A stretch of 63,346 nt of DNA, the filler included, from Rhizaria sp. SCN 62-66 (taxonomy: Eukaryota): assembly GCA_001724265.1 (NCBI GenBank). It is 3 parts of 3 records of this genome, joined end to end, with 100 filler letters (N's around TTAATTAATTAA, not from the genome) between each part and the next. Parts side by side here need not be neighbours in the genome. Positions count along the whole stretch, not along the records: positions 22,950 to 47,632 come from MEDY01000436.1; 2 more parts are not named here. The stretch is one strand, 5' to 3'. The position numbers were made by a program, and so were the translations under genes. This document shows positions 1-63,346 of the stretch, piece by piece; position 1 is the stretch's first letter; each line of letters opens with the position of its first letter. The notes beneath the pieces are model-generated. The model had not been told where the DNA came from. It did not search any database and saw only the letters and a program-made list of their open reading frames with translations.

Positions 1-1
1 C

Positions 2-154
2 ACCCCCGTCTCCTCCAAGCGCGTCGAGCTCCAGAAGAAGGTTGATGCCGCCCTCATGCCCGCCGTCACCAAGGCTGGCAAGGAGTTCGTCTCCTACCTT
101 GGCGCCCACTTCCGCCTCTCCAAGGCTCAGTTCCCCCACGCCATGAAGTTCTAA
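2..154 (+). CDS. RPL6: 60S ribosomal protein L6 (eL6), 3' end only
   Basis: Frame 2 reads TPVSSKRVELQKKVDAALMPAVTKAGKEFVSYLGAHFRLSKAQFPHAMKF-TAA(152-154). This matches the eL6 C-terminal pattern QKxVD...YL...F.L....PH...F. Not in the ORF track; 5' part lies outside the window. Confidence 0.9.
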   Translation, partial: TPVSSKRVELQKKVDAALMPAVTKAGKEFVSYLGAHFRLSKAQFPHAMKF

Positions 155-505
155 GTGACGTTTCCGGACAACAGAGATAGCTACGTAATGTTAAAACACA
201 AAACAACCTACCTTTTTGCTGGGGCTTTGCCGAAATACTTCAACTCACCAAATATACACCACATTTTATAAACACACTTACAATCTCACGTGTTGGACAA
301 GACTAGCATATCGAACTTGCAGCAATGCAATGTGAAATGCATGTAAGCTTAACATAAAATAGACTCAACAAGACTTGAAGGTAGTAAAAATTGAGTGTGT
401 GTTTTTTTGTATCCAGAACTGATTCCTGTATCTGTCAGCTTCACAATAAATATAATTCGCACTCCGTTCTCAGGAACTTCTTTCGTTTTGAGTCGAACGT
501 CATAT

Positions 506-3500
506 TCAGTAGAAGGTGGTGCGGCGCTTCTCCTCGCGCTCGCGCCCCTTCTCATCAGCCCTGCGCTCGGTCCGCTCCTCGCGCCACTGCCGCTTCTCTC
601 CGTCGCGCTCCACGCGCGAGTCGTGCGCAGCCTTGCGCCGGTGCTTGGCCTGTTTCGCGCGCGTCTGCTCGATGATCTGCGCCACCTGCTCCGCGCGCGC
701 GCCCTTGTCGAACACGCGCCCGCGGGAGTCCTCCCGCGTGTCGACGGCCTTCTCCGCGCTCTTGGCCAGGTTCGCCTCGCGCACGCGCGCCTTGCCGCGC
801 TCGATGATGCGCTCCAGGATGCGCTTCTTGGCCTGCTCCGACATCTGCTCGCCCATCTCGGCCTCCTGCAGCGAGCGTCCCGTCTTGTGCGCCGTCCGCA
901 GCGTCTGCGCCGCCGCGCCGCCGCTGCGCGCCGCCAGCACCACGTCGTTGTCGTGCCCGCGCCGCTGCCAGGGCATCTTGGCGATGCGGTCGATGCGCTT
1001 CGCCTCGTCGGTCTTCTCGCGCCGCGCCGCGCGCCGCTCGTCGGACCGCGCCACGCGCTCCTTGTGCTGTTCGGCGCGCGCGCGCTCGATGTCGCGGCGC
1101 GGCACGCCCAGAACGGCGGCGCGCTTGCGCAGCGCGGGCGCGACGTCGGGGCGGTAGTCGTCCTTGTCGGCGGTGAGCCGCGTGATTGGCCGGCCCTCGC
1201 TGTGCGCGCGGTCAATCGCGCGCGCCAGCACCTCGTCGCCCTTGTTGACCACCGAGATCACGTGGCCCGGCTCGGCTGCGCGCGCAGTGCGCCCGGCGCG
1301 GTGCAGGAAGTCCACGGGGTTGTAGGGAAAGTCGAAGTTGATCACCTTGGAAAGGAAGCGCGTGTCGACGCCGCGGCCCGCGAGGTCGGTGGCGACCATG
1401 ACTGCGCGGCGGCGCGAGAGGAAGTCGTCCCAGCACTGGCGGCGCAGCTTGGGCGGGATGTCGCCGTGGCAGCCCGTGACCGAGACGCCCGCATCCTGCA
1501 GCGCGTGCTGTACGGCGCGCGCCGAGGCCACCGAGTTGCAGAAGACCATCACGGGCGTCTGGTACTCGTGCCAGCTGCCGCGCGACGGCACGTAGCTGCG
1601 CAGCGCGTTGGCGGCGCGCTTGACGCGGACAGGCTTGCCGTCTGCACCCACCGCGCCAGCAGCACCATCGTCGTCGCCGTCCTCGTTCTCGACGTCATTC
1701 TCGTCGTCCTTGGAGTGTTCGCCGTCTGACCACCACTCGTCCTCCTCTTCCTCAGCATCCTCAGCGTTCTCAGCAGCGGCGGCAGCGACCGCCTTGTTGC
1801 TTTGGTTAGCGTAGGCCGCGGCGTCGGCCGAGAACTGCTCCCCCGAGAGGATCTCCTTGAGGATTTCGACCTTGTTGCGGCCGCCCGTGCGCACCCAGGA
1901 CAGTCGCAGGCGCCGCGGCAGCGACATGTTGTTCTGCGTCTCGAGCTCCGACAGCGCGCGCGCGTGGTGCTTCTCCGCGTAAAGGGGGAAAAACGCCTTG
2001 AGCTGGTTCTGGAACGCGCCCCCGAGCGAAGCCCCGGCCCACAGCAGCTGCGGCGCGGGCCGCGCGGGCAGCGCGGCGATGCGCTGCGCGGTGGCGTTGG
2101 CAGCCGCGAAGGCTGCGGCAGTCTCGCCGGCGCGCGTGCCGCCCGCGGAGAGCGCGGCGGCGGACAGCGCGTAGCACGCGGGGCGCTCGCCGTGCGCGTG
2201 CAGGTGTGCGTCCTCGGCGCGGCGGCGGATGGGGTAGAAGAGCGCGTGCAGATCCTCTGTGAAGCCCGATCGCGGGTGGAGCAGGAAGTCGGCCTCGTCG
2301 ACGACGACGTGCTGCAGGTCCGACAGGTGCAGCGCGCGGTCGCGGAGCAGCGCCAGCAGGCGGCCGGGCGTACCGATGAGCAGGTCGACGTTGTGCAGCC
2401 GCGACAGCTGCTGCTCGAGCGTGGCTTTGTCGTACACGCGGGCCGGCGCGGCCAGGCCGGCCTCGGCGGCGAGCGCGGCGTCGTCGTACAGGTCGCCGTG
2501 CTCCGCGGGCAGGTAGTCATCGTCCGCGACCGCGCGCTCAGCTGCAGTCGCAGTAACTGTGCTATTGTTCTCAGCCTCAGTCTCGGCCTTCGCGGAGTAG
2601 GCAGTGGCGACGGAAGTCATTGCTGCGGACAGAGACTCGTCGGCGGCGGCGTCGGCGTCCTCCTCCTCGTACAGATCGGCGTCGGTCTGGGTCTCGGGTG
2701 TCTTGTTGAGACTGCGACTGTTGTTGCTCGAGTTGACAGGAATGGAGTCCGGGCCCGCGGCGTCGCCGTCGGCGGCCTTCAGCGCGGCGGCGGCGGCGTC
2801 GACCTCGGCCTGCGCGCGGAGACGGGCCATGACGCCGCCCAGCTCCGCCTCGAATGACGTCTCGCCACGGCTGACCGCGTCAGCCACCTTGGCAAAGGCG
2901 TCCTTGGCCTCAGCGTAGGCCTCGCGCCTGAGGAGGGGGAAACAATAGACAAAAACAAAGATACATCGACATGTCAGAGGCATAATGAGATAAAATGTTT
3001 AAATTACGATCTTAAATCCAAAGAAACGACGGCCTGGCCAGTTAAAAATATAGTTATATGAACAATATAAATTGTCTGTTGTGCAGTACCACATACCTGG
3101 CTTCGACCTTGCTCTTGCCCTGCTCGCGGAGCTCCCGCGCGCGCGCCTGCGCCTGCGCGGTCATGGCGGGCCGCCACTGCGCGACGATGCGCGTCCACAG
3201 CACCGCGGCGGCGCGCGAGGAGCGGCCCTCAAGCTGCCGGCGCTGCGAGGACACGGACTCGCCTCCGAGCGCGGCGGCGACCTTGAAGCGGGCGCCGTGG
3301 CTGTGGCAGAGGGCCTTGGCGACTGCGAGCACCTGCTGCGCCAGCTCGCGCGACGGCACAATCACGAGCGCGCGTGGGCGGTTCGGGCGCGAGGCGTGGC
3401 CCGCGCGCTCGCCCTCGACGAGGGCGTTGAGCACGGGCAGCAGGAACGCAAGGGTCTTGCCGGTGCCGGTCTGGGCGCCCAGCATGGCGTCCTCGGGGCC

Positions 3501-4049
3501 TGCAAAAGCGAGGTGAAATCATGACACAAATAAGATTCAGTGAATAAAAAAGCTTAGATACCAGCAACATAAAAGTATGTAGTACTCTTAGATCCCAGCT
3601 AAACTGTCAGAATTGTGTTATATAATGGAGAACAGAGTGAAATATCGCGTACCTGTGAGGAGTTTGGGGATGGCGAGGCGCTGGATCTCAGTTGGGGTCG
3701 TGATGTTCATGCCTGCGAGCAGCGCGTCGAGCTCAGGCAACACGCCCAGTGCGGCAAACCCGCCCGCGGAGTTGAGTGCCTTGCTCTTGGATGAGGAGGC
3801 TGTTGATGCACCACTGGCAGCAGCAGCGGCGGCGGCGGCGGCGGCAGTGACCGAGGCAGACGCGGGGGGCAGCTTGCGCGAAAGAACTGAGGTGATGGAG
3901 CGCGCGGGGGCCAGAGCGGCGGGGCCAAAAACGCCCACAGGAAGTGAAGCTGGAGTGGCATGAGCGGACAGGCATGTGGCAGCGCTGGGCAGCGCGACGG
4001 CCGAGGACACAGCGCGCGACCGCGCGAGGTGCAGGGCGCGGCGCAACAT
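506..4049 (-). CDS. DEAD-box RNA helicase, probably mitochondrial (DDX28/RH39-like), 3 exons, ~1073 aa
   Basis: Exons 4049-3653, 3499-3097, 2927-506. Introns 3652-3500 (GTACGC..TTTGCAG) and 3096-2928 (GTATGT..CCTCAG) splice in frame. Motifs: Q (FAALGV...TPTEIQ), I AQTGTGKT, Ia [10 protein letters not shown], Ib [42 protein letters not shown]. The Arg/Ala/Ser-rich N-terminus [16 protein letters not shown] resembles a mitochondrial presequence. The subfamily call is an inference. Confidence 0.9.
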
Positions 4050-4629
4050 GGGGCGGGCCGCTGCGGGAAAGCTGTCAGGGGGAAGGTCTTGGGCTTTTTT
4101 TGGAAGTATAATTTAGGGATAGTACAAGATTGTAAGAGGTAATTTCGGTAAACCGTGTTAAATCACTAGTGACGGTCGCTGTGGCGCATATGTCATGCTC
4201 GGACTATGGTGGTGCGGACAGTCCTCTCTCTCGGTTCCAACGGGGCTGATCAATCACTCAGACTAAGGCCCTCTAAAGTGGCGAAATTGAACATAGATTT
4301 CAACATACATGATCGTCAGTTCAAAATGCTTCCGGTGTATGAAGTCTGACGTTTGTGAATCTACTGTATTTTTCAATTATCCTTTATAAATCAAACGATA
4401 TAACCCTCATTTTTGCCTTCCATAACACTCACTTTATGACCGTTTCTGACACATCTCGTCTCACACGACTCTCCCGCCCACCACTCGGATATGTTCCTTG
4501 AATCAGCGCTTGCTTGGGTATTGTGTACCGTCTGTACATATTGCTACGCAGACGCAGTAACGCCTTCTAAACCCTTTGTTCAGGCGCAGCACGCTCGTTT
4601 CTCTTCCGGCCTCTGCCCCAGCTGCCCTC
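4050..4629. promoter_or_regulatory. Putative bidirectional promoter between the helicase and the giant protein
   Basis: A 580-nt lower-GC spacer between divergent start codons. Positional inference only. Confidence 0.5.
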
Positions 4630-7600
4630 ATGGCGAGTGCCCTCCGCCCCGCCAGCTCTGGCCACGGCGCTGACGGCAGCAGTCCCAGCACCAGCGCACG
4701 CAGGGCGCATCCGTTTGTAGTGAGCTTTTCTGATGACGTGCCCGGCTCCGTGTCTCCTGCCGCGCAGGCGCCCGACCGTCGCAACAACAATGCAGGCGAT
4801 CACAGCATCGCTGCTCCGGCCAACGCTGCTGCAGCGGCGGACGCTGCTGCAGCGGCGGCTGGGTGGCCCGCGCCTGTGCCGACCCCGACGCGACTCGCCC
4901 CGTCGTCGCCGCTTCCGTCACCGTTTGTGCCGCGCATGCGCTCTATCGCTCCGCCTGGCGGTCCTGCAAACTCCAACAGCAACAGCGCCAGTGACAACAA
5001 CAACGGGAGTAACGCTGCGGCTACGATCGCAACAGGCGCTCTTTACCCGCGTCCGCAGCCGCCTGCAGCGCGCAGCGGTTTTGTGACCACTCCCACCGAC
5101 TCAGCTTCTGTTCCTGCCTCCCCATATCCCAGCGCAAGCGTGAACGCAACTGCTAGCCCTGCGAACCGCGGGCCGAGGCCGACGTTCGCGGCCGCCGCGG
5201 CATCTGCGGCGGCCGTCGCGGTCGCGGCTGCAGCAGCGTCGGCGCCTGAGCCTGTCCGCGCCGCGCTTGCGCCGCTGTTGTTGCACTCGCATTCGCTCTC
5301 ACACGTCGGCTACTTGCAAGACAGTCACGGTCTCAGTCACGGAGCTGCGGTGGGGTCGGCCACAGCAGCTACGAATGCTGCTACGACGCCTGATGCGGCC
5401 TTGGAAGCACACCTGCACCAGTTGCAGTCGCGTGCGTATGCGTTGAAGGCCGCGCTTGTTCCTCACAGTTATGCTGACTCTACAGGAAGTCAAGCCGCGT
5501 CAGAGATCGACTGGCGGGCGCTCGACGGCTTCGCCCTCGCAGACGCTGCAGCCGCTACGCTCGCTGCCTCGAATAACGGCGACAGTGGTTCTGCGACCGG
5601 CACAGGCACCCGAGCCCACGGTCATGGTCACTCCGCGCACGCTAGTAGGGCGACGTCGCGGCAACGGTTACGCTCACGGTCGCGTTCACGGTCTCGGTCC
5701 CGTGGAGCCGCGCGCTCAGCGGCGGCGGCGATGACAGCGGCGACGGCGGCCGCGAAGGCGCTGGCAACCGCCAACAGCAATGCTGAGAAGACGGCATCGC
5801 AGTTGCAGTTGCAGTCGCAACGTGTGTCGCTGCGGACAGCGGCCGACGTCACCGCCCTGGCGACGGCAGAGTTCACGCGGCTTGCGTCGCTCCTGCTCCC
5901 GCTTCCCGGCTCCAACGCAAAGACGAACCCCATCAGAGACGCCCCAGTCAGCCCCACTGCCCGGCCGCGCCCCGCCACTGCTGCTGCCGACCTGAACTCG
6001 AACAGCACCGCTAACAGTAGCCCAGCACTCTCGCTCACCCACGTGTCCGGGGCCCTGCCTCGTCCTGTCTCTGTCTCCCATGGCAGCGCCGCCTCTGCGG
6101 CGGCCCCGTCCCCACTTCTCGCGCCGGCGGGCGCGGGCGACCTGCGCGGCGAGGGCGCCGCGCTGCACTACCGACCGCACGCGCTGCTGTCGCGGCTCGA
6201 AGTGCTCTACAGCCCGCTGTTCTTCGCGGCCACGATGCACTTCGCGCACCTGATGCATCCGCGCCCGCACGCGTTCGCGCACGGCAGCAACAACGCCAGT
6301 GTCGGCGACAACGACGCCGGCGATGCAAACGCGGCCGGCACCGGCTGGGGTGGAGACTCCGTTGCGCAGACGCCTGCGGACGCTGGTTCGAAGCATAGAC
6401 GCGTCCCTAGTCACGCTCACAGTCAAAGCCAAAGCCAGAACCAGGGCCACGGCCACGGGATGCAGTTCAGCTTTGGCTTCGCGTCCCCTGTCGCTGTGGC
6501 CGCCGAGGCCGAGGCTGCCGCTCTGGCGCGCGACCCCTGGCTGGCCCTGCTGCCGCGGCCGCTGCCGCGCTTCACTGCGGCCGACTGGCTGCCTGTGCTG
6601 CTGCGGCTGCAACTGTGGACGGACGGGGACCTGACGCCGCACGGCACGCGCCCGGACCACAGTTATAGCTACAACAGCGGCGACAGAGTCGGATACGGCC
6701 GCGCCAAGGGCGCAGCTGTAGCGAACGACGGCTTTGCACGCGCCCCCGCCGCGGCGGTGGCTGCTTGCGTGCGCGACTGGCGCATGGACACGATCGGGCT
6801 CACAGCATCCAGCGTCAACTCTCTGCCGAACACGACCAGCAACAAAAGCAGCAACATCATCAAGGGCGACGCGTCCTCGAGCGCCACTGCGGGCTCCCAA
6901 CTTGACAGCACCGGCGGCGTCGTTTTGGACCCAGCCCGCGTGCACAGGGCTTTGCACGAGCTTGTCGACGTGTGGTCCGGTCCTTTGCCGATCCAACCGC
7001 CGCCTACGCTGCAGGCTCAACAGCAGCAGTCGCTATTACTGACACAGACACAGCCGCCGCCGTCGCCGTCCCGCGCCCGTTCGGCCCGCGCTGCTCACTC
7101 CGCGTCAAGCCACGGCGCTGGGACAAGCAACGCTGCGCCCGCCGCGGCGGAGTCCGCGGCCGACGCCGCAGCGAGCGCGCACGGCTACACTGCGCTCGAC
7201 TACGCGGTCTGGCTCGCGCGCGCGTACTACGCGATCACGACGCCGCGCGCGGTTGCAGACGGCGCGTCCCCGCCGCCGCCGGGCACCGCGCCGCCGCCGC
7301 CGCGCGCGACGCTGCCCCCCGGCGCGCCCGTGCCTGCCGCGCTGGCCGGACCCGGACTGGGCTCCGCGATGCTGTGGGGCGAGGAGTGGACCGTGGACGC
7401 GGTGGCCTCGGCTCCGCCCGCCGCGTCGTCGCCCGCCGCGCGCGCCGCCGCGGAGGCCACGCTGCTGTGGTTCTTCGCCCAGGCCCCGCCCGCGCGCCAC
7501 GGGGTCGACGCGCGCCCGCCCGCGGTCGCCGCGGCACTGCGCGCGCGCCACTGCAACCGGAGCAGTGGCAGAACTCCCGGTAACGTGGCGAGCATTGGCT

Positions 7601-10600
7601 CCGGCGGGATGGAAGGCGCGCTGGCGCCGCCGCCGCCGCCGCCGCGCCGCCCGCGCCCGCTGTCGACTGTGCACACGTCGCTGCTCGAGGCCGCTGCGGC
7701 AAAGTGCGTCGCGCAGTCCATGGCGCAGTCAGCGGCGCCCTCACTCTTGGTCACCAACGAAGACAGCCACGATGAGGACGGCGGTCTTAGCAGCAACAAC
7801 GACAACAGCGATGCTGACGAGGGCTTTAACGCGAATGACCCCGCGGACGGCGGCGGCGTCAGCGTTGTGTGGCATGGCGCCAGCGTTGGCGACGGGGCCA
7901 GCGGTGCTGCTGGTGCCTGCCCCGGTGGCAAGGGCCGGCGCGGGTCGATCGCGATGCAGTCGGGCGCGCGCGCTGCCGTGACGGTGAACAGTATCACCGC
8001 GCTTGCGCTCACAGCGAACGCACTGCCTGAGCCGCCGGTGACCACAGTTGCCAAGCAGACAGCAGAACCTAGCAGAACTGACGGGGACAACGAGCAGCTG
8101 CTGCAGCAGTCAGAACAGTCGCAGAATGACGACGCGAGCTGGCTGCGCCGCCGAGCTGCCAAGCCCAGTCTTGTACAGACTCTTGTTCTCGACCCTTTGG
8201 CGGCTGCAGCCGCTGCCGCAGCCACTGCGGCCGCGGCGGCCACGTCTCTTGAAGGTGCGAAGGCGGCTGCCGCAGCCGTGTCTCCCGCGCGCGGCCGCCG
8301 GGGCAGTGTAGCAACTGGTAACGCCGTGTTGGCTTCACAGCCGCTGAGCCCGAGTACGCGATCCGTGTCTCCGCCGCGCTCAGCGTTTCCGCACGCACAC
8401 AACGTGATGAGCGAGCCGCAGACGCCGTCGTCGCCGCGCAAGCGCGCCCGTAGACGTGCCGCTGCTGCTGCACTCGCAGCTGACGCCGACGCGGCAGCAT
8501 TTCCGGACGATGAAGACTCAATTCTTGCCCGGTTTGATCCTCCCACAGCCGCCGCCGTTGCTGCCGCGGCCTCTGCAGCCGCCGAAGCCGCAGGCGCTGC
8601 TGCGTCTGCACCAACGTCACGGCTTACTTACGCGCAATCGCTCGACTTGCGACTTGCCCTATCGTCCGCGCTGCCGCTGTCGACGAGTGACGGCGACAGC
8701 ATGAAGTCTGCGCTTGGCGCGCTCCCCGGTGCGACCATCAACAGCATTAGCAATGACGCTATGCTCGATGGACTTAGCGCGAACAACGCAGGCTCTCGCC
8801 CAGGCTCTGCCTCTGCGCGCCCCGGCTCTGCGTCTGCGCGTCCCGGCTCAGCCACGGACCGACCTGGCTCCACGACTGCGCGCCCCGGCTCTGCTTCGCG
8901 CCCGCGCGCGCGGCCTGACTCTGCTGGTGCATTCGGCTCTTCTTCCTCGCGTGGCCTCGTTTCTGGCTTCCTCGCCGGCCCCGCGCAGCCGCGCATCGCA
9001 GTGCTCCGCGCGCGCGCACTCGCGGCCGCGGGCGACACGCTCTGGGCGCACGGACTCGGTCAGCCGCTCGGCACGCCCGCCGGGCTCGCACTTGATTTGA
9101 CTGTGGCGATGCCGTGGGAGGCAGTCCCGCCGCGCTCGCTGGGCACGGACATTGCTATCGCGGCCGCCACCACGAGTGCGGCGACGCGCTCGCTCGAGGC
9201 GTCATTGCACGGCGACAGTCGCCCTCACACCGCCACTGCTACTGCTGAAGCGGACGCCAACAACGCCGCTGACACACCCTGGTCGCCGCTCACTGGACTG
9301 CCCGCGCCGCACATCCAGGGAGGCGGCCTCACTTCTGGTGGTACGTCTGGATTCCACGGCACGACCTCAGGACACTTGCCCTCGCATGGGAGCTACTTGG
9401 CCGATCCTCCCGTGAGTTCGGCCATCGCGCCGTCCGGCGCAGGCTGGGGATTCGCAACCTCGTCGGCCACGTCGCCTCTCTTGGGCGCGACATCGCTTGC
9501 GAACAACGCGGGGACGTCACCGCAGCAGGCGCAGAGGGAGCTGCAGCGCGCTGTCACCTCTCTCGGCCGCCGCAGCGCCCGCGCCTCCGGCACTGGGCTC
9601 GGCACACTGGGCTCCGCCTCCGGCCCTGTGGGCGGCTCCCCGCGCGGCCGGCCTGCGACCGCTGCGGCCGCTGTCTCCGCGCCTGCGTCGGGCGGCGTCG
9701 AGTCCGCGAGTGTCGTCGCGGGCAAGGCGTTCCACCCGCTGGACGCGGTCCCTGGCTCCAATGCGCCCCCACTGCGACTGGGTCCCGCGGACACCAAGCG
9801 GCTCACACACCTGCGCCGCCGCGTGCAGCTGCTGACTGCGCACCAGCGCGGCGCCTTCGCGACGGCTGAGGTGGCCGCAGACACGGATGCGGCCGCTGCT
9901 GCTGCGGCTGCCGCAGCCGCCGGTGCCGGGCGCGGTGGGGGGCTCAGACGCGCGCGCACTGCGGTCTCTCGCGCTCGCGCTGCCGCAGCCGCAGCCCGCT
10001 CTGGCGGTCCGGCCGCCACGGCGGCGCTGGCGGGCGCGGACGGGCTGCTGCACCCGCGGCGGCTGCGCGCACGTGTCTCATCGGCGCTGGGTCCGCTAGT
10101 CGGTCCCGCAGTGCTGCCAACGGGTGTGGGCATGGCCACGTCGTTTGCGGAACACTTGACGGGCAGCTCGGGCGCCAGCACCAACGCTGTCGTTGCTGCC
10201 GCTGTTGCAGCTGGGAAGCATCCCACGGTGCAGCAGGGCGCGTTAGGCGCGACCTTTGGCGCGTCACAGACGCTCTCATCGTCTCAGCAACCGCCGCAGC
10301 TGCAGCGCCCCGCGACTGCGCCCACAAGAGACGCCACCGGCGACGGTGGCACTGTTTCTGCCGCTGACGGCACAGCGGCTCCAGGCGACGCAGCTTTTAC
10401 AGCGGTCGAGTGGGGCGGTGTGCGCTCGCTGTGGGCGCTGCAGCGCGGCCGCGACGCCGCCCGCGACCGCGCCCGTGCCGCCGCTCTGCCGTCCTCGGTC
10501 TCGGCCACTCTCGGCGCTGGCGATGGTGACGGCGATGACGCAGGCGGCGACGCGATCACCCGCGCACAGGCACGCGCTCGTGCGCGCGCCCGCGTGCTGT

Positions 10601-13600
10601 CTGGCCGCGCGGGCCCCGCTGCGTCCGCGGCGGCTGCGCTGTGCGATGACAGCGAGAGCGACCCGCCAACGCCGCCGATGCCCTCGGTCACGACGGAGAG
10701 TGCGCTCAAGGCGGCGCAGGCCGCAGCCGCCGGCGGCGCTCACCGCTGGCTCGGGGTTAAAGCACTGTCGCCCTTGCCCAGGCCCGCATCTGCGGTTGCG
10801 CCTGCTGGTCTTGACAAAGCACGCTCGCTGTTGCACGGCGCCTCTGTTTCCGCTAGTCCTGATGCAGCTGCAGAAAGTGCTGCTGTTGACCCGGCCTTGA
10901 CTTCTGCCGCCGCCGATGCATTGACCGGTGAGGGGCATGTCGGCCCCGACGGAGCTACTGCGACCACGCGCCTCACGGGGCGCGCTGCGGCGCTGGCCGC
11001 GAGCCGCGAAGGAATCCTCGTGCAAAGCAACGGACTTGCCCCCACGCTGCTCATGCCTCGGGGCCTTTCGCTCGCGTCGATGCCCGCGCCCCGCGCTGCG
11101 CGAGCGCAGCTGCTGCGCGCAGCGGCCGTGGACGACGCTGCCGCCGCTGCTGCTGCCGCCGCTGCCGTGGAAGCTGAGGCTGCTGCGGCAGTTGCCGCTG
11201 CGCAAGCTGCACGCCCGATTGCTACAACGCCGAACAGTGGCACCGCGTCGCCGTCGCGCGCCGGTGGGAGCAGGCCAGGCAACGTGTCGCTGCTCGCGTC
11301 GACCGCGCTCGACGGCTCCAACGCCAGTGTTGCACGGGCAGCGGCGTGGGCGGCGAGCGAGCAGGCAGCCAATGACGTGCTCCTGGCGCAGCGCCTGCTC
11401 ACGCCCGCGGCGGCTGTGGCGGTGACCAAGGCGGCGGTCGCCTCCGCTGTTTTTGTTGACGCTGCCGACAGCACGAAGAATGCTGTTGAAAATAGCAACG
11501 CCTCTGTACCAGATGCTGGAGCTGCTCCTGTGGTAGCATCTGCCGCAGGGGCGCCTGTCGTGGAGCTCATCACGCCGCTTGCTGCCGCTGCTGACCTGGC
11601 CGGTGCGACGACGGCCGTAGCGCACGAGCGGCGCCGCGGTGTGATCGACCTAGCCGCCCACAGCGTCTCGCTAGCTCTTGCGCGCGCGGGGGCAGAGCGC
11701 GCGCGCGCCCTGGCCGCCGCTGTGTGCGCACAGCTGCGTCCGCCCGCACGCGCTCTCACGCTTACGCTCTCAAACGCGCAGACGACTGCAGCTGATGACT
11801 CTGCAGGCGCATCGTATGCCAACGGTGCAGTGGGTGTCCGGGGCGTATGGCCCACTGTCCCTCTTGCCATCGCTGCCCCTGCAGCTACAACTTCCTTAGA
11901 TTCTAGACCTGCTCCCAGTTCAGTGCTGCTTGCGGCGCCGCAACAGCCCTTGTCGATGTGGCTCGCCCGCGCCCGCCTCCGCGCCGCTGTGTCGCTCGCC
12001 TCCACCTCTGCTCTCCGACCTTTCCTCTCTTCGCGCCCGGCTTCCCACGCCGCTGCATCCGTTCTCTCTTTGGCGGGCTCTCTCGACGCGGGCCGCGACT
12101 GGCGCGCGCTGGCTCCGTCCCACGCGCCGCCCGCAACGCACGCTGGCGGCACCAACTGGCTGCGCGCAGGCGCACCGCGCGCTGTGCGCGTGCCGCTCGC
12201 AGCGGTCGCGGCTGTCGTCGACCGCGCGGCATTCCACGGCGATGATTGCGGCCCCGCGCTTGCAGTCGCCACTGACAACGTCGCCGCTGCAGGCGCTCTG
12301 GCGGCGGTGGCCACTGCGGTGAAGACGCCGTACGGGTGGTGCGCTGTGCCCGCGCCCGCCGCATCGGCGTCTGCAGCGGCGACAGCAGCGGCCAGTGCGG
12401 TCAGTCGCTATCTTGTGGTCGCTGCACAGCGGCTCTGCGACGGCAAGAGCGAACGCGACAGTGGCCGCGATAGCGTTCGTGACTCTGTTCGCGACGCCAG
12501 TGATCGTGACCATGAGCGGGGGCCTCGCGCGTCTGCGCTGTCGCTCTGGGACCCGAGTGTGTTTGCATCAGAGCCCGTCACGGCCGCGGAGACTGATGCG
12601 GGCGGACGCCCTTTGCCACTGTCGTTACTGGGCCTTGTTTCCATGGCCGCGAATAGTAACGCAGCAGGGAGTGTGCCTGTGCTATCACTCGCGGCAGCAG
12701 CCTTGTCCGCGCTGCCAGATAGCCACGAGCTATTGCCACCGCAATCGCACGCGCTCGCTGCCGCTGCCGCAGTCACGGTAAACGCTGCGCTCGCAGCTGC
12801 AGCGTGGATCACTGCGCCCGCGGTTGCGATTGCAGCGGCGGAGGCAGCCGAGACTGCAGCTGCGGAGGCTGCGGCGGCTGCCGCCGCTGCAGATGAGGCT
12901 AATGCGGCTGCGGCTGCTGCTGCCGTAGAAATATCCGTTGGTAAGGGCCGGGGCAAGAAAGGGCATCGCAAGGTTAGGCCCGACTCTGCAGCCGCGGCTG
13001 CACCTGTTTCTTCATCACGTGGGACAAGTCCCAGCCGCAGCCCGAGCGGCAGTCGCAGCCACACCGGTCGTGATCAGTCTGCTGCCGCTGCCACGCCAGG
13101 CACCGCAAGCTCCCGTTCCCGTGGCCGTCCACAAGAGCAGCCCGGACATCCGCAAAAGCAGCAAAAACAGCAAGCAGCGCACGCAGCTGCGTCTCGCACA
13201 ATGACAGCTACATCTGTTGCCTCGACGATCACGCCCTCTGCGAGCGTGAAATCAGTGCCCGTGGAACAGAACAACACGAGTACATCTTCGATGGCTCGTG
13301 TACCCGCAGATGCTGGTGGCATGACTGCAACAACTCGTTTGCTTTCCTCTGCGGCTGCAACTACATCACTCTCGTGTCTGGCTCCAGCTGCTGATGTTGC
13401 CCTGACGACCCCCGTATCCAGTGCAACTTCAGACAGTGCTGCGGCATCAAATGGCGTTGGATGCTACCCAGCGGCGCTGCTGCGCCTATGGCGCGTTGTG
13501 CAGCCCACGTACACGTCATGCCTTGCTGGCGACGCACATGCGCTGCAGCAACACGCCCTCGCGCGTGTGCGCGCCTCGGCCAAAGCTGCCGACAGCCGTC

Positions 13601-16600
13601 GTGGCAGCCAGCGCGCCAGTCACGGGCGCCGTAGCAGTGGCATTGCATCGAGGCGTCGCAGTGATAGCGATGATGATGATGGCGACGAAAACAACGAGGA
13701 TGGTGCCAAGTCCATCGCGGGCGTTGCTGCCCGTCGGGAAGCACTTGCCACGCTCTCTCTGCTGCCGCGAATTATTTCCGCAACCGCTGCTGCAAACGCC
13801 GCTGCCGACGCAGCTGCTTCAGCCGCAGCCAGGGGTGACAAGCCCCGGCGCGCGCGGAAGCGCGAGCGGCGGGAGCGTGCGCGCGCGCGGCGCCACGCGC
13901 GGCTTACGGAGGCCGTGCTGCGCGGCGGCGCGCGTGCGGGCGCGAAGGTCCTCGGACTAGTGGTGCGTCGCCGTGTCGCTCTTACGCTCACCGCGGCTCC
14001 TGGTGGTGGTGAAAACGTGACTGCGCGCGTGATCCGCTGTGACAACAACACTCGTGGAGTGGGTGATGTTGATGATGAAGGCAACAGCGGCAGCGGGAGC
14101 GACGATATAGATGACAATGATAACGACATTGCGCCGCGCCGCAAGTCAACTCAGAAGTCAGCTGGAGCAGTCAACACTGGCATAGTGTTTGCCCCTGTTC
14201 GTGGCGGCCCTCATGCCGCTCGTGTCACAATTGTCGATACCGTGATTCCTCTCCGTGCGCGTCCGCTTGTCCTGGCCACGGGGGCTGACTCTATCGTTGC
14301 CGCTGTAGCGAGCACGCTCGACACGCATGCGCGTGATGTTATCGCAGAGGCCGCGGCCCGGGGGCGCGCGCGCGCTCTGACGGCCACTGCGCTCTCGTCG
14401 ACAGCGCTCCGGCGCGGCGCGTTTGACGACGCAGCCAGTGCGGCGCAGAAGATGTGGGGTGCGGATGCAATGTCCACAGCCGATGCTTCTGCGAATAACG
14501 GTAGTGCGAGCGGCGACGATACAGCGATGTCGCAATTTGCGCTAACAGTTGTTGGTGGAACTAACAGTGACGCACCAGCTTCTGCTGAGACTTCGCCCGA
14601 ATCGGCCGTCAACACTCATTCAGATAGCGCCATGGTGCGCGCAACCTGTCTGCTTCTGACGGCACCGCAGCCTTCTGAGCCACAGGGTGCGCCGCGCAGC
14701 CTGGGCACTCTTTCGCTGGGCTGGACCCCGGCGCCCGCTCCCAGTGTTGCACTTACACGTTCGCTTCCTGGTGCTGGCTTTGTGGGCCGGACGCGTTGTG
14801 CGTCGCCTAATGCGGGCCCGGGTGGTGCGGCCACTGCGTCACCCGGTCATAACGCAACAACATCGGTCGTCAACTCAGATACCATTATTTCCCCGATTGC
14901 TACAACTGACGGTGTCGTGTCGCTCGCCGCAGTGGCAGACGCGCCCTCTGCCGTGCCCTCGTCGCCGTCAGCCGCTCCCGCATCCTCTGCTGCCGCCGAC
15001 GCCGCTGCCCTCGCTGCCGCTGCTGCGGCTTCTGCGAGTGCTGCCGTCTCCGAGGCCACTGGTGGCGGTGTTGCTGCGCCCCCCGCGGAGGCCACCGCGT
15101 CAGAGCCTCTGTGGGAGATTGTAGAGCTCGTCGAGCGCCGCGTATCGCAGCGTGGTCGCGCGGTTGCCAATCCTTCGCTGCTGCTTCGGCGCAGGCTGCT
15201 GCGCAAGGTTGTGCTCCCACGCTTACCTCCGCCCGCAGCCGCGTCTGCTCAGGCGACGGCGGTGCGCGACTCAGCGCCAAGTCCTAACTCAGCAGCGCCA
15301 GCGAACTCGGGTGCAAGCGTCACTGCGAGCTCTGGTGGCAGTGGTGTTGCTGCTGTGCCAGACAGTGCCCCTGGCTGGGTCTGGGAAGAGGTTTGGGTCG
15401 AAGAAGTCTCTGCCTCTGCGAGCGCCGAGGACGCAAATACCAGCAGTGGCAGCAGCAGCGGTGGGGATATCCCGACGCTGTCGCTGCGGGCTCTGGTCGT
15501 GGCTACGCTGAGCCGGACTGCCGATCCCGACGCGGGCCCTGTGGTCGCGCCCGTCGCCAGCGAGAGCGGCAGCGACGGCGCAACCACTAGCAGCAGTAGC
15601 AGCAGCAGCACTGACAACGGCGCGGATGACTCGAGCTCAGACGACGACGTCCGCGCTCGCGCTGCTCCACGGCTGCGCCAATCGCGCGCTGTCGTGCGTG
15701 CGCGTCGCCGGCGTCGGCACGATGCGCGGGTTTACCGCGACCGAGATTACGACGGGGACAGTGCTGATGAGGCAGCTGCGGCGGTCGCTCTCGGCAATGA
15801 CGCGAGCGCAGCCTGGAAAACTGACGAAAGCCATGCTACTGCGCGTGCACTTTTGGCACCTAGTACTGTGCTGTCGGCAAACGCAGACAGTATCGTCGCC
15901 GAGACCGAGGCCGCCATCGCCGACGGACCCGACGCGAGCATCGATGTCGCACCCCCACTGGCTGCTGTGGTCGCCATGGCGGCGCGCGTGCTGTGCGCGC
16001 CTGTGTCGGCCGTGCCTGGCGCTACCCTACCTCCCGCTGCGGTTGCGCCTACTGTTCTGTACTCCGACGCTGACGCCGCGGTCGGGCGTAACTGGGCGTT
16101 GCCTATTGGCACGGCACCAGTTGCTCTGCGTGGTGTCGCATCTGCTGAAGCCGGCGCTCTATGGCGCCAGGTGCTCGCTGCGGGCGACACGGACGCAGCA
16201 GCGCTCTTGCCCTCGACAACCACAAGTACAGATGAGGCGGAAGCACCGCAACTGGGACAATGGCCGTCGGCAGAATGGCTACCGCTTGCTGCAGGTGCTT
16301 CGATTGGCTGGCACGCGCTACTGTGTCCTGTCGCAGATCCTGTGTTGGTGGCATCAGCTGTTGCCGCCGCCGCGGAGGCTGAAGCCGCTGCCGCTGAGGC
16401 GGGTGTGGGCGCCGCAGCCGCTGGAGCTTCTTCTGGGGGCGGGGCCAACGCTATTGCGGGTGCTGAAGGTGATGGGCTTGACCACTCTTTTGGCGCTGCG
16501 TTTGCTCTACAGGCTGCGTTGTCGAAGGCATTGCAAACTAAAACTCGCTCCGCGCTTGACGCTGCAGCCGCGCTCACTGCTGCAATTGCCGCGGTTGCCG

Positions 16601-19600
16601 CCGCACCGAACGCTGCAGTTGCTATGGTTGTTTCTGCGGCGGCGGCACGTGCTGCGGGCAAGAAGCGTCTCCGCAAAAATACCGCCACAGTGCTTGCTGC
16701 CACGTCTGTACCGACTGATGCAGGTGACAGTGTTTGGGGTGCGCCCGCGGGACTTGGATTTGTCTTCGCGCCTGCTAAAGCCGTTGTAGCTGAGTCCGGG
16801 GACAGCAAGGCGCTCACTGCCACACGCAACAGTCCCGTTGTAAGCGCATCAATCGTACGCGCGCTGCACGTTGTTGAGCTCGTCCTTGCGCCGGCTCACG
16901 CAGCGACGCTCAATGCACTTATGAAGGCGCCTCCGCTGCGACGCCTGCCCGACGGCTCTGTCGCGCCCACAACGCCAGAAGAGGAGGCACAACTCGAGTA
17001 CAACTGTCCTGGTGCGCCGAACGGTCAGCCGCTGCGGTTGTCCCTTGCGATGCGCACGCGTGTCCCGCCAGCGCGCGTGCCTGCGCTGCTGCTTGCCGCC
17101 CGTGCCCGCGCCTGTGCCGCGTTGGCGCGCTCGCTGGGCTCCAACGCCGGCGCCGCTGTTGTGATTACGTGCCCCGACATGCTCGGCGCGACGGAGCCGC
17201 TGCGCGCCGCAGTCGACGCGCTTCCCGGCGCTGCAGCGCTGCGGGCGTGGGCGGAGAGCGAAATGGGCCGCACTGATGCGGACAGACGCAGGGCCCGGAC
17301 GCGTGCGCGCGCGCAGCTCAACGCGCGCCTGTTACAGCAGCAACAGCAGCAGCAAGCGGCGTCGAAGGCCCAGGCAAAGGCTGCTGAGACTGCTGCAGTG
17401 CCTGTGACGCCTGGCAAGCGCAGGAGCATTGTTCGTGGCGGAGCTGTAGGGACGCCGGGCCAGGGCCGCAAGGCGCTCGTCCCGGGTCAGGTGCAGATGC
17501 ATCAGGCACTGACATCGGCTGCAGCTGCTGCCTCTGCACGCATTCCAGACGCTGGGGATGATCATAATGAGGAAGATGTTAGTGATGAGGAAGACAGTGA
17601 AGACTCCGACCTCGATAACGCAGAGGCTGCTCTGCGCGCGGTGAACTACAGTAGCCCGCTCTCCTCCTCTCGCGCCGCTCTCGCCGCGCGCGCCAGCCCC
17701 CGTGCCGGCCGCATGCTGCCGTACCCAGACATATCCGCGATCATCGGTGCGCGCCCCGCCGCGGACATGCAGCACCACAGTCTCGACGACGCTGCGGCCG
17801 CCGCCGACCCCGCGGCTCTTCACTCCCCGTTTCTGCACTCGCCCGAAACTTCCCCGGGACTTGATGCCGGAGTGCTGGACGAGCTGCCACAGTCGCGCAC
17901 AGAAGCGGAGGCTGCCGCTGATGAGCTACTTAGAGCAATCACGGCGCCGCCGCCGCCACCGCGCACGCCGCCGCCGCGGTTGCGCGCAGCGTCCCCGCGT
18001 CTGCACTCTCGCGAAGACGCCTCAGCCGCCACTGCGTGGCCCGGGGCGCGGTCGCCGTCGCCGTCGCTGCGCGCGCGCTCACCTTTTATGCCGCTGCGTT
18101 CACGCCTTAATACGCCGAGCATTGGCGACGACAAGCTCTGCCGCCTGCGCGTGGTCGACGAGCGCCCCGTGACGCCGCTGACTCTGCGTCCGCGCGCGCT
18201 GTCCCGCGGTCTCTCCCCGCTCCCGGCGCCGCTGAGCGCTGCGGCCAGCGGCGGCTCGCCCAGTGCGACACCGACGCAAGGCATCCGCTCGATGTCGCCG
18301 CTGACGCCTCCGGTGCACGAGCTGAGCCGCGACTTTGAGCTGGAGCTCGAGCGCGAGCTCGGGTGCGGGCCCGGCGCCGGGCTACTAGGGCAAGGGCTCG
18401 AAGATGTGACGGAAGACCCGCGGCGCGAAGGGCGGGGCCGGCGCGGTAGCGATAGCAGCAGCAGCAACAGCAGCAGCAACGCTGCCGGTGACGACAGTGA
18501 CTCGCTCGGGATTGTCGTGCGCGTGATCGGCCAGTCGCGGGCCGACGCGCACGCCGCCGCGCTGTCATCAAGCGACAGCGACGACGGCGACGGCAGCCGC
18601 TGGGACCCCGACGAGGACGACCACATGCGCCGCGAGCGACGTCGCAATCGTCGCGCAGCCGCGGCAGCCGCAGCCGCTGAGGCGGAGGCTGCAGCGCGGG
18701 CTGCGCTCGACGCCGAAGCCGCAGCTGCTGCTGCTGCTGCTGCGGGTGCGGGCGTGTTGAGCACTGTGCGCATGCCGTCCCGCGCTGGTGCCTATGACGG
18801 CGCGCGCTCGCACTCTGAATCGCGGTCGCGCTCGGAATCGCGCACACAAGGCGAGGCCACAGACACCTCAGCGCACGCCGGAGGCTCTTTGTTCGGGCAC
18901 GCGCGACACCCCGCGCTGCCGCCGCCGCTCGTGTTCGCTGGCTCTACAGCCCAGCGCAGCCGTGCATCAGTGCGAAGGCTTGTGTCTGAAGAGTTCCTCA
19001 CGCAACTCATGCGTGTGCGCGCGCCACGCCTTCTGCAGCTTGAAGGCTTGGCTGCGGAGTTGGCTGCTGCCGCAGCAGCATCGGGCACAGACGCGCCTGG
19101 TGTTGGTATGAGCGGCCGAGCTGATGCAACAAGTGCAACTGGAGCTGGAACCGGGAGCGCGGGCGCAGGGCTTGGTCTTGGAGCTGGGTTTGCAAAGAAG
19201 ATGTACTACGGTGTCCAGTCGAGACTCAGTGTTTCTGCCACTGGCATCAAAAATGCGGGCACCGTCAGTGTTGGTCCAGGTAACAATGCGAGTGGCAGCT
19301 TTTTGTCACAAAGTCTGCAGGATTATCTGCGGAAGGATATTCCGACGCAAGCTGGCGCTCACACTCTGGTGTCCTCATGTGCGCGCGGGCACGGTCGTAA
19401 CAAGGAGGCCACCGCTGATGCTTCCGGCGATAGCAACACCCAAAGTGCTGCTGATACTGCAGCCGCAGGCCGTCGCGCAACTGCGCCACCGACGTCCTCC
19501 ACAGCCACAGCCGAATGCATTGCTGCTGCGGCGAGCACACAGTTGATCACGATGCTCGACCGGCTTGAGGCCGCGCGTGCCGCGTCCTCGGCCGCCGTAT

Positions 19601-21321
19601 CCGCTGCCTCAGTCGCCGCGCGCCGCCAGCCGCACTACCCCGCGCCCGCGGCGGCGAGTGCAGAAGCGTCTGCCGCACTGGCTCGCCGCCGCGAAGGCCG
19701 CCGCCGCCACAGCGTGTCTGGCTCGCTTGAGCCCGAGCTGAGCTCTGAAGAGCGCTATCGACGCTTTGCGAATACCTCCTTACTCGAGGCCGCGTGCGCC
19801 GGTCCGCCAGCGCACTACGCACGACTGCTTGCGGGGCTGCGCGGAGCCGCCAGCGCGATGCCGCAGCGGCTGACTGCGCTGCAGACGCTGCTGCCCGACC
19901 TCGGCGCGCACACGGCGCGGCTCGGCGCGGCTCTGGGCGCGGCGTCCGCCACGGTCGGCGCGGCGACAACCACACGCAAGGCCGTCGTGCCCACGGTCGC
20001 CACACTCGAGCCCGGTGCGCAGGCAACAGCGGCGCCAGCAACAGTGACTCCTGGTGGTGCTGCGAGCGGAGTGACCGAGATGGGTGCAGCAGTGGTGAAC
20101 GTCGCAGGTGGGCTGGTGCTGAGGCCGGTGCAGTCGCAGCAACAGGCGCAAGCAGTTGCGTTGGCGCTGGCGCAAACCCAGGCATTAGGGCGTGGACGCG
20201 GTGACGCGAGTGACGTGGGTGAGCAGAGCTCGGCACTGTTGCAAAGTGGTATGGGGCGAGAGCGACCTGCTACTGCTGCGGCGGTGTTGCCCTCATCACG
20301 AATCTCCCGCGCCATGTGGCCCTCAGAGCTCCCTGCCTATGCAACTCCAAGCGGCAATGCGAACGCTAACCCAAGCGCGAGCGCAGCCTCCGGGGCTAGT
20401 ATGAGTGCAGGTGAAGGCTCATCGACTGTTGTGGCAGCGTCAGGGCCCGCACTGTCGGACCGCGACCGGCTCTTATGTTTGGCCGCAGAGCCGGGTGCCG
20501 CACGCCGGCTGCTTGCCGCTGCAGCCGCAACCTGCAATCCCGCCGTTAGATCTAACTCGACTACTGCGCCTGGTGTGAACGTGGCTGCTGTGCTGCGTCG
20601 CCCGGGAACTGCAGTTGGATTCGCGACAACAACCGCCACAGCCGGCTTAGGGTTTTCTCCTTTGTTGGCATCTACAGCCACCAACACCGGGGCTGGGGCT
20701 GGCACTGGATTTAGCTCGAGTGCACGTGCCACGTCAGCGCGGCCCGGGACCGCGGCTGCGTCGGCTGGGTCTCGCGTGCAGCCTCTGTATGCGCAGGACG
20801 CCCGCTGGATCTCTGCTCACGCGTACGATAACGCTGCCGTAAGCGGCAACGCAACTTGTGCGGCACCTGCTCAGAGTAACAATGACGGCACCAACCGCAG
20901 CTATTCGCATAACGGTGCGCCTCATCCACAAATTCCGTCGCAATCTCAGTCCCAGCGACAGTTTAGCGCGTTCCCCAGTGGCGCGGTGCACATCGGTGCT
21001 GGCGCTGCGATGAATGGAGCCGAGGGCAAGGCACGACCGCAAACAGCACGTTGGGCTGGGTCCGAGATCACTCCCGGCATGCTCACGGGCGCCGCGAGTG
21101 TACGTGGCGTGTCGGCGCGCGGCACGGTGAACAAACAAGGTCCCAATGGGAAGCGTGGACGAGTCTCCAGCGCAACTAGTGCATATGTTGCTGATGCGAG
21201 TACAAGTGCTGGTGCTGATGAGGGTGGTCGATCAGAGGCAGCGGGGCAGACACAGGTTGTTGCGTTCACAGGCCTGCGGGCCAACGTGGTACAGGCCGCA
21301 TTACCGCCGAGTCACGGGTAA
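4630..21321 (+). CDS. Giant intronless Ala/Ser/Pro-rich protein of unknown function, 5563 aa
   Basis: A 16.7-kb stop-free frame bounded by AT-rich spacers. The first in-frame ATG is at 4630 (the track starts at TTG 4576); stop TAA at 21319-21321. Mostly low complexity with many RPx[ST]A motifs. Confidence 0.85.
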   Translation: MASALRPASSGHGADGSSPSTSARRAHPFVVSFSDDVPGSVSPAAQAPDRRNNNAGDHSIAAPANAAAAADAAAAAAGWPAPVPTPTRLAPSSPLPSPFVPRMRSIAPPGGPANSNSNSASDNNNGSNAAATIATGALYPRPQPPAARSGFVTTPTDSASVPASPYPSASVNATASPANRGPRPTFAAAAASAAAVAVAAAAASAPEPVRAALAPLLLHSHSLSHVGYLQDSHGLSHGAAVGSATAATNAATTPDAALEAHLHQLQSRAYALKAALVPHSYADSTGSQAASEIDWRALDGFALADAAAATLAASNNGDSGSATGTGTRAHGHGHSAHASRATSRQRLRSRSRSRSRSRGAARSAAAAMTAATAAAKALATANSNAEKTASQLQLQSQRVSLRTAADVTALATAEFTRLASLLLPLPGSNAKTNPIRDAPVSPTARPRPATAAADLNSNSTANSSPALSLTHVSGALPRPVSVSHGSAASAAAPSPLLAPAGAGDLRGEGAALHYRPHALLSRLEVLYSPLFFAATMHFAHLMHPRPHAFAHGSNNASVGDNDAGDANAAGTGWGGDSVAQTPADAGSKHRRVPSHAHSQSQSQNQGHGHGMQFSFGFASPVAVAAEAEAAALARDPWLALLPRPLPRFTAADWLPVLLRLQLWTDGDLTPHGTRPDHSYSYNSGDRVGYGRAKGAAVANDGFARAPAAAVAACVRDWRMDTIGLTASSVNSLPNTTSNKSSNIIKGDASSSATAGSQLDSTGGVVLDPARVHRALHELVDVWSGPLPIQPPPTLQAQQQQSLLLTQTQPPPSPSRARSARAAHSASSHGAGTSNAAPAAAESAADAAASAHGYTALDYAVWLARAYYAITTPRAVADGASPPPPGTAPPPPRATLPPGAPVPAALAGPGLGSAMLWGEEWTVDAVASAPPAASSPAARAAAEATLLWFFAQAPPARHGVDARPPAVAAALRARHCNRSSGRTPGNVASIGSGGMEGALAPPPPPPRRPRPLSTVHTSLLEAAAAKCVAQSMAQSAAPSLLVTNEDSHDEDGGLSSNNDNSDADEGFNANDPADGGGVSVVWHGASVGDGASGAAGACPGGKGRRGSIAMQSGARAAVTVNSITALALTANALPEPPVTTVAKQTAEPSRTDGDNEQLLQQSEQSQNDDASWLRRRAAKPSLVQTLVLDPLAAAAAAAATAAAAATSLEGAKAAAAAVSPARGRRGSVATGNAVLASQPLSPSTRSVSPPRSAFPHAHNVMSEPQTPSSPRKRARRRAAAAALAADADAAAFPDDEDSILARFDPPTAAAVAAAASAAAEAAGAAASAPTSRLTYAQSLDLRLALSSALPLSTSDGDSMKSALGALPGATINSISNDAMLDGLSANNAGSRPGSASARPGSASARPGSATDRPGSTTARPGSASRPRARPDSAGAFGSSSSRGLVSGFLAGPAQPRIAVLRARALAAAGDTLWAHGLGQPLGTPAGLALDLTVAMPWEAVPPRSLGTDIAIAAATTSAATRSLEASLHGDSRPHTATATAEADANNAADTPWSPLTGLPAPHIQGGGLTSGGTSGFHGTTSGHLPSHGSYLADPPVSSAIAPSGAGWGFATSSATSPLLGATSLANNAGTSPQQAQRELQRAVTSLGRRSARASGTGLGTLGSASGPVGGSPRGRPATAAAAVSAPASGGVESASVVAGKAFHPLDAVPGSNAPPLRLGPADTKRLTHLRRRVQLLTAHQRGAFATAEVAADTDAAAAAAAAAAAGAGRGGGLRRARTAVSRARAAAAAARSGGPAATAALAGADGLLHPRRLRARVSSALGPLVGPAVLPTGVGMATSFAEHLTGSSGASTNAVVAAAVAAGKHPTVQQGALGATFGASQTLSSSQQPPQLQRPATAPTRDATGDGGTVSAADGTAAPGDAAFTAVEWGGVRSLWALQRGRDAARDRARAAALPSSVSATLGAGDGDGDDAGGDAITRAQARARARARVLSGRAGPAASAAAALCDDSESDPPTPPMPSVTTESALKAAQAAAAGGAHRWLGVKALSPLPRPASAVAPAGLDKARSLLHGASVSASPDAAAESAAVDPALTSAAADALTGEGHVGPDGATATTRLTGRAAALAASREGILVQSNGLAPTLLMPRGLSLASMPAPRAARAQLLRAAAVDDAAAAAAAAAAVEAEAAAAVAAAQAARPIATTPNSGTASPSRAGGSRPGNVSLLASTALDGSNASVARAAAWAASEQAANDVLLAQRLLTPAAAVAVTKAAVASAVFVDAADSTKNAVENSNASVPDAGAAPVVASAAGAPVVELITPLAAAADLAGATTAVAHERRRGVIDLAAHSVSLALARAGAERARALAAAVCAQLRPPARALTLTLSNAQTTAADDSAGASYANGAVGVRGVWPTVPLAIAAPAATTSLDSRPAPSSVLLAAPQQPLSMWLARARLRAAVSLASTSALRPFLSSRPASHAAASVLSLAGSLDAGRDWRALAPSHAPPATHAGGTNWLRAGAPRAVRVPLAAVAAVVDRAAFHGDDCGPALAVATDNVAAAGALAAVATAVKTPYGWCAVPAPAASASAAATAAASAVSRYLVVAAQRLCDGKSERDSGRDSVRDSVRDASDRDHERGPRASALSLWDPSVFASEPVTAAETDAGGRPLPLSLLGLVSMAANSNAAGSVPVLSLAAAALSALPDSHELLPPQSHALAAAAAVTVNAALAAAAWITAPAVAIAAAEAAETAAAEAAAAAAAADEANAAAAAAAVEISVGKGRGKKGHRKVRPDSAAAAAPVSSSRGTSPSRSPSGSRSHTGRDQSAAAATPGTASSRSRGRPQEQPGHPQKQQKQQAAHAAASRTMTATSVASTITPSASVKSVPVEQNNTSTSSMARVPADAGGMTATTRLLSSAAATTSLSCLAPAADVALTTPVSSATSDSAAASNGVGCYPAALLRLWRVVQPTYTSCLAGDAHALQQHALARVRASAKAADSRRGSQRASHGRRSSGIASRRRSDSDDDDGDENNEDGAKSIAGVAARREALATLSLLPRIISATAAANAAADAAASAAARGDKPRRARKRERRERARARRHARLTEAVLRGGARAGAKVLGLVVRRRVALTLTAAPGGGENVTARVIRCDNNTRGVGDVDDEGNSGSGSDDIDDNDNDIAPRRKSTQKSAGAVNTGIVFAPVRGGPHAARVTIVDTVIPLRARPLVLATGADSIVAAVASTLDTHARDVIAEAAARGRARALTATALSSTALRRGAFDDAASAAQKMWGADAMSTADASANNGSASGDDTAMSQFALTVVGGTNSDAPASAETSPESAVNTHSDSAMVRATCLLLTAPQPSEPQGAPRSLGTLSLGWTPAPAPSVALTRSLPGAGFVGRTRCASPNAGPGGAATASPGHNATTSVVNSDTIISPIATTDGVVSLAAVADAPSAVPSSPSAAPASSAAADAAALAAAAAASASAAVSEATGGGVAAPPAEATASEPLWEIVELVERRVSQRGRAVANPSLLLRRRLLRKVVLPRLPPPAAASAQATAVRDSAPSPNSAAPANSGASVTASSGGSGVAAVPDSAPGWVWEEVWVEEVSASASAEDANTSSGSSSGGDIPTLSLRALVVATLSRTADPDAGPVVAPVASESGSDGATTSSSSSSSTDNGADDSSSDDDVRARAAPRLRQSRAVVRARRRRRHDARVYRDRDYDGDSADEAAAAVALGNDASAAWKTDESHATARALLAPSTVLSANADSIVAETEAAIADGPDASIDVAPPLAAVVAMAARVLCAPVSAVPGATLPPAAVAPTVLYSDADAAVGRNWALPIGTAPVALRGVASAEAGALWRQVLAAGDTDAAALLPSTTTSTDEAEAPQLGQWPSAEWLPLAAGASIGWHALLCPVADPVLVASAVAAAAEAEAAAAEAGVGAAAAGASSGGGANAIAGAEGDGLDHSFGAAFALQAALSKALQTKTRSALDAAAALTAAIAAVAAAPNAAVAMVVSAAAARAAGKKRLRKNTATVLAATSVPTDAGDSVWGAPAGLGFVFAPAKAVVAESGDSKALTATRNSPVVSASIVRALHVVELVLAPAHAATLNALMKAPPLRRLPDGSVAPTTPEEEAQLEYNCPGAPNGQPLRLSLAMRTRVPPARVPALLLAARARACAALARSLGSNAGAAVVITCPDMLGATEPLRAAVDALPGAAALRAWAESEMGRTDADRRRARTRARAQLNARLLQQQQQQQAASKAQAKAAETAAVPVTPGKRRSIVRGGAVGTPGQGRKALVPGQVQMHQALTSAAAAASARIPDAGDDHNEEDVSDEEDSEDSDLDNAEAALRAVNYSSPLSSSRAALAARASPRAGRMLPYPDISAIIGARPAADMQHHSLDDAAAAADPAALHSPFLHSPETSPGLDAGVLDELPQSRTEAEAAADELLRAITAPPPPPRTPPPRLRAASPRLHSREDASAATAWPGARSPSPSLRARSPFMPLRSRLNTPSIGDDKLCRLRVVDERPVTPLTLRPRALSRGLSPLPAPLSAAASGGSPSATPTQGIRSMSPLTPPVHELSRDFELELERELGCGPGAGLLGQGLEDVTEDPRREGRGRRGSDSSSSNSSSNAAGDDSDSLGIVVRVIGQSRADAHAAALSSSDSDDGDGSRWDPDEDDHMRRERRRNRRAAAAAAAAEAEAAARAALDAEAAAAAAAAAGAGVLSTVRMPSRAGAYDGARSHSESRSRSESRTQGEATDTSAHAGGSLFGHARHPALPPPLVFAGSTAQRSRASVRRLVSEEFLTQLMRVRAPRLLQLEGLAAELAAAAAASGTDAPGVGMSGRADATSATGAGTGSAGAGLGLGAGFAKKMYYGVQSRLSVSATGIKNAGTVSVGPGNNASGSFLSQSLQDYLRKDIPTQAGAHTLVSSCARGHGRNKEATADASGDSNTQSAADTAAAGRRATAPPTSSTATAECIAAAASTQLITMLDRLEAARAASSAAVSAASVAARRQPHYPAPAAASAEASAALARRREGRRRHSVSGSLEPELSSEERYRRFANTSLLEAACAGPPAHYARLLAGLRGAASAMPQRLTALQTLLPDLGAHTARLGAALGAASATVGAATTTRKAVVPTVATLEPGAQATAAPATVTPGGAASGVTEMGAAVVNVAGGLVLRPVQSQQQAQAVALALAQTQALGRGRGDASDVGEQSSALLQSGMGRERPATAAAVLPSSRISRAMWPSELPAYATPSGNANANPSASAASGASMSAGEGSSTVVAASGPALSDRDRLLCLAAEPGAARRLLAAAAATCNPAVRSNSTTAPGVNVAAVLRRPGTAVGFATTTATAGLGFSPLLASTATNTGAGAGTGFSSSARATSARPGTAAASAGSRVQPLYAQDARWISAHAYDNAAVSGNATCAAPAQSNNDGTNRSYSHNGAPHPQIPSQSQSQRQFSAFPSGAVHIGAGAAMNGAEGKARPQTARWAGSEITPGMLTGAASVRGVSARGTVNKQGPNGKRGRVSSATSAYVADASTSAGADEGGRSEAAGQTQVVAFTGLRANVVQAALPPSHG
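8797..8925 (+). repeat. 21-nt-period coding tandem repeat encoding (RPGSASA)n-like units
   Basis: Translates RPGSASA-RPGSASA-RPGSATD-RPGSTTA-RPGSAS-RPRA-RPDSA, with synonymous differences between copies. Confidence 0.9.
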
Positions 21322-21667
21322 AACTGGACTTAACCAAGACACACGTATCGACTCATATTGATGATAAACTGTTTATTTAGCTTAGTTGGATTCGCTGTTG
21401 TAATTTCTCCTGTTGATTCTATTGTTATTTAGGTGGGTATCGGAACCTTACCACCATGCCCTCAACCTCACCTCGATTCCATTCATATACATATACTAAG
21501 TATATCACAAATAATCGATAAAAATCGTATTCACAAAGCTGATAAGTACAAAGTAGTCGTCACGATGCCACGCATGCTCAGTGACCGCAAATCTGCAGTT
21601 TCCTTCGTGCACGCACTCCTAGTTGCCGCGTCATGGTGTATGCGCAAACACTTCCACAACCACAACG

Positions 21668-22183
21668 TTATAACCTCTCTAAACCATCAATGTGGATTAT
21701 GGCAATGTTGTCCTCCTCCTTCTCCTCAGAGTAGTCGGCATTTGTCGCTGAAATGACACACTCAACCACCTGACACTCCTCTTCGGATGTGTCAACCGGC
21801 GAGCCTTCGACATCCGCGTCACCACGCGCGACCGCGGGCACCAGTTTGGTAAGTTTCTTCTCCGCCAAACTGTGATGGATTACCGCGTTAAACTCCGCGA
21901 TCTGCTCCCTAAACTCGTCGCGCGTGGCCGCGAGCGCACGGTTGATTAACGACTTAATCGTGTCAGGGTCGTGTAGATATTCCGTGATGTGCGATGAACG
22001 TGACTGAAAGCGGTGTTAAGGTGCGTTGCAAACCTCGCTGCTGCGACAGCTGATCCTGCCAGGGGATGGCTAAGCATGAGAATACGAAAACCACGTGTAC
22101 ACCACGCAACGCATGATGATAGGTGAGTTAAGTCAACAATCTCACAACACTGCGAGCGCAGGGCTTTCCGTGTGTCTCACCAT
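21668..22183 (-). CDS. Small orphan protein with acidic tail, ~112 aa, ATG-only first coding exon
   Basis: ATG at 22183-22181, then intron 22180-22004 (GTGAGA..TTAACACCGCTTTCAG, 177 nt), then exon 22003-21668. Reads MSRSSHITEYLHDPDTIKSLINRALAATRDEFREQIAEFNAVIHHSLAEKKL...DGLERL-TAA. The ORF track shows only the last 66 codons. No homolog recognised. Confidence 0.55.
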
Positions 22184-22361
22184 AATTCGTGCGAGGTAAA
22201 GCTTACTTCACGAAAATACAAATTCGAAATAAGTACTTCAAGTAATGTCGATAATAACTGCATAAAGATATATGTCTCTCTTGAACTCACAGATATATAG
22301 CACTGACATCTGTTAATTGTCAGCAGACTGGAGATTGCTGGCTTGGGTGAATGGGTGGAGG

Positions 22362-22395
22362 CAAGTGACCGTGAGCAGTCCAAGTGACCGTGAGC
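22362..22395. repeat. Direct repeat CAAGTGACCGTGAGC x2 in the spacer upstream of RPS15
   Basis: Identical 15-mers at 22362-22376 and 22381-22395. Confidence 0.85.
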
Positions 22396-22489
22396 TTGTT
22401 TTCGGCTGTCTCTGCGGTGGAAGGCTGGGTGAGAGGACAAAACCTAGGACCTAAGTTTGTGTCTAACGTTAGCGTTTGTAGATTTCAGT

Positions 22490-22849
22490 ATGGTACGTAT
22501 AGCATCTTTACGGCGTGTATTTTTTAGGTATTATTTTGCAGAGCTATTATCCCCAGCTTACTAGGTCGAAAACGGAATGGCGCACACCCGCTACCTCGCC
22601 ACACCGCACTCACTCTCCTCTTCCACTTATCCCCTCTTCTTCACCTGCCTTCGACCTGGCATGTGCTTTCGGTGGTCTCTCGCGCAGTCTGAGTCCAAGA
22701 AGCCGTTCCGCCAGTACTTCTTCCGCGGTGTCGAGGCCGAGAAGATGATTGACCTCACCGAGAAGGAGTTCATCGGCATGGTCCACTCCCGTGCCCGCCG
22801 CTGCTTCAAGCGCAACTCGATCAACGAGCACCTCCGCAAGCGCCTCACC
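22490..22849 (+). CDS. RPS15: 40S ribosomal protein S15 (uS19), 5' part, truncated by contig end
   Basis: ATG 22490-22492, intron 22493-22687 (GTACGT..CGCGCAG), then SESKKPFRQYFFRGVEAEKMIDLTEKEFIGMVHSRARRCFKR. This matches the eukaryotic uS19 N-terminus (KK.FR.F.FRGV...L.D....F......RARRR). Confidence 0.92.
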
Positions 22850-22949
22850 NNNNNNNNNNNNNNNNNNNNNNNNNNNNNNNNNNNNNNNNNNNNTTAATTA
22901 ATTAANNNNNNNNNNNNNNNNNNNNNNNNNNNNNNNNNNNNNNNNNNNN
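22850..22949. other. Artificial contig-joining linker N44-TTAATTAATTAA-N44
   Basis: Exactly 100 nt, with a 12-mer giving stops in all six frames. An identical copy is at 47633-47732, and genes are cut on both sides. Confidence 0.97.
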
Positions 22950-25098
22950 GGTGTGAACGGCGAGCGGCCGCCCAGCGGGGACACCGCCGCTGCCGCCGCC
23001 GCGGTGGCCGCGGCGGGGGACGACGGCAGCAGCGCGCCCGACGTTGGCTGCAGCGGCGTCGCCGAGTCGGCGGGATCATCGGACATCGCGGCGCCGGCAG
23101 TCGAGGCGGCGGCGGCGGCCACGGCGCGGAGGCCCGGCTCGAGCTTGGTGCGCGCCGCTGCCCAGTCGCGCGCGGGCGTCCTGCTCGGCGACTGCGCGCG
23201 CTTCTGTTGCTGCTGCTGTTGCTGTTGCTGACTCTGCGCTCGCTGGTCTTTCTCGGCGTGGGGCTGCGTCTTAACGGGCAGGAACAGCGCCGCGTCCTGG
23301 CCGCGCGCCGCGGCGGCCGGACTGGTCACCGCGCTGGCCGCCGCGCTGGCGCTCTGAGAGCCGGAGATCACGGCGGGCCGGAGCGCGGCGAGCATTTCGG
23401 TGACTGCAACGGCGAGATTCGAGGCCAGCTCAGCCAGCGCCACGGCCTGCCACGAGCCCTCAACGGCGACGGCGCCCTCGGTCGCCGCGGCGAGACGCGG
23501 CCCGCGGCGGCGGCCCGCCAGGCCCCGCGCCCGCGCTCGCGCCCAGCGCCGCTAGCGGCGACATGGCGGCGCGCGCACCCTTGCCGCGGGCGGAGGCGGC
23601 CGCGGGCGGCGAGGCCAGCAGCGCGTGCGTGTGCGCGGGCGAGCGCAGCGCAACCGTCTCCGTGGCCGCCGCGCTCGCCGCCGCGGTCGCCGCAGCCAGC
23701 AGCGCGCGCGGGCGCGCACTCCCACCGGCGCTAGAACTGGCGCTGGCGCTCGTGGTGGGGGGCGTGCGCAGCGGGCTAAGCGCGGCCTCGAGCCCCGCGG
23801 CGGCGGCGGCCGTGGCCGCGGCGGCGACCGAGGCGCGCGAGGGCGCGGGGACGGCCGCCAGCGCGCGCGACAGCCACGAGCGCGCGTGCGCAGCCACTAT
23901 CGCCGTCGTCGGCGGACTCGTCGGCGCAAGCGCAGGCGCAGCCGCAGCCGCCGGAGCAGTCTTAGCGTCCGCGGTGTCGACGTCGTTGGCGTTGTCGTTG
24001 TCGTCCGCAAGTGTCACGGCGGCCCTGGCGGCGCTGCGCGCGGCGGCGGTGGCGGCGGCGAGCGAGCCCACGCCCAGCGCAAAGCCCAGCGCGGCGAGGT
24101 GCGCGGCGCCCGTGCCCGCGCCCAGCACGAAGGCCCACGACTGCGTCTGCAGCGCGCGCACAGGCAGCAACAGCTGCGACCGGGACGCCGTCCCGCAGCC
24201 GGGCATCCGGGCCACTCTGGTCGCGGCGCCGGGCGGGGAGAGGGGCGCGGGGGACGACGTCGTCGTCGCCGCGGCGCCCGCGGTCGCGGCGGCCATCAGC
24301 GCAGCCACGTCGGCCGCCGAGGGCAACGCCCGCTTGCCCTTGCCGCTGCCGCTGCCGTTGCCGCCGCCGTTGCCGCTGCCGCCGCGGCCGCGACCCCCAG
24401 ACGCTGCCACGGGTGGCGACGCGGCGCTTGCTGACCCCGCCGCAGCGGCGGCGGCGGCGGCGGCAGCGGCAGCGGCGGCGGCAGCAGCGGCCTTGGAGCG
24501 CGCCTGCGGGCCCGCGAGGCCGGACATGGTGCCGGGGGGCAGCGGCGGCGGCAGCAGCGAAGATGGCAGCACGATGTTGGGCACGCGCTGCGAGCACATA
24601 AACGCCGCCAGCGCCGCGCGCGCCGCCCGCCACNNNNNNNNNNNNNNNNNNNNNNNNNNNNNNNNNNNNNNNNNNNNNNNNNNNNNNNNNNNCCGCCCGC
24701 CGCCGCGCGCGCCGCCGCCGCCGCCGCACCACCGCGCTCGCCACCGCGTCGGCGTCGGCGTCGGCGTCGGTGTCGGCGCTGGCGCTGGCGCTGGCGCGGC
24801 CGTGAGGCGTGGCGAGCAGCGCGGCAGCGGCGTTGGCGGCGCGCGCGGCGGCGGCGACGGCGGCGGCATCTGCGGGCGAAGGCAGCTCCTCGCGGAAGAC
24901 GCCGTAGCAGCCGGCGTGGACGACGGCACCACAATCGCAGCATCGCAGGAGCGGGTCCCACACGAGCTCCTCCTCCTCCTGCACTTCCGCTGCGTCCTTG
25001 CGCTCCAGCGCGCCCTCGCCGTCGCGCATCTGCACCTCGCCACCGCCGCTGTGACCGTGGCCGTAGCCGTCATGCGCGCAGCCGACAGTGCACGGGCC

Positions 25099-25133
<35 letters not shown>

Positions 25134-27549
25134 TCGAACTGGTGGGCGCGGCGTCGTCGCCGTCGCCGTCGCCGGAGAGTGCGCGCTTGGCGTGGAACTC
25201 GTCCGCCACGCGCCAGCTGCGCCCTGTCACCGGCCCAGCCACCGGGCCCGTTACAGAGCCGCCTGCAGTCCTCGCGGCGCCAGCGCGGGGACCGGAGCCG
25301 GCGCGGGGCGACATGACGCGGGGCGACAGGGCGCGGGACGACATGACGCGGGGCGACAGGGCGCGGGACGACATGACGCTTAGCAGCGAGGGGGTGCGCG
25401 GACTGTTATAGCCCTGCTGCTTCTGCTGTTGGAGCTGGAGCTGGAGCTGGAGCTGGAGCAGTGGCGAGAGAGGGGCCGCGGCGGGCGAGAGCAGCTGCAG
25501 CACCTGGCGCTGCTGCTGCGCGGTAAGCGCGGCCGCGAGCGCGGCCGCGGCGGGCACAGGCGGCGGCGCGAGCGGCGTGCTGAGCACTAGGCTCGCCACG
25601 CGCGCGCACAGCACGTGCAGCGGCCGCATCGAGCCCTCCTCCGCGCCCTCTGTGATCACACCCGCATTGGCTGTACTCGCGGTCGCTTTATTGTGATGCG
25701 CAGCGTCGACCGCGGCGGCAGCCTCGGCGGCGGCGGTGGCACTCTCGGCGTCAAGCCCCCAGCCCATGAGTGCGGCGCGCCAGGCGCGCACAGCGTCGTG
25801 GGCGCGCAGCGCGCGCGCGGCGCCGCGGCCGGGCCCGAAGCGCGCCGCGTCGCACGCCGCCGCGCCGGGCTTGCAGCACACCTCGCACACCACCACCGCG
25901 GGGGGCGCGGGCGGCGGCGGAACCGCGAGCGCGGGCACGGCCAGTGCCGTGGACGCGTACGGCGCCACAGCAGCCGGTGCAGACGCGGACGCGGAGGTGT
26001 GGGCACTGGGGACGGCGGCGTGGGCGGGCAGCGCGTCCGAGTCGAGCGGGGGCGAGAGAAGCGTTGGCACCGGCCCCGGCGCCTGCCGGCCGCGGCTGCG
26101 CACCGGACCGCGGCCCCTGGCGCTGTCACTCATGGGCGCATCAGCAGCGGCCGCAGCGGCGGCAGTCGTGACGGCCTTGAAGGGCGAGTTGCGGCACAGA
26201 GCGGCCGACTTCGCCTGCGACAGCTGGGACAGCTGGGTGCGCGACGGCGACTGCGGCGGCGTCCGCGCCTGCGCCTGTTGTGCCTGCAACTGCGGCGCTT
26301 GTTGTGACTGCGGCTGCTGCGGCTGCACGTGCTGCGGCTGCTGCAAGTCGGGCGGCTGATGCTCAAGCTGCTGCGACATCTGCGATTGCGAGAGGTCGGG
26401 CGCAGCCGCGAGCGTGAGGGGCTCCAGCGGCGGCGCCGACGAGTATGCGTACTGCGGCGACGCCGATGTCAGCGACGACAACGCCGCGCCCGCGCCCGAG
26501 CCCGCGTCGGCGTCTGCGTCCGCGTCGCCCATCGTCGCACCGCCGACGCTCTGCTCTGCTCTCGCATCTGCGCTGACGTCTACGGTGGCTTGCTCTACTC
26601 CTGCAGCAGTGACCGCTGTGGGACTCACTGGCGCAGGAGCGGGCGCATTCTGCGCAGCGCTGCTGCTGCGACTAAGAGTGTGGCTGCCAGCACGGCTCAC
26701 AGTGTGGCTGGCGTCGCCGGCCTCGGACTGGCGGGGCGTGGGCTCCAGCGGCGGCGGCAACTCGTCGTCCTCGGCGGACTCACCGGCAGCCGCAACAGCA
26801 TCGCCGTCTGCGTCGTTGTCAGTCATGGGCCTGCCGCGCGCGTCGGTGTCGTCCACTGCACCAGCGTCAGCGTCCGCGTCGACGAAGGCGGGGACTGCGG
26901 GCGCGGCGCGCGCGGAGCCTAGCGCGGCGACAAGTGCGTCGCCGGCCTTGGCGGAGCGGTCCGCGGCGGCGGCCGCAGCGGCCGCGGCGGCGGCCTCGGC
27001 GGCGGTGGCGAGTTTGCGGAGCTTGGCCTGCGCGCGCGCGGCGGCGGCGACGGCGTCCTGGACGCGCGCCTCGGCCGCGCGACGGTCTGGCAGCGGCGGC
27101 GAGTAAGTCGCGGGCACGTTCTGCGAGAGTTGGAGCACGAGCGCGTCGCCCGCGTCGTCCTCGGCGACGAGACGCGTGGCGTTGCGCAGGTGCTGCGCGA
27201 AGCGGACAAAGATCTCGCACGGCTGCATCTGCCGCAGCGTGAAGGGCTCGCGGCACTGCGGACACAGGTTGCTGTTGCGCGCCGCCATGCGCAGGCAGTC
27301 GCGGCAGAAGCGGTGCTCGCACTGCAGCGAGCAGGGGTTGCGCGCGACGGAGCAGCAGATGAGGCACGTCAGGTGCAGCTGCAGCTGCTCTAAGTGGCGC
27401 GCCGTCTCGGCTCGCATCACGCGCGCGCAAATCGCGTCCAGACTACCGTCCCGCTCGGGCTCCGGGGAGCGGCTCCGCACGGGGGTCGCCGGCGCCGAAG
27501 ACTGGGGCGACCCCGCGCGCGGGGAAAGCGAGGGGGAGTAGCCGTCCAT
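22950..27549 (-). CDS. BRCA1/BARD1-like protein: N-terminal C3HC4 RING, SQ-rich linker, PHD-type Cys/His motifs, degenerate BRCT; 3' end truncated
   Basis: ATG at 27549. RING: HLEQLQLHLTCLICCSVARNPCSLQCEHRFCRDCLRMAARNSNLCPQCREPF. SQ motifs: LSQSQMSQQ, LSQLSQ. PHD-like pieces: CEVCCKPGAAAC..LHVLCA and LLRCCDCGAVVHAGCYGV..FMCSQR. BRCT-like: HTHALL...LAAATEGAVAVEGSWQAVAL. Interrupted by a 59-N gap and an apparent frameshift near 23500. The RING is clear; BRCA1 orthology is inferred from architecture. Confidence 0.7.
24634..24692. other. Intra-scaffold sequence gap (59 N) in very GC-rich coding DNA
   Basis: N run without a linker. The Ala-rich reading frame differs on the two sides, so the gap length or flanking bases are inexact. 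Confidence 0.95.
25099..25131 (-). repeat. (TCA)11 coding microsatellite, poly-Ser
   Basis: Perfect (TGA)11 on the plus strand, inside the RING gene. Confidence 0.95.
25301..25379 (-). repeat. 30-nt tandem repeat (~2.6 copies) encoding VMSSRALSPR
   Basis: Plus-strand unit GCGCGGGACGACATGACGCGGGGCGACAGG; protein VMSSRALSPR-VMSSRALSPR-VMSPR. Confidence 0.92.
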
Positions 27550-28031
27550 GCGAGAGCGCAGCAAGATCGCTGGAGTCTCGAAGTTAAAAGGTTTGGCTGC
27601 GGAAAAAGAGGGGATAATATCTAGCTGTGAGGATATAATTTTGATTACATATACAAAGCATCGTGGGAATTTCTGAGTCACAGATCACATAGCTGTTAAC
27701 GGTCGTTTTGATGACGAGCGAAAGGAGATTAAGTCTGACTACAGTCGAGTCGTTTGGGCGCGCTCAGTCGGAGCGGGTGCCATCGTCGAATGGTGGATGG
27801 TGGGGGATGGGTCGAAACGACTCGATAGAACAACATTCACTGGTCGTCACTCAACAATGTCGTTGACGTTTTTGTGTAGATGTAGTGTGGATTAGTCTTT
27901 CCTTAGAACTGTATCTTCATCGCTGTCTGTTTTGTGGAGTTAAACCCGGCCTTCTCGCGCTCACCACACACTGTTCTTGACTTTCCTCCAGTCACCTTTC
28001 GTCCAAGCTACTGCGTTCAAACCAAGCCAGA
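27550..28031. promoter_or_regulatory. Putative bidirectional promoter between the BRCA1-like and CUE-like genes
   Basis: A 482-nt spacer between divergent ATGs. Positional inference only. Confidence 0.5.
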
Positions 28032-28874
28032 ATGCTACGTCACCAGACGTACAGCGCCCTGAGCGCGTCTGCAGCTATTATCCCTGGCAACGACCCCTTT
28101 GCGGGCTTCCCGTCCGGACTCTCGTCGTCGGCGAGCCGCGCCCGCAGCGCGACGCTGGCGCCAGGCCTGGTCGTGGCCCCCGAGATGCCGCCCGTGGCCA
28201 AGAGCCTTGCGCAGGCCGACGCGCTGGCGGCCGCGGCGCCGGTCCCCTCGCCGCGGCGCCTGGCCGCGATGACGCTGCCCGAACTCGCCGCCGCGGCCGC
28301 CGCCGCGCCCCTCGGCGACACGGCGGCCGAGGAGCAGATCGTACGCGCGCTCGCCGCCGCCCGCAAGGCGCGCGCAGACAAGCTCGACGCCTACATCCTG
28401 CAGGCCGAGGACGAGGCCGCAGCCGCCGCGACTACCGGCGCGGGCTCCGGCTCCGGCTCTGCCGGCGCCACCCGCGGCACGCGCGGCAGGACTGCCGCCA
28501 CTGCTGCCGCTGCTGCGGACGAGGAGTGGGAAAACGCCGACGCCTTCTTCATGCCGCCGCGCGCGCGGTCACGCTCGCCCGCCGCGGGCTCCACCGCGCA
28601 GCGCAACCCCACCCTTGAGGGCCGGCCGTCGGCGGCGCAGAACGCGAGCTTCACCTCCGGCGGCCTGCGCGGCAGCGACAGCGGCGTCGGCGAAGACAGC
28701 CTCGAGCGGCCTACGCTGCAGACTATGGCGTCGATCCTGTGTCTGCCGCGCCCGCTGACGGCCGCCGTAGCGGGGCAGCTCTCGTCCGTGCTTGACTCGG
28801 TTGGCGGGAACATGAACCGCGCCGTTGACAAGGTCTTGGAGGCTGGCGGGCTGGAAAAGGCCGTCAAGGGCTGA
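28032..28874 (+). CDS. 280-aa protein with a C-terminal CUE/UBA-like three-helix motif
   Basis: Single exon, ATG to TGA, Ala-rich frame. The C-terminus LQTMASIL...QLSSVLDSVGGNMNRAVDKVLE fits the CUE/UBA pattern (vL...ggn.e.Av..ll). The domain call is tentative. Confidence 0.7.
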   Translation: MLRHQTYSALSASAAIIPGNDPFAGFPSGLSSSASRARSATLAPGLVVAPEMPPVAKSLAQADALAAAAPVPSPRRLAAMTLPELAAAAAAAPLGDTAAEEQIVRALAAARKARADKLDAYILQAEDEAAAAATTGAGSGSGSAGATRGTRGRTAATAAAAADEEWENADAFFMPPRARSRSPAAGSTAQRNPTLEGRPSAAQNASFTSGGLRGSDSGVGEDSLERPTLQTMASILCLPRPLTAAVAGQLSSVLDSVGGNMNRAVDKVLEAGGLEKAVKG

Positions 28875-29237
28875 GCTCGCAACGTGTCCTCAGTCAACGT
28901 GCTCACAGTACGTGCGTGTGTGCGGACTGAAGAGCGAGTCAATGACACATTGCAACCAGGCCAACGCTCGGGCCATGTGACAGCACACATGATATATGAT
29001 TAGCACGTGACAACAATGACTCCGTAGATCGGCAATGGCGCTCGTTCTTGTCCAGGAACAAAACACAGTGTGATAAACTCAATGAGACACTGACAACTTT
29101 AAGAAATGAATAAAAAACATAGTTTGTTTATGAAATCGATTTAAGTAGCATTAAAACTAATATAGCGAATTGGTAACTCAAAAGTGCTAGTTAGATTCAA
29201 GTCGTAAATAAACACTGGTGTAGGAATGGTGAAACAA

Positions 29238-32200
29238 TTACAAGTGCCGCTGTCCAGCGACCGCCTGCAGTGAGCGCCGTTGCAACGTGGCCAGCGCGCC
29301 GAGCAGTCCGCGCGCGTCCCCGCCCAGCAACACCTCGGCCGCCGCAGCCACGTTGCTGTTGTTGCCGCTGCTTGTGCCGGGACGGCTGCCTGGCACTGCT
29401 GTGCCGCGCGAGTTGCGCTGTGCTGTGACGGGCCGCAGCCGCGGGCGCGGGTTGGCTGAGGGCGCGAAGTGGCTCGCGTTCACGGCCACCGCGCCCAGCG
29501 GCACGCGCTGAGTCTCCTGCGACTCCTTGTTCTGCTGCTGTTGTTGCTGATGACGGAGAGCAGACGCAGGAGTCGACGAAAGAAGACGCGCGAGCAGGCC
29601 GCCGCCGCGCGAAGAGGGCTCCAGCACCAGCACAACGGGCCGCGGCACGGCGTAGAGGCCGCCGTGCGCCACCGTCGCAAACACGTTGCATTTCGCGGCC
29701 ACACCGCTGCCGCACAGACAGGGCTCGGGTGCGGGCGTTGTGGAGTGGCAACGGGCGCGCGAGCATGCTGTGCTGCTGCAGCCGCAGTCCCAGTAGGCAT
29801 CAGCGCCCGCGCGCGCGCCCTCGTCGTCGTCAACAAACGCAGCGCACGCGGCGGCGACGAGCGGCGAGGCGTGGCCCAGCACGGGCGCGAGCGCGGCGGC
29901 GGCGCGCGGCCACTGCTGCTCGGGCCCGACGCTGTCGTAGCCCGCGCCGGCGAGCAGACACAGCTGCATCGCGCGCGCCGCGGCCGCGGCCGTGGCCACC
30001 GCGGCGGCCTCGGACGCGACCGAGGGTGCAAGCCGCGACCCGCGCTGGGTCTGGAACTGGTGCACCGCCACCCAAAGCCGCGTCGCGCGCGCGTGCGCAG
30101 CCAGCGCAGCGGGCCACGCCGCGGCCGCGTCGGCGGCTCCGCGTACACTGGCCACCGCCTCCGCGCCCGCGCCCGCGCGCGCCAGCGCCACCGTCAGCGC
30201 GGGCGCAGGCGCGTCAATCAGCGAGCCCAGTAGCACCGTTGCGCGCGCAAGCGCAAGCGCGGCCGCGGCCACGTGCGGCGCCGCAGCCTCTGTCTCGGCT
30301 TCGTCTTCGACCGCAGCGTCGTCCTCGCTCTCATTGTTGTCGGCGGCTCCGTCTGCGTCGGGGTCGGAGTCATCGAAGCTGTGGTGGCGGCGGTGCGTGT
30401 TCTTGGCCTTAGCCTTGGCTTCCTCACTGCGACGCACGGCGCCGCGGACGGCCTCGCGCATGCTATCGCGCGCGGTGTCGAGCAACGCCTCGGCGGCAGC
30501 GACGCGCCAGCCCCAGAGGGCGAGCAGGAGCGCGACCCACGTCTTGGGCGAGGCCGCGGCCGCCGCAGCGGGCACCAGGCGCGTGAACAGGTCGCCGACG
30601 CGCACGTCGGCGCCGGACCACAGCGCTTGCAGCAGCAGCGGCAGCCACCACGCGTGCTGCTGCGGTGAACCCGGCGCCTGTGTGGGCAGCGTAGGCGCCA
30701 AGAGCGGCGCGAGCGCCTCTGCCGTTGCCTGCGACGCAACCGAGTGCGGGAACAGTGCGCGCGCACGGAGTCTAGCGGCTCTCTCTCTGCCGGGCACGAC
30801 GCTGCCCGCGCGCTCGCAGTCGCCAGCGATGGCCGTCAGCAGCCGCGTGACAGCGCCGCCACGGCCCGCTTCGACCGACTCCTCCGCGAACGTCGCGGGC
30901 GTCATCGCCGGCAGCGTGCAGCCCGGGAGCCGCAGCGCCTTGGCCAGGGACAGCGCTGAGTCAAGCGCGTCCCGTGGCGCAACCTCGACTTCGGCGGCGG
31001 CCGCAGCAGCGGCACCAGCAGCTGCAGCCGCGGCGGGCAGCGGGGGGCCGGGCGCCGCAAACGCAGGCGCAAGCGCGGCGGCGCAAAGGGCCTCGCCCGC
31101 GCGAGCACCGGTCGCGGAGACGGTGAGCAGCGCCAGCGGTGGCACCGCGCCCGAAGCGCACGTGCCGCGTAGACGCAGCGCGCGCAGCAGCGTAAGTAGC
31201 TCGCCGCACGTGCCGGAGTCGGCGTCAGAGCCGCCGTCGGTGTTGCGGTTCTGACTGCGGCGAAGCGCAGCGGTGTAAGTCGCAGCGGCTGCCGCGCCGC
31301 CATCGCTGCGGGGCACGCGGTGGGGAGGCGCAACGGTGAGCAATAAACGTAACGCGGGCAGCGAGCGCGCGGCGACGAGCAGCCTGTGCGCGACGTGGCC
31401 CGCAGCAGGGACGACCGTGGGTGCGCCCGGCACCGCGCGCGTGGCCAGCCGCGCGCAGAGCATCCCGTCGAGGCCCGGCAGCGCGGGGCCGGGCGCGTGC
31501 ACCGGCGGCGCGCCCGCACACACCCAGCCCAGCACGCGCGACTCGAGAGCGTGCGCGCCGCGCGCTGCCTCGGCTGCCAAAAGCAGCACGCGCGCCAGAC
31601 CCGGCAGCGACGCCGAGCCTGCGGCTGCCTCTGCGGCGGCTGCCAAGTGCCATCCTGCGCAGAGCAGGCCTGCCGCAGCCGCAGCCATGACTGGTGCTGC
31701 CTGGGCAAGCGCTGTCACAGTGTAGGGCTCCAGCGGAAGCGCAAGTGGCGCTCCGGCAGGCGAGGTGACCGTGAGCAGCGCAGCCGCAGCTGCAGCGTCG
31801 CCGGTTTGCAGCACGCGGTGCACGAGCGCAGGCGCCAGGTGGCCGTGGCCGCGCGCCAACGCCACGTGGAGAGGTGTTACCAGCGCTGCCAGCGGCAACG
31901 GTGGCACCACGGCAGCATCCGAAGTCGCCGACGTCGAAGGCGTCGCGTAACGCGCAGCTGCATATTGGCTGGCCTCATCAGCCGAGTCGTGCGTTGCAGC
32001 CACCGGAGAGTCACAGCAGGCAGTGCGCGCGGGATGCTCCAGAAGCGGGTCGCGCGCGCGTAGAGCCACAAGCGCAGTGCCAGCGGAGGAAGCAGTTGCG
32101 GCAGCAGAAACCGCCGACGCTGTGATTGCTACCGCAGTGATGTCGCCCGGTGCGTCATCAGAGCCTGTGCTAAACCAGGCCCAGTTGCGCGGGTCGCCCA

Positions 32201-35200
32201 CTGCGGATGCAGAGGCCGGGGCTGGAGCAGTGCCAGAGCGCGAGCGCCCGCGCGCCGATGGCAGCGACCAGCCCGCAGCCGCCGTTGCAGTCGCAGGGCG
32301 GCTCGCGCAGATGCCGTCGGGACAGCCGCGCGAAGGCAGAGTCAGGGCGTCCACGGCCGTCGTCACCGCAGTGGCCTCGGCGCGCGCGCGCACGCGGGCC
32401 GCAGCAACGGCACCTGCGCCAGCAGCCCACCACAACGCGTCAACGGCTGTGCCGTCGCCGCCGAGCGCGCCCGCCACATCTGCTGCGCCCGCGGCAGCAG
32501 CCTCGGTGGAGCGCGCCGAGCCTGCGGCGTCGGCGGCGGAAGTGGCAGCGACACGCATCAGCAGCTGCAGCACGCGCTCATGCCCGTGCCAGGCAGCCAC
32601 GTGTGCCAGTGTAAGTCCGCGCACAGTGAGCGCCGTCAGCACGGGGAACGCGCGCAACGGCGATACCAGTGCAGGCGCGGCGCCGGACACGCACGCAGCG
32701 TGGGCAGCGGCCGCAGCGCGGTGGTAGCCAACAACTGACAGCGGCGCCGGCACTGCGCTGTGTGGCACAGGCCGTGCAGCAAGCAGTAGCGGTGAGAGCG
32801 TGCAGTATGGCTCACAGCGGCGCGCGGCGTCGGCGGCCGCGCGGGGGAAAAGCGCCAGCAGGCGTTCACGCTGACGCCACATGTGGAATGCAGCCTCATC
32901 AGAGTGTGTTGCAGTTGCCGCCGCCACGGCAGTCGCGGTCGCCTCATTCGCGGTCAGCAGCGGACCCCACGCGTCCTCGGGCGCCACCAGTCGCACAGGT
33001 GCCAGCTGCGGCAGTGCCGCAGCGGTGCGCGCGGCGCTCGCTGTCGTGGGCCGCGACAGCGACATTGACAATGCACTGCTGGTGTCCGCGCGTCCGACTG
33101 TCGCGCGCGAAGTCGCAGGCCGCGTGGAGTCGGCAGAAGACGCGGCTGCAGTCAGCGTACGCTGCTGTGCTGGTGGCAGGAGCAAAGACGGATGCGGCGT
33201 TAGACTGGGTGCACGCTTGTCGTGTCCCAGACTGTGTTTGGAGGGATGATAACCCACCATGCCCGCATTGGACGCCGCCACACGCGCACGCAGAGCCAAC
33301 GCCGCCACGGACACCACGGCCTGGCGCTCGCCATCGGCAGCCGCCAGCGTCGTGAGGGCCGAAAATGGTTTGTCGCTGGCGCTGCGGCGGTGGCGCGAAA
33401 GTGGACGCGCTGAGGTCGAACCAGCAGTCGCTGACGCTGTTGCTGGACGGCTCAGCGAGACCGTATTGTGCGTCATTTGTCTATATGAGAGCGCACGGAT
33501 GCCGCGCGTTGCGGCTGCAGCTTGGGCGAGTGAGCGCGAGAGCGCACGCGCATCGTCACCTGCAGTCGAATCATGCGCGTTATCTGCACCGCTTGTGTCG
33601 TCCTCGTTTGCATCTGCGGGTGTGGCAGCGGCTGCGAGTTCCGCACTTGCAGGTGCAAATGCCAAAGTGAGCACAATAACGTCATCGCGACAGAGGCGCG
33701 CACCGAAATGCAGTAGGACACGCGCAGCGTCGGCATCACCGCGCGAGGCTGCGAGCATAAGCGGCGACAAACCGCGCATATCAGGCCCGCACAACGCATC
33801 CATCGCAGGCGGCAGCGGCACAGTCGCATGCGAGTACGTGAGCCCACCGGCCACCGCCGCGGCAGCACCACGCACGTTGTCCTTCGCGACCTCGTCTACA
33901 AGCGGCGCGGCGCTGCTGCGCGCGTCGGGAGCGCCGTCCGCGCAGTCGTACGCAGCGCGCACGCACAGCGCGTGCAGGAACGCCAGCGCGCCTGCGCCCA
34001 CAGTCGACGCGGCGGCTGACGCGGCGGCAGCGGCGTCAGCTGCGGTCGCTCCGGCGGCAGACGCGGCTGCAGTCGCAGTGGCAGCGGCCGCGGCAGCAGT
34101 TGCAGCAGGCGGTGCGGTGCGCGCCTCAACGCCCCAGTGTGCGGCAGAGCGGCGTTCAGAGTCCGTCTCAGCGATCGGCAGCGTGGACACGCGGCCCGCG
34201 CGCTGGCGCAGCCACAGGGGCCAGGACGGCGACCAGCACGCGCATGCGCCAGCGCCGGCGTCAGCACTGCGGCGGCCGTGCGCGTGGCGCGCGCGGCAAA
34301 GCGGGGTCACGCCGCTCGCGGCCCAGTGCAGCGCGCTCTCGAGCACGCAGGCCGCCACAGCGGGCGTCGGCGCGTGCAGCAGCTCAACGGCGGCCGCGAT
34401 ACGCGCGCGCACGCCGCCAAGCGCCCACGCGGGCACCGCACCAAGCCCGGGTGGGCTCGAGGCCAGCATGTGCGTCTGCGCGTGCCGGCGCACGGGCGCG
34501 GTGGACAGCAGCAGCCGCAGTGCGTCGGGCAGGTCGGGCCCGAAGTCCGCCTTGACCGCGGCAGCAAGTGCTGCGGCAGCCACCGCGGCAGATGCCAGTG
34601 GCAGCACACTTGTGTCGCCCGAGAACACCGCGGGGAGCGTGATAAGCGCAAGCGCAGTCGCGACAGCCAACGGCAGCGCGCGCGGTGCGACAGACAGCAC
34701 TGCGCGGGCGGCAGCGATGCTGATCATGCCGCCGCTTGTGTTGCCGCAGTTGTCTAACGCAAGCGGGCCCGTGTGCGGCAGTGGAAAACTCGTGCCCACG
34801 CGTCCACACGCGCTCGCGCGCGCGGACATGCCTGCGCCAGCGCTGCCCGCAGCTGCAGCCGTCGCAGCGGCAATCGCTGCATCGGACGCAGCAGCGAGCG
34901 CGGCCGCGACACTTACTGTCTCTCCCGTCACCCCAACAGTCTGGGCCAAGGGCGCCGCGAGCTGCAGCGCGTGCACGGTATGGCCCGTGCCCTTGTCGTA
35001 GTAGGCGCGCGATCGCAGCGCGGCTGTGACGGCCTTATGAGCAACAAGCGTGCCGCGCGCGTTCGCAGCGCCCGCAGCCGCGGCGGGCAGAGCGGCGGCA
35101 GCGGCTGTGGCCGAGATCTGTTGGTCCTCCGCCAGCAGCACGGACTCAGCCGCTGAGACGGGCGACAGGTACGCGTTGCCCGCGCAACCGCACTCGCAGT

Positions 35201-38200
35201 CCCCGAAGTGTAAACCTGCAGACAACGCGTTCTCTGCGGGGAGCAGCAGTGGGGGCGTCGAAACGGCCGCAATCGCGCGCGCGACGGCGGCGTCGGCGAC
35301 GGCAGCCGCCGCGGCGGTCGCGGCCGCGGTGCGCACGCGCGCAAACTCGCTCTCGCGGCCGCTCTGCAGACGCGGGTGCAGCGTGAAGCCGCCCATGTCG
35401 CACGCGCCCGCGGGCACGAGCGCAAGCGGCGCACCCGTGGTGGCCTCGCGCAGCAGCGCCGCAGCGTCCGGAGGTGGCAGTGGCGTCGCAGCGGAGGCGG
35501 CCTCTTCGCCACCAGTCTGGCTCCGCAGGCGCGCGTCTGTGGCGGCGCGTGCGCGCGCAGCGGTGAGGTGCGAGGTGTCGGAACGCAGCACCCAGGGCCC
35601 CTCGCTCAGCGGGTCGTTCTTGAGCCACGCGGAGCGAATCGCGCCGTTGAGCAGCGGCCGGTCGCCGTCGGCCAGCGCGGCCAGCACAGGCGCAGCCAGA
35701 GCCTGCGTCGCGGTCGCGCCCGCAACCGCGGCCACGGCGGCCGCGACCGCCGGCGGCGCGAGCCACCAGTCGGGGTGCGCGGTCGACTGGCGCAGCGCAG
35801 TGCGCGCGCGCCACGCCAGCCCCAGCGACGCCGCCGCCAGCCGCTGCACGCGCGCGCCCGCGTCGTCGGCCGCTGTCGTCGCAACACCCGCCACAGGCGC
35901 AGACCGTCCGGCCGACACAGCGGCCACCGCAGCAGCGCGAGCGCGCGCGCGGGCGTCGACAAGCGCGGCGACCGCGGCAGCCGCGGTTGCGTCAGCGGCG
36001 GCGGCAACGGCGTCAAGCGTCGCCAAGTCTTCCGCGGCGAATGCCGCAGTCAGACACTCGCCTGCGCCCGCGCGCGCCCACCGCAGCATCGGCGCCGCGG
36101 CAGACGCGACTGCGGGCGCTGCCAGACGCGGTAGCGCAACGGGCGCGCTTGCGAGCTGTGGCTCGGCGCGAGGCGCAATCAGCGCGAGCGGTAAAGGTGG
36201 CCACACAGGCGTGGCGAGCGCGAAGCCGCCCTCGGTGGCCGAGGCAGCCTCTGCGTCGGCCAAAGCAGCCAGCAGCGACGTCGCGGGCCGGCGCGCGCGC
36301 GCGGGCGGGGCGGGTGGCGGCGGAGGCGCGCGCCCCGACGGCAGCGGCAGCCCGAGACGCAGCGCTGCAAGAACGGGCCCGTCCACGACAGCGTCCGCGT
36401 CGTCCGCGGCAGCCGCGGTCGCCGCTCTGTCGGTAACGGCTGGAGCAAGCCAGGCGCACTGCGCGAGCACGCGCGGGTCCAGCGTCGGCAGCAGCCGCAG
36501 GAGCAGTCCGTGGGTGCGCGCCGTGGTCGCCAAGACCGGCGCGCCCGCCGCCGCGCCGCCGCGCAGCACGCCCGTCACGGCGGCGGGCACGAGCGCGGCC
36601 GACACGGCCACCGACGTGCGCGGCGGCGCGGCGCTCGCGTTGCCCGCGGCCGTGGCGGGCAGCGGCGTGGGCCCCGGAAGCGGCGGCGCCGCGGAGAGCG
36701 GCATCGCGCGGCCTCGCGGCAGCGCACGCGCGGCTGTAGTCGGGCGCACAGAGGACGCAACTGAGACCGCGGTACCAGGCGGCGACTGTAGCGCGACTGT
36801 GCGCGGGGAGTCGTGATCTGAGTGCGTCTCTGACTGTGTCTGCTGCGAGTGCGCGGGCGATGGCGGCCGCGAGCGCTGCTACTGCTGCTGCGCCTGCGGC
36901 GGCTCGTGGTGCGCCTGTGGCGGCTTTGGCGGCACGCTGAGGAGCGCGGCGTGGCGCGGCGAGTGCAGCACCATGCCTGGCGACATGTGCGGCTGCGCGT
37001 GCCAGTGCGGGTGCGACGGCGTCGAAGCCCCGGACTCCGCCTCCACCGCCGCGCTCGCAGGTGCCGCGTGCAGCGAGAGGCCGACCACCGATGTTGTCGC
37101 TGGCGCAGCCGCTGGCGCAGCCGCTGGCGCAGCCGCTGGCACGGGAGTGGCGCTCGGCGCGAGTTGCTGTTGCTGCTGGTGCGGTTGCTGCTGAGGCGGC
37201 GCGTGATGCGGCGGCGAGTGCACGCCGAGCTGCTGCCAGGGGCTCTTGAGCGGCACGCGCGGCGTTACGGGCTGCAGAACCCCAGTCGCCTGCGCAGTGT
37301 GCGGCGGCGCGGTCGGATCGGAAACGTTAGACGGCGACAAAGTCGACGCGTTGCGCGGCGATGCGACTCCTGGCGCGCTCCGTGGGGACAGACCAGTTGG
37401 CGCAGCCGTGGCCGTCGTCGCCGGCGTCGCAGTGTCCGCGAGCGGCGTCGCGACGGCCGGTGTGATCGCGGCGACGGTCGAGCGCGGCGTGGGCGCGTTG
37501 CTGCCGCTGCGCATGAGCATCAGCGACCCGCGCTCCGGCGCGTGTGCGTGCGCGTGCGCGCCCTGCGCGTGCTGGCCCGATGGCGCCTTGGCGAGCCGCG
37601 TGGGCGGCAGCGACAGCGCAACCGCGTCGCCGCCGGACGACGCCTGGTCCTCCTCGGCGTTGTTGTCGTCGTCGCCGGTGCTGTCGCCCTCGTCCTTGAC
37701 GACGGCCACGGACGCGGTGGCCACGGACGACAACGCAGGCGCCTGCTTCTGCTCACTCTCCGCGGCAGCGGCCCTGGCAGCAGCCGCCGCCTCCGCCTGC
37801 GCCTGCGCCTGCGCCTCCGCCGCGGCGTCGGCCTTGACCTTGGCAAGCGCGTCGGCCTCCGCCTGTGCGGCCGCGGCCTTGGTCTGCTCGCGGCGCAGTA
37901 GCCACGCGGCGAGGCTGCCGCCGCGCGAGCCGGCGACGGCCGCGTTGCCGCCCCCTGGCCATTCCGCGCCGTCCGCCGCCTCAGTCTCAGCCACCGTTGC
38001 AGCTGGGAGCTCTTCCACGGCAGGCGACGCGCCGGCCGCCGCTGCGTCGCAGTCGGCGGCGATGTCGGACATGGAGGCGAGCGCACTCGCGCGGCTGCTG
38101 CCGTGGCGCGCGGTATCGGCGCCCGCGCGGCCAACGATGATACGCCGCAGCACCGCCGCCACGGGGTCCGCCGCGCGCGCCGCCGCCGTGGCCTGCGCGG

Positions 38201-40658
38201 TGGCAGCAGCCTCGGCCGCCGCCGTCTCGGCAGCTGCCGCAGCCGCAGCGGCCGCGGCAGCAGTGGCAGCGGCAGCGGTAGCAGCAGCAGCGGTAGCCGC
38301 GGCGGCAGCAGCAGCGGGGTCTTCCGCGACGCGCGCGGTCCGGCCGGACGGCGGGCGTTGGGCGGCCGCCGCGAGCGCCGCTAAGCCGGGGCCGGGCGCG
38401 GGCGCGGGCTCCTGCGCCACGCCGGCGACGGCGACCGCGAGCGGGCCCGCGGGCGTGAAGGACGCGCGCGAGGGCAGTTGCGGCGCGCGCGGGCCGCCCT
38501 GGGCGCTGCGACTGCGCACGCGCTGCTGCGCGAGCTCGCTCTCGCGCGCCGACTCAGCGGCGGCCACGGCGGCCACGGCGGCCGCCACGGCCGCGGTGGT
38601 CGAGAGGTGGAACCCCGTGCCGCCCAGGTGCGGGAGCTCATCGCCGCTGCCGTGCGAATGCGCGTGCGGCAGCGTGCGCGGGCGCGCGGCGCCGACGGGG
38701 CTGGCGGGCGGCGAGAGCGCAGCGCTGTTGTCGCTGCCCAGCTCCGTCTCGCCGTCCGAGACTGGGAACAGCGCGTGCGACAGCGGTGGGAAGAGCTGGT
38801 CCACCGAGCTCAGCGCGCCTGCACGCGCGCCGCGGGCCGCCGGGAGCGCGGCGGTGGGTGTGGCCGCGCCCATGGCCGTGTTGGGCGTCGCAGGCACCGT
38901 CGGCGCGGGCAGCAGCACCGGCCCCGCGCCCTCGCGCAGCGCCAGCGCCAGCGACGCGTCCCCCGTCGTCGCCCCCGCTGTGGCGCCCGCCACCGACGCC
39001 GCAGCAGCCGCGGGGCCGGTCTGAGGCGCGGGCGTACGAGCCGTGAGGCGGCGGATGTCGGCGAGGATGAGCCCCAGCGCTGGGTCGTCCGCGGGCGGGA
39101 TGTGAATCTCGCTCCCGTCCGCCATCACGACCCCCGCGCTGCCCGCGGACGCGTTCGCACTTGCACTCGCAGGCGCAGGCGCACTGGCAGGCGCGCTGGA
39201 GGCGGCGTCGCTCAGCCCCGGGCCCGTCGCTGCTACGGACGCGGGCGCATCAGCAGCGCCCGCAGTCGCAGCGGGTGAGACGACGATCTGGTCAAAGTGG
39301 AAGCGCCGGCCGCGCGGCGAGGTCACGGACGCGATTGATGCCACCGGCGTGCTGCCCACCGCGGGCACCGCCAGCTGGCCGGCGCCATAGGTTGGCGCTG
39401 AGGGAGCTGTTGCTGCGGCAGCGGCGGCGGCGGCGGCGGCGCGGACGCTGGCAACGGCCGCCACGCCCGCGGCGGTCGCGGCGGCGGTCGCGGCGGCGGC
39501 AGCGGGGCCCGGAGTCGCCGTGGGCGTCGGGGGTGCCGTCACGCCGCCGCCAACGCCGCCGCCAACGCCGCCGCCTGCGATTGTGGAAGTGCTTGGAGAC
39601 CGCATCAGGCTGCCGCGCGCGCTGCCCACGGCACCGGTGGCCGTGGCGGAGTTGCCTGCGCTGGCGCGCGGAGACAGCACGCCCATCGCGCCACCGGCAG
39701 CACCGGAATAACTGTTACTGCTCGTATTATTGTTGCTGCCGCTGCTTGTGCCGACGGCGACGCCGACGACGCCGCCCAGCGCAAGCCCCGCCGCAGCCGA
39801 GGGCGTCGACGGCACCGCCGGGCCCGCCGCGCCGGTCGCAGCGCCCGCACCCGCGCCCGCAGAGCCCATGCCAGCGCCAGAGCCAACGCCAGCGCCGGTG
39901 GAGACAGTGGGGGCGGGCCGCTGTGGGCCCTGCGCGAAGCCCGCGGCGATGGCGGCCAGGTTCACGCCCAGGCTCGGCGTGCGCGCGTGCCGCGACCGCG
40001 CCGGCCCGCCCGCGCCGGCGGACGGCGTCGTCGCGCCAGGGGCCGGCGCGAGGCCTCCGCTGCCTGTGGTGGTCAGAGACAGGGGCGCCAGCGCGGCGGC
40101 TGCGGCGGACAGCGGCATCAGGCCCGCGGCGCCCGCGGCGTAGCTGCCCGCGCGGCGGTGGCCCGGGCGCGCGGGGCCCGGCGGCGCGCCGCTCGGCGGG
40201 GACGCGACAACGGAAACAGAAGCTGGAGCATAAGCAACAGCAGCAGCACCACCAGTTACCGCTGCAGGCTCCGACGATGAGGTTGCCTCAAAATTAGCAC
40301 CGTCGCCGCCCGCAAAGCCCGCAGCGCCCGCAGCAGACGGCGCATCGGGGCCATGGACCGGCGGTCTCGTGATCAACACCTGCGTCGCCGCTTCGTCCGC
40401 GGCCGCGGCGGCCGTCGCGGCGGCGAGCGCTGCTGCCTCCAGGGCGTCCTCGTGCGCCGCGAAACTAAAGCCAGAGCGCGAGGCGTTGCGCAGATGGCGC
40501 GCGCCGGGAAAGCCCGGGTTCGCGGTCGGCTTGCCGGCGGAGGTGAGAGGCAGGTTGAACCCCTTCGGCGCGTTGGTGGGCGTGAGGATGTGTTCGGGCG
40601 CGACGCCCAGCTTGGGGTCGATCTCGGCCACCGACAGGCGCCGGATGAGGCCCTCCAT
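29238..40658 (-). CDS. Giant ankyrin-repeat-containing Ala-rich protein, ~3806 aa, with one in-frame TAG at 36881-36879
   Basis: Track ORFs 36879..40682 and 29238..36749 are in the same frame. The 129 nt between them are open and GC-rich (QAQQQ*QRSRPPSPAHSQQTQSETHSD...). ATG at 40658, TAA at 29240-29238. Ankyrin motifs: GLSPLMLAASRGDADAARVLLHFGA, GLTLAHVAAWHGHERVLQLLM, VTPLHVALARGHGHLAPALV. Confidence 0.78.
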
Positions 40659-41140
40659 CGGAGCAGTGCAGACCAAGTGCAAGATTCCAAGGCTAGGTAG
40701 ACTTGAGTAGTGAAGAAAGTCCTAGGCAAGCTAAAGGGATGGTGGGAGGCGGAAAGCGTGGCGACTTGGTGAGCGATGTAGCTGTTACTCGAACGATTGG
40801 ACGATAACACGCACAGTGTCGGTTTAAAGATATATTGACTCATAATAATATAAAAATCATAAAGAACGCAAACGTTTTCCATCGGAGCAGTTGTTCGCAC
40901 TTAAATTAACGGATCTTCTGGAGCAGCACAGTCTCTCAAAATCCGCGAACAAGCACGTTTGTTGTGGCCATGGAAAGGGGGTAGAGTTGGCTAGAGTCAG
41001 ACCCGAAAATCCACTTCACAAATCAAGGTTGCAATGAGCTTTCATGTCCGTGTCGCGTTGTGCAGCTACTGTATAGTCTACCGTATCTTATCATCTTTAT
41101 TGTACTTCATCCACTTCTTTCCTTCACCCAGGCCTGCGTC
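40659..41140. promoter_or_regulatory. Putative bidirectional promoter between the ankyrin protein and SURF1
   Basis: A 482-nt spacer between divergent ATGs. Positional inference only. Confidence 0.5.
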
Positions 41141-43261
41141 ATGTTTGGCCGCTGGGTTGCCGGCAATGTCGAGCGCCAAGCGTCAGCTCAGCTCGCAGCT
41201 GCCAGCTCGTCTCGGCGCGCCTTCTCGGTGACGCCTACGGCTGACCCCACCGCGTTCACGCGCGCCCCGCCCGCGGGCATCCCTGCCGCGGCGCCCGCGG
41301 CGGGCCCCGGCGCGGGCGTGCCGCCGCCCGCGAACAACATCCCGCTGACGATCGCGGCGCCCTGGACGTTCCGCCGAGTGGCGGGCGCGCTCTTCTTCAC
41401 CGGCACCAGCCTCCTCACCACGGGGCTCTGCGCTTGGCAGATCCAGCGCCACTTCTGGAAGAAGGAGCTGCTGGCCTCGCGCGAGGCCGGGCTGGCGCTA
41501 CCGCCCGTCCCGCTCGAGCAGCACTTGCCGCAGCTCGTGGGCACAGCGTGGGACGCTTTCCTCGCCTCAGCCGCGGCCTTCCGCATTGTCGACCTGCCGA
41601 CCTCGCTCGAGCTCACGGCCGCGCCGCGCCACGTGACGCTGCGCGGACGCTTCGACTACGCGCGCGAACAGCTGGTGGGCTTCGCGGCCCCGCCGCTCGA
41701 CACGGGCAACGTCAAGAAGGGCGACGCCGTGCGCGGCTACTACGTGTGCACGCCGCTGATGCTCGCGCCCGAGGCCGCACTCGCGCTCCCGCTGCGCCCC
41801 ACTATGCCCGTCTTGCCGGGCGCGCCCACGCGGCCTTCAGAGGTGCTCATCCGCAACGCCGCGCGCGCCGAGCACAAGAAGCATCTCGCCGCGCGCGCCG
41901 CCATGCCGCCCGCCGAGCTCGCCGCGCTGCCGCCTCTGCCCGACGCCGAGGCCTTCGCCGAGGCCGCGCTGCGCGACGCGTGCCCGCGCGACGACGTCGT
42001 CGCCCTGCACACCGCGTTCCCCACCGCCGAGTCCACTGCCGCGCTCGGCGCGCGCCTCAGCGCAGAGAGCGGGGACGCCGACGCCGCCGCCGCGGGCGTC
42101 GCCACTGCCCCGGGACTCGCCCGGGCGGCGCAGCTGTCCCCCGTGCGCGCGACGGTGTGCGCGCAGGAGGTGCTGGTGAATCGCGGCTGGATCCCCTCCA
42201 CGCACGCGCTCTCATACCTTGCCTCGAACCGCCTCCCCGAGCCCACCGACGCCGAGCTCGCCGCCGAAGCCGCGAGTGCCGCAGACAACGGCAACGGCCA
42301 CAGCACTGGTCGTGACGGACTGACGGCGGCAGCGGACCGCGCGGCAGCGACGAGCGCGCTTGTCGGCGCCAGCAACGTGCGCACCGCCCGCGACGACGGG
42401 CTCAGCACGGTGACGGGCGTGTTCTGGTTCGGGCCGCGGCGCAGCGACTCGACGCCGCCGACGCTTGCGCGCGTCAAGGACTCGCCCGCGCTGGCGCACC
42501 AGATCGCGTACCCGTCGGTGCTGGCCGCGGCGGCGCAGGTCCCTGCTATCACAATCACGGCCTTCGTCGACACACCCGCGGCGCCGGGCGCGGGGCCGCA
42601 CGCCCAGGCCGCGGCCGCGGAGGTCGGCGTCGTGCTCGAGACGGCCGCGGCCGTCGCGGCGGCGCGGCTGCGTGGCGAGCGCGAGCTCGAGTCGCTGAGC
42701 CGCAAGGTCGCGGCCGCGGCGCTCGAGAAGGAGCGGCTGCAGCTGCTGCAGGACGGCAAGGACGCGTCGCAACTGCCCGTCGTGGCCGGGCTCACCGAGG
42801 AGGAGCGCGCCGACGCGCTGGGCTACCGCGCGCACCCCACGCAGGCGCTGCGCGACCTGGGCCACACGCTTTCGACGGCGGCCGAGAGCGTTGTGGCGGC
42901 CGGCGACGACCCGATCGGGCAGGGCACGTGGGCCGGTGCCATCGCGCAGCAGGGCGGCGCGCTCACCGCCGCGTTCGAGGCCGTGCCCGTGGTCGAGATG
43001 ATGGGCGCGGCCGCGGGGCTTGTCGGCCGCTCGCAGCGCGTTGTGGCTAAGGACACGGAGCTGGGCCAGGCCACCTCGGTGCGCATGCAGCTGCTGCGCA
43101 AGAGCGAGGCGGACTACTTCAACTTCCACTCGATGCCCGCCACGCACATCGTCTACGCCGCCACCTGGGGCACGCTCTCCGCCGTCGGGTACTACATGGC
43201 TTACACGCGCTTCTGGCGCAAGCGCGTCTACAACCCCGCGCTCTTCAAGTCATTCAAGTAA
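41141..43261 (+). CDS. SURF1: SURF1/Shy1 cytochrome c oxidase assembly factor, 706 aa
   Basis: SURF1 motifs in order: GLCAWQIQRHFWKKELL, VTLRGRFDY, GYYVCTPL, VLVNRGWIP, TVTGV, HIVYAATWGTLS. Presequence-like N-terminus (...SSSRRAFSV). First ATG at 41141 (the track start at 41060 is GTG). Confidence 0.93.
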   Translation: MFGRWVAGNVERQASAQLAAASSSRRAFSVTPTADPTAFTRAPPAGIPAAAPAAGPGAGVPPPANNIPLTIAAPWTFRRVAGALFFTGTSLLTTGLCAWQIQRHFWKKELLASREAGLALPPVPLEQHLPQLVGTAWDAFLASAAAFRIVDLPTSLELTAAPRHVTLRGRFDYAREQLVGFAAPPLDTGNVKKGDAVRGYYVCTPLMLAPEAALALPLRPTMPVLPGAPTRPSEVLIRNAARAEHKKHLAARAAMPPAELAALPPLPDAEAFAEAALRDACPRDDVVALHTAFPTAESTAALGARLSAESGDADAAAAGVATAPGLARAAQLSPVRATVCAQEVLVNRGWIPSTHALSYLASNRLPEPTDAELAAEAASAADNGNGHSTGRDGLTAAADRAAATSALVGASNVRTARDDGLSTVTGVFWFGPRRSDSTPPTLARVKDSPALAHQIAYPSVLAAAAQVPAITITAFVDTPAAPGAGPHAQAAAAEVGVVLETAAAVAAARLRGERELESLSRKVAAAALEKERLQLLQDGKDASQLPVVAGLTEEERADALGYRAHPTQALRDLGHTLSTAAESVVAAGDDPIGQGTWAGAIAQQGGALTAAFEAVPVVEMMGAAAGLVGRSQRVVAKDTELGQATSVRMQLLRKSEADYFNFHSMPATHIVYAATWGTLSAVGYYMAYTRFWRKRVYNPALFKSFK

Positions 43262-43725
43262 ACTGACTTCGTGAGAGCGTAATTAAAAAAATAAGAAAAT
43301 GTAGCGTGACTTTTACTCAGAGTGCGTGTTCTAAACCAAAACAATTATATTTATATGATATTAAACACAAACTTAAATACATCAAAAACTTAAAAATAAC
43401 GCTGCCCCTTCATGTTTTTAGTTGGAAGTGCGCCGAACGTCGTCCAAAATCACGACCTGCAGCCTTCGAGCCGTTGCGGCCAGGTGCGAGACATCGGCGA
43501 ACGGGCAGACAAACGAAGCAAACTTCAGACAATGCATACGCTATCATGACAGCGTCAGAAAGACTTGCGTTTCAATTTTGGAAATGAACATTTCTTATTA
43601 TGAGTCATCTTCCTCCTTTCTACTTTTTGTGACCTCATATCATTGGTAACGACCGGCCGCTCTCGTAACCTTCGCCCCTGCAGCTTCTCTCCCAACATCC
43701 ACGCCGCTCTCGGCACAAACCACGC

Positions 43726-46700
43726 ATGAGTGAGTTCCAGCAGCGCTTCCAGGGCCGCATGGCTGTTGTTGGTCGCACTGGTGGCTATGAATCCCACTCA
43801 CAAGCGTACGTTTCGTCCCTATGCACACACCCTCCAAACACACTGCCAACGTTTCGCTTGCAGTGCTCACTTGCTCCCATCCTTCTTGTTTCCTTCGCTT
43901 CAACAGCCCTGCAACTCCTTCACAACGCACCAGCGCCTTGAATTCCCGCCGTTCCTCGAACGCCCGCACCCCTGGCGCAGCAGCAGCGCGCGCAAGCGGC
44001 GGCGCCGCCCCCGCTGCTGCTGGCTTGGGCACCTCTGCCGCCACCGCTGCACAGCCCCCGACGCCGGACCTGGACGCGGGCGCCTTTGCCGGCGACGATG
44101 ACGCCGCCGCGGCCGACGCCGCCGCTATGGTCGCCGCGCTTGCCGACGACGACGACATCGACTCTGACGACGACGGCAACAACGGTGACAACCGTGGGAG
44201 CGCTCAACGCTCTCCTGTCGTCCCCGCTCCCACAGCGACGGCGCCTGCAGCGGCGGTAGCGACGGCACCCCAGCGCGTGCCCAGTACTGCCGCCGCTGCT
44301 GCTGCGGTGCCCGCTCTGCCGCTGGGCGCGATGCTGCCGCGCGCGGCGTCGCTGCTGCCGCGCGCCAACATGCTGATGCAGCCCCAACAGCCTCAGCAAC
44401 CTCCGCCTCCACAGCAGCAGCCGGCTGCTGCCGCGGCGGCGCGTGCTCCTGCCCCCGCTGCGGCCGCGGGCGCGTCGCCTGTTACGTTTTCGTCGTATTT
44501 CTACAGCAACACGTACCAGCAGAACGCGGGCTCCCCGATTGCTCCCCCGCCCGTTCCCGCGCCCGCGCCTGCGCCGGCCGCTGCGCTGCCCCAGCCTCAG
44601 CCGCAGTCCCATCCGCAGCAGCACGCACACGCGCACGCGCAGGCCCAGGCGTACGTGCCCACCGCGGCCGCGACCGCGTCCGCGCCCATGCCGGTCTCAG
44701 TCGCGGATGCCGGCAGTGGCGGCTACAGGCCCGCGTCGCGGCCCGGGTCGCGGGTGCGGCCGCTGGCGGAGGCCGCCGCCGAGGCCGAAGCCTTTGCCGA
44801 CGCTGCCGTCGCCTCTGCGCGCAGGCAGGTCGAGGCGCGCCACACGCCCGATGGCAATAGTAATTACAATCACGCGAACGCCAACGTGTCGGCAGCTCAG
44901 CCCGGGCCCAGCTCTGGCTCTGGCTCTGGCTCTGGTGTGACGCGGTTTAGACGCGCGAGCGGAGCCGCGGCGGCGCAGGCGGTGGCGGACGCGCTCGACG
45001 CCGCCATGTCCGCCAACCACGGTCACGGCCACGGCGGCCACGCTAATGCTGCTGCCCCCCAGGGTGGGTACAGTGCGGGACACGGCGGCGGCGGCGTCGC
45101 GTACGGGGGCTACAACGCCGCGTACAGAGTCGGGGCCGCGGCGCGCGCTACCCCCGTGCCCCAGGTCGCGGTAAACAGCGGTGACGGCGACGACGAGTTT
45201 GCGCACGCCGCGGCCCACGCGGCCGCGACCACCGCCCCCACCCCGGTGCCGGCGCCCGTCGCAGTCACCGCGCAGCCGCGGTCGCGGCCCGCGTCGGGCG
45301 TGCGCGGACTCGCGGCCGCCGGCGCCGCCAGCCTCGCCGCCCCACACGCGTCCGCACACGCGCAGACGAATGCGACTCACCGCGCGACGCCCCCAGTGCA
45401 GCCCATCGTGATCCCCTCTCAGCAGCATCACCAGCAGCCGCAGCAGCAGCAGGGACAGCACTCTGCGCCCCGCGGCCGCAGTGCTGCGCCGCCGCAGCCG
45501 CCGTCGCCGCGGTCTGGCAAGCCGCGGTCGTCGGCGGCCGAGGTTGCTGCGCTCATCGCCGCGCTCGAGCCCGACGCGCACTTTGCCGGCGTCCGCAGTG
45601 CAGATATTAATGTCATCAGCAACGGCGATGCGCACGGCGGTGACGACAGTGCGCGGGCAACCGCAGTGGCGCCGGCCCCCGCTGTGTCCGCGAGCGCGCG
45701 CGTCGAATCCGCCCGCAACACACACACCAGTGCGAGCTCGGTCGGCGTGAATGATGCTGCGGCTGTGACCAGGATCACGGTCGCGAACCCCGCCGCGCTG
45801 CTCGCGCTCTTCGGCCCCGCCGCGCCCGCTGCAGCGCCCGCGTCCGCGACGCCCGTGCCGTCTGTGTCGGCCACGCCCGTGTCGGCGCACCGGGCGGCGG
45901 CGGCGGAGGGTAGCGCGCGCTCACGCTCGCGCTCGCGCAACGGCAACGGCAACGGCGCCAGTCCCGCGGGCGCGGGCGCGGCTAAGTCCGCCGCCAAGCC
46001 TAAGGCCGGCGCAGCGGCAGCCGCGGGCGCCGGGGCGGCTCGCGCGTTCCGCCGCGCGCCCAGTGCCGCGCCCGCGCCGGGGCCCGCGACGGCCAACGGC
46101 AGCGCCTGCGGCGCGGGCTCCTACATGCGCCTCTGGGCGCGCGCAGAGGAGTACCACGGCAACGGCGCGGCCTCTCCCGTCTACGCCGCGCCCGCGGCAG
46201 CGCCTGAGCCCGAGCCTGCGGCTGCAGCTGCGGCGCAGGGCAACGGGAGCAACACGTTCCAGCAGTCCGTGCACGGCGACGGCAGCGGCTACAACAACGG
46301 GGGCTACCCACAGCATATGCAGCAGCAGCAGATGCAGCAGCAGGACCCGTACGGCGTGCAGGGCGCTGCGTATGGCAACTACCCGATGCCGCAACAGCCG
46401 CAACAGCAGCAGGTGCAGTACGGCTACGGCGGTACGCAGGACTACGCCAGCCCGCACACTGCGTACTCCTATCCGCAGCCTCAGCAGCAGCATATGCAGC
46501 CCCAGCAGCAGATGCAGATGCAGACTCCTCTGCAGATGATGCAGGCGGCGCCGATGGGTTATCCGCAGCAGCAACTGCAGCTGCATCAGCAACAGCAGAT
46601 GCTCATCGCGCAACACCAGCAACAACAACAGCAACAACAGCAGCAACAGCAGCAGCAGCAACAGCAGTTCCTGCAGCAACAGATGATGCAGCAGCAACAG

Positions 46701-47632
46701 CAGCAGGAAGAGGAGGCGCGGGGCGCTTTGTCGCCGCAGTCAGCTAAGGCAAGCGCGCCCCGCTACAAGCCCAAGTCGCTCAAGGACTGGCAGGTACGTT
46801 GCGCACGAATAATCAGTACTATACCTCATATTGTTAAATTCAGTATTATAATCTGTATTATTCTTATTTTCCGCGTCTCATTTGCTTTCCCTGTATGGTA
46901 TCTCACTCTCGCTGCCCTTGCTTTAACTCCGCTCATCGTGATCGTTCCCATGCGTAGACGCGCGCTGCGATCGCGCCGCCGCCGACGCTGGGCGCGGACC
47001 TGTTTGCGCCCGCAGTGGTCGAGGCCGCCTCGCGCAGGGACAAGATGCGCGCCTACGCCGGCGACAACAACTCGCGGTACGTCATTGCAGCACTAAGTTA
47101 CAAACACGTGATATGGTATCTTCAAAATCTCGACTCTCTCTATCATTGCTCTTCTCTCACTCCCTCTGTGCTTGATTATCTCTTCTTTTTGTATTCCCCT
47201 CTCATATAGCAACGTCCAACGGCTCGCCCGCGCGCGCGAGCGTGACTTCGCCTCCGTCCCCACCGTCTCATCCTCTGCTTCAGCCCCAGCGACAGCTGCC
47301 GCGTCGGGTGCGAGCGACTCCGAGTCCGCTGCCCCGGCGCGGGACGCCATCCAGCCGACGCCTCGGCCGACTCCACGCGACGCCTCCGCCGCCTCGGCCT
47401 CGGGCGCGGTGCCGACAGGCGCGACGCCCAGCGTGTCCGCGAGCGCGAGCGTGACGGGCAGCGGCGGCAGTCTGCGTGCGCACCCCATCGCCGCGCATCC
47501 GGGCTCACTCGCCGCAAACGCGCTCGCGCGCGCGCCGGGGCCCGCCGTCGCCGCCGGCGGCTACGCACCCGCCGCGGGGGGGGGCGGCGCAGCGGGGGCC
47601 GGCACGGCCGCTGCGGGCGGCGCGGGCGCGGC
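43726..47632 (+). CDS. JHY-like ciliary protein, 4 exons visible, 3' end truncated
   Basis: Exons 43726-43805, 43907-46793, 46958-47076, 47210-47632+. All three introns begin GTACGT, end in YAG and keep frame. The spliced segment RYKPKSLKDWQ-TRAAIAPPPTLGADL...ASRRDKMRAYAGDNNSRN resembles the JHY motif YKPYTLKDY...LGPD...keYa....N (recalled consensus). Confidence 0.7.
46601..46706 (+). repeat. CAG/CAA polyglutamine tract in the JHY-like gene
   Basis: Encodes QHQQQQQQQQQQQQQQQQFLQQQMMQQQQQQ. Confidence 0.9.
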
Positions 47633-47732
47633 NNNNNNNNNNNNNNNNNNNNNNNNNNNNNNNNNNNNNNNNNNNNTTAATTAATTAANNNNNNNNNNNN
47701 NNNNNNNNNNNNNNNNNNNNNNNNNNNNNNNN
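47633..47732. other. Artificial contig-joining linker N44-TTAATTAATTAA-N44
   Basis: Same 100-nt structure as 22850-22949. Confidence 0.97.
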
Positions 47733-47858
47733 GAGGTCGACGATGTCGCCGACGCGGTAGGTGGTCTGGAACTTGGACAGGGCAACAGTGCCGTGAGTGC
47801 CAGCCTCCTTGGAGAACATGGAGCGCGTGCGAGCGCGGTAACCGAACGAGTGAGGCAT
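47733..47858 (-). CDS. RPL21: 60S ribosomal protein L21 (eL21), 5' part, truncated by contig end
   Basis: ATG at 47858 gives MPHSFGYRARTRSMFSKEAGTHGTVALSKFQTTYRVGDIVDL, matching eL21 (S.GYR..TR.MF......HG...LS.....Y.VGDIVD). Confidence 0.95.
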
Positions 47859-48736
47859 ACCCCTACAAGTATCACAAGATAAACAGCAAAATAAGGTGGA
47901 AAAGTGAGAGATGGGCAGCAGAAGGCACGGAGAACGGCAGCCAGGGAAGATCAAAGCAAGGCGGACGAGCTGGCCAGTCTGACGGCATCCTAGCGCGACA
48001 AAGCATGATGCACAGGGCCACAAAACCGCATATACGCAAATCATCGTATAATTTTATAGATTCAACACGACAAAAAAGTGCTTCTTAATAAACGGCAGCG
48101 GTAATTAAGACTCCATTGTAGCGCAAATAGCTCGTCAAAATCGGTCGTCAACCGCGCACACCACGGTCGATCGGCCGGCCAGCCCTTGCCGGCTGGGCAG
48201 GATTTTTAGGAACCACTCAAACTCCCGCCTTGCTTCTTACCAGGACTACAAAACATGATGTTTAACTTAAAATTGCAGAAGTTTTACCTTAAAATTTCCA
48301 TAATCTTAGAAAAGTAATTGAAAGGTACATTTTTTTAAAATTCTTGATGTCTTAACTTGCATAATCATCGAAGATATCGAGGTTTTTCATTCCGCTTCAA
48401 GTGCGTCTTCCTGTGTGACACCTAATTTTGAGCACTCATGCGAGATGCTGCGAAAGGGATTGTCAACCCTGACCGTAGTAACTTGCAAGAGTGCGCTATA
48501 CGTTGACATTGTATGGTTGGACGACGTGAAAAAGTGCCGGCTGCGCTGCCAATGCTTTTCAGTGACTGAGATAAACACTCTTTTGTTTCAAAAATCGTCA
48601 AAAATCGTCTTCTTAGATTTTAATCAGTGTGATATGTATATTTTAAAACAAGTCTGCTTTAACTAATGTAACTATAAGTGCGAAAAAGCGTCATTAATGT
48701 CGCCTAATCAACTAAAGTAGTCCTAAATCAGTCGCC

Positions 48737-50790
48737 TTATCCGCGACCGTGACTCCGTAAGCGAACATTCCCAGGGTTCGAGTAAAACATGCCGTTCGGA
48801 CCATGCTGTGCAAACATCATCGCTTGCATACTCCCAATCTTGTCAGCACGACCGCCGTCGGACTCGCTGTCGCTGTCACTATCGTCGTCGCTATCAGAGT
48901 CCCAGTCAGAGTCCGACACGCCAGAGTCACCAGACTGCTCCTGCTCCTCGCCCTCAGTCTCGGGGTCCCCCCGCGCCGCCGCAGCCGCGGGCATCGCGCC
49001 CATGCCCGGCACGGCAACCGTGGCGGCGCGCATCGCGGCCACGGCGGCGGGCAGCGAGCGCCGCACGGAAACGGCCAGCACCAGCGGCGTCAGCGCCACC
49101 GAGAGGACCTCGAGGAAGAAGAGGTACGTCCGGTGCGGGAAGCAGAACGCCACCTCCTAAAATTGCGTTAGAACAAATACAAAGGTATAGAAGCCAATGA
49201 GTTATAAATAAAATGAAATAAAACATTCAAAATTTAACATATTTTAACTTAGTTCAGTTTCGTAACAATGGGTGCTTATATGAAAGAGGTATGCTTTGAA
49301 ATGTGTTTTGCGTGTAAGTGTTGCGTCGACGACGAACCTTGTAAGTCTCTGCCGAGCCAGGCCGCTGCCCCCACTCGGCGGGCGTCCAGCCAACGGCGCT
49401 GCGCAGGCGGCTCATGGCGGCCGCCGGTGCGAGCCTGTGCACGCCGCCGGGCGGCATGACGGCGCGCGAGAGGGCGAGGACGAAGGAGGCCACGGCCAGG
49501 TGCCACAGCAGGGGCCGACCCAACACCGTCTGCTCGCTCAGCATTGACGCGTCGCCCAGGGTCAGCAGAAGAATTACTCCCGCCGCGGCGCCGGAGATGT
49601 AGGCCGTCGCATGCGACAGGTAGCGCCATGGGGCGGGCGTGAACTGCTCCAGAAAGTGCTCGGCGGCGCCCGCAGCGCGCTGTTTGTGGTGCAATAGCAA
49701 AGAGTGAAATATCACAAGTATACAATTTGAGATATATCAATCATATAACAACATTATGAAATAAAACTAAACGATACGTATTATAGTGTAGCAACTCCAT
49801 TTTCTTTTGCGTGATATAACAACAAGATGATTTCTTCTCTGTTTTCTATCACATCACATCGTCTCACATCCTCTCACGTACCTCGAGGCGGTCCTGCGCC
49901 GTGTGCGGCAGCTCGTTAGTGTTGCCCAGCAGCCAGCGCGCGTGCAGCGTCCACGTGCGCGCGCCCGACGACGACGCGGCGGACTCGCGCGCGCGCACGG
50001 CCCGCTCGCGGCGGGCGCGCGCGTGGGCGCGGTTGCGCGCCGCTGCAGCAGCGGCGACGGCGACGGCGACGGCGCTAGGGTTGGACGCAACAGGGTAGCT
50101 GCGCTGCTGCTGAAACTGCTGCTGCTGTTGCAGCTGTGTTTGATACTGCATTTGTTGCTGTTGCTGCTGCTTTAGAGCGTAGAGTTCGCGCCTGCGCCTG
50201 CGCTTTTCTTTCTTGGCCAACGCGTCGGCCTCCGTCTCCGCAGCATTCGTCGCTGCTGACGCTGAAGCCGACATCTGCTGCTGTTGTTGCTGCTTGCGCT
50301 TCCTGCGGTGCCTGTCGTGCGCGGCACTAGCGCCCGCGCGTGCCGTGGCCGCCGTGGCCGCGGCCGCCGCGCGGTCCTTCTTGCTGCCCAGCCACTCATC
50401 GGCGTTGGTCAGCGCAAACGCCACGGACATGTACACAAGCGTGAACGGCAGCAGCGCGAGGTTTACCACGGCGAGCAGCAGGGCGCGGCGCTGCATCTTG
50501 GCAACGCCGGTGGCCGACACGGCCTCAGGCCGCAGCAGCTTCGTCTCTGGGTCGAACAGCGCGGAGAAGAGCAGCGAACGGATGCTCCACTCCAAGAGGG
50601 CAGACATGTGCACTAGGGTAAGTCGTCGGCCGCGCGCTGATGGTTGCTGCTGTTGGGCGATAGACAACGCAGTTGCAGGGCCCTCAAAGCCGGCGCCGGA
50701 GTCGTTACCGAGGCCGACGGCAACGTGAGTGCGATCGCCCACGGTACCGGTGGTCTGAGGTTGACCGGGGGCGAACGCTAGTGGAACATT

Positions 50791-50823
<33 letters not shown>

Positions 50824-51745
50824 ATGTTGTTGTTGAGGCTGTGCTTGCAACTGGAAATACAGCGGCGCCTGTTGTCCTTGGACCTGTGTCTGAGGCTGCT
50901 GGGACTGTGATGGTTGAGTGAACGTGTACTGGCCAGCGCCAGCAGCAGGAGTGCCGCCACGGTTGATAGACTGGCCTGCGTACATGTTACTCTGTGCATG
51001 CCCGCGCCCGTGACCATGGCCGTGGCTGTAAGACTGGCCGTGGGCGTGAGACTGACCGTGAGAGTGACCGTGGGCAGCTGGTGCGATGGGGGCGAACGCG
51101 GGCACGCCGAACGGCGGGGTCGAGGCCGGCACAAGCGCTGGTGAGAGCGCGGGCGACTCGTCGCGGGAGCCGTAGCCGCGCGCGAACGGGGCGGCCAGAC
51201 CGGCGCCCGCGCCGACAGGACCAGCGCCAGCGCCAGTGTAACTGTTCATGTGACCGTTCGTGGGGGCATGCGTGTTTGCGAGGCCGGCAAAGACGCCGCT
51301 AGCGTTGCTGTATGCGGGCTGACGCTGTTGCGGCTGCGGCTGTTGCGGCGGCTGCTGTTGGTAGTGCTGTTGCTGTTGGTATTGTTGCGTGGCGGGCGGC
51401 AAAAACAGCGGCTGTTTCTCGTGCGACGCAGGGCGCGTTGGCGACGGCAGCGGCGACGGCGACGGGAAACGGACGCTGCCCAAACCAACGCCAGCGCCAG
51501 CGCCAGAGCCAGCGTTGAAGCTCGAGCTAGAGCTTGACCCGGAGGCGAAGGGCTGTGAGGAGCCCGGGGGCAGCGGCGGCGGCGGGAGAGGGCCGTTGTT
51601 GTTGTTGCTGCGACTCTTGCTCGCGTGGCCGTACACAGCGTCAGCGTCCTCCTCCTCTTCTTCCTCCTCATCGGCGGCGTCGTAGTTAGCGTTATTGTTC
51701 GCATAAACTGCATTCTGTTGCTGTTGCTGTAGCTGATACTGCTGC

Positions 51746-51780
<35 letters not shown>

Positions 51781-54110
51781 ATGTTGCTGCTGATGCTGCT
51801 GCGCGGCTGCGTTGGCGGACTGCAACCACACGTTATCGTCCGAGCTGGCCGTCGCGAGCGCCGCGGGCGTCAAGAGCGCCGACGCCGCCAGCGCGCCGGC
51901 GGCGGCGCCGGAGTCGGGGCCGGTGAGGGCGGTGGGGACCAATAGTGCGGAGCCGGGGGCCGAAATGAACATCGAGGCGGGGGAGGCGCCCATGCTGCTG
52001 AGGCCGCCGGCGCCGACGCCGGTGTTGCTGTTGTAAGGGGCGCCGAGGATGCCGCTAATTCGACCACTGACAATAGCGTTCGCAAGAGCACCCTTTGAGC
52101 CTGGTTGCTGCTGATGCTGCTGGAGTTCAGGACTGTGGCTGTTGCTGCAGCTATTGTTGCTGTAGGCGTTCGCATTGTTGTGACCGCTGGTGTCTTCGTA
52201 GTAGTTGTACAGACTGTGCTCAGCGCTCAACGTGCCGGGGGCACTTAGATTGCGGTCAAAGGCATTTAGAGCTCCGGAACTAAGGAGCCCCACAGCGGTG
52301 GCGTGGGGCGCCGCTCTCACAGTCGCAGGCGTCAGCAAGCCTGACGTCACCGCGCCGACGGGCCGAGAGCTGCTTACATTGCTCTGGGGAACAAACTGTG
52401 CGTTGCTAGCAATCCCGTCTAGGCTTGAGTTCGCGTTGTTCTTGTGCAAGCCCGCTGTTAAGGGGACAGGAACGAACATGCCTACATCAGCGTCGGCATC
52501 GGCCTCAGCAGCAGTTCCAGGCTGCGAGTTGGCGGCGCTCCTCGTGACGCTGTTACACTTGGCCTCGGTCGCATAGTTCGCGGCGTTGGTAACAGGAGCG
52601 TCAATGCGCGTAGCCACGGCTGCAGCGACGTTAACGGCTCCGCCGCTCGCGTTGCTGCTGCTGGAGTGGGTGTTGTTAAAAGCAACAGCTGAGGAGGCTT
52701 GAGGCGTCGCCAGTGAGAACGCGAGAGCAGCGTCCTCGGCAGACAGCAGCACTGCGCCCTCTTCATTCGGACCGTGGTTATGGTTAGCGGCCGCGCTATT
52801 GTGTTTGTTGTTAACAATGTTGTTGTTGTTATTGTTGCTCGTATTGTTGTTGTTGTACGGTGTGGAAAGTGTAGGAAGTGACAGAGCCGGGGTCGAGATG
52901 TCGAACGACAAAGACGCGAGCGCCGCTGTGTCAACACTCGCGTAACGCTCATTGTTACTCTCAACAGCAGCGCTGCCGTTGGCGTTGATGTCGTTGCAGT
53001 TGTTGTTAGAGTCGGATGAAAGCGTCACAGCAGACAAACCAGCAGTGCTCACATTGTCATTCCGCTGTTGGTGTTGCTGTTGCTGCATGGAAACAGGCGC
53101 ATTAGTGTCGGCGTCACGCTCTTGCTCTTCGCTCGCATCGCCGTCGTCGTCGTCGTCGTCGTCGTCGTACTCGTGATTCTCATCGTGACTGACCATGCTC
53201 CCGTTGCCCTCAAACGCACCCTGATTCTTACTCCTGTGTTGGTTCTTATTGCGGTCGTGGCCGGACCGAGGCAGCGGCCGCGGGCGCAGCGGCGCCGCCG
53301 CGGCGTCGGTGCTGAGCTCCAGCCCCAGCCCGTCGTCGTCGTTGTCGCCGCGGCCACTGACGCTGCTGTTGCCGTTGCCCGCTGCGTTGTTGCCATTGCC
53401 GGCGATGGTGTTGGCGAGGCTGTGCGTCGCTTGTGCGAGCGCAGTTGTCACGGCGCGCAGGCCGGACCCGACCAAAGCGCGCACGGAGCCCGCGTTCGCG
53501 GCATTGACACCCGCGTCATCGACAGCAACAGCCGTCACAGCGGTTGCGGTCGGAGCAGAGCCAGGACTATGGCTATCAAAGCCGAAGCCAAAGCCGCCGC
53601 CGATGCCGCCGGCGCCGACGCCGCTCAGACCGCCCACAGTCGTCGCCTCAGAGCCCACGGTCGCTGGGGCGCCGCTCTGGGAGGAAAACACAGTCATTTG
53701 CGTACTGCTGCTGCTGAGAATGTGACTGCCGATGTGCGAGCCCGCAGTCGCTTTGTTTGCATTGCCCCCAGTCCGTTTCGTGGTAGCCTTGGTGTGCAGA
53801 GTCCCGATGCCGCCGTCAGCGTCCTCCTCTTCCTCTTCCGCTTCGTCGCCGCCGTCGTCGTTGTCGTCGTCGTAGTAGCTGCGGTAATCGCCGTTGTTGG
53901 TGAGCTGCTGTTGTTTGTTCATGAAGCCGCTGGTCTGCGGCATCACAGCTCCCTTACCGCTGGTCCCATAGTCGAAGTCGTTGTTGTCGTCATCTTCCAC
54001 AAGCCGCTGGTGTTTCCCCCAGTTACTGCCCCTGTGGCCGCCCACGGCGACAGCGCTGCGGCCCTGGCCAAAGCCGACGCCGCGGCTGCGGATGTGGGCC
54101 ATACTCACCC

Positions 54111-54142
<32 letters not shown>

Positions 54143-56505
54143 GCAGCGGTGTTCAAGTTCCCGTGACCGTGCGCAGCGGCAGCGGATGGGCAGCACGTGT
54201 CGGCCACAGCCCGGCAGCAGCGGCCGACAACGCCGCCCGCGGCCGCCGCTCCGCCCCGCGCCGCGCCCGCGGCCGCAACGGCGCCGGAACGCGCCGCGCC
54301 CGCCGCAACGGCCGGCGTCGGCAGTGCAAGCTCCAGGTGTCCGTGTTGCAGCAGCAGGCGCAGGTAGTTGTCCGCGCGGAGCACGCGGCGCGTGACGTCG
54401 CGGGCCGAGTGCGGGCGCGAGGGAAACAGCCGCGGCCCCAGCGCGGCGAGACGGCGCGCCAGCTGGCCCCACGACAGCTGCGCCAGCGCCTGGTCATCAG
54501 CCACGCCCAGCTCGGTTCGCAAAAATTCCGCCGTAGCGGCGTCCGCGGCGAGCGCGCGGACCACGGCGGCCGTCTGCCAAGCAAGGTAGAGCGCGAAGAC
54601 GAGCAGGTACAGGAGCACGGCGGCGGCCGCGGGGGACGGCGTGGTGGTGAAGAGCCTCGCAAAGGCCGAGAAGTCGAAGATGGAGCATTGCGGTGCAGGG
54701 CAATCAAAAAGATACGTCCAGCGCACGACAAGGAAGAGGAACGCCGAGAGCAGCACAGTGAAGGCCGTGGTAAGCAGGCGCGTGGCGCGGACCGCGAGCG
54801 AGCGCGTGTGTCCGCGCGCCGCGTGGTAGGCCAGCACCGACGCGAGGAACGCGTCCAGGTCCGCGACCGCGAGCGGCGGCTTAACTAACGGGCTCGACTC
54901 GATCCAGGGGTAGCGCTGCCGCGCCGCCGCCGCGACGGCCGCGACCGCGGCGGGAGCCACAGACGCCGCAGCGGCAGCGCGGGCGGCGGCGGCCACGGCC
55001 ATGGTGGCGCCGTCGCGAGGCGCGGGCCGCTCGGCCGCCTCGGCAGCCTCGGCGGCCTCGGCCACGGGCTCGGCCGCAGACTCGTCGGTGTGGCGGACGG
55101 GCGCAGCGCTGTCGCTGTGGGCGTTGACGCTCGCGGTGATGTTGACACGGCGGGCGTTCGCGCTCATGTTGCTACGGTTAAAGGGAGCGTAGATGTCGTC
55201 GTCGTTGTCATCTTGCGTATTGCCGATGTTGTTGCCGCTGCTGCTGTTGGGGTAAAAACCGTCCCCTTGGTAATAGCCGTTGTCGCCTTGAGTCACGCTG
55301 TTGTAGTTATTGTTGTTGTTGCTATCGCCAAGCAAGTCGGGGTACTTAAACCCCGGATAAGGATCCAAGGGGTCCATTACACTGTTATTAATGGCATTTG
55401 CTACCGTCACTTGAGCGTTAGCAGCAGCGGCAGCGGCCGCGGCAGCAGAAGCAGCAGCGGCGGCGGCGGCGGCACGGCGGGCCTGGCGCTTGCGCGCCTG
55501 TTTGAGCGCCGTATCGACGTCGGCGTCGGCCTCCTGCTCGTCGCTGCCGCTGCCGTCGCCAGCGCTGTCGCTGTCTGGGGGGGACCCGCGGCCACGCGTG
55601 CCCCCCGCGTTGCCGTTGCTGTTGCCCTCCGCGCCGGTGCCGTCGTCGTCGGGCGCGATGCTGTTAAGGTAAGCCGCGTACATCGCAGTGCCGTCGTTGG
55701 ACCAACCAGCGGCAGCAGCTGAGGAAGCTGCAGTCGGATTTGCGGCATCAGTGACGCTCTTGGCATTGCTGCCGGCGGCTGTCGTTGCTGCGGCGGCCGA
55801 GGGGAGCCACACAGCCTGTCCGGGCCCGAAATCAAGCTCCAACGCGTCACCGGCATTGCCATTGCCCGCATTGTTGTTGTTGTTGTTGCTGTAATTGTTA
55901 CTGTTATTGGGCGCGAGTGGCGGCGAGTAAACGTATCCATACCCGCTCACAGTCCCCGGTCCTCCCAGTCCGCCCAGTGCCCCCGGACCGCCCAGCCCGC
56001 CGCCGCCGCCGCCCGCCGCCGCGACGGCCGCGGTCACGGCCCCGGTGACAGCCCCCGCGGCGGAGGTCAGGACGGGGACGCCGTCCCGGATGACGTTGCC
56101 CGCCGTCTCGAGTCCGCGCTTCGCCGAATCCAGTCCGCGGCGCGCAGAATCGAGCCCGCGGGACGCCAGCGCGGCGGCCTGGGTGCCGGCAGCAGCTCCC
56201 GCGGCGGCGGCGGCGGTGGATGTGGCAGCGACGGAGGCGTGCATGCGCGCGATGACGCCGTTGGGGGCAGCGGGGGAGGGCGCCTGCTGCTCGATCTCGT
56301 GCCCTTGCGCCTGTTGCTGCTGTTGCTAATACTGCTATAGCTGTTGCTGTTGCTGGAGCTCGAGCTGCTGCTGGTACTGTTGTTGCTGCTGTTGCTGCTG
56401 TTGCTGCTGTTGCTGCTGCGGAGTCAGAGCTGGGGAGACGGGCACACCTGGGTAGAAAATCGGCGGCCCGCGCCTGGAGTCGTGCTGGAAAGGAAATTGC
56501 GACAT
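48737..56505 (-). CDS. ATG9: Autophagy lipid scramblase ATG9, 3 exons, ~2461 aa if the two N-terminal TAGs are read as sense (otherwise start at 56244)
   Basis: Exons 56505-49882, 49679-49338, 49156-48737. Introns 49881-49680 (GTACGT..AAACAG) and 49337-49157 (GTTCGT..CTAACGCAATTTTAG). ATG9 blocks in order: DLDAFLASVLAYHAARG, LTTAFTVLLSAFL, LSWGQLARRL, DVTRRVLRADNYL, LLEWSI, NLALLPF, RTWTLHARWLLGNTNELPH, AYISGAAAGVILLL, FLEVLSVALTPLVL, TVAVPGMG. Confidence 0.92.
56311..56418 (-). repeat. CAG/CAA polyglutamine tract with two in-frame TAG codons
   Basis: The minus strand reads ...CAG CAA CAG CAA CAG CTA TAG CAG TAT TAG CAA CAG CAG CAA CAG..., in frame with ATG9. Confidence 0.92.
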
Positions 56506-57242
56506 CGCGCGAAATTGATGGCGCGCGCTGAGGCGTCTGTGCGCTGAGTGAGCGTCGCTAAAGTTGGTTTAGTTCGACACTCCAGACAAATCAGGGATGG
56601 AGACACTGAGAGTATTGACGGTGCTATCAGAGTACAAACAACAGTCTGACGGGATAAAAAATGAGTTTTTGGAATAAAAGTTAGCTAGTATATAGCTTTG
56701 TTTATGTTTGAAAGAAAAGGAAGAGTATGGAGAGGATGGGTGAGCTGAAATGAAGACTGAAGAATGGCAGACACGCGATTGTGGTCACAAAGTTTGCGAT
56801 GGCACAGAAAGGTGGATCGCAGTATTGAAAGTGAATTAATAAAGGAAGTAAGAGATACGTGTAAGACTATTTTGATACTCAAGTCTCATAACGATCAACG
56901 GATGATGGAACCAAGGATGATCTAATTCTTAAAGGCTAGCGAGACGTTAGCCTGTTCGATCCCTCCCGCTTGACGACAGCAGGACACCCAGAAGCGTTCC
57001 AAAACAATGCTGTATCTCAATACTCTGATCGTCTATAGCGCTTTATGCAATGAATTTGATTTAAAGCAACTGTATATAGCTTATATTTAAAATGAAATAT
57101 CTCTATCTTCCAAACGCATCATAGTAATCTCATTTTTGACTCGCACCCTCCGCTTGTGTGTGTTTCTTGATTCACTTTCCCCAGCGCGTCTCCCGAACTC
57201 CGATCTCTCTGCACACCTTTCCCGGTCTCTGCGCAGCGCACG
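56506..57242. promoter_or_regulatory. Putative bidirectional promoter between ATG9 and the PH-FYVE-C2 gene
   Basis: A 737-nt AT-rich spacer between divergent ATGs. Positional inference only. Confidence 0.5.
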
Positions 57243-58195
57243 ATGAGCGCGCGCCCGCCGTCCCCGCGCATGACGCCGAGGCTGGGCTCCGCCCCGCCGC
57301 CCACAGTCATCCGCCCCGCCCCAGCGCTACCGCCACGCCAGCCCTCCTCCAACCCTAACTCCAGCGCCAGCGCAAACGCCAGCGCAAGCGCCAGCGCAAG
57401 CCAGCATCAGCAGCCACGGCAGCAGCAGCAAACGACCCCTGCGGTGCCGCGGCGCGCGGGCGTGCCGTTCCCGCGCACGGCTTCCTCCGCGGGCTACTAC
57501 TCGACACCCGACGGTTCGGCGCCGGCGTTGGGTGAGCGGCACTTAAACTCCATCCCGGGGCCCCACAACGTGCGCATCCCTGTCGCGGACGGCGCACTCA
57601 CCACGTCGTTTACCTTCTCCAACCGGCCCGTGCTCACCGCGGAGCGCTCGCTGCACCTCGCGCTACAACGCGTCAACAGCAGCGCCGGCAGCGGCGGCGG
57701 CGGCGGCGGTGGCGGTAATGGGGTCTCTGCTGGCAACCTGAACGGCGGCTACAGCAACAGCACGACACCGAGCAGACTGCGTGCGGGCAGCCTCAGCCGT
57801 GCCTCTTCGGGCGCCGGCGCCGGCTTTAATGCGGGTGCGGGCGCGGGCGCGGGCATTGGGCTTGAGCGAACAGCGTCTCGGCTGCCTCCCCAGTCTCCCG
57901 CCTACCCCAGCATTAACAGCAGCTATTACTACGGCAACGACACCAACGCGAGCGCGGGCGCGGGCGAAGGGCCGAACCCCCCCGGTGTGCTGGGTCCAAT
58001 GCGCCTGTCGGTGCTGCCGATCATTGCGGAGGCGTTTCACACCTCGGCCTCAGCCTCTGCGGAGTCGGGCGAAGCGGCTGGCCCGCAGTCGCAAATGCAG
58101 TCTAACGGCAACGGCAGTGGCAGTCCGGGGACCGTGGGCTGGGGGGCTGCCCCGCCGTATCTGCCCCCGCCTCGGCAACGCGGCAACGACTACGA

Positions 58196-58232
<37 letters not shown>

Positions 58233-61200
58233 AATGATGGTAACATTAATGGCAAAAATGGCAAAAGCAGGCGCCCAATATTGTCGGCCGCCGAGAGCGC
58301 GCGCGCGGCGGCGCGGGAAGAGGCCGCGCTCCGCACGCTTATGGGCGTGCCACAGTCCGACAACAGCGACAACGACGACGACGATGGGAGAGCCAAGGCC
58401 AAGGCTGAGATGCGGCGGAGACGCAGTGCCTTCTTCGGCAAGACCACCGGCTACAACAACAGCAGCAGCAGCAGCAGCAGCGAGAACAAAGACTACAACG
58501 ACATCAGCAGCGCGAATGCGCGCCCCGCCAACCGTCTCAGCGGCCACGCCCAGAGTAGCGCGGGCGGCTTCAAGGGCGGCGGCGACAAGAGCGGCGGCGG
58601 CGGCGGTCTCAGCGTCGGCGCCGAGGCTTCTGGGGACGACTACGGCGCGTTCGGCGGCGACACAGGCGTGGACGTGGACCTGGCGGACATCACCGCGCGC
58701 GGCTTTGTGCTCAAGCGCGGCCGTGTCACGTGGTCGCGTCGCTGGCTTTCGCTCGACGCACCCGCGCTGGCGCTGCGCTGGGCCGCGTCGCCCGACACGC
58801 CCGCCAAGGGGCTGCTGCCGCTGCACCGCTTCGACGTCACGCCCAGCGACGCGCGGCTTGAGACTCTCACGGCCGCGCAGGTCGACTGTGTCACCGCCCA
58901 CGCGGGGCCCTGCCCGTCGCGGTGCGCGCCGCTCGTCCTCGCCGCGGCCGCCACAGGAGGCAGCGGGGGAAAAGTCAAGCCGCCGCCGCTGCCGCGCGGG
59001 CTGGGCGGGCGGTGGGGCACGGAACTCACGGTCACGTGTCCCGTGCGCACGCTGGTTATCCGCGCGCCCTGTCTGCGCGAGTGCTGGTTGTGGCTGCGCG
59101 CGCTGCGCCAGGTTCAGCGCTACCTGCAGCAGGAGGCGCGCGTCTGGACCGTGCCTGCGCGGCTGCCCTCGCTGCAGCGGCCCGTATCCTCCGCGCTCGC
59201 GCGGGGCGGCGCCGGCGCAGGTGCGGGCGCGGGCGCAGGCGCAGGCAGCTGGCAACAGCAACAACAGTTAATGCTTCAGCAGCAGCAGCAGCTGATGTTG
59301 CTGCAGCAGCAGCGCCAGCAGGCCGCCGCCGCAGCGGCCGGCTTTGGCCAGAGCGAGGGCGAGGGCATCTACGCGGTGCGCCAGGCTGCCGTCATCTCGC
59401 TGCCGCAGTCGGCCATCGCCACCGACGCCGCGGGGCTCCACGCGAACGCCGACGGTACCGGCACCGGTACCGGCACCGGCACCGGCACCGGCGGGGGCGG
59501 CAGCGGCGGCGGCGACGCGGGGGAGGCACTGGAGGCGCTGGCGGCGCAACAGCAGCAGCAGGAGCTGACTGTACGGCTGCCACGGTTCCTGGTGCAGCCC
59601 GGCGGCGGCATGCCCGTGGCGCTGTCGCAGCTGCCCATGCAGCAGGTGCTGCCGCGAACCGCCTCCGAGGACGCCCTTGCGGCCTCGCGCCTTCGCCACC
59701 ACGGCGGCGACGGCGTCGGCGACTGCAGCGACGCCACCGCCGCTGGCGCGGAGGGGGAGGAGCCGGCCGTCGTGTACAACAACGACGGCGACGACGACGG
59801 CGGCGCCCGCGCTGCGAGCAGCAACAACGACGACGACGCTGACGACGAGAGCGACGACGGCGCCAGCAGCTCTCGCACCCGCGCCCGCCGCGCCGCCGCG
59901 CTGCAAGGCAACGCGAACGCCGGTGCTGCGAGCGCGGCGGCGAGAGGCAAGACGGCGCTGCCGCCGGTGCGCGTGTCTGTGGCCGAGGCGCAGCACTGCG
60001 CGACGTGCAAGCACCGGTTCAACTTCTTCCGCCGCGGCCAGCACTGCCAGGCGTGTGGCTTCGTCCTCTGCTCCTGGGGCGTGCGCTGTCTCTCGGCCAG
60101 CGACCCGCGTACGGGCGCACGCTACTGCGGCCCCTGCACGCAGGAGCGAACGCACCTGCAGACACGGCGGCACGCGGCGACCAGCAACATCCTGGTCGAG
60201 ATCGTGGCCGCGCGCAACGTCGTCGCCGCCGACCTCAACGGGCTCTCGGACCCTTACTGCGTGGCGCACTTTGAAGGGCAGACGTTCCGCACGCCGATCG
60301 CGCAGAAGACGCTGAACCCGACCTTCAACTGCCAGCTCATGATACCTTGGGTGGGCGTGGAGCAGTGCCTCAGTATCGCGCTCTTCGACTACGACCGCTA
60401 CTCCTACGACGATTTCCTGGGACTCGTCTTTGTGCCGCTGCACGAGCTGCAGCCCGACGTGCTGTACGAGGACTGGTTCCCGCTCACCGCGCGGCCCGGC
60501 TCCGGTCCTGCCGAGACGGACGTGCGCGGGCACGTGTTGCTGCGCATCGTCGTGTCCTCGTCGGTCATGGGCGCCATCTTTGAGTCCATGTGGGACGGCG
60601 TCGTGCCGCCACCCAAGGCCGACTTCCAGGCCACGGCCGTTGTCGCCAACATCAAGCGCCTTGCCGCCATCATCTCCTCCTTCAACATCGGCTACTGGCT
60701 CGGCGAGGTGGGCGGCATCCTGCAATACCGCTCGCCAATCGCGACCGTGATTGCCTCGTTCGTGTGGATCGCGGCGGCGATCATGTTCCCGTCGGGCTAC
60801 ATCCTGCCGTTTGTGGTCATGCTGCTCTGGCTCAAGCTGCTCAGCAACGGCATCGAGGCGCGCCTCAACGAGCGCTTCGCCGCCAACGGCGTCCGCACCC
60901 GCATCAGCACGCTCAAGGAGGAGGATGCCGCGGCGGCCGCCGTCGCGACGGCGGGCGGGGTCGGGGGCGACGCGGCAGACGCCGCCGCCATTTCGCTGGG
61001 CCCCGACTCGGCGCTGGGCTCGGCCATGGGCAACTTCTCCAGCGCGGCCGCCGTGACGCGGCAGCGCGAGCGGCGGCTGGCGGCGCTGCGGCGCAAGGCG
61101 GCCGAAGCTTTGAAGCCGCCGCAGGAGCGCGCGACGTGGTTCTTCGACGTCGAGGACGAGCTGGCCGTGTTCGACAGCCTCAGCGCGCACGTCACGCGCA

Positions 61201-61667
61201 GCACCGAGGCCGGCGCAAACATTGTTGCGCAGTGGCCGAACTCGACGGGCAACGACAGCGAGCCGGACGCCGTCAACGGCGACGCCTCGAGCGACAGCGA
61301 CGGCGAGGGCGACGGCATCATCTCGACGCTGCGGCGCGTGCGCAGGACGCTCGGGATGATCCAGAACACGATTGGCTTTATCTGCGACATGCTGGAGCGC
61401 GTCCAAAACGCGTTCCGTTGGCGCGATCCGCGCATGTCGCGCTGGCTGCTGACTGTACTGACCGTGCTCATGGTGATCACGTCGATCGTACCGCTGCGCG
61501 TGCTGCTCATCCTGCTGTGCATCCACCAGATCTCCAAGCGCTGCCGCCTGCTCATCAAGAAGGTGCCGCCCGTCGAGGAGATTCTCAACTTCCTGGAACG
61601 CATGCCCACCGACGCGGACCTCTACGCAAACAAGCAGTCGGTGCCCAAGGCGCTCCTCAAGGCTTAA
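57243..61667 (+). CDS. PH + FYVE-type zinc finger + C2 + MCTP-type C-terminal transmembrane region, 1474 aa
   Basis: PH: ARGFVLKRGRVTWSRRWLSL..RTLVIRAPCLRECWLWLRAL (~58690-59115). FYVE-like: CATCKHRFNFFRRGQHCQACGFVLC..YCGPC (~59970-60140). C2: VEIVAARNVVAADLNGLSDPYC..KTLNPTFN..LFDYDRYSYDDFLG (~60190-60555). Two hydrophobic hairpins plus IQNTIGFICDMLERVQNAFRWRDP, the MCTP/PRT_C signature. Confidence 0.88.
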
Positions 61668-61992
61668 GCAGGCACGCTGTATTTAGACACCTAGAACAAA
61701 GAACACACTCAGTCACACTTAAGATTCTCATGTGACTTTACTTTAGTTATGCTTACTATTATTAGAAAAGGTCGTTTAAAAATAAAGTGTATTGATCTTC
61801 TTTCTGATAAGTAATGGTGTTGAAATAAATGTACATGTACACGAAAAGAAGATCAAGCAAGCCGTTGTTGTGATAGTAATTAGGTTGACATCGTATCAAT
61901 AAGAATAGGAGTTGCTGCTATAAAAAATGAAAAAGCTTGATTACAGTTTCAAAAAATAAAATGCGTGTTGAAGTCAGGAACAGCAATAGTAA

Positions 61993-63346
61993 TTAGAAGA
62001 AGCGGTCGATGCTGGCGTCGGTCTTGGGCCGGTGCGCGTCGCCGACGACCGTGGGCGCCGCGGGGCGGCCCATGATCGCGACCGGCACGTGGCCCTGCGA
62101 CGGGCTGATGGCCACAGACCGGCGCGACACAACTGCCGCGGCCGCCGCGCTGCCCGCGCCGCCCGCGCCGCCCGCGCGCTTTGACGCCAGGTAGTCTGCG
62201 AGCACAAGCTTCTTGTTCGCCGCGATCAGCTCCTGCACGTTGGCCTTGAGCGCCTTCACCTCGTCCGCGAGCACGTCCGCCGCATTGGCGCGGAGAGCGA
62301 CGCGGAGCTCGTTCTCGGCCGCCACGCGCGCCTGCGCCTCGGCGGCCTGCGCGGCCTGCGCGGCGGCAAGCTTCTCGCGCATCTCCGCGTTCTGCTCCCA
62401 GGCGCGCGAAACCTCCTGGTCGCGCTCTTCCAGCGCCGCGCGCGGCACCATGCTCATCACTTCCGCGCCCGCGACGCCGCCCCCGGCCGCGGCGCCGTCG
62501 CCCGCGCCGGCAGCAGTGTCGCCACTGTTGCCGCGCAGCGAGCCGGTGATCTTGGCGAAGAGCCCCTTCTTCTTGGGCTGCGCGGAGGCTGCGGCGGCCA
62601 GCGCGGCCGTCTTGGCGTCGGCGTCCGCGCGGCGCTCGCGCTCGTAGTCGAGCTGGACGAGGATCTGCTTCTCCCACTGCGCCTTAAGGCTCGCGACCTC
62701 TTCCTCAGCGCGCGCGAGCTTCACCTCGGCGCCCGCGCGCTCCGAGGCCTCGCGCGTCACGGCCGCTTCCAGCTCGGCCACACGCGCTCGCAGGTCCTCG
62801 GCCGCGATCGTCTGCAGCGTCGACTCGCGACGCAGCCGCAGCAGGTCCGCGCGCGCCGCCTCGCGCAGCCGCGTCGCCTCGGCCGTCGCGGCCGTGCGCG
62901 CGGCCGCGCTCTCCTCGTCGGCCTGCGCGCGCGCGCGACGGGCCGCCTCAGCCTCCTCCGCCGCCGCTGCCGTCTCGGCCTTGGCGGCGGCCAGCGCGGC
63001 GCGCAGCCGGGCGATTTCGCCCTCGGATTCGCTCGCCGCGCGCGCGCCGCTCTCCCGAGCCGCTGCGGCCGCGGCCTCGGCCGCGGCAACGTCACCGCGC
63101 AGAGCGGCGGCCGTCTCGGCGGCGGCGCGGTCGCGCGCGGCCAGCTCGGCGGCAGCGGACTCAGCCGCAGTCTCGGCCGCAGTGGCGCGCTGCTGCGCAG
63201 CCTCAGCGGCGGCCTCGGCGGCGGACATGGCTGCAGCCGCAGCAGCAGCGGCAGCGGCGGTCTCGGCCGCGGCGGAGCGCTTCTGCTCCTCGCCCGCAGC
63301 AGCGGCGTCGCCCGCGCGGGCCTCCGCCGCAGCGGCCTTGGCCTCG
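61993..63346 (-). CDS. Ala/Glu/Arg-rich coiled-coil protein, 3' part
   Basis: The frame is open from the window end to TAA 61995-61993. Heptad-rich (LRARVAELEAAVTRE, LARAEEEVASLKAQWE, LADEVKALKANVQELIAANKKL). Family not recognised. Confidence 0.8.
   Translation of the reverse strand, partial: EAKAAAAEARAGDAAAAGEEQKRSAAAETAAAAAAAAAAMSAAEAAAEAAQQRATAAETAAESAAAELAARDRAAAETAAALRGDVAAAEAAAAAARESGARAASESEGEIARLRAALAAAKAETAAAAEEAEAARRARAQADEESAAARTAATAEATRLREAARADLLRLRRESTLQTIAAEDLRARVAELEAAVTREASERAGAEVKLARAEEEVASLKAQWEKQILVQLDYERERRADADAKTAALAAAASAQPKKKGLFAKITGSLRGNSGDTAAGAGDGAAAGGGVAGAEVMSMVPRAALEERDQEVSRAWEQNAEMREKLAAAQAAQAAEAQARVAAENELRVALRANAADVLADEVKALKANVQELIAANKKLVLADYLASKRAGGAGGAGSAAAAAVVSRRSVAISPSQGHVPVAIMGRPAAPTVVGDAHRPKTDASIDRFF

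Follow-up and report, generated by a model that had tools for sequence, protein, structure and literature searches.

Does an in-frame TAG within a run of CAG codons separate two genes, end one gene early, or stand for glutamine? The question arises at positions 36881-36879 (minus strand) of a 63,346-nucleotide stretch of Rhizaria sp. SCN 62-66 DNA, here called the window, which is built from three contigs with N spacers between them (22850-22949 and 47633-47732). The window has the character of a GC-rich eukaryote with few introns, and Pfam matches identified genes for a DEAD helicase, a RING-PHD protein, SURF1, ATG9 and a FYVE-C2-PRT_C protein. The sequencing runs that contain the stretch are from a bioreactor, wastewater and activated sludge. 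In attempts at placing the lineage, the ribosomal fragments were weakly, and about equally, similar to those of fungi, animals and kinetoplastids, and Atlas matches were at the family level only.

One gene with an in-frame TAG codon

Direct reading of the minus strand bore out what the first-pass annotation had reported for this site: positions 36890-36876 read CAG CAG CAG TAG CAG, followed by CGC TCG, and the TAG is in frame. It is codon 1260 and the sole stop in 3806 codons running from ATG 40658 to TAA 29240-29238, with 1259 codons in frame on its 5' side and 2546 (about 2550 in the earlier count) on its 3' side. The site has a full Q-stop-Q context, with Gln codons on both sides and C at +4. 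Gln accounts for 11 of the 100 codons 5' of the TAG and for 95 of the 3806 codons of the whole gene (2.5%).

If codon 1260 is read, the gene (29238..40658, minus strand) is a single, intron-less unit of 3806 codons ending in TAA; if UAG terminates, the product is the N-terminal part of 1259 codons (36882..40658, minus strand), in which no Pfam family was matched. The 3806-codon product is chiefly low-complexity Ala/Pro/Ser/Thr sequence in which ankyrin motifs are sparse. Its initial description as an ankyrin protein draws on one Pfam Ank match over the cut-off (28.3 bits versus 21.1), located 3' of the TAG at residues 1036-1063 of the post-TAG part (33690..33773, minus strand; coordinates converted by hand from residues), and on the related families Ank_2, Ank_4 and Ank_5, whose matches lie below the Pfam cut-off; the 1259 N-terminal residues are unmatched. 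A protein search with this gene returned only the query itself among 8000 scored, and no cross-species homologue.

The two apparent ORFs are supported as one 3806-codon gene, because a contig from another strain (X4, described below) has CAG at codon 1260 and because the composition is unchanged across the TAG. The 200 nt 3' of the TAG have a GC content of 0.73, against 0.32-0.52 after ten true stops in the window, and the 150 nt before the first in-frame ATG 3' of the TAG (36702..36704, minus strand) have a coding-like GC content of 0.70, against 0.42-0.54 before the eight first starts examined. That ATG corrects the earlier statement that the downstream ORF could be started only at a GTG, and the length of protein P0009 (2488 aa) fits a start there. 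A pair of genes, or removal of the TAG by a cryptic intron, could make use of this ATG or of the GT dinucleotide that the T of the TAG makes at 36882, but both arrangements are very improbable, given the lack of an AT-rich spacer or leader and the sense codon at the site in the other strain. Although 93 GT..AG intervals of 40-300 nt could remove codon 1260, every one has a GC content of at least 68%, and the two introns of a neighbouring gene, taken for comparison, have 40-41%. The initial observation that neither an AT-rich spacer nor an intron lies at the TAG agrees with these values.

Strain comparison

Contigs from four of ten listed sequencing runs (X1, X3, X4 and X5) were compared with the window over 29100-47600; runs X5 to X9 contain small shares of the stretch. 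Record 20 of X4, a run from another study, is a contig of 443 nt (depth 5.49) that covers 36736-37190 and has CAG at codon 1260, the difference being placed at 36881 by its distance from the contig end. Relative to the window it shows two differences and a 12-nt deletion, and the frame is kept. The evidence for the CAG allele is this single low-depth contig; no listed piece of X3 or X5 spans 36881. Across the eight X4 pieces listed, 14 of 3734 bases are unlike the window (about 0.4% divergence). The first-pass suggestion to look for CAG or CAA in related strains was answered with CAG. X4 is labelled RNA, yet record 24 keeps the intron at 47077-47209 unspliced, and intergenic DNA is also covered. 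Since the library holds an unspliced intron, X4 shows the allele and not a transcript; DNA or pre-mRNA is present in it, and we ruled out its use as proof of one transcript, which leaves a point in favour of two genes or an intron.

The T itself appears to be real. The TAG falls within an X1 contig of 10,147 nt (depth 27.5) that shows 0 differences from the window over 29100-37127, and the other X1 contigs that have G at the site have it only within 17 nt of their own ends, as expected of short repeat matches. The base error that had been listed as an alternative is therefore unlikely, with the limit that X1 may be the window's source. More generally, we consider it improbable that the T arose in assembly or belongs to a minority or heterozygous allele beside a working CAG allele, even though the other strain carries CAG, contigs drop rare variants, and a frame switch in the RING-PHD gene may likewise be an assembly indel. 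This switch, near 23500-23465 (minus strand), lies in GC-rich sequence without intron-like DNA and is either a real frameshift or an assembly indel.

Of 36 rows of differences, 32 were used, one seen only in X3 and three driven by repeats having been dropped. With the TAG site and four non-coding rows excluded, 17 of the 27 coding differences are synonymous (P 0.003 versus neutral; dN/dS about 0.32). Position 36881 differs between strains in the same way as two CTG/TTG synonymous sites. When changes in the window lineage were polarised by assuming GC-to-AT mutation, those 3' of the TAG comprised four synonymous and two missense changes (P 0.12, weak), with no relaxation visible.

Codon and stop usage

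A census of 17,165 codons in ten coding stretches of the window gave 738 Gln positions, comprising 578 CAG, 157 CAA and 3 TAG. TAG, at 0.41% of these positions (95% CI 0.08-1.2%), is the rarest codon of the census and is borne by two of the ten stretches; if it were synonymous with CAG, about 107 would be expected from the TTG/CTG ratio, so that roughly 35-fold fewer were seen. The ten gene ends comprise eight TAA, two TGA and no TAG, a result with P 0.03-0.35 for TAG use of 30-10%. The predominance of TAA is found despite mostly G/C third positions, and the 3' flanks are AT-rich.

Every internal stop, three in all, is a TAG within a Gln run; these stops are spread over two genes, each on its own contig. 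CAG-to-TAG makes up 54% of the transition routes to a stop, which gives P 0.16 for three of three internal stops being TAG. A Gln codon lies directly 3' of each of the three TAGs and of 158 of 577 CAGs. A rough calculation for the whole window predicts about 1.9 CAG-to-TAG changes in each lineage if these are neutral, against three seen, a number that takes in the ATG9 TAGs, not known to be strain-specific; about 1.6 other transition stops would be expected, against none seen (P 0.2). The genes identified in the window do not include eRF1.

The other two TAGs (56337 and 56328; together 56326..56337, minus strand) lie in the polyQ 5' segment of ATG9, after ATG 56505 and before the in-frame ATG that follows it at 56244. 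They are on a contig other than that of the 36881 TAG, have a Gln codon on the 3' side only, and belong to an exon (exon 1) in which 181 of 2207 codons specify Gln (8%). The first ATG (56505) follows an AT-richer leader, as other starts do. ATG9 could be made without its TAGs being read, because the second in-frame ATG follows both. The first-pass annotation had counted the TAG at 36881 as a third case of TAG for Gln, on a separate contig from ATG9; the separate contig stands, and the Gln decoding is putative. A search with the ATG9 N-terminus gave ten weak matches, none below 1e-10, and no cross-species homologue. Both ATG9 TAGs share a 15-nt cluster (56345-56320, minus strand) with CTA and TAT, two codons that are rare; the clustering suggests that changes toward AT came in a burst confined to this spot.

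The nearest relative with available DNA, the metagenome locus L001, is distant (48% identity, 53% GC). Its coding sequence, with 402 Gln codons, is free of internal TAG, and two of its six complete ORFs end in TAG, these ends being unchecked against homologues. No tRNA gene was found in the window or in L001. At 8489-8640 of L001, the TAG that closes an 817-aa ORF has CAG directly after it and then sequence of coding character (54% GC), and this end may be leaky.

Comparison with known systems

In Saccharomyces cerevisiae, according to a preprint (PMC13192750), Gln-flanked stops with C at +4 leak at 1.6-8%, inserting Gln; such readthrough rescued the growth of snf5 nonsense alleles, so that normal growth is possible, and the effect was linked to overall Gln content. 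The stop at 36881 is likewise Gln-flanked, in a Gln run and with C at +4, and Gln would be the residue inserted. The yeast alleles described there were screened or engineered and their readthrough was measured, whereas the present allele is natural and known from sequence alone. Overall Gln content here is only 2.5% in the large gene, and 8% in ATG9 exon 1.

In Iotanema spirale, UAG makes up about 8% of Gln codons, at conserved columns, and eRF1 has a T32G change (PMC5304391). The window resembles this organism in having UAA as the main stop, UAG unseen at gene ends and internal UAG at Gln, and differs in that TAG has a share of 0.4% and occurs in low-complexity polyQ only. A further point of difference is that SURF1 is present here, which suggests aerobic mitochondria in this organism. 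For the ciliates Hartmannula and Trochilia, PMC11687900 gives UAG shares of Gln codons of 18.5% and 31.8%, respectively, with UAG in 78-84% of genes; UAA is dominant and UGA second, as in the window, in which, by contrast, the share is 0.4% and two of ten coding stretches carry TAG. The share of TAG is thus at least 20-fold below that in the published UAG=Gln organisms compared. A literature search, with coverage short of most subscription journals, found no nuclear UAG=Gln code at less than 1% use, and a search on natural nonsense alleles gave no match.

Interpretation of the TAG

An ordinary segregating nonsense allele shows one C-to-T transition in one strain and a sense codon in another. 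The locus resembles this in having a single C-to-T change in one strain and CAG in the other, and departs from it in the number of TAGs, three spread over two genes out of roughly twelve, and in the lack of TAG at gene ends. We consider the TAG to be probably a recent strain-level nonsense allele in a leaky Q-stop-Q context, which takes up an alternative already named in the first-pass annotation and adds leakiness to it. This and the following probabilities are judgements and were not computed. Support comes from the sense codon and open frame in the conspecific strain X4 (record 20, depth 5.49) and from the RING-PHD frame switch, a break that is unexplained by any code change; CAG in X4 is equally compatible with a nonsense allele and with a synonymous change. 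Further points in favour are the rarity of TAG among Gln positions, the Gln codon 3' of all three TAGs, the second in-frame ATG of ATG9, the stop use of L001 and the 54% that CAG-to-TAG contributes to transition routes.

The sequenced strain would have gained, in one large gene, a recent transition whose presumed direction is CAG to TAG. UAG would most likely still be a stop, and most ribosomes would release the 1259-aa product without the ankyrin part. By analogy with yeast, a few per cent of ribosomes may read through and insert Gln, because tRNA-Gln would compete with eRF1 at a Gln-flanked stop with C next; the leak here may be small, because the yeast effect is tied to overall Gln content, which is 2.5% in this gene. 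The allele may persist because it is young, because the gene is dispensable in the habitat or because the leak is enough. The TAGs of ATG9 would lie within an expendable polyQ N-terminal extension, with ATG9 made from ATG 56244.

Several observations run against a nonsense allele. None of the ten gene ends is TAG; missense changes are purged, yet the three TAGs are near the neutral number of about 1.9; the two TAGs in ATG9, 9 nt apart, need two hits in a short segment; and the first ATG of ATG9 has an AT-richer leader like other starts. The lack of relaxation 3' of the TAG (four synonymous and two missense changes) argues weakly in the same direction. These data might instead reflect an incipient or ambiguous reassignment, in which UAG no longer serves to end genes, recognition by eRF1 is poor and tRNA-Gln decodes the codon mostly but slowly; CAG-to-TAG changes would then be nearly neutral, surface as strain differences and be held rare by selection. 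We regard this proposal, in either form, as doubtful but keep it as a rival, because so many TAGs in so few genes, none of them at a gene end, exceed expectation. It agrees with the distribution of stops (0 of 10 gene ends TAG and 8 of 10 TAA, with all three internal stops being TAG in Gln runs of two genes on two contigs), with a TAG number not far from the 1.9 or so predicted under neutrality, without other transition stops, with variation at 36881 like that at two CTG/TTG synonymous sites, and with the ATG9 5' stretch, which under this code would read as unbroken polyQ from the first ATG. On the other hand, a share of 0.4% requires that the change be no older than the 0.4% strain split or that selection act strongly against the codon, L001 apparently ends two of six ORFs in TAG (ends not checked against homologues), each statistic is weak alone (P 0.03-0.35), and the window has no tRNA gene. 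In addition, the first TAG case is ascertained, because the window was chosen for its TAG. That the organism is a fast-evolving, unplaced wastewater protist mid-way through a UAG-to-Gln change, with UAG gone from gene ends and mostly read as Gln, is a tentative picture to which we give little weight. A nonsense allele and an incipient reassignment form a continuum in readthrough efficiency.

An established nuclear code of the NCBI table 15 type, in which a cognate tRNA decodes UAG as Gln (Iotanema, Hartmannula and Trochilia are examples), would agree with the lack of TAG gene ends, the internal TAGs in Gln runs and the CAG of the other strain, but is highly improbable and was rejected: TAG makes up 0.4% of Gln against 8-32% in known cases, and about 107 TAG would be expected in the window if it were synonymous; three TAGs in 738 Gln positions have a binomial probability of about 1e-22 at a share of 8%; and two of ten coding stretches bear TAG, against 78-84% of genes in Hartmannula and Trochilia. 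The initial proposal of one gene read through UAG as Gln retains its single gene, whereas TAG is about 35-fold rarer than would be expected of a synonymous Gln codon.

As an ordinary nonsense allele, the best reading, the locus has modest value as a natural Q-stop-Q case and cautions against declaring a new code from a handful of TAGs in polyQ. If an incipient reassignment were true, it would exemplify nuclear stop-codon reassignment at a halfway stage for which population data are obtainable, CAG/TAG differences just emerging between strains 0.4% apart. Such an intermediate would let the order of UAG stop loss, eRF1 change and tRNA gain be tested, because in the published UAG=Gln cases compared the codon is already widely used.

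Other searches and features of the window

An exact pattern covering the 36881 site, with either allele permitted, had no locus in metagenome contigs. The protein collection had no exact match to the N-terminal piece, to the 56-aa leader ORF of ATG9 or to either gene in read-through form, which says little because the intact 5563-aa protein is missing from it too. This protein corresponds to an intron-less ORF of 5563 codons at 4630-21321 (plus strand), with no Pfam match in either half, and a small acidic ORF with a TAA end (22050-21668, minus strand) lies between it and uS19. RPS15 matched a single archaeal locus among genome contigs, and neither RPS15 nor ATG9 queries found any in viral contigs.

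Three of the six contig ends are inside ribosomal protein genes, eL6 (1-154), uS19 (22660-22849) and eL21 (47733-47858), all strongly divergent from solved homologues; duplicated copies may break the assembly. The FYVE-C2-PRT_C (MCTP-like) protein at 57243-61667 has close relatives in P0001 (70%) and P0002 (49%, also with a PH match). An MCTP search gave none in genome or viral contigs and 72 loci in metagenome contigs, among which only L001 was high-scoring beyond the C2 region (48% identity). The relative in L001 lies at 8900-11560, and the protein marks an intron-poor, unplaced eukaryote lineage.
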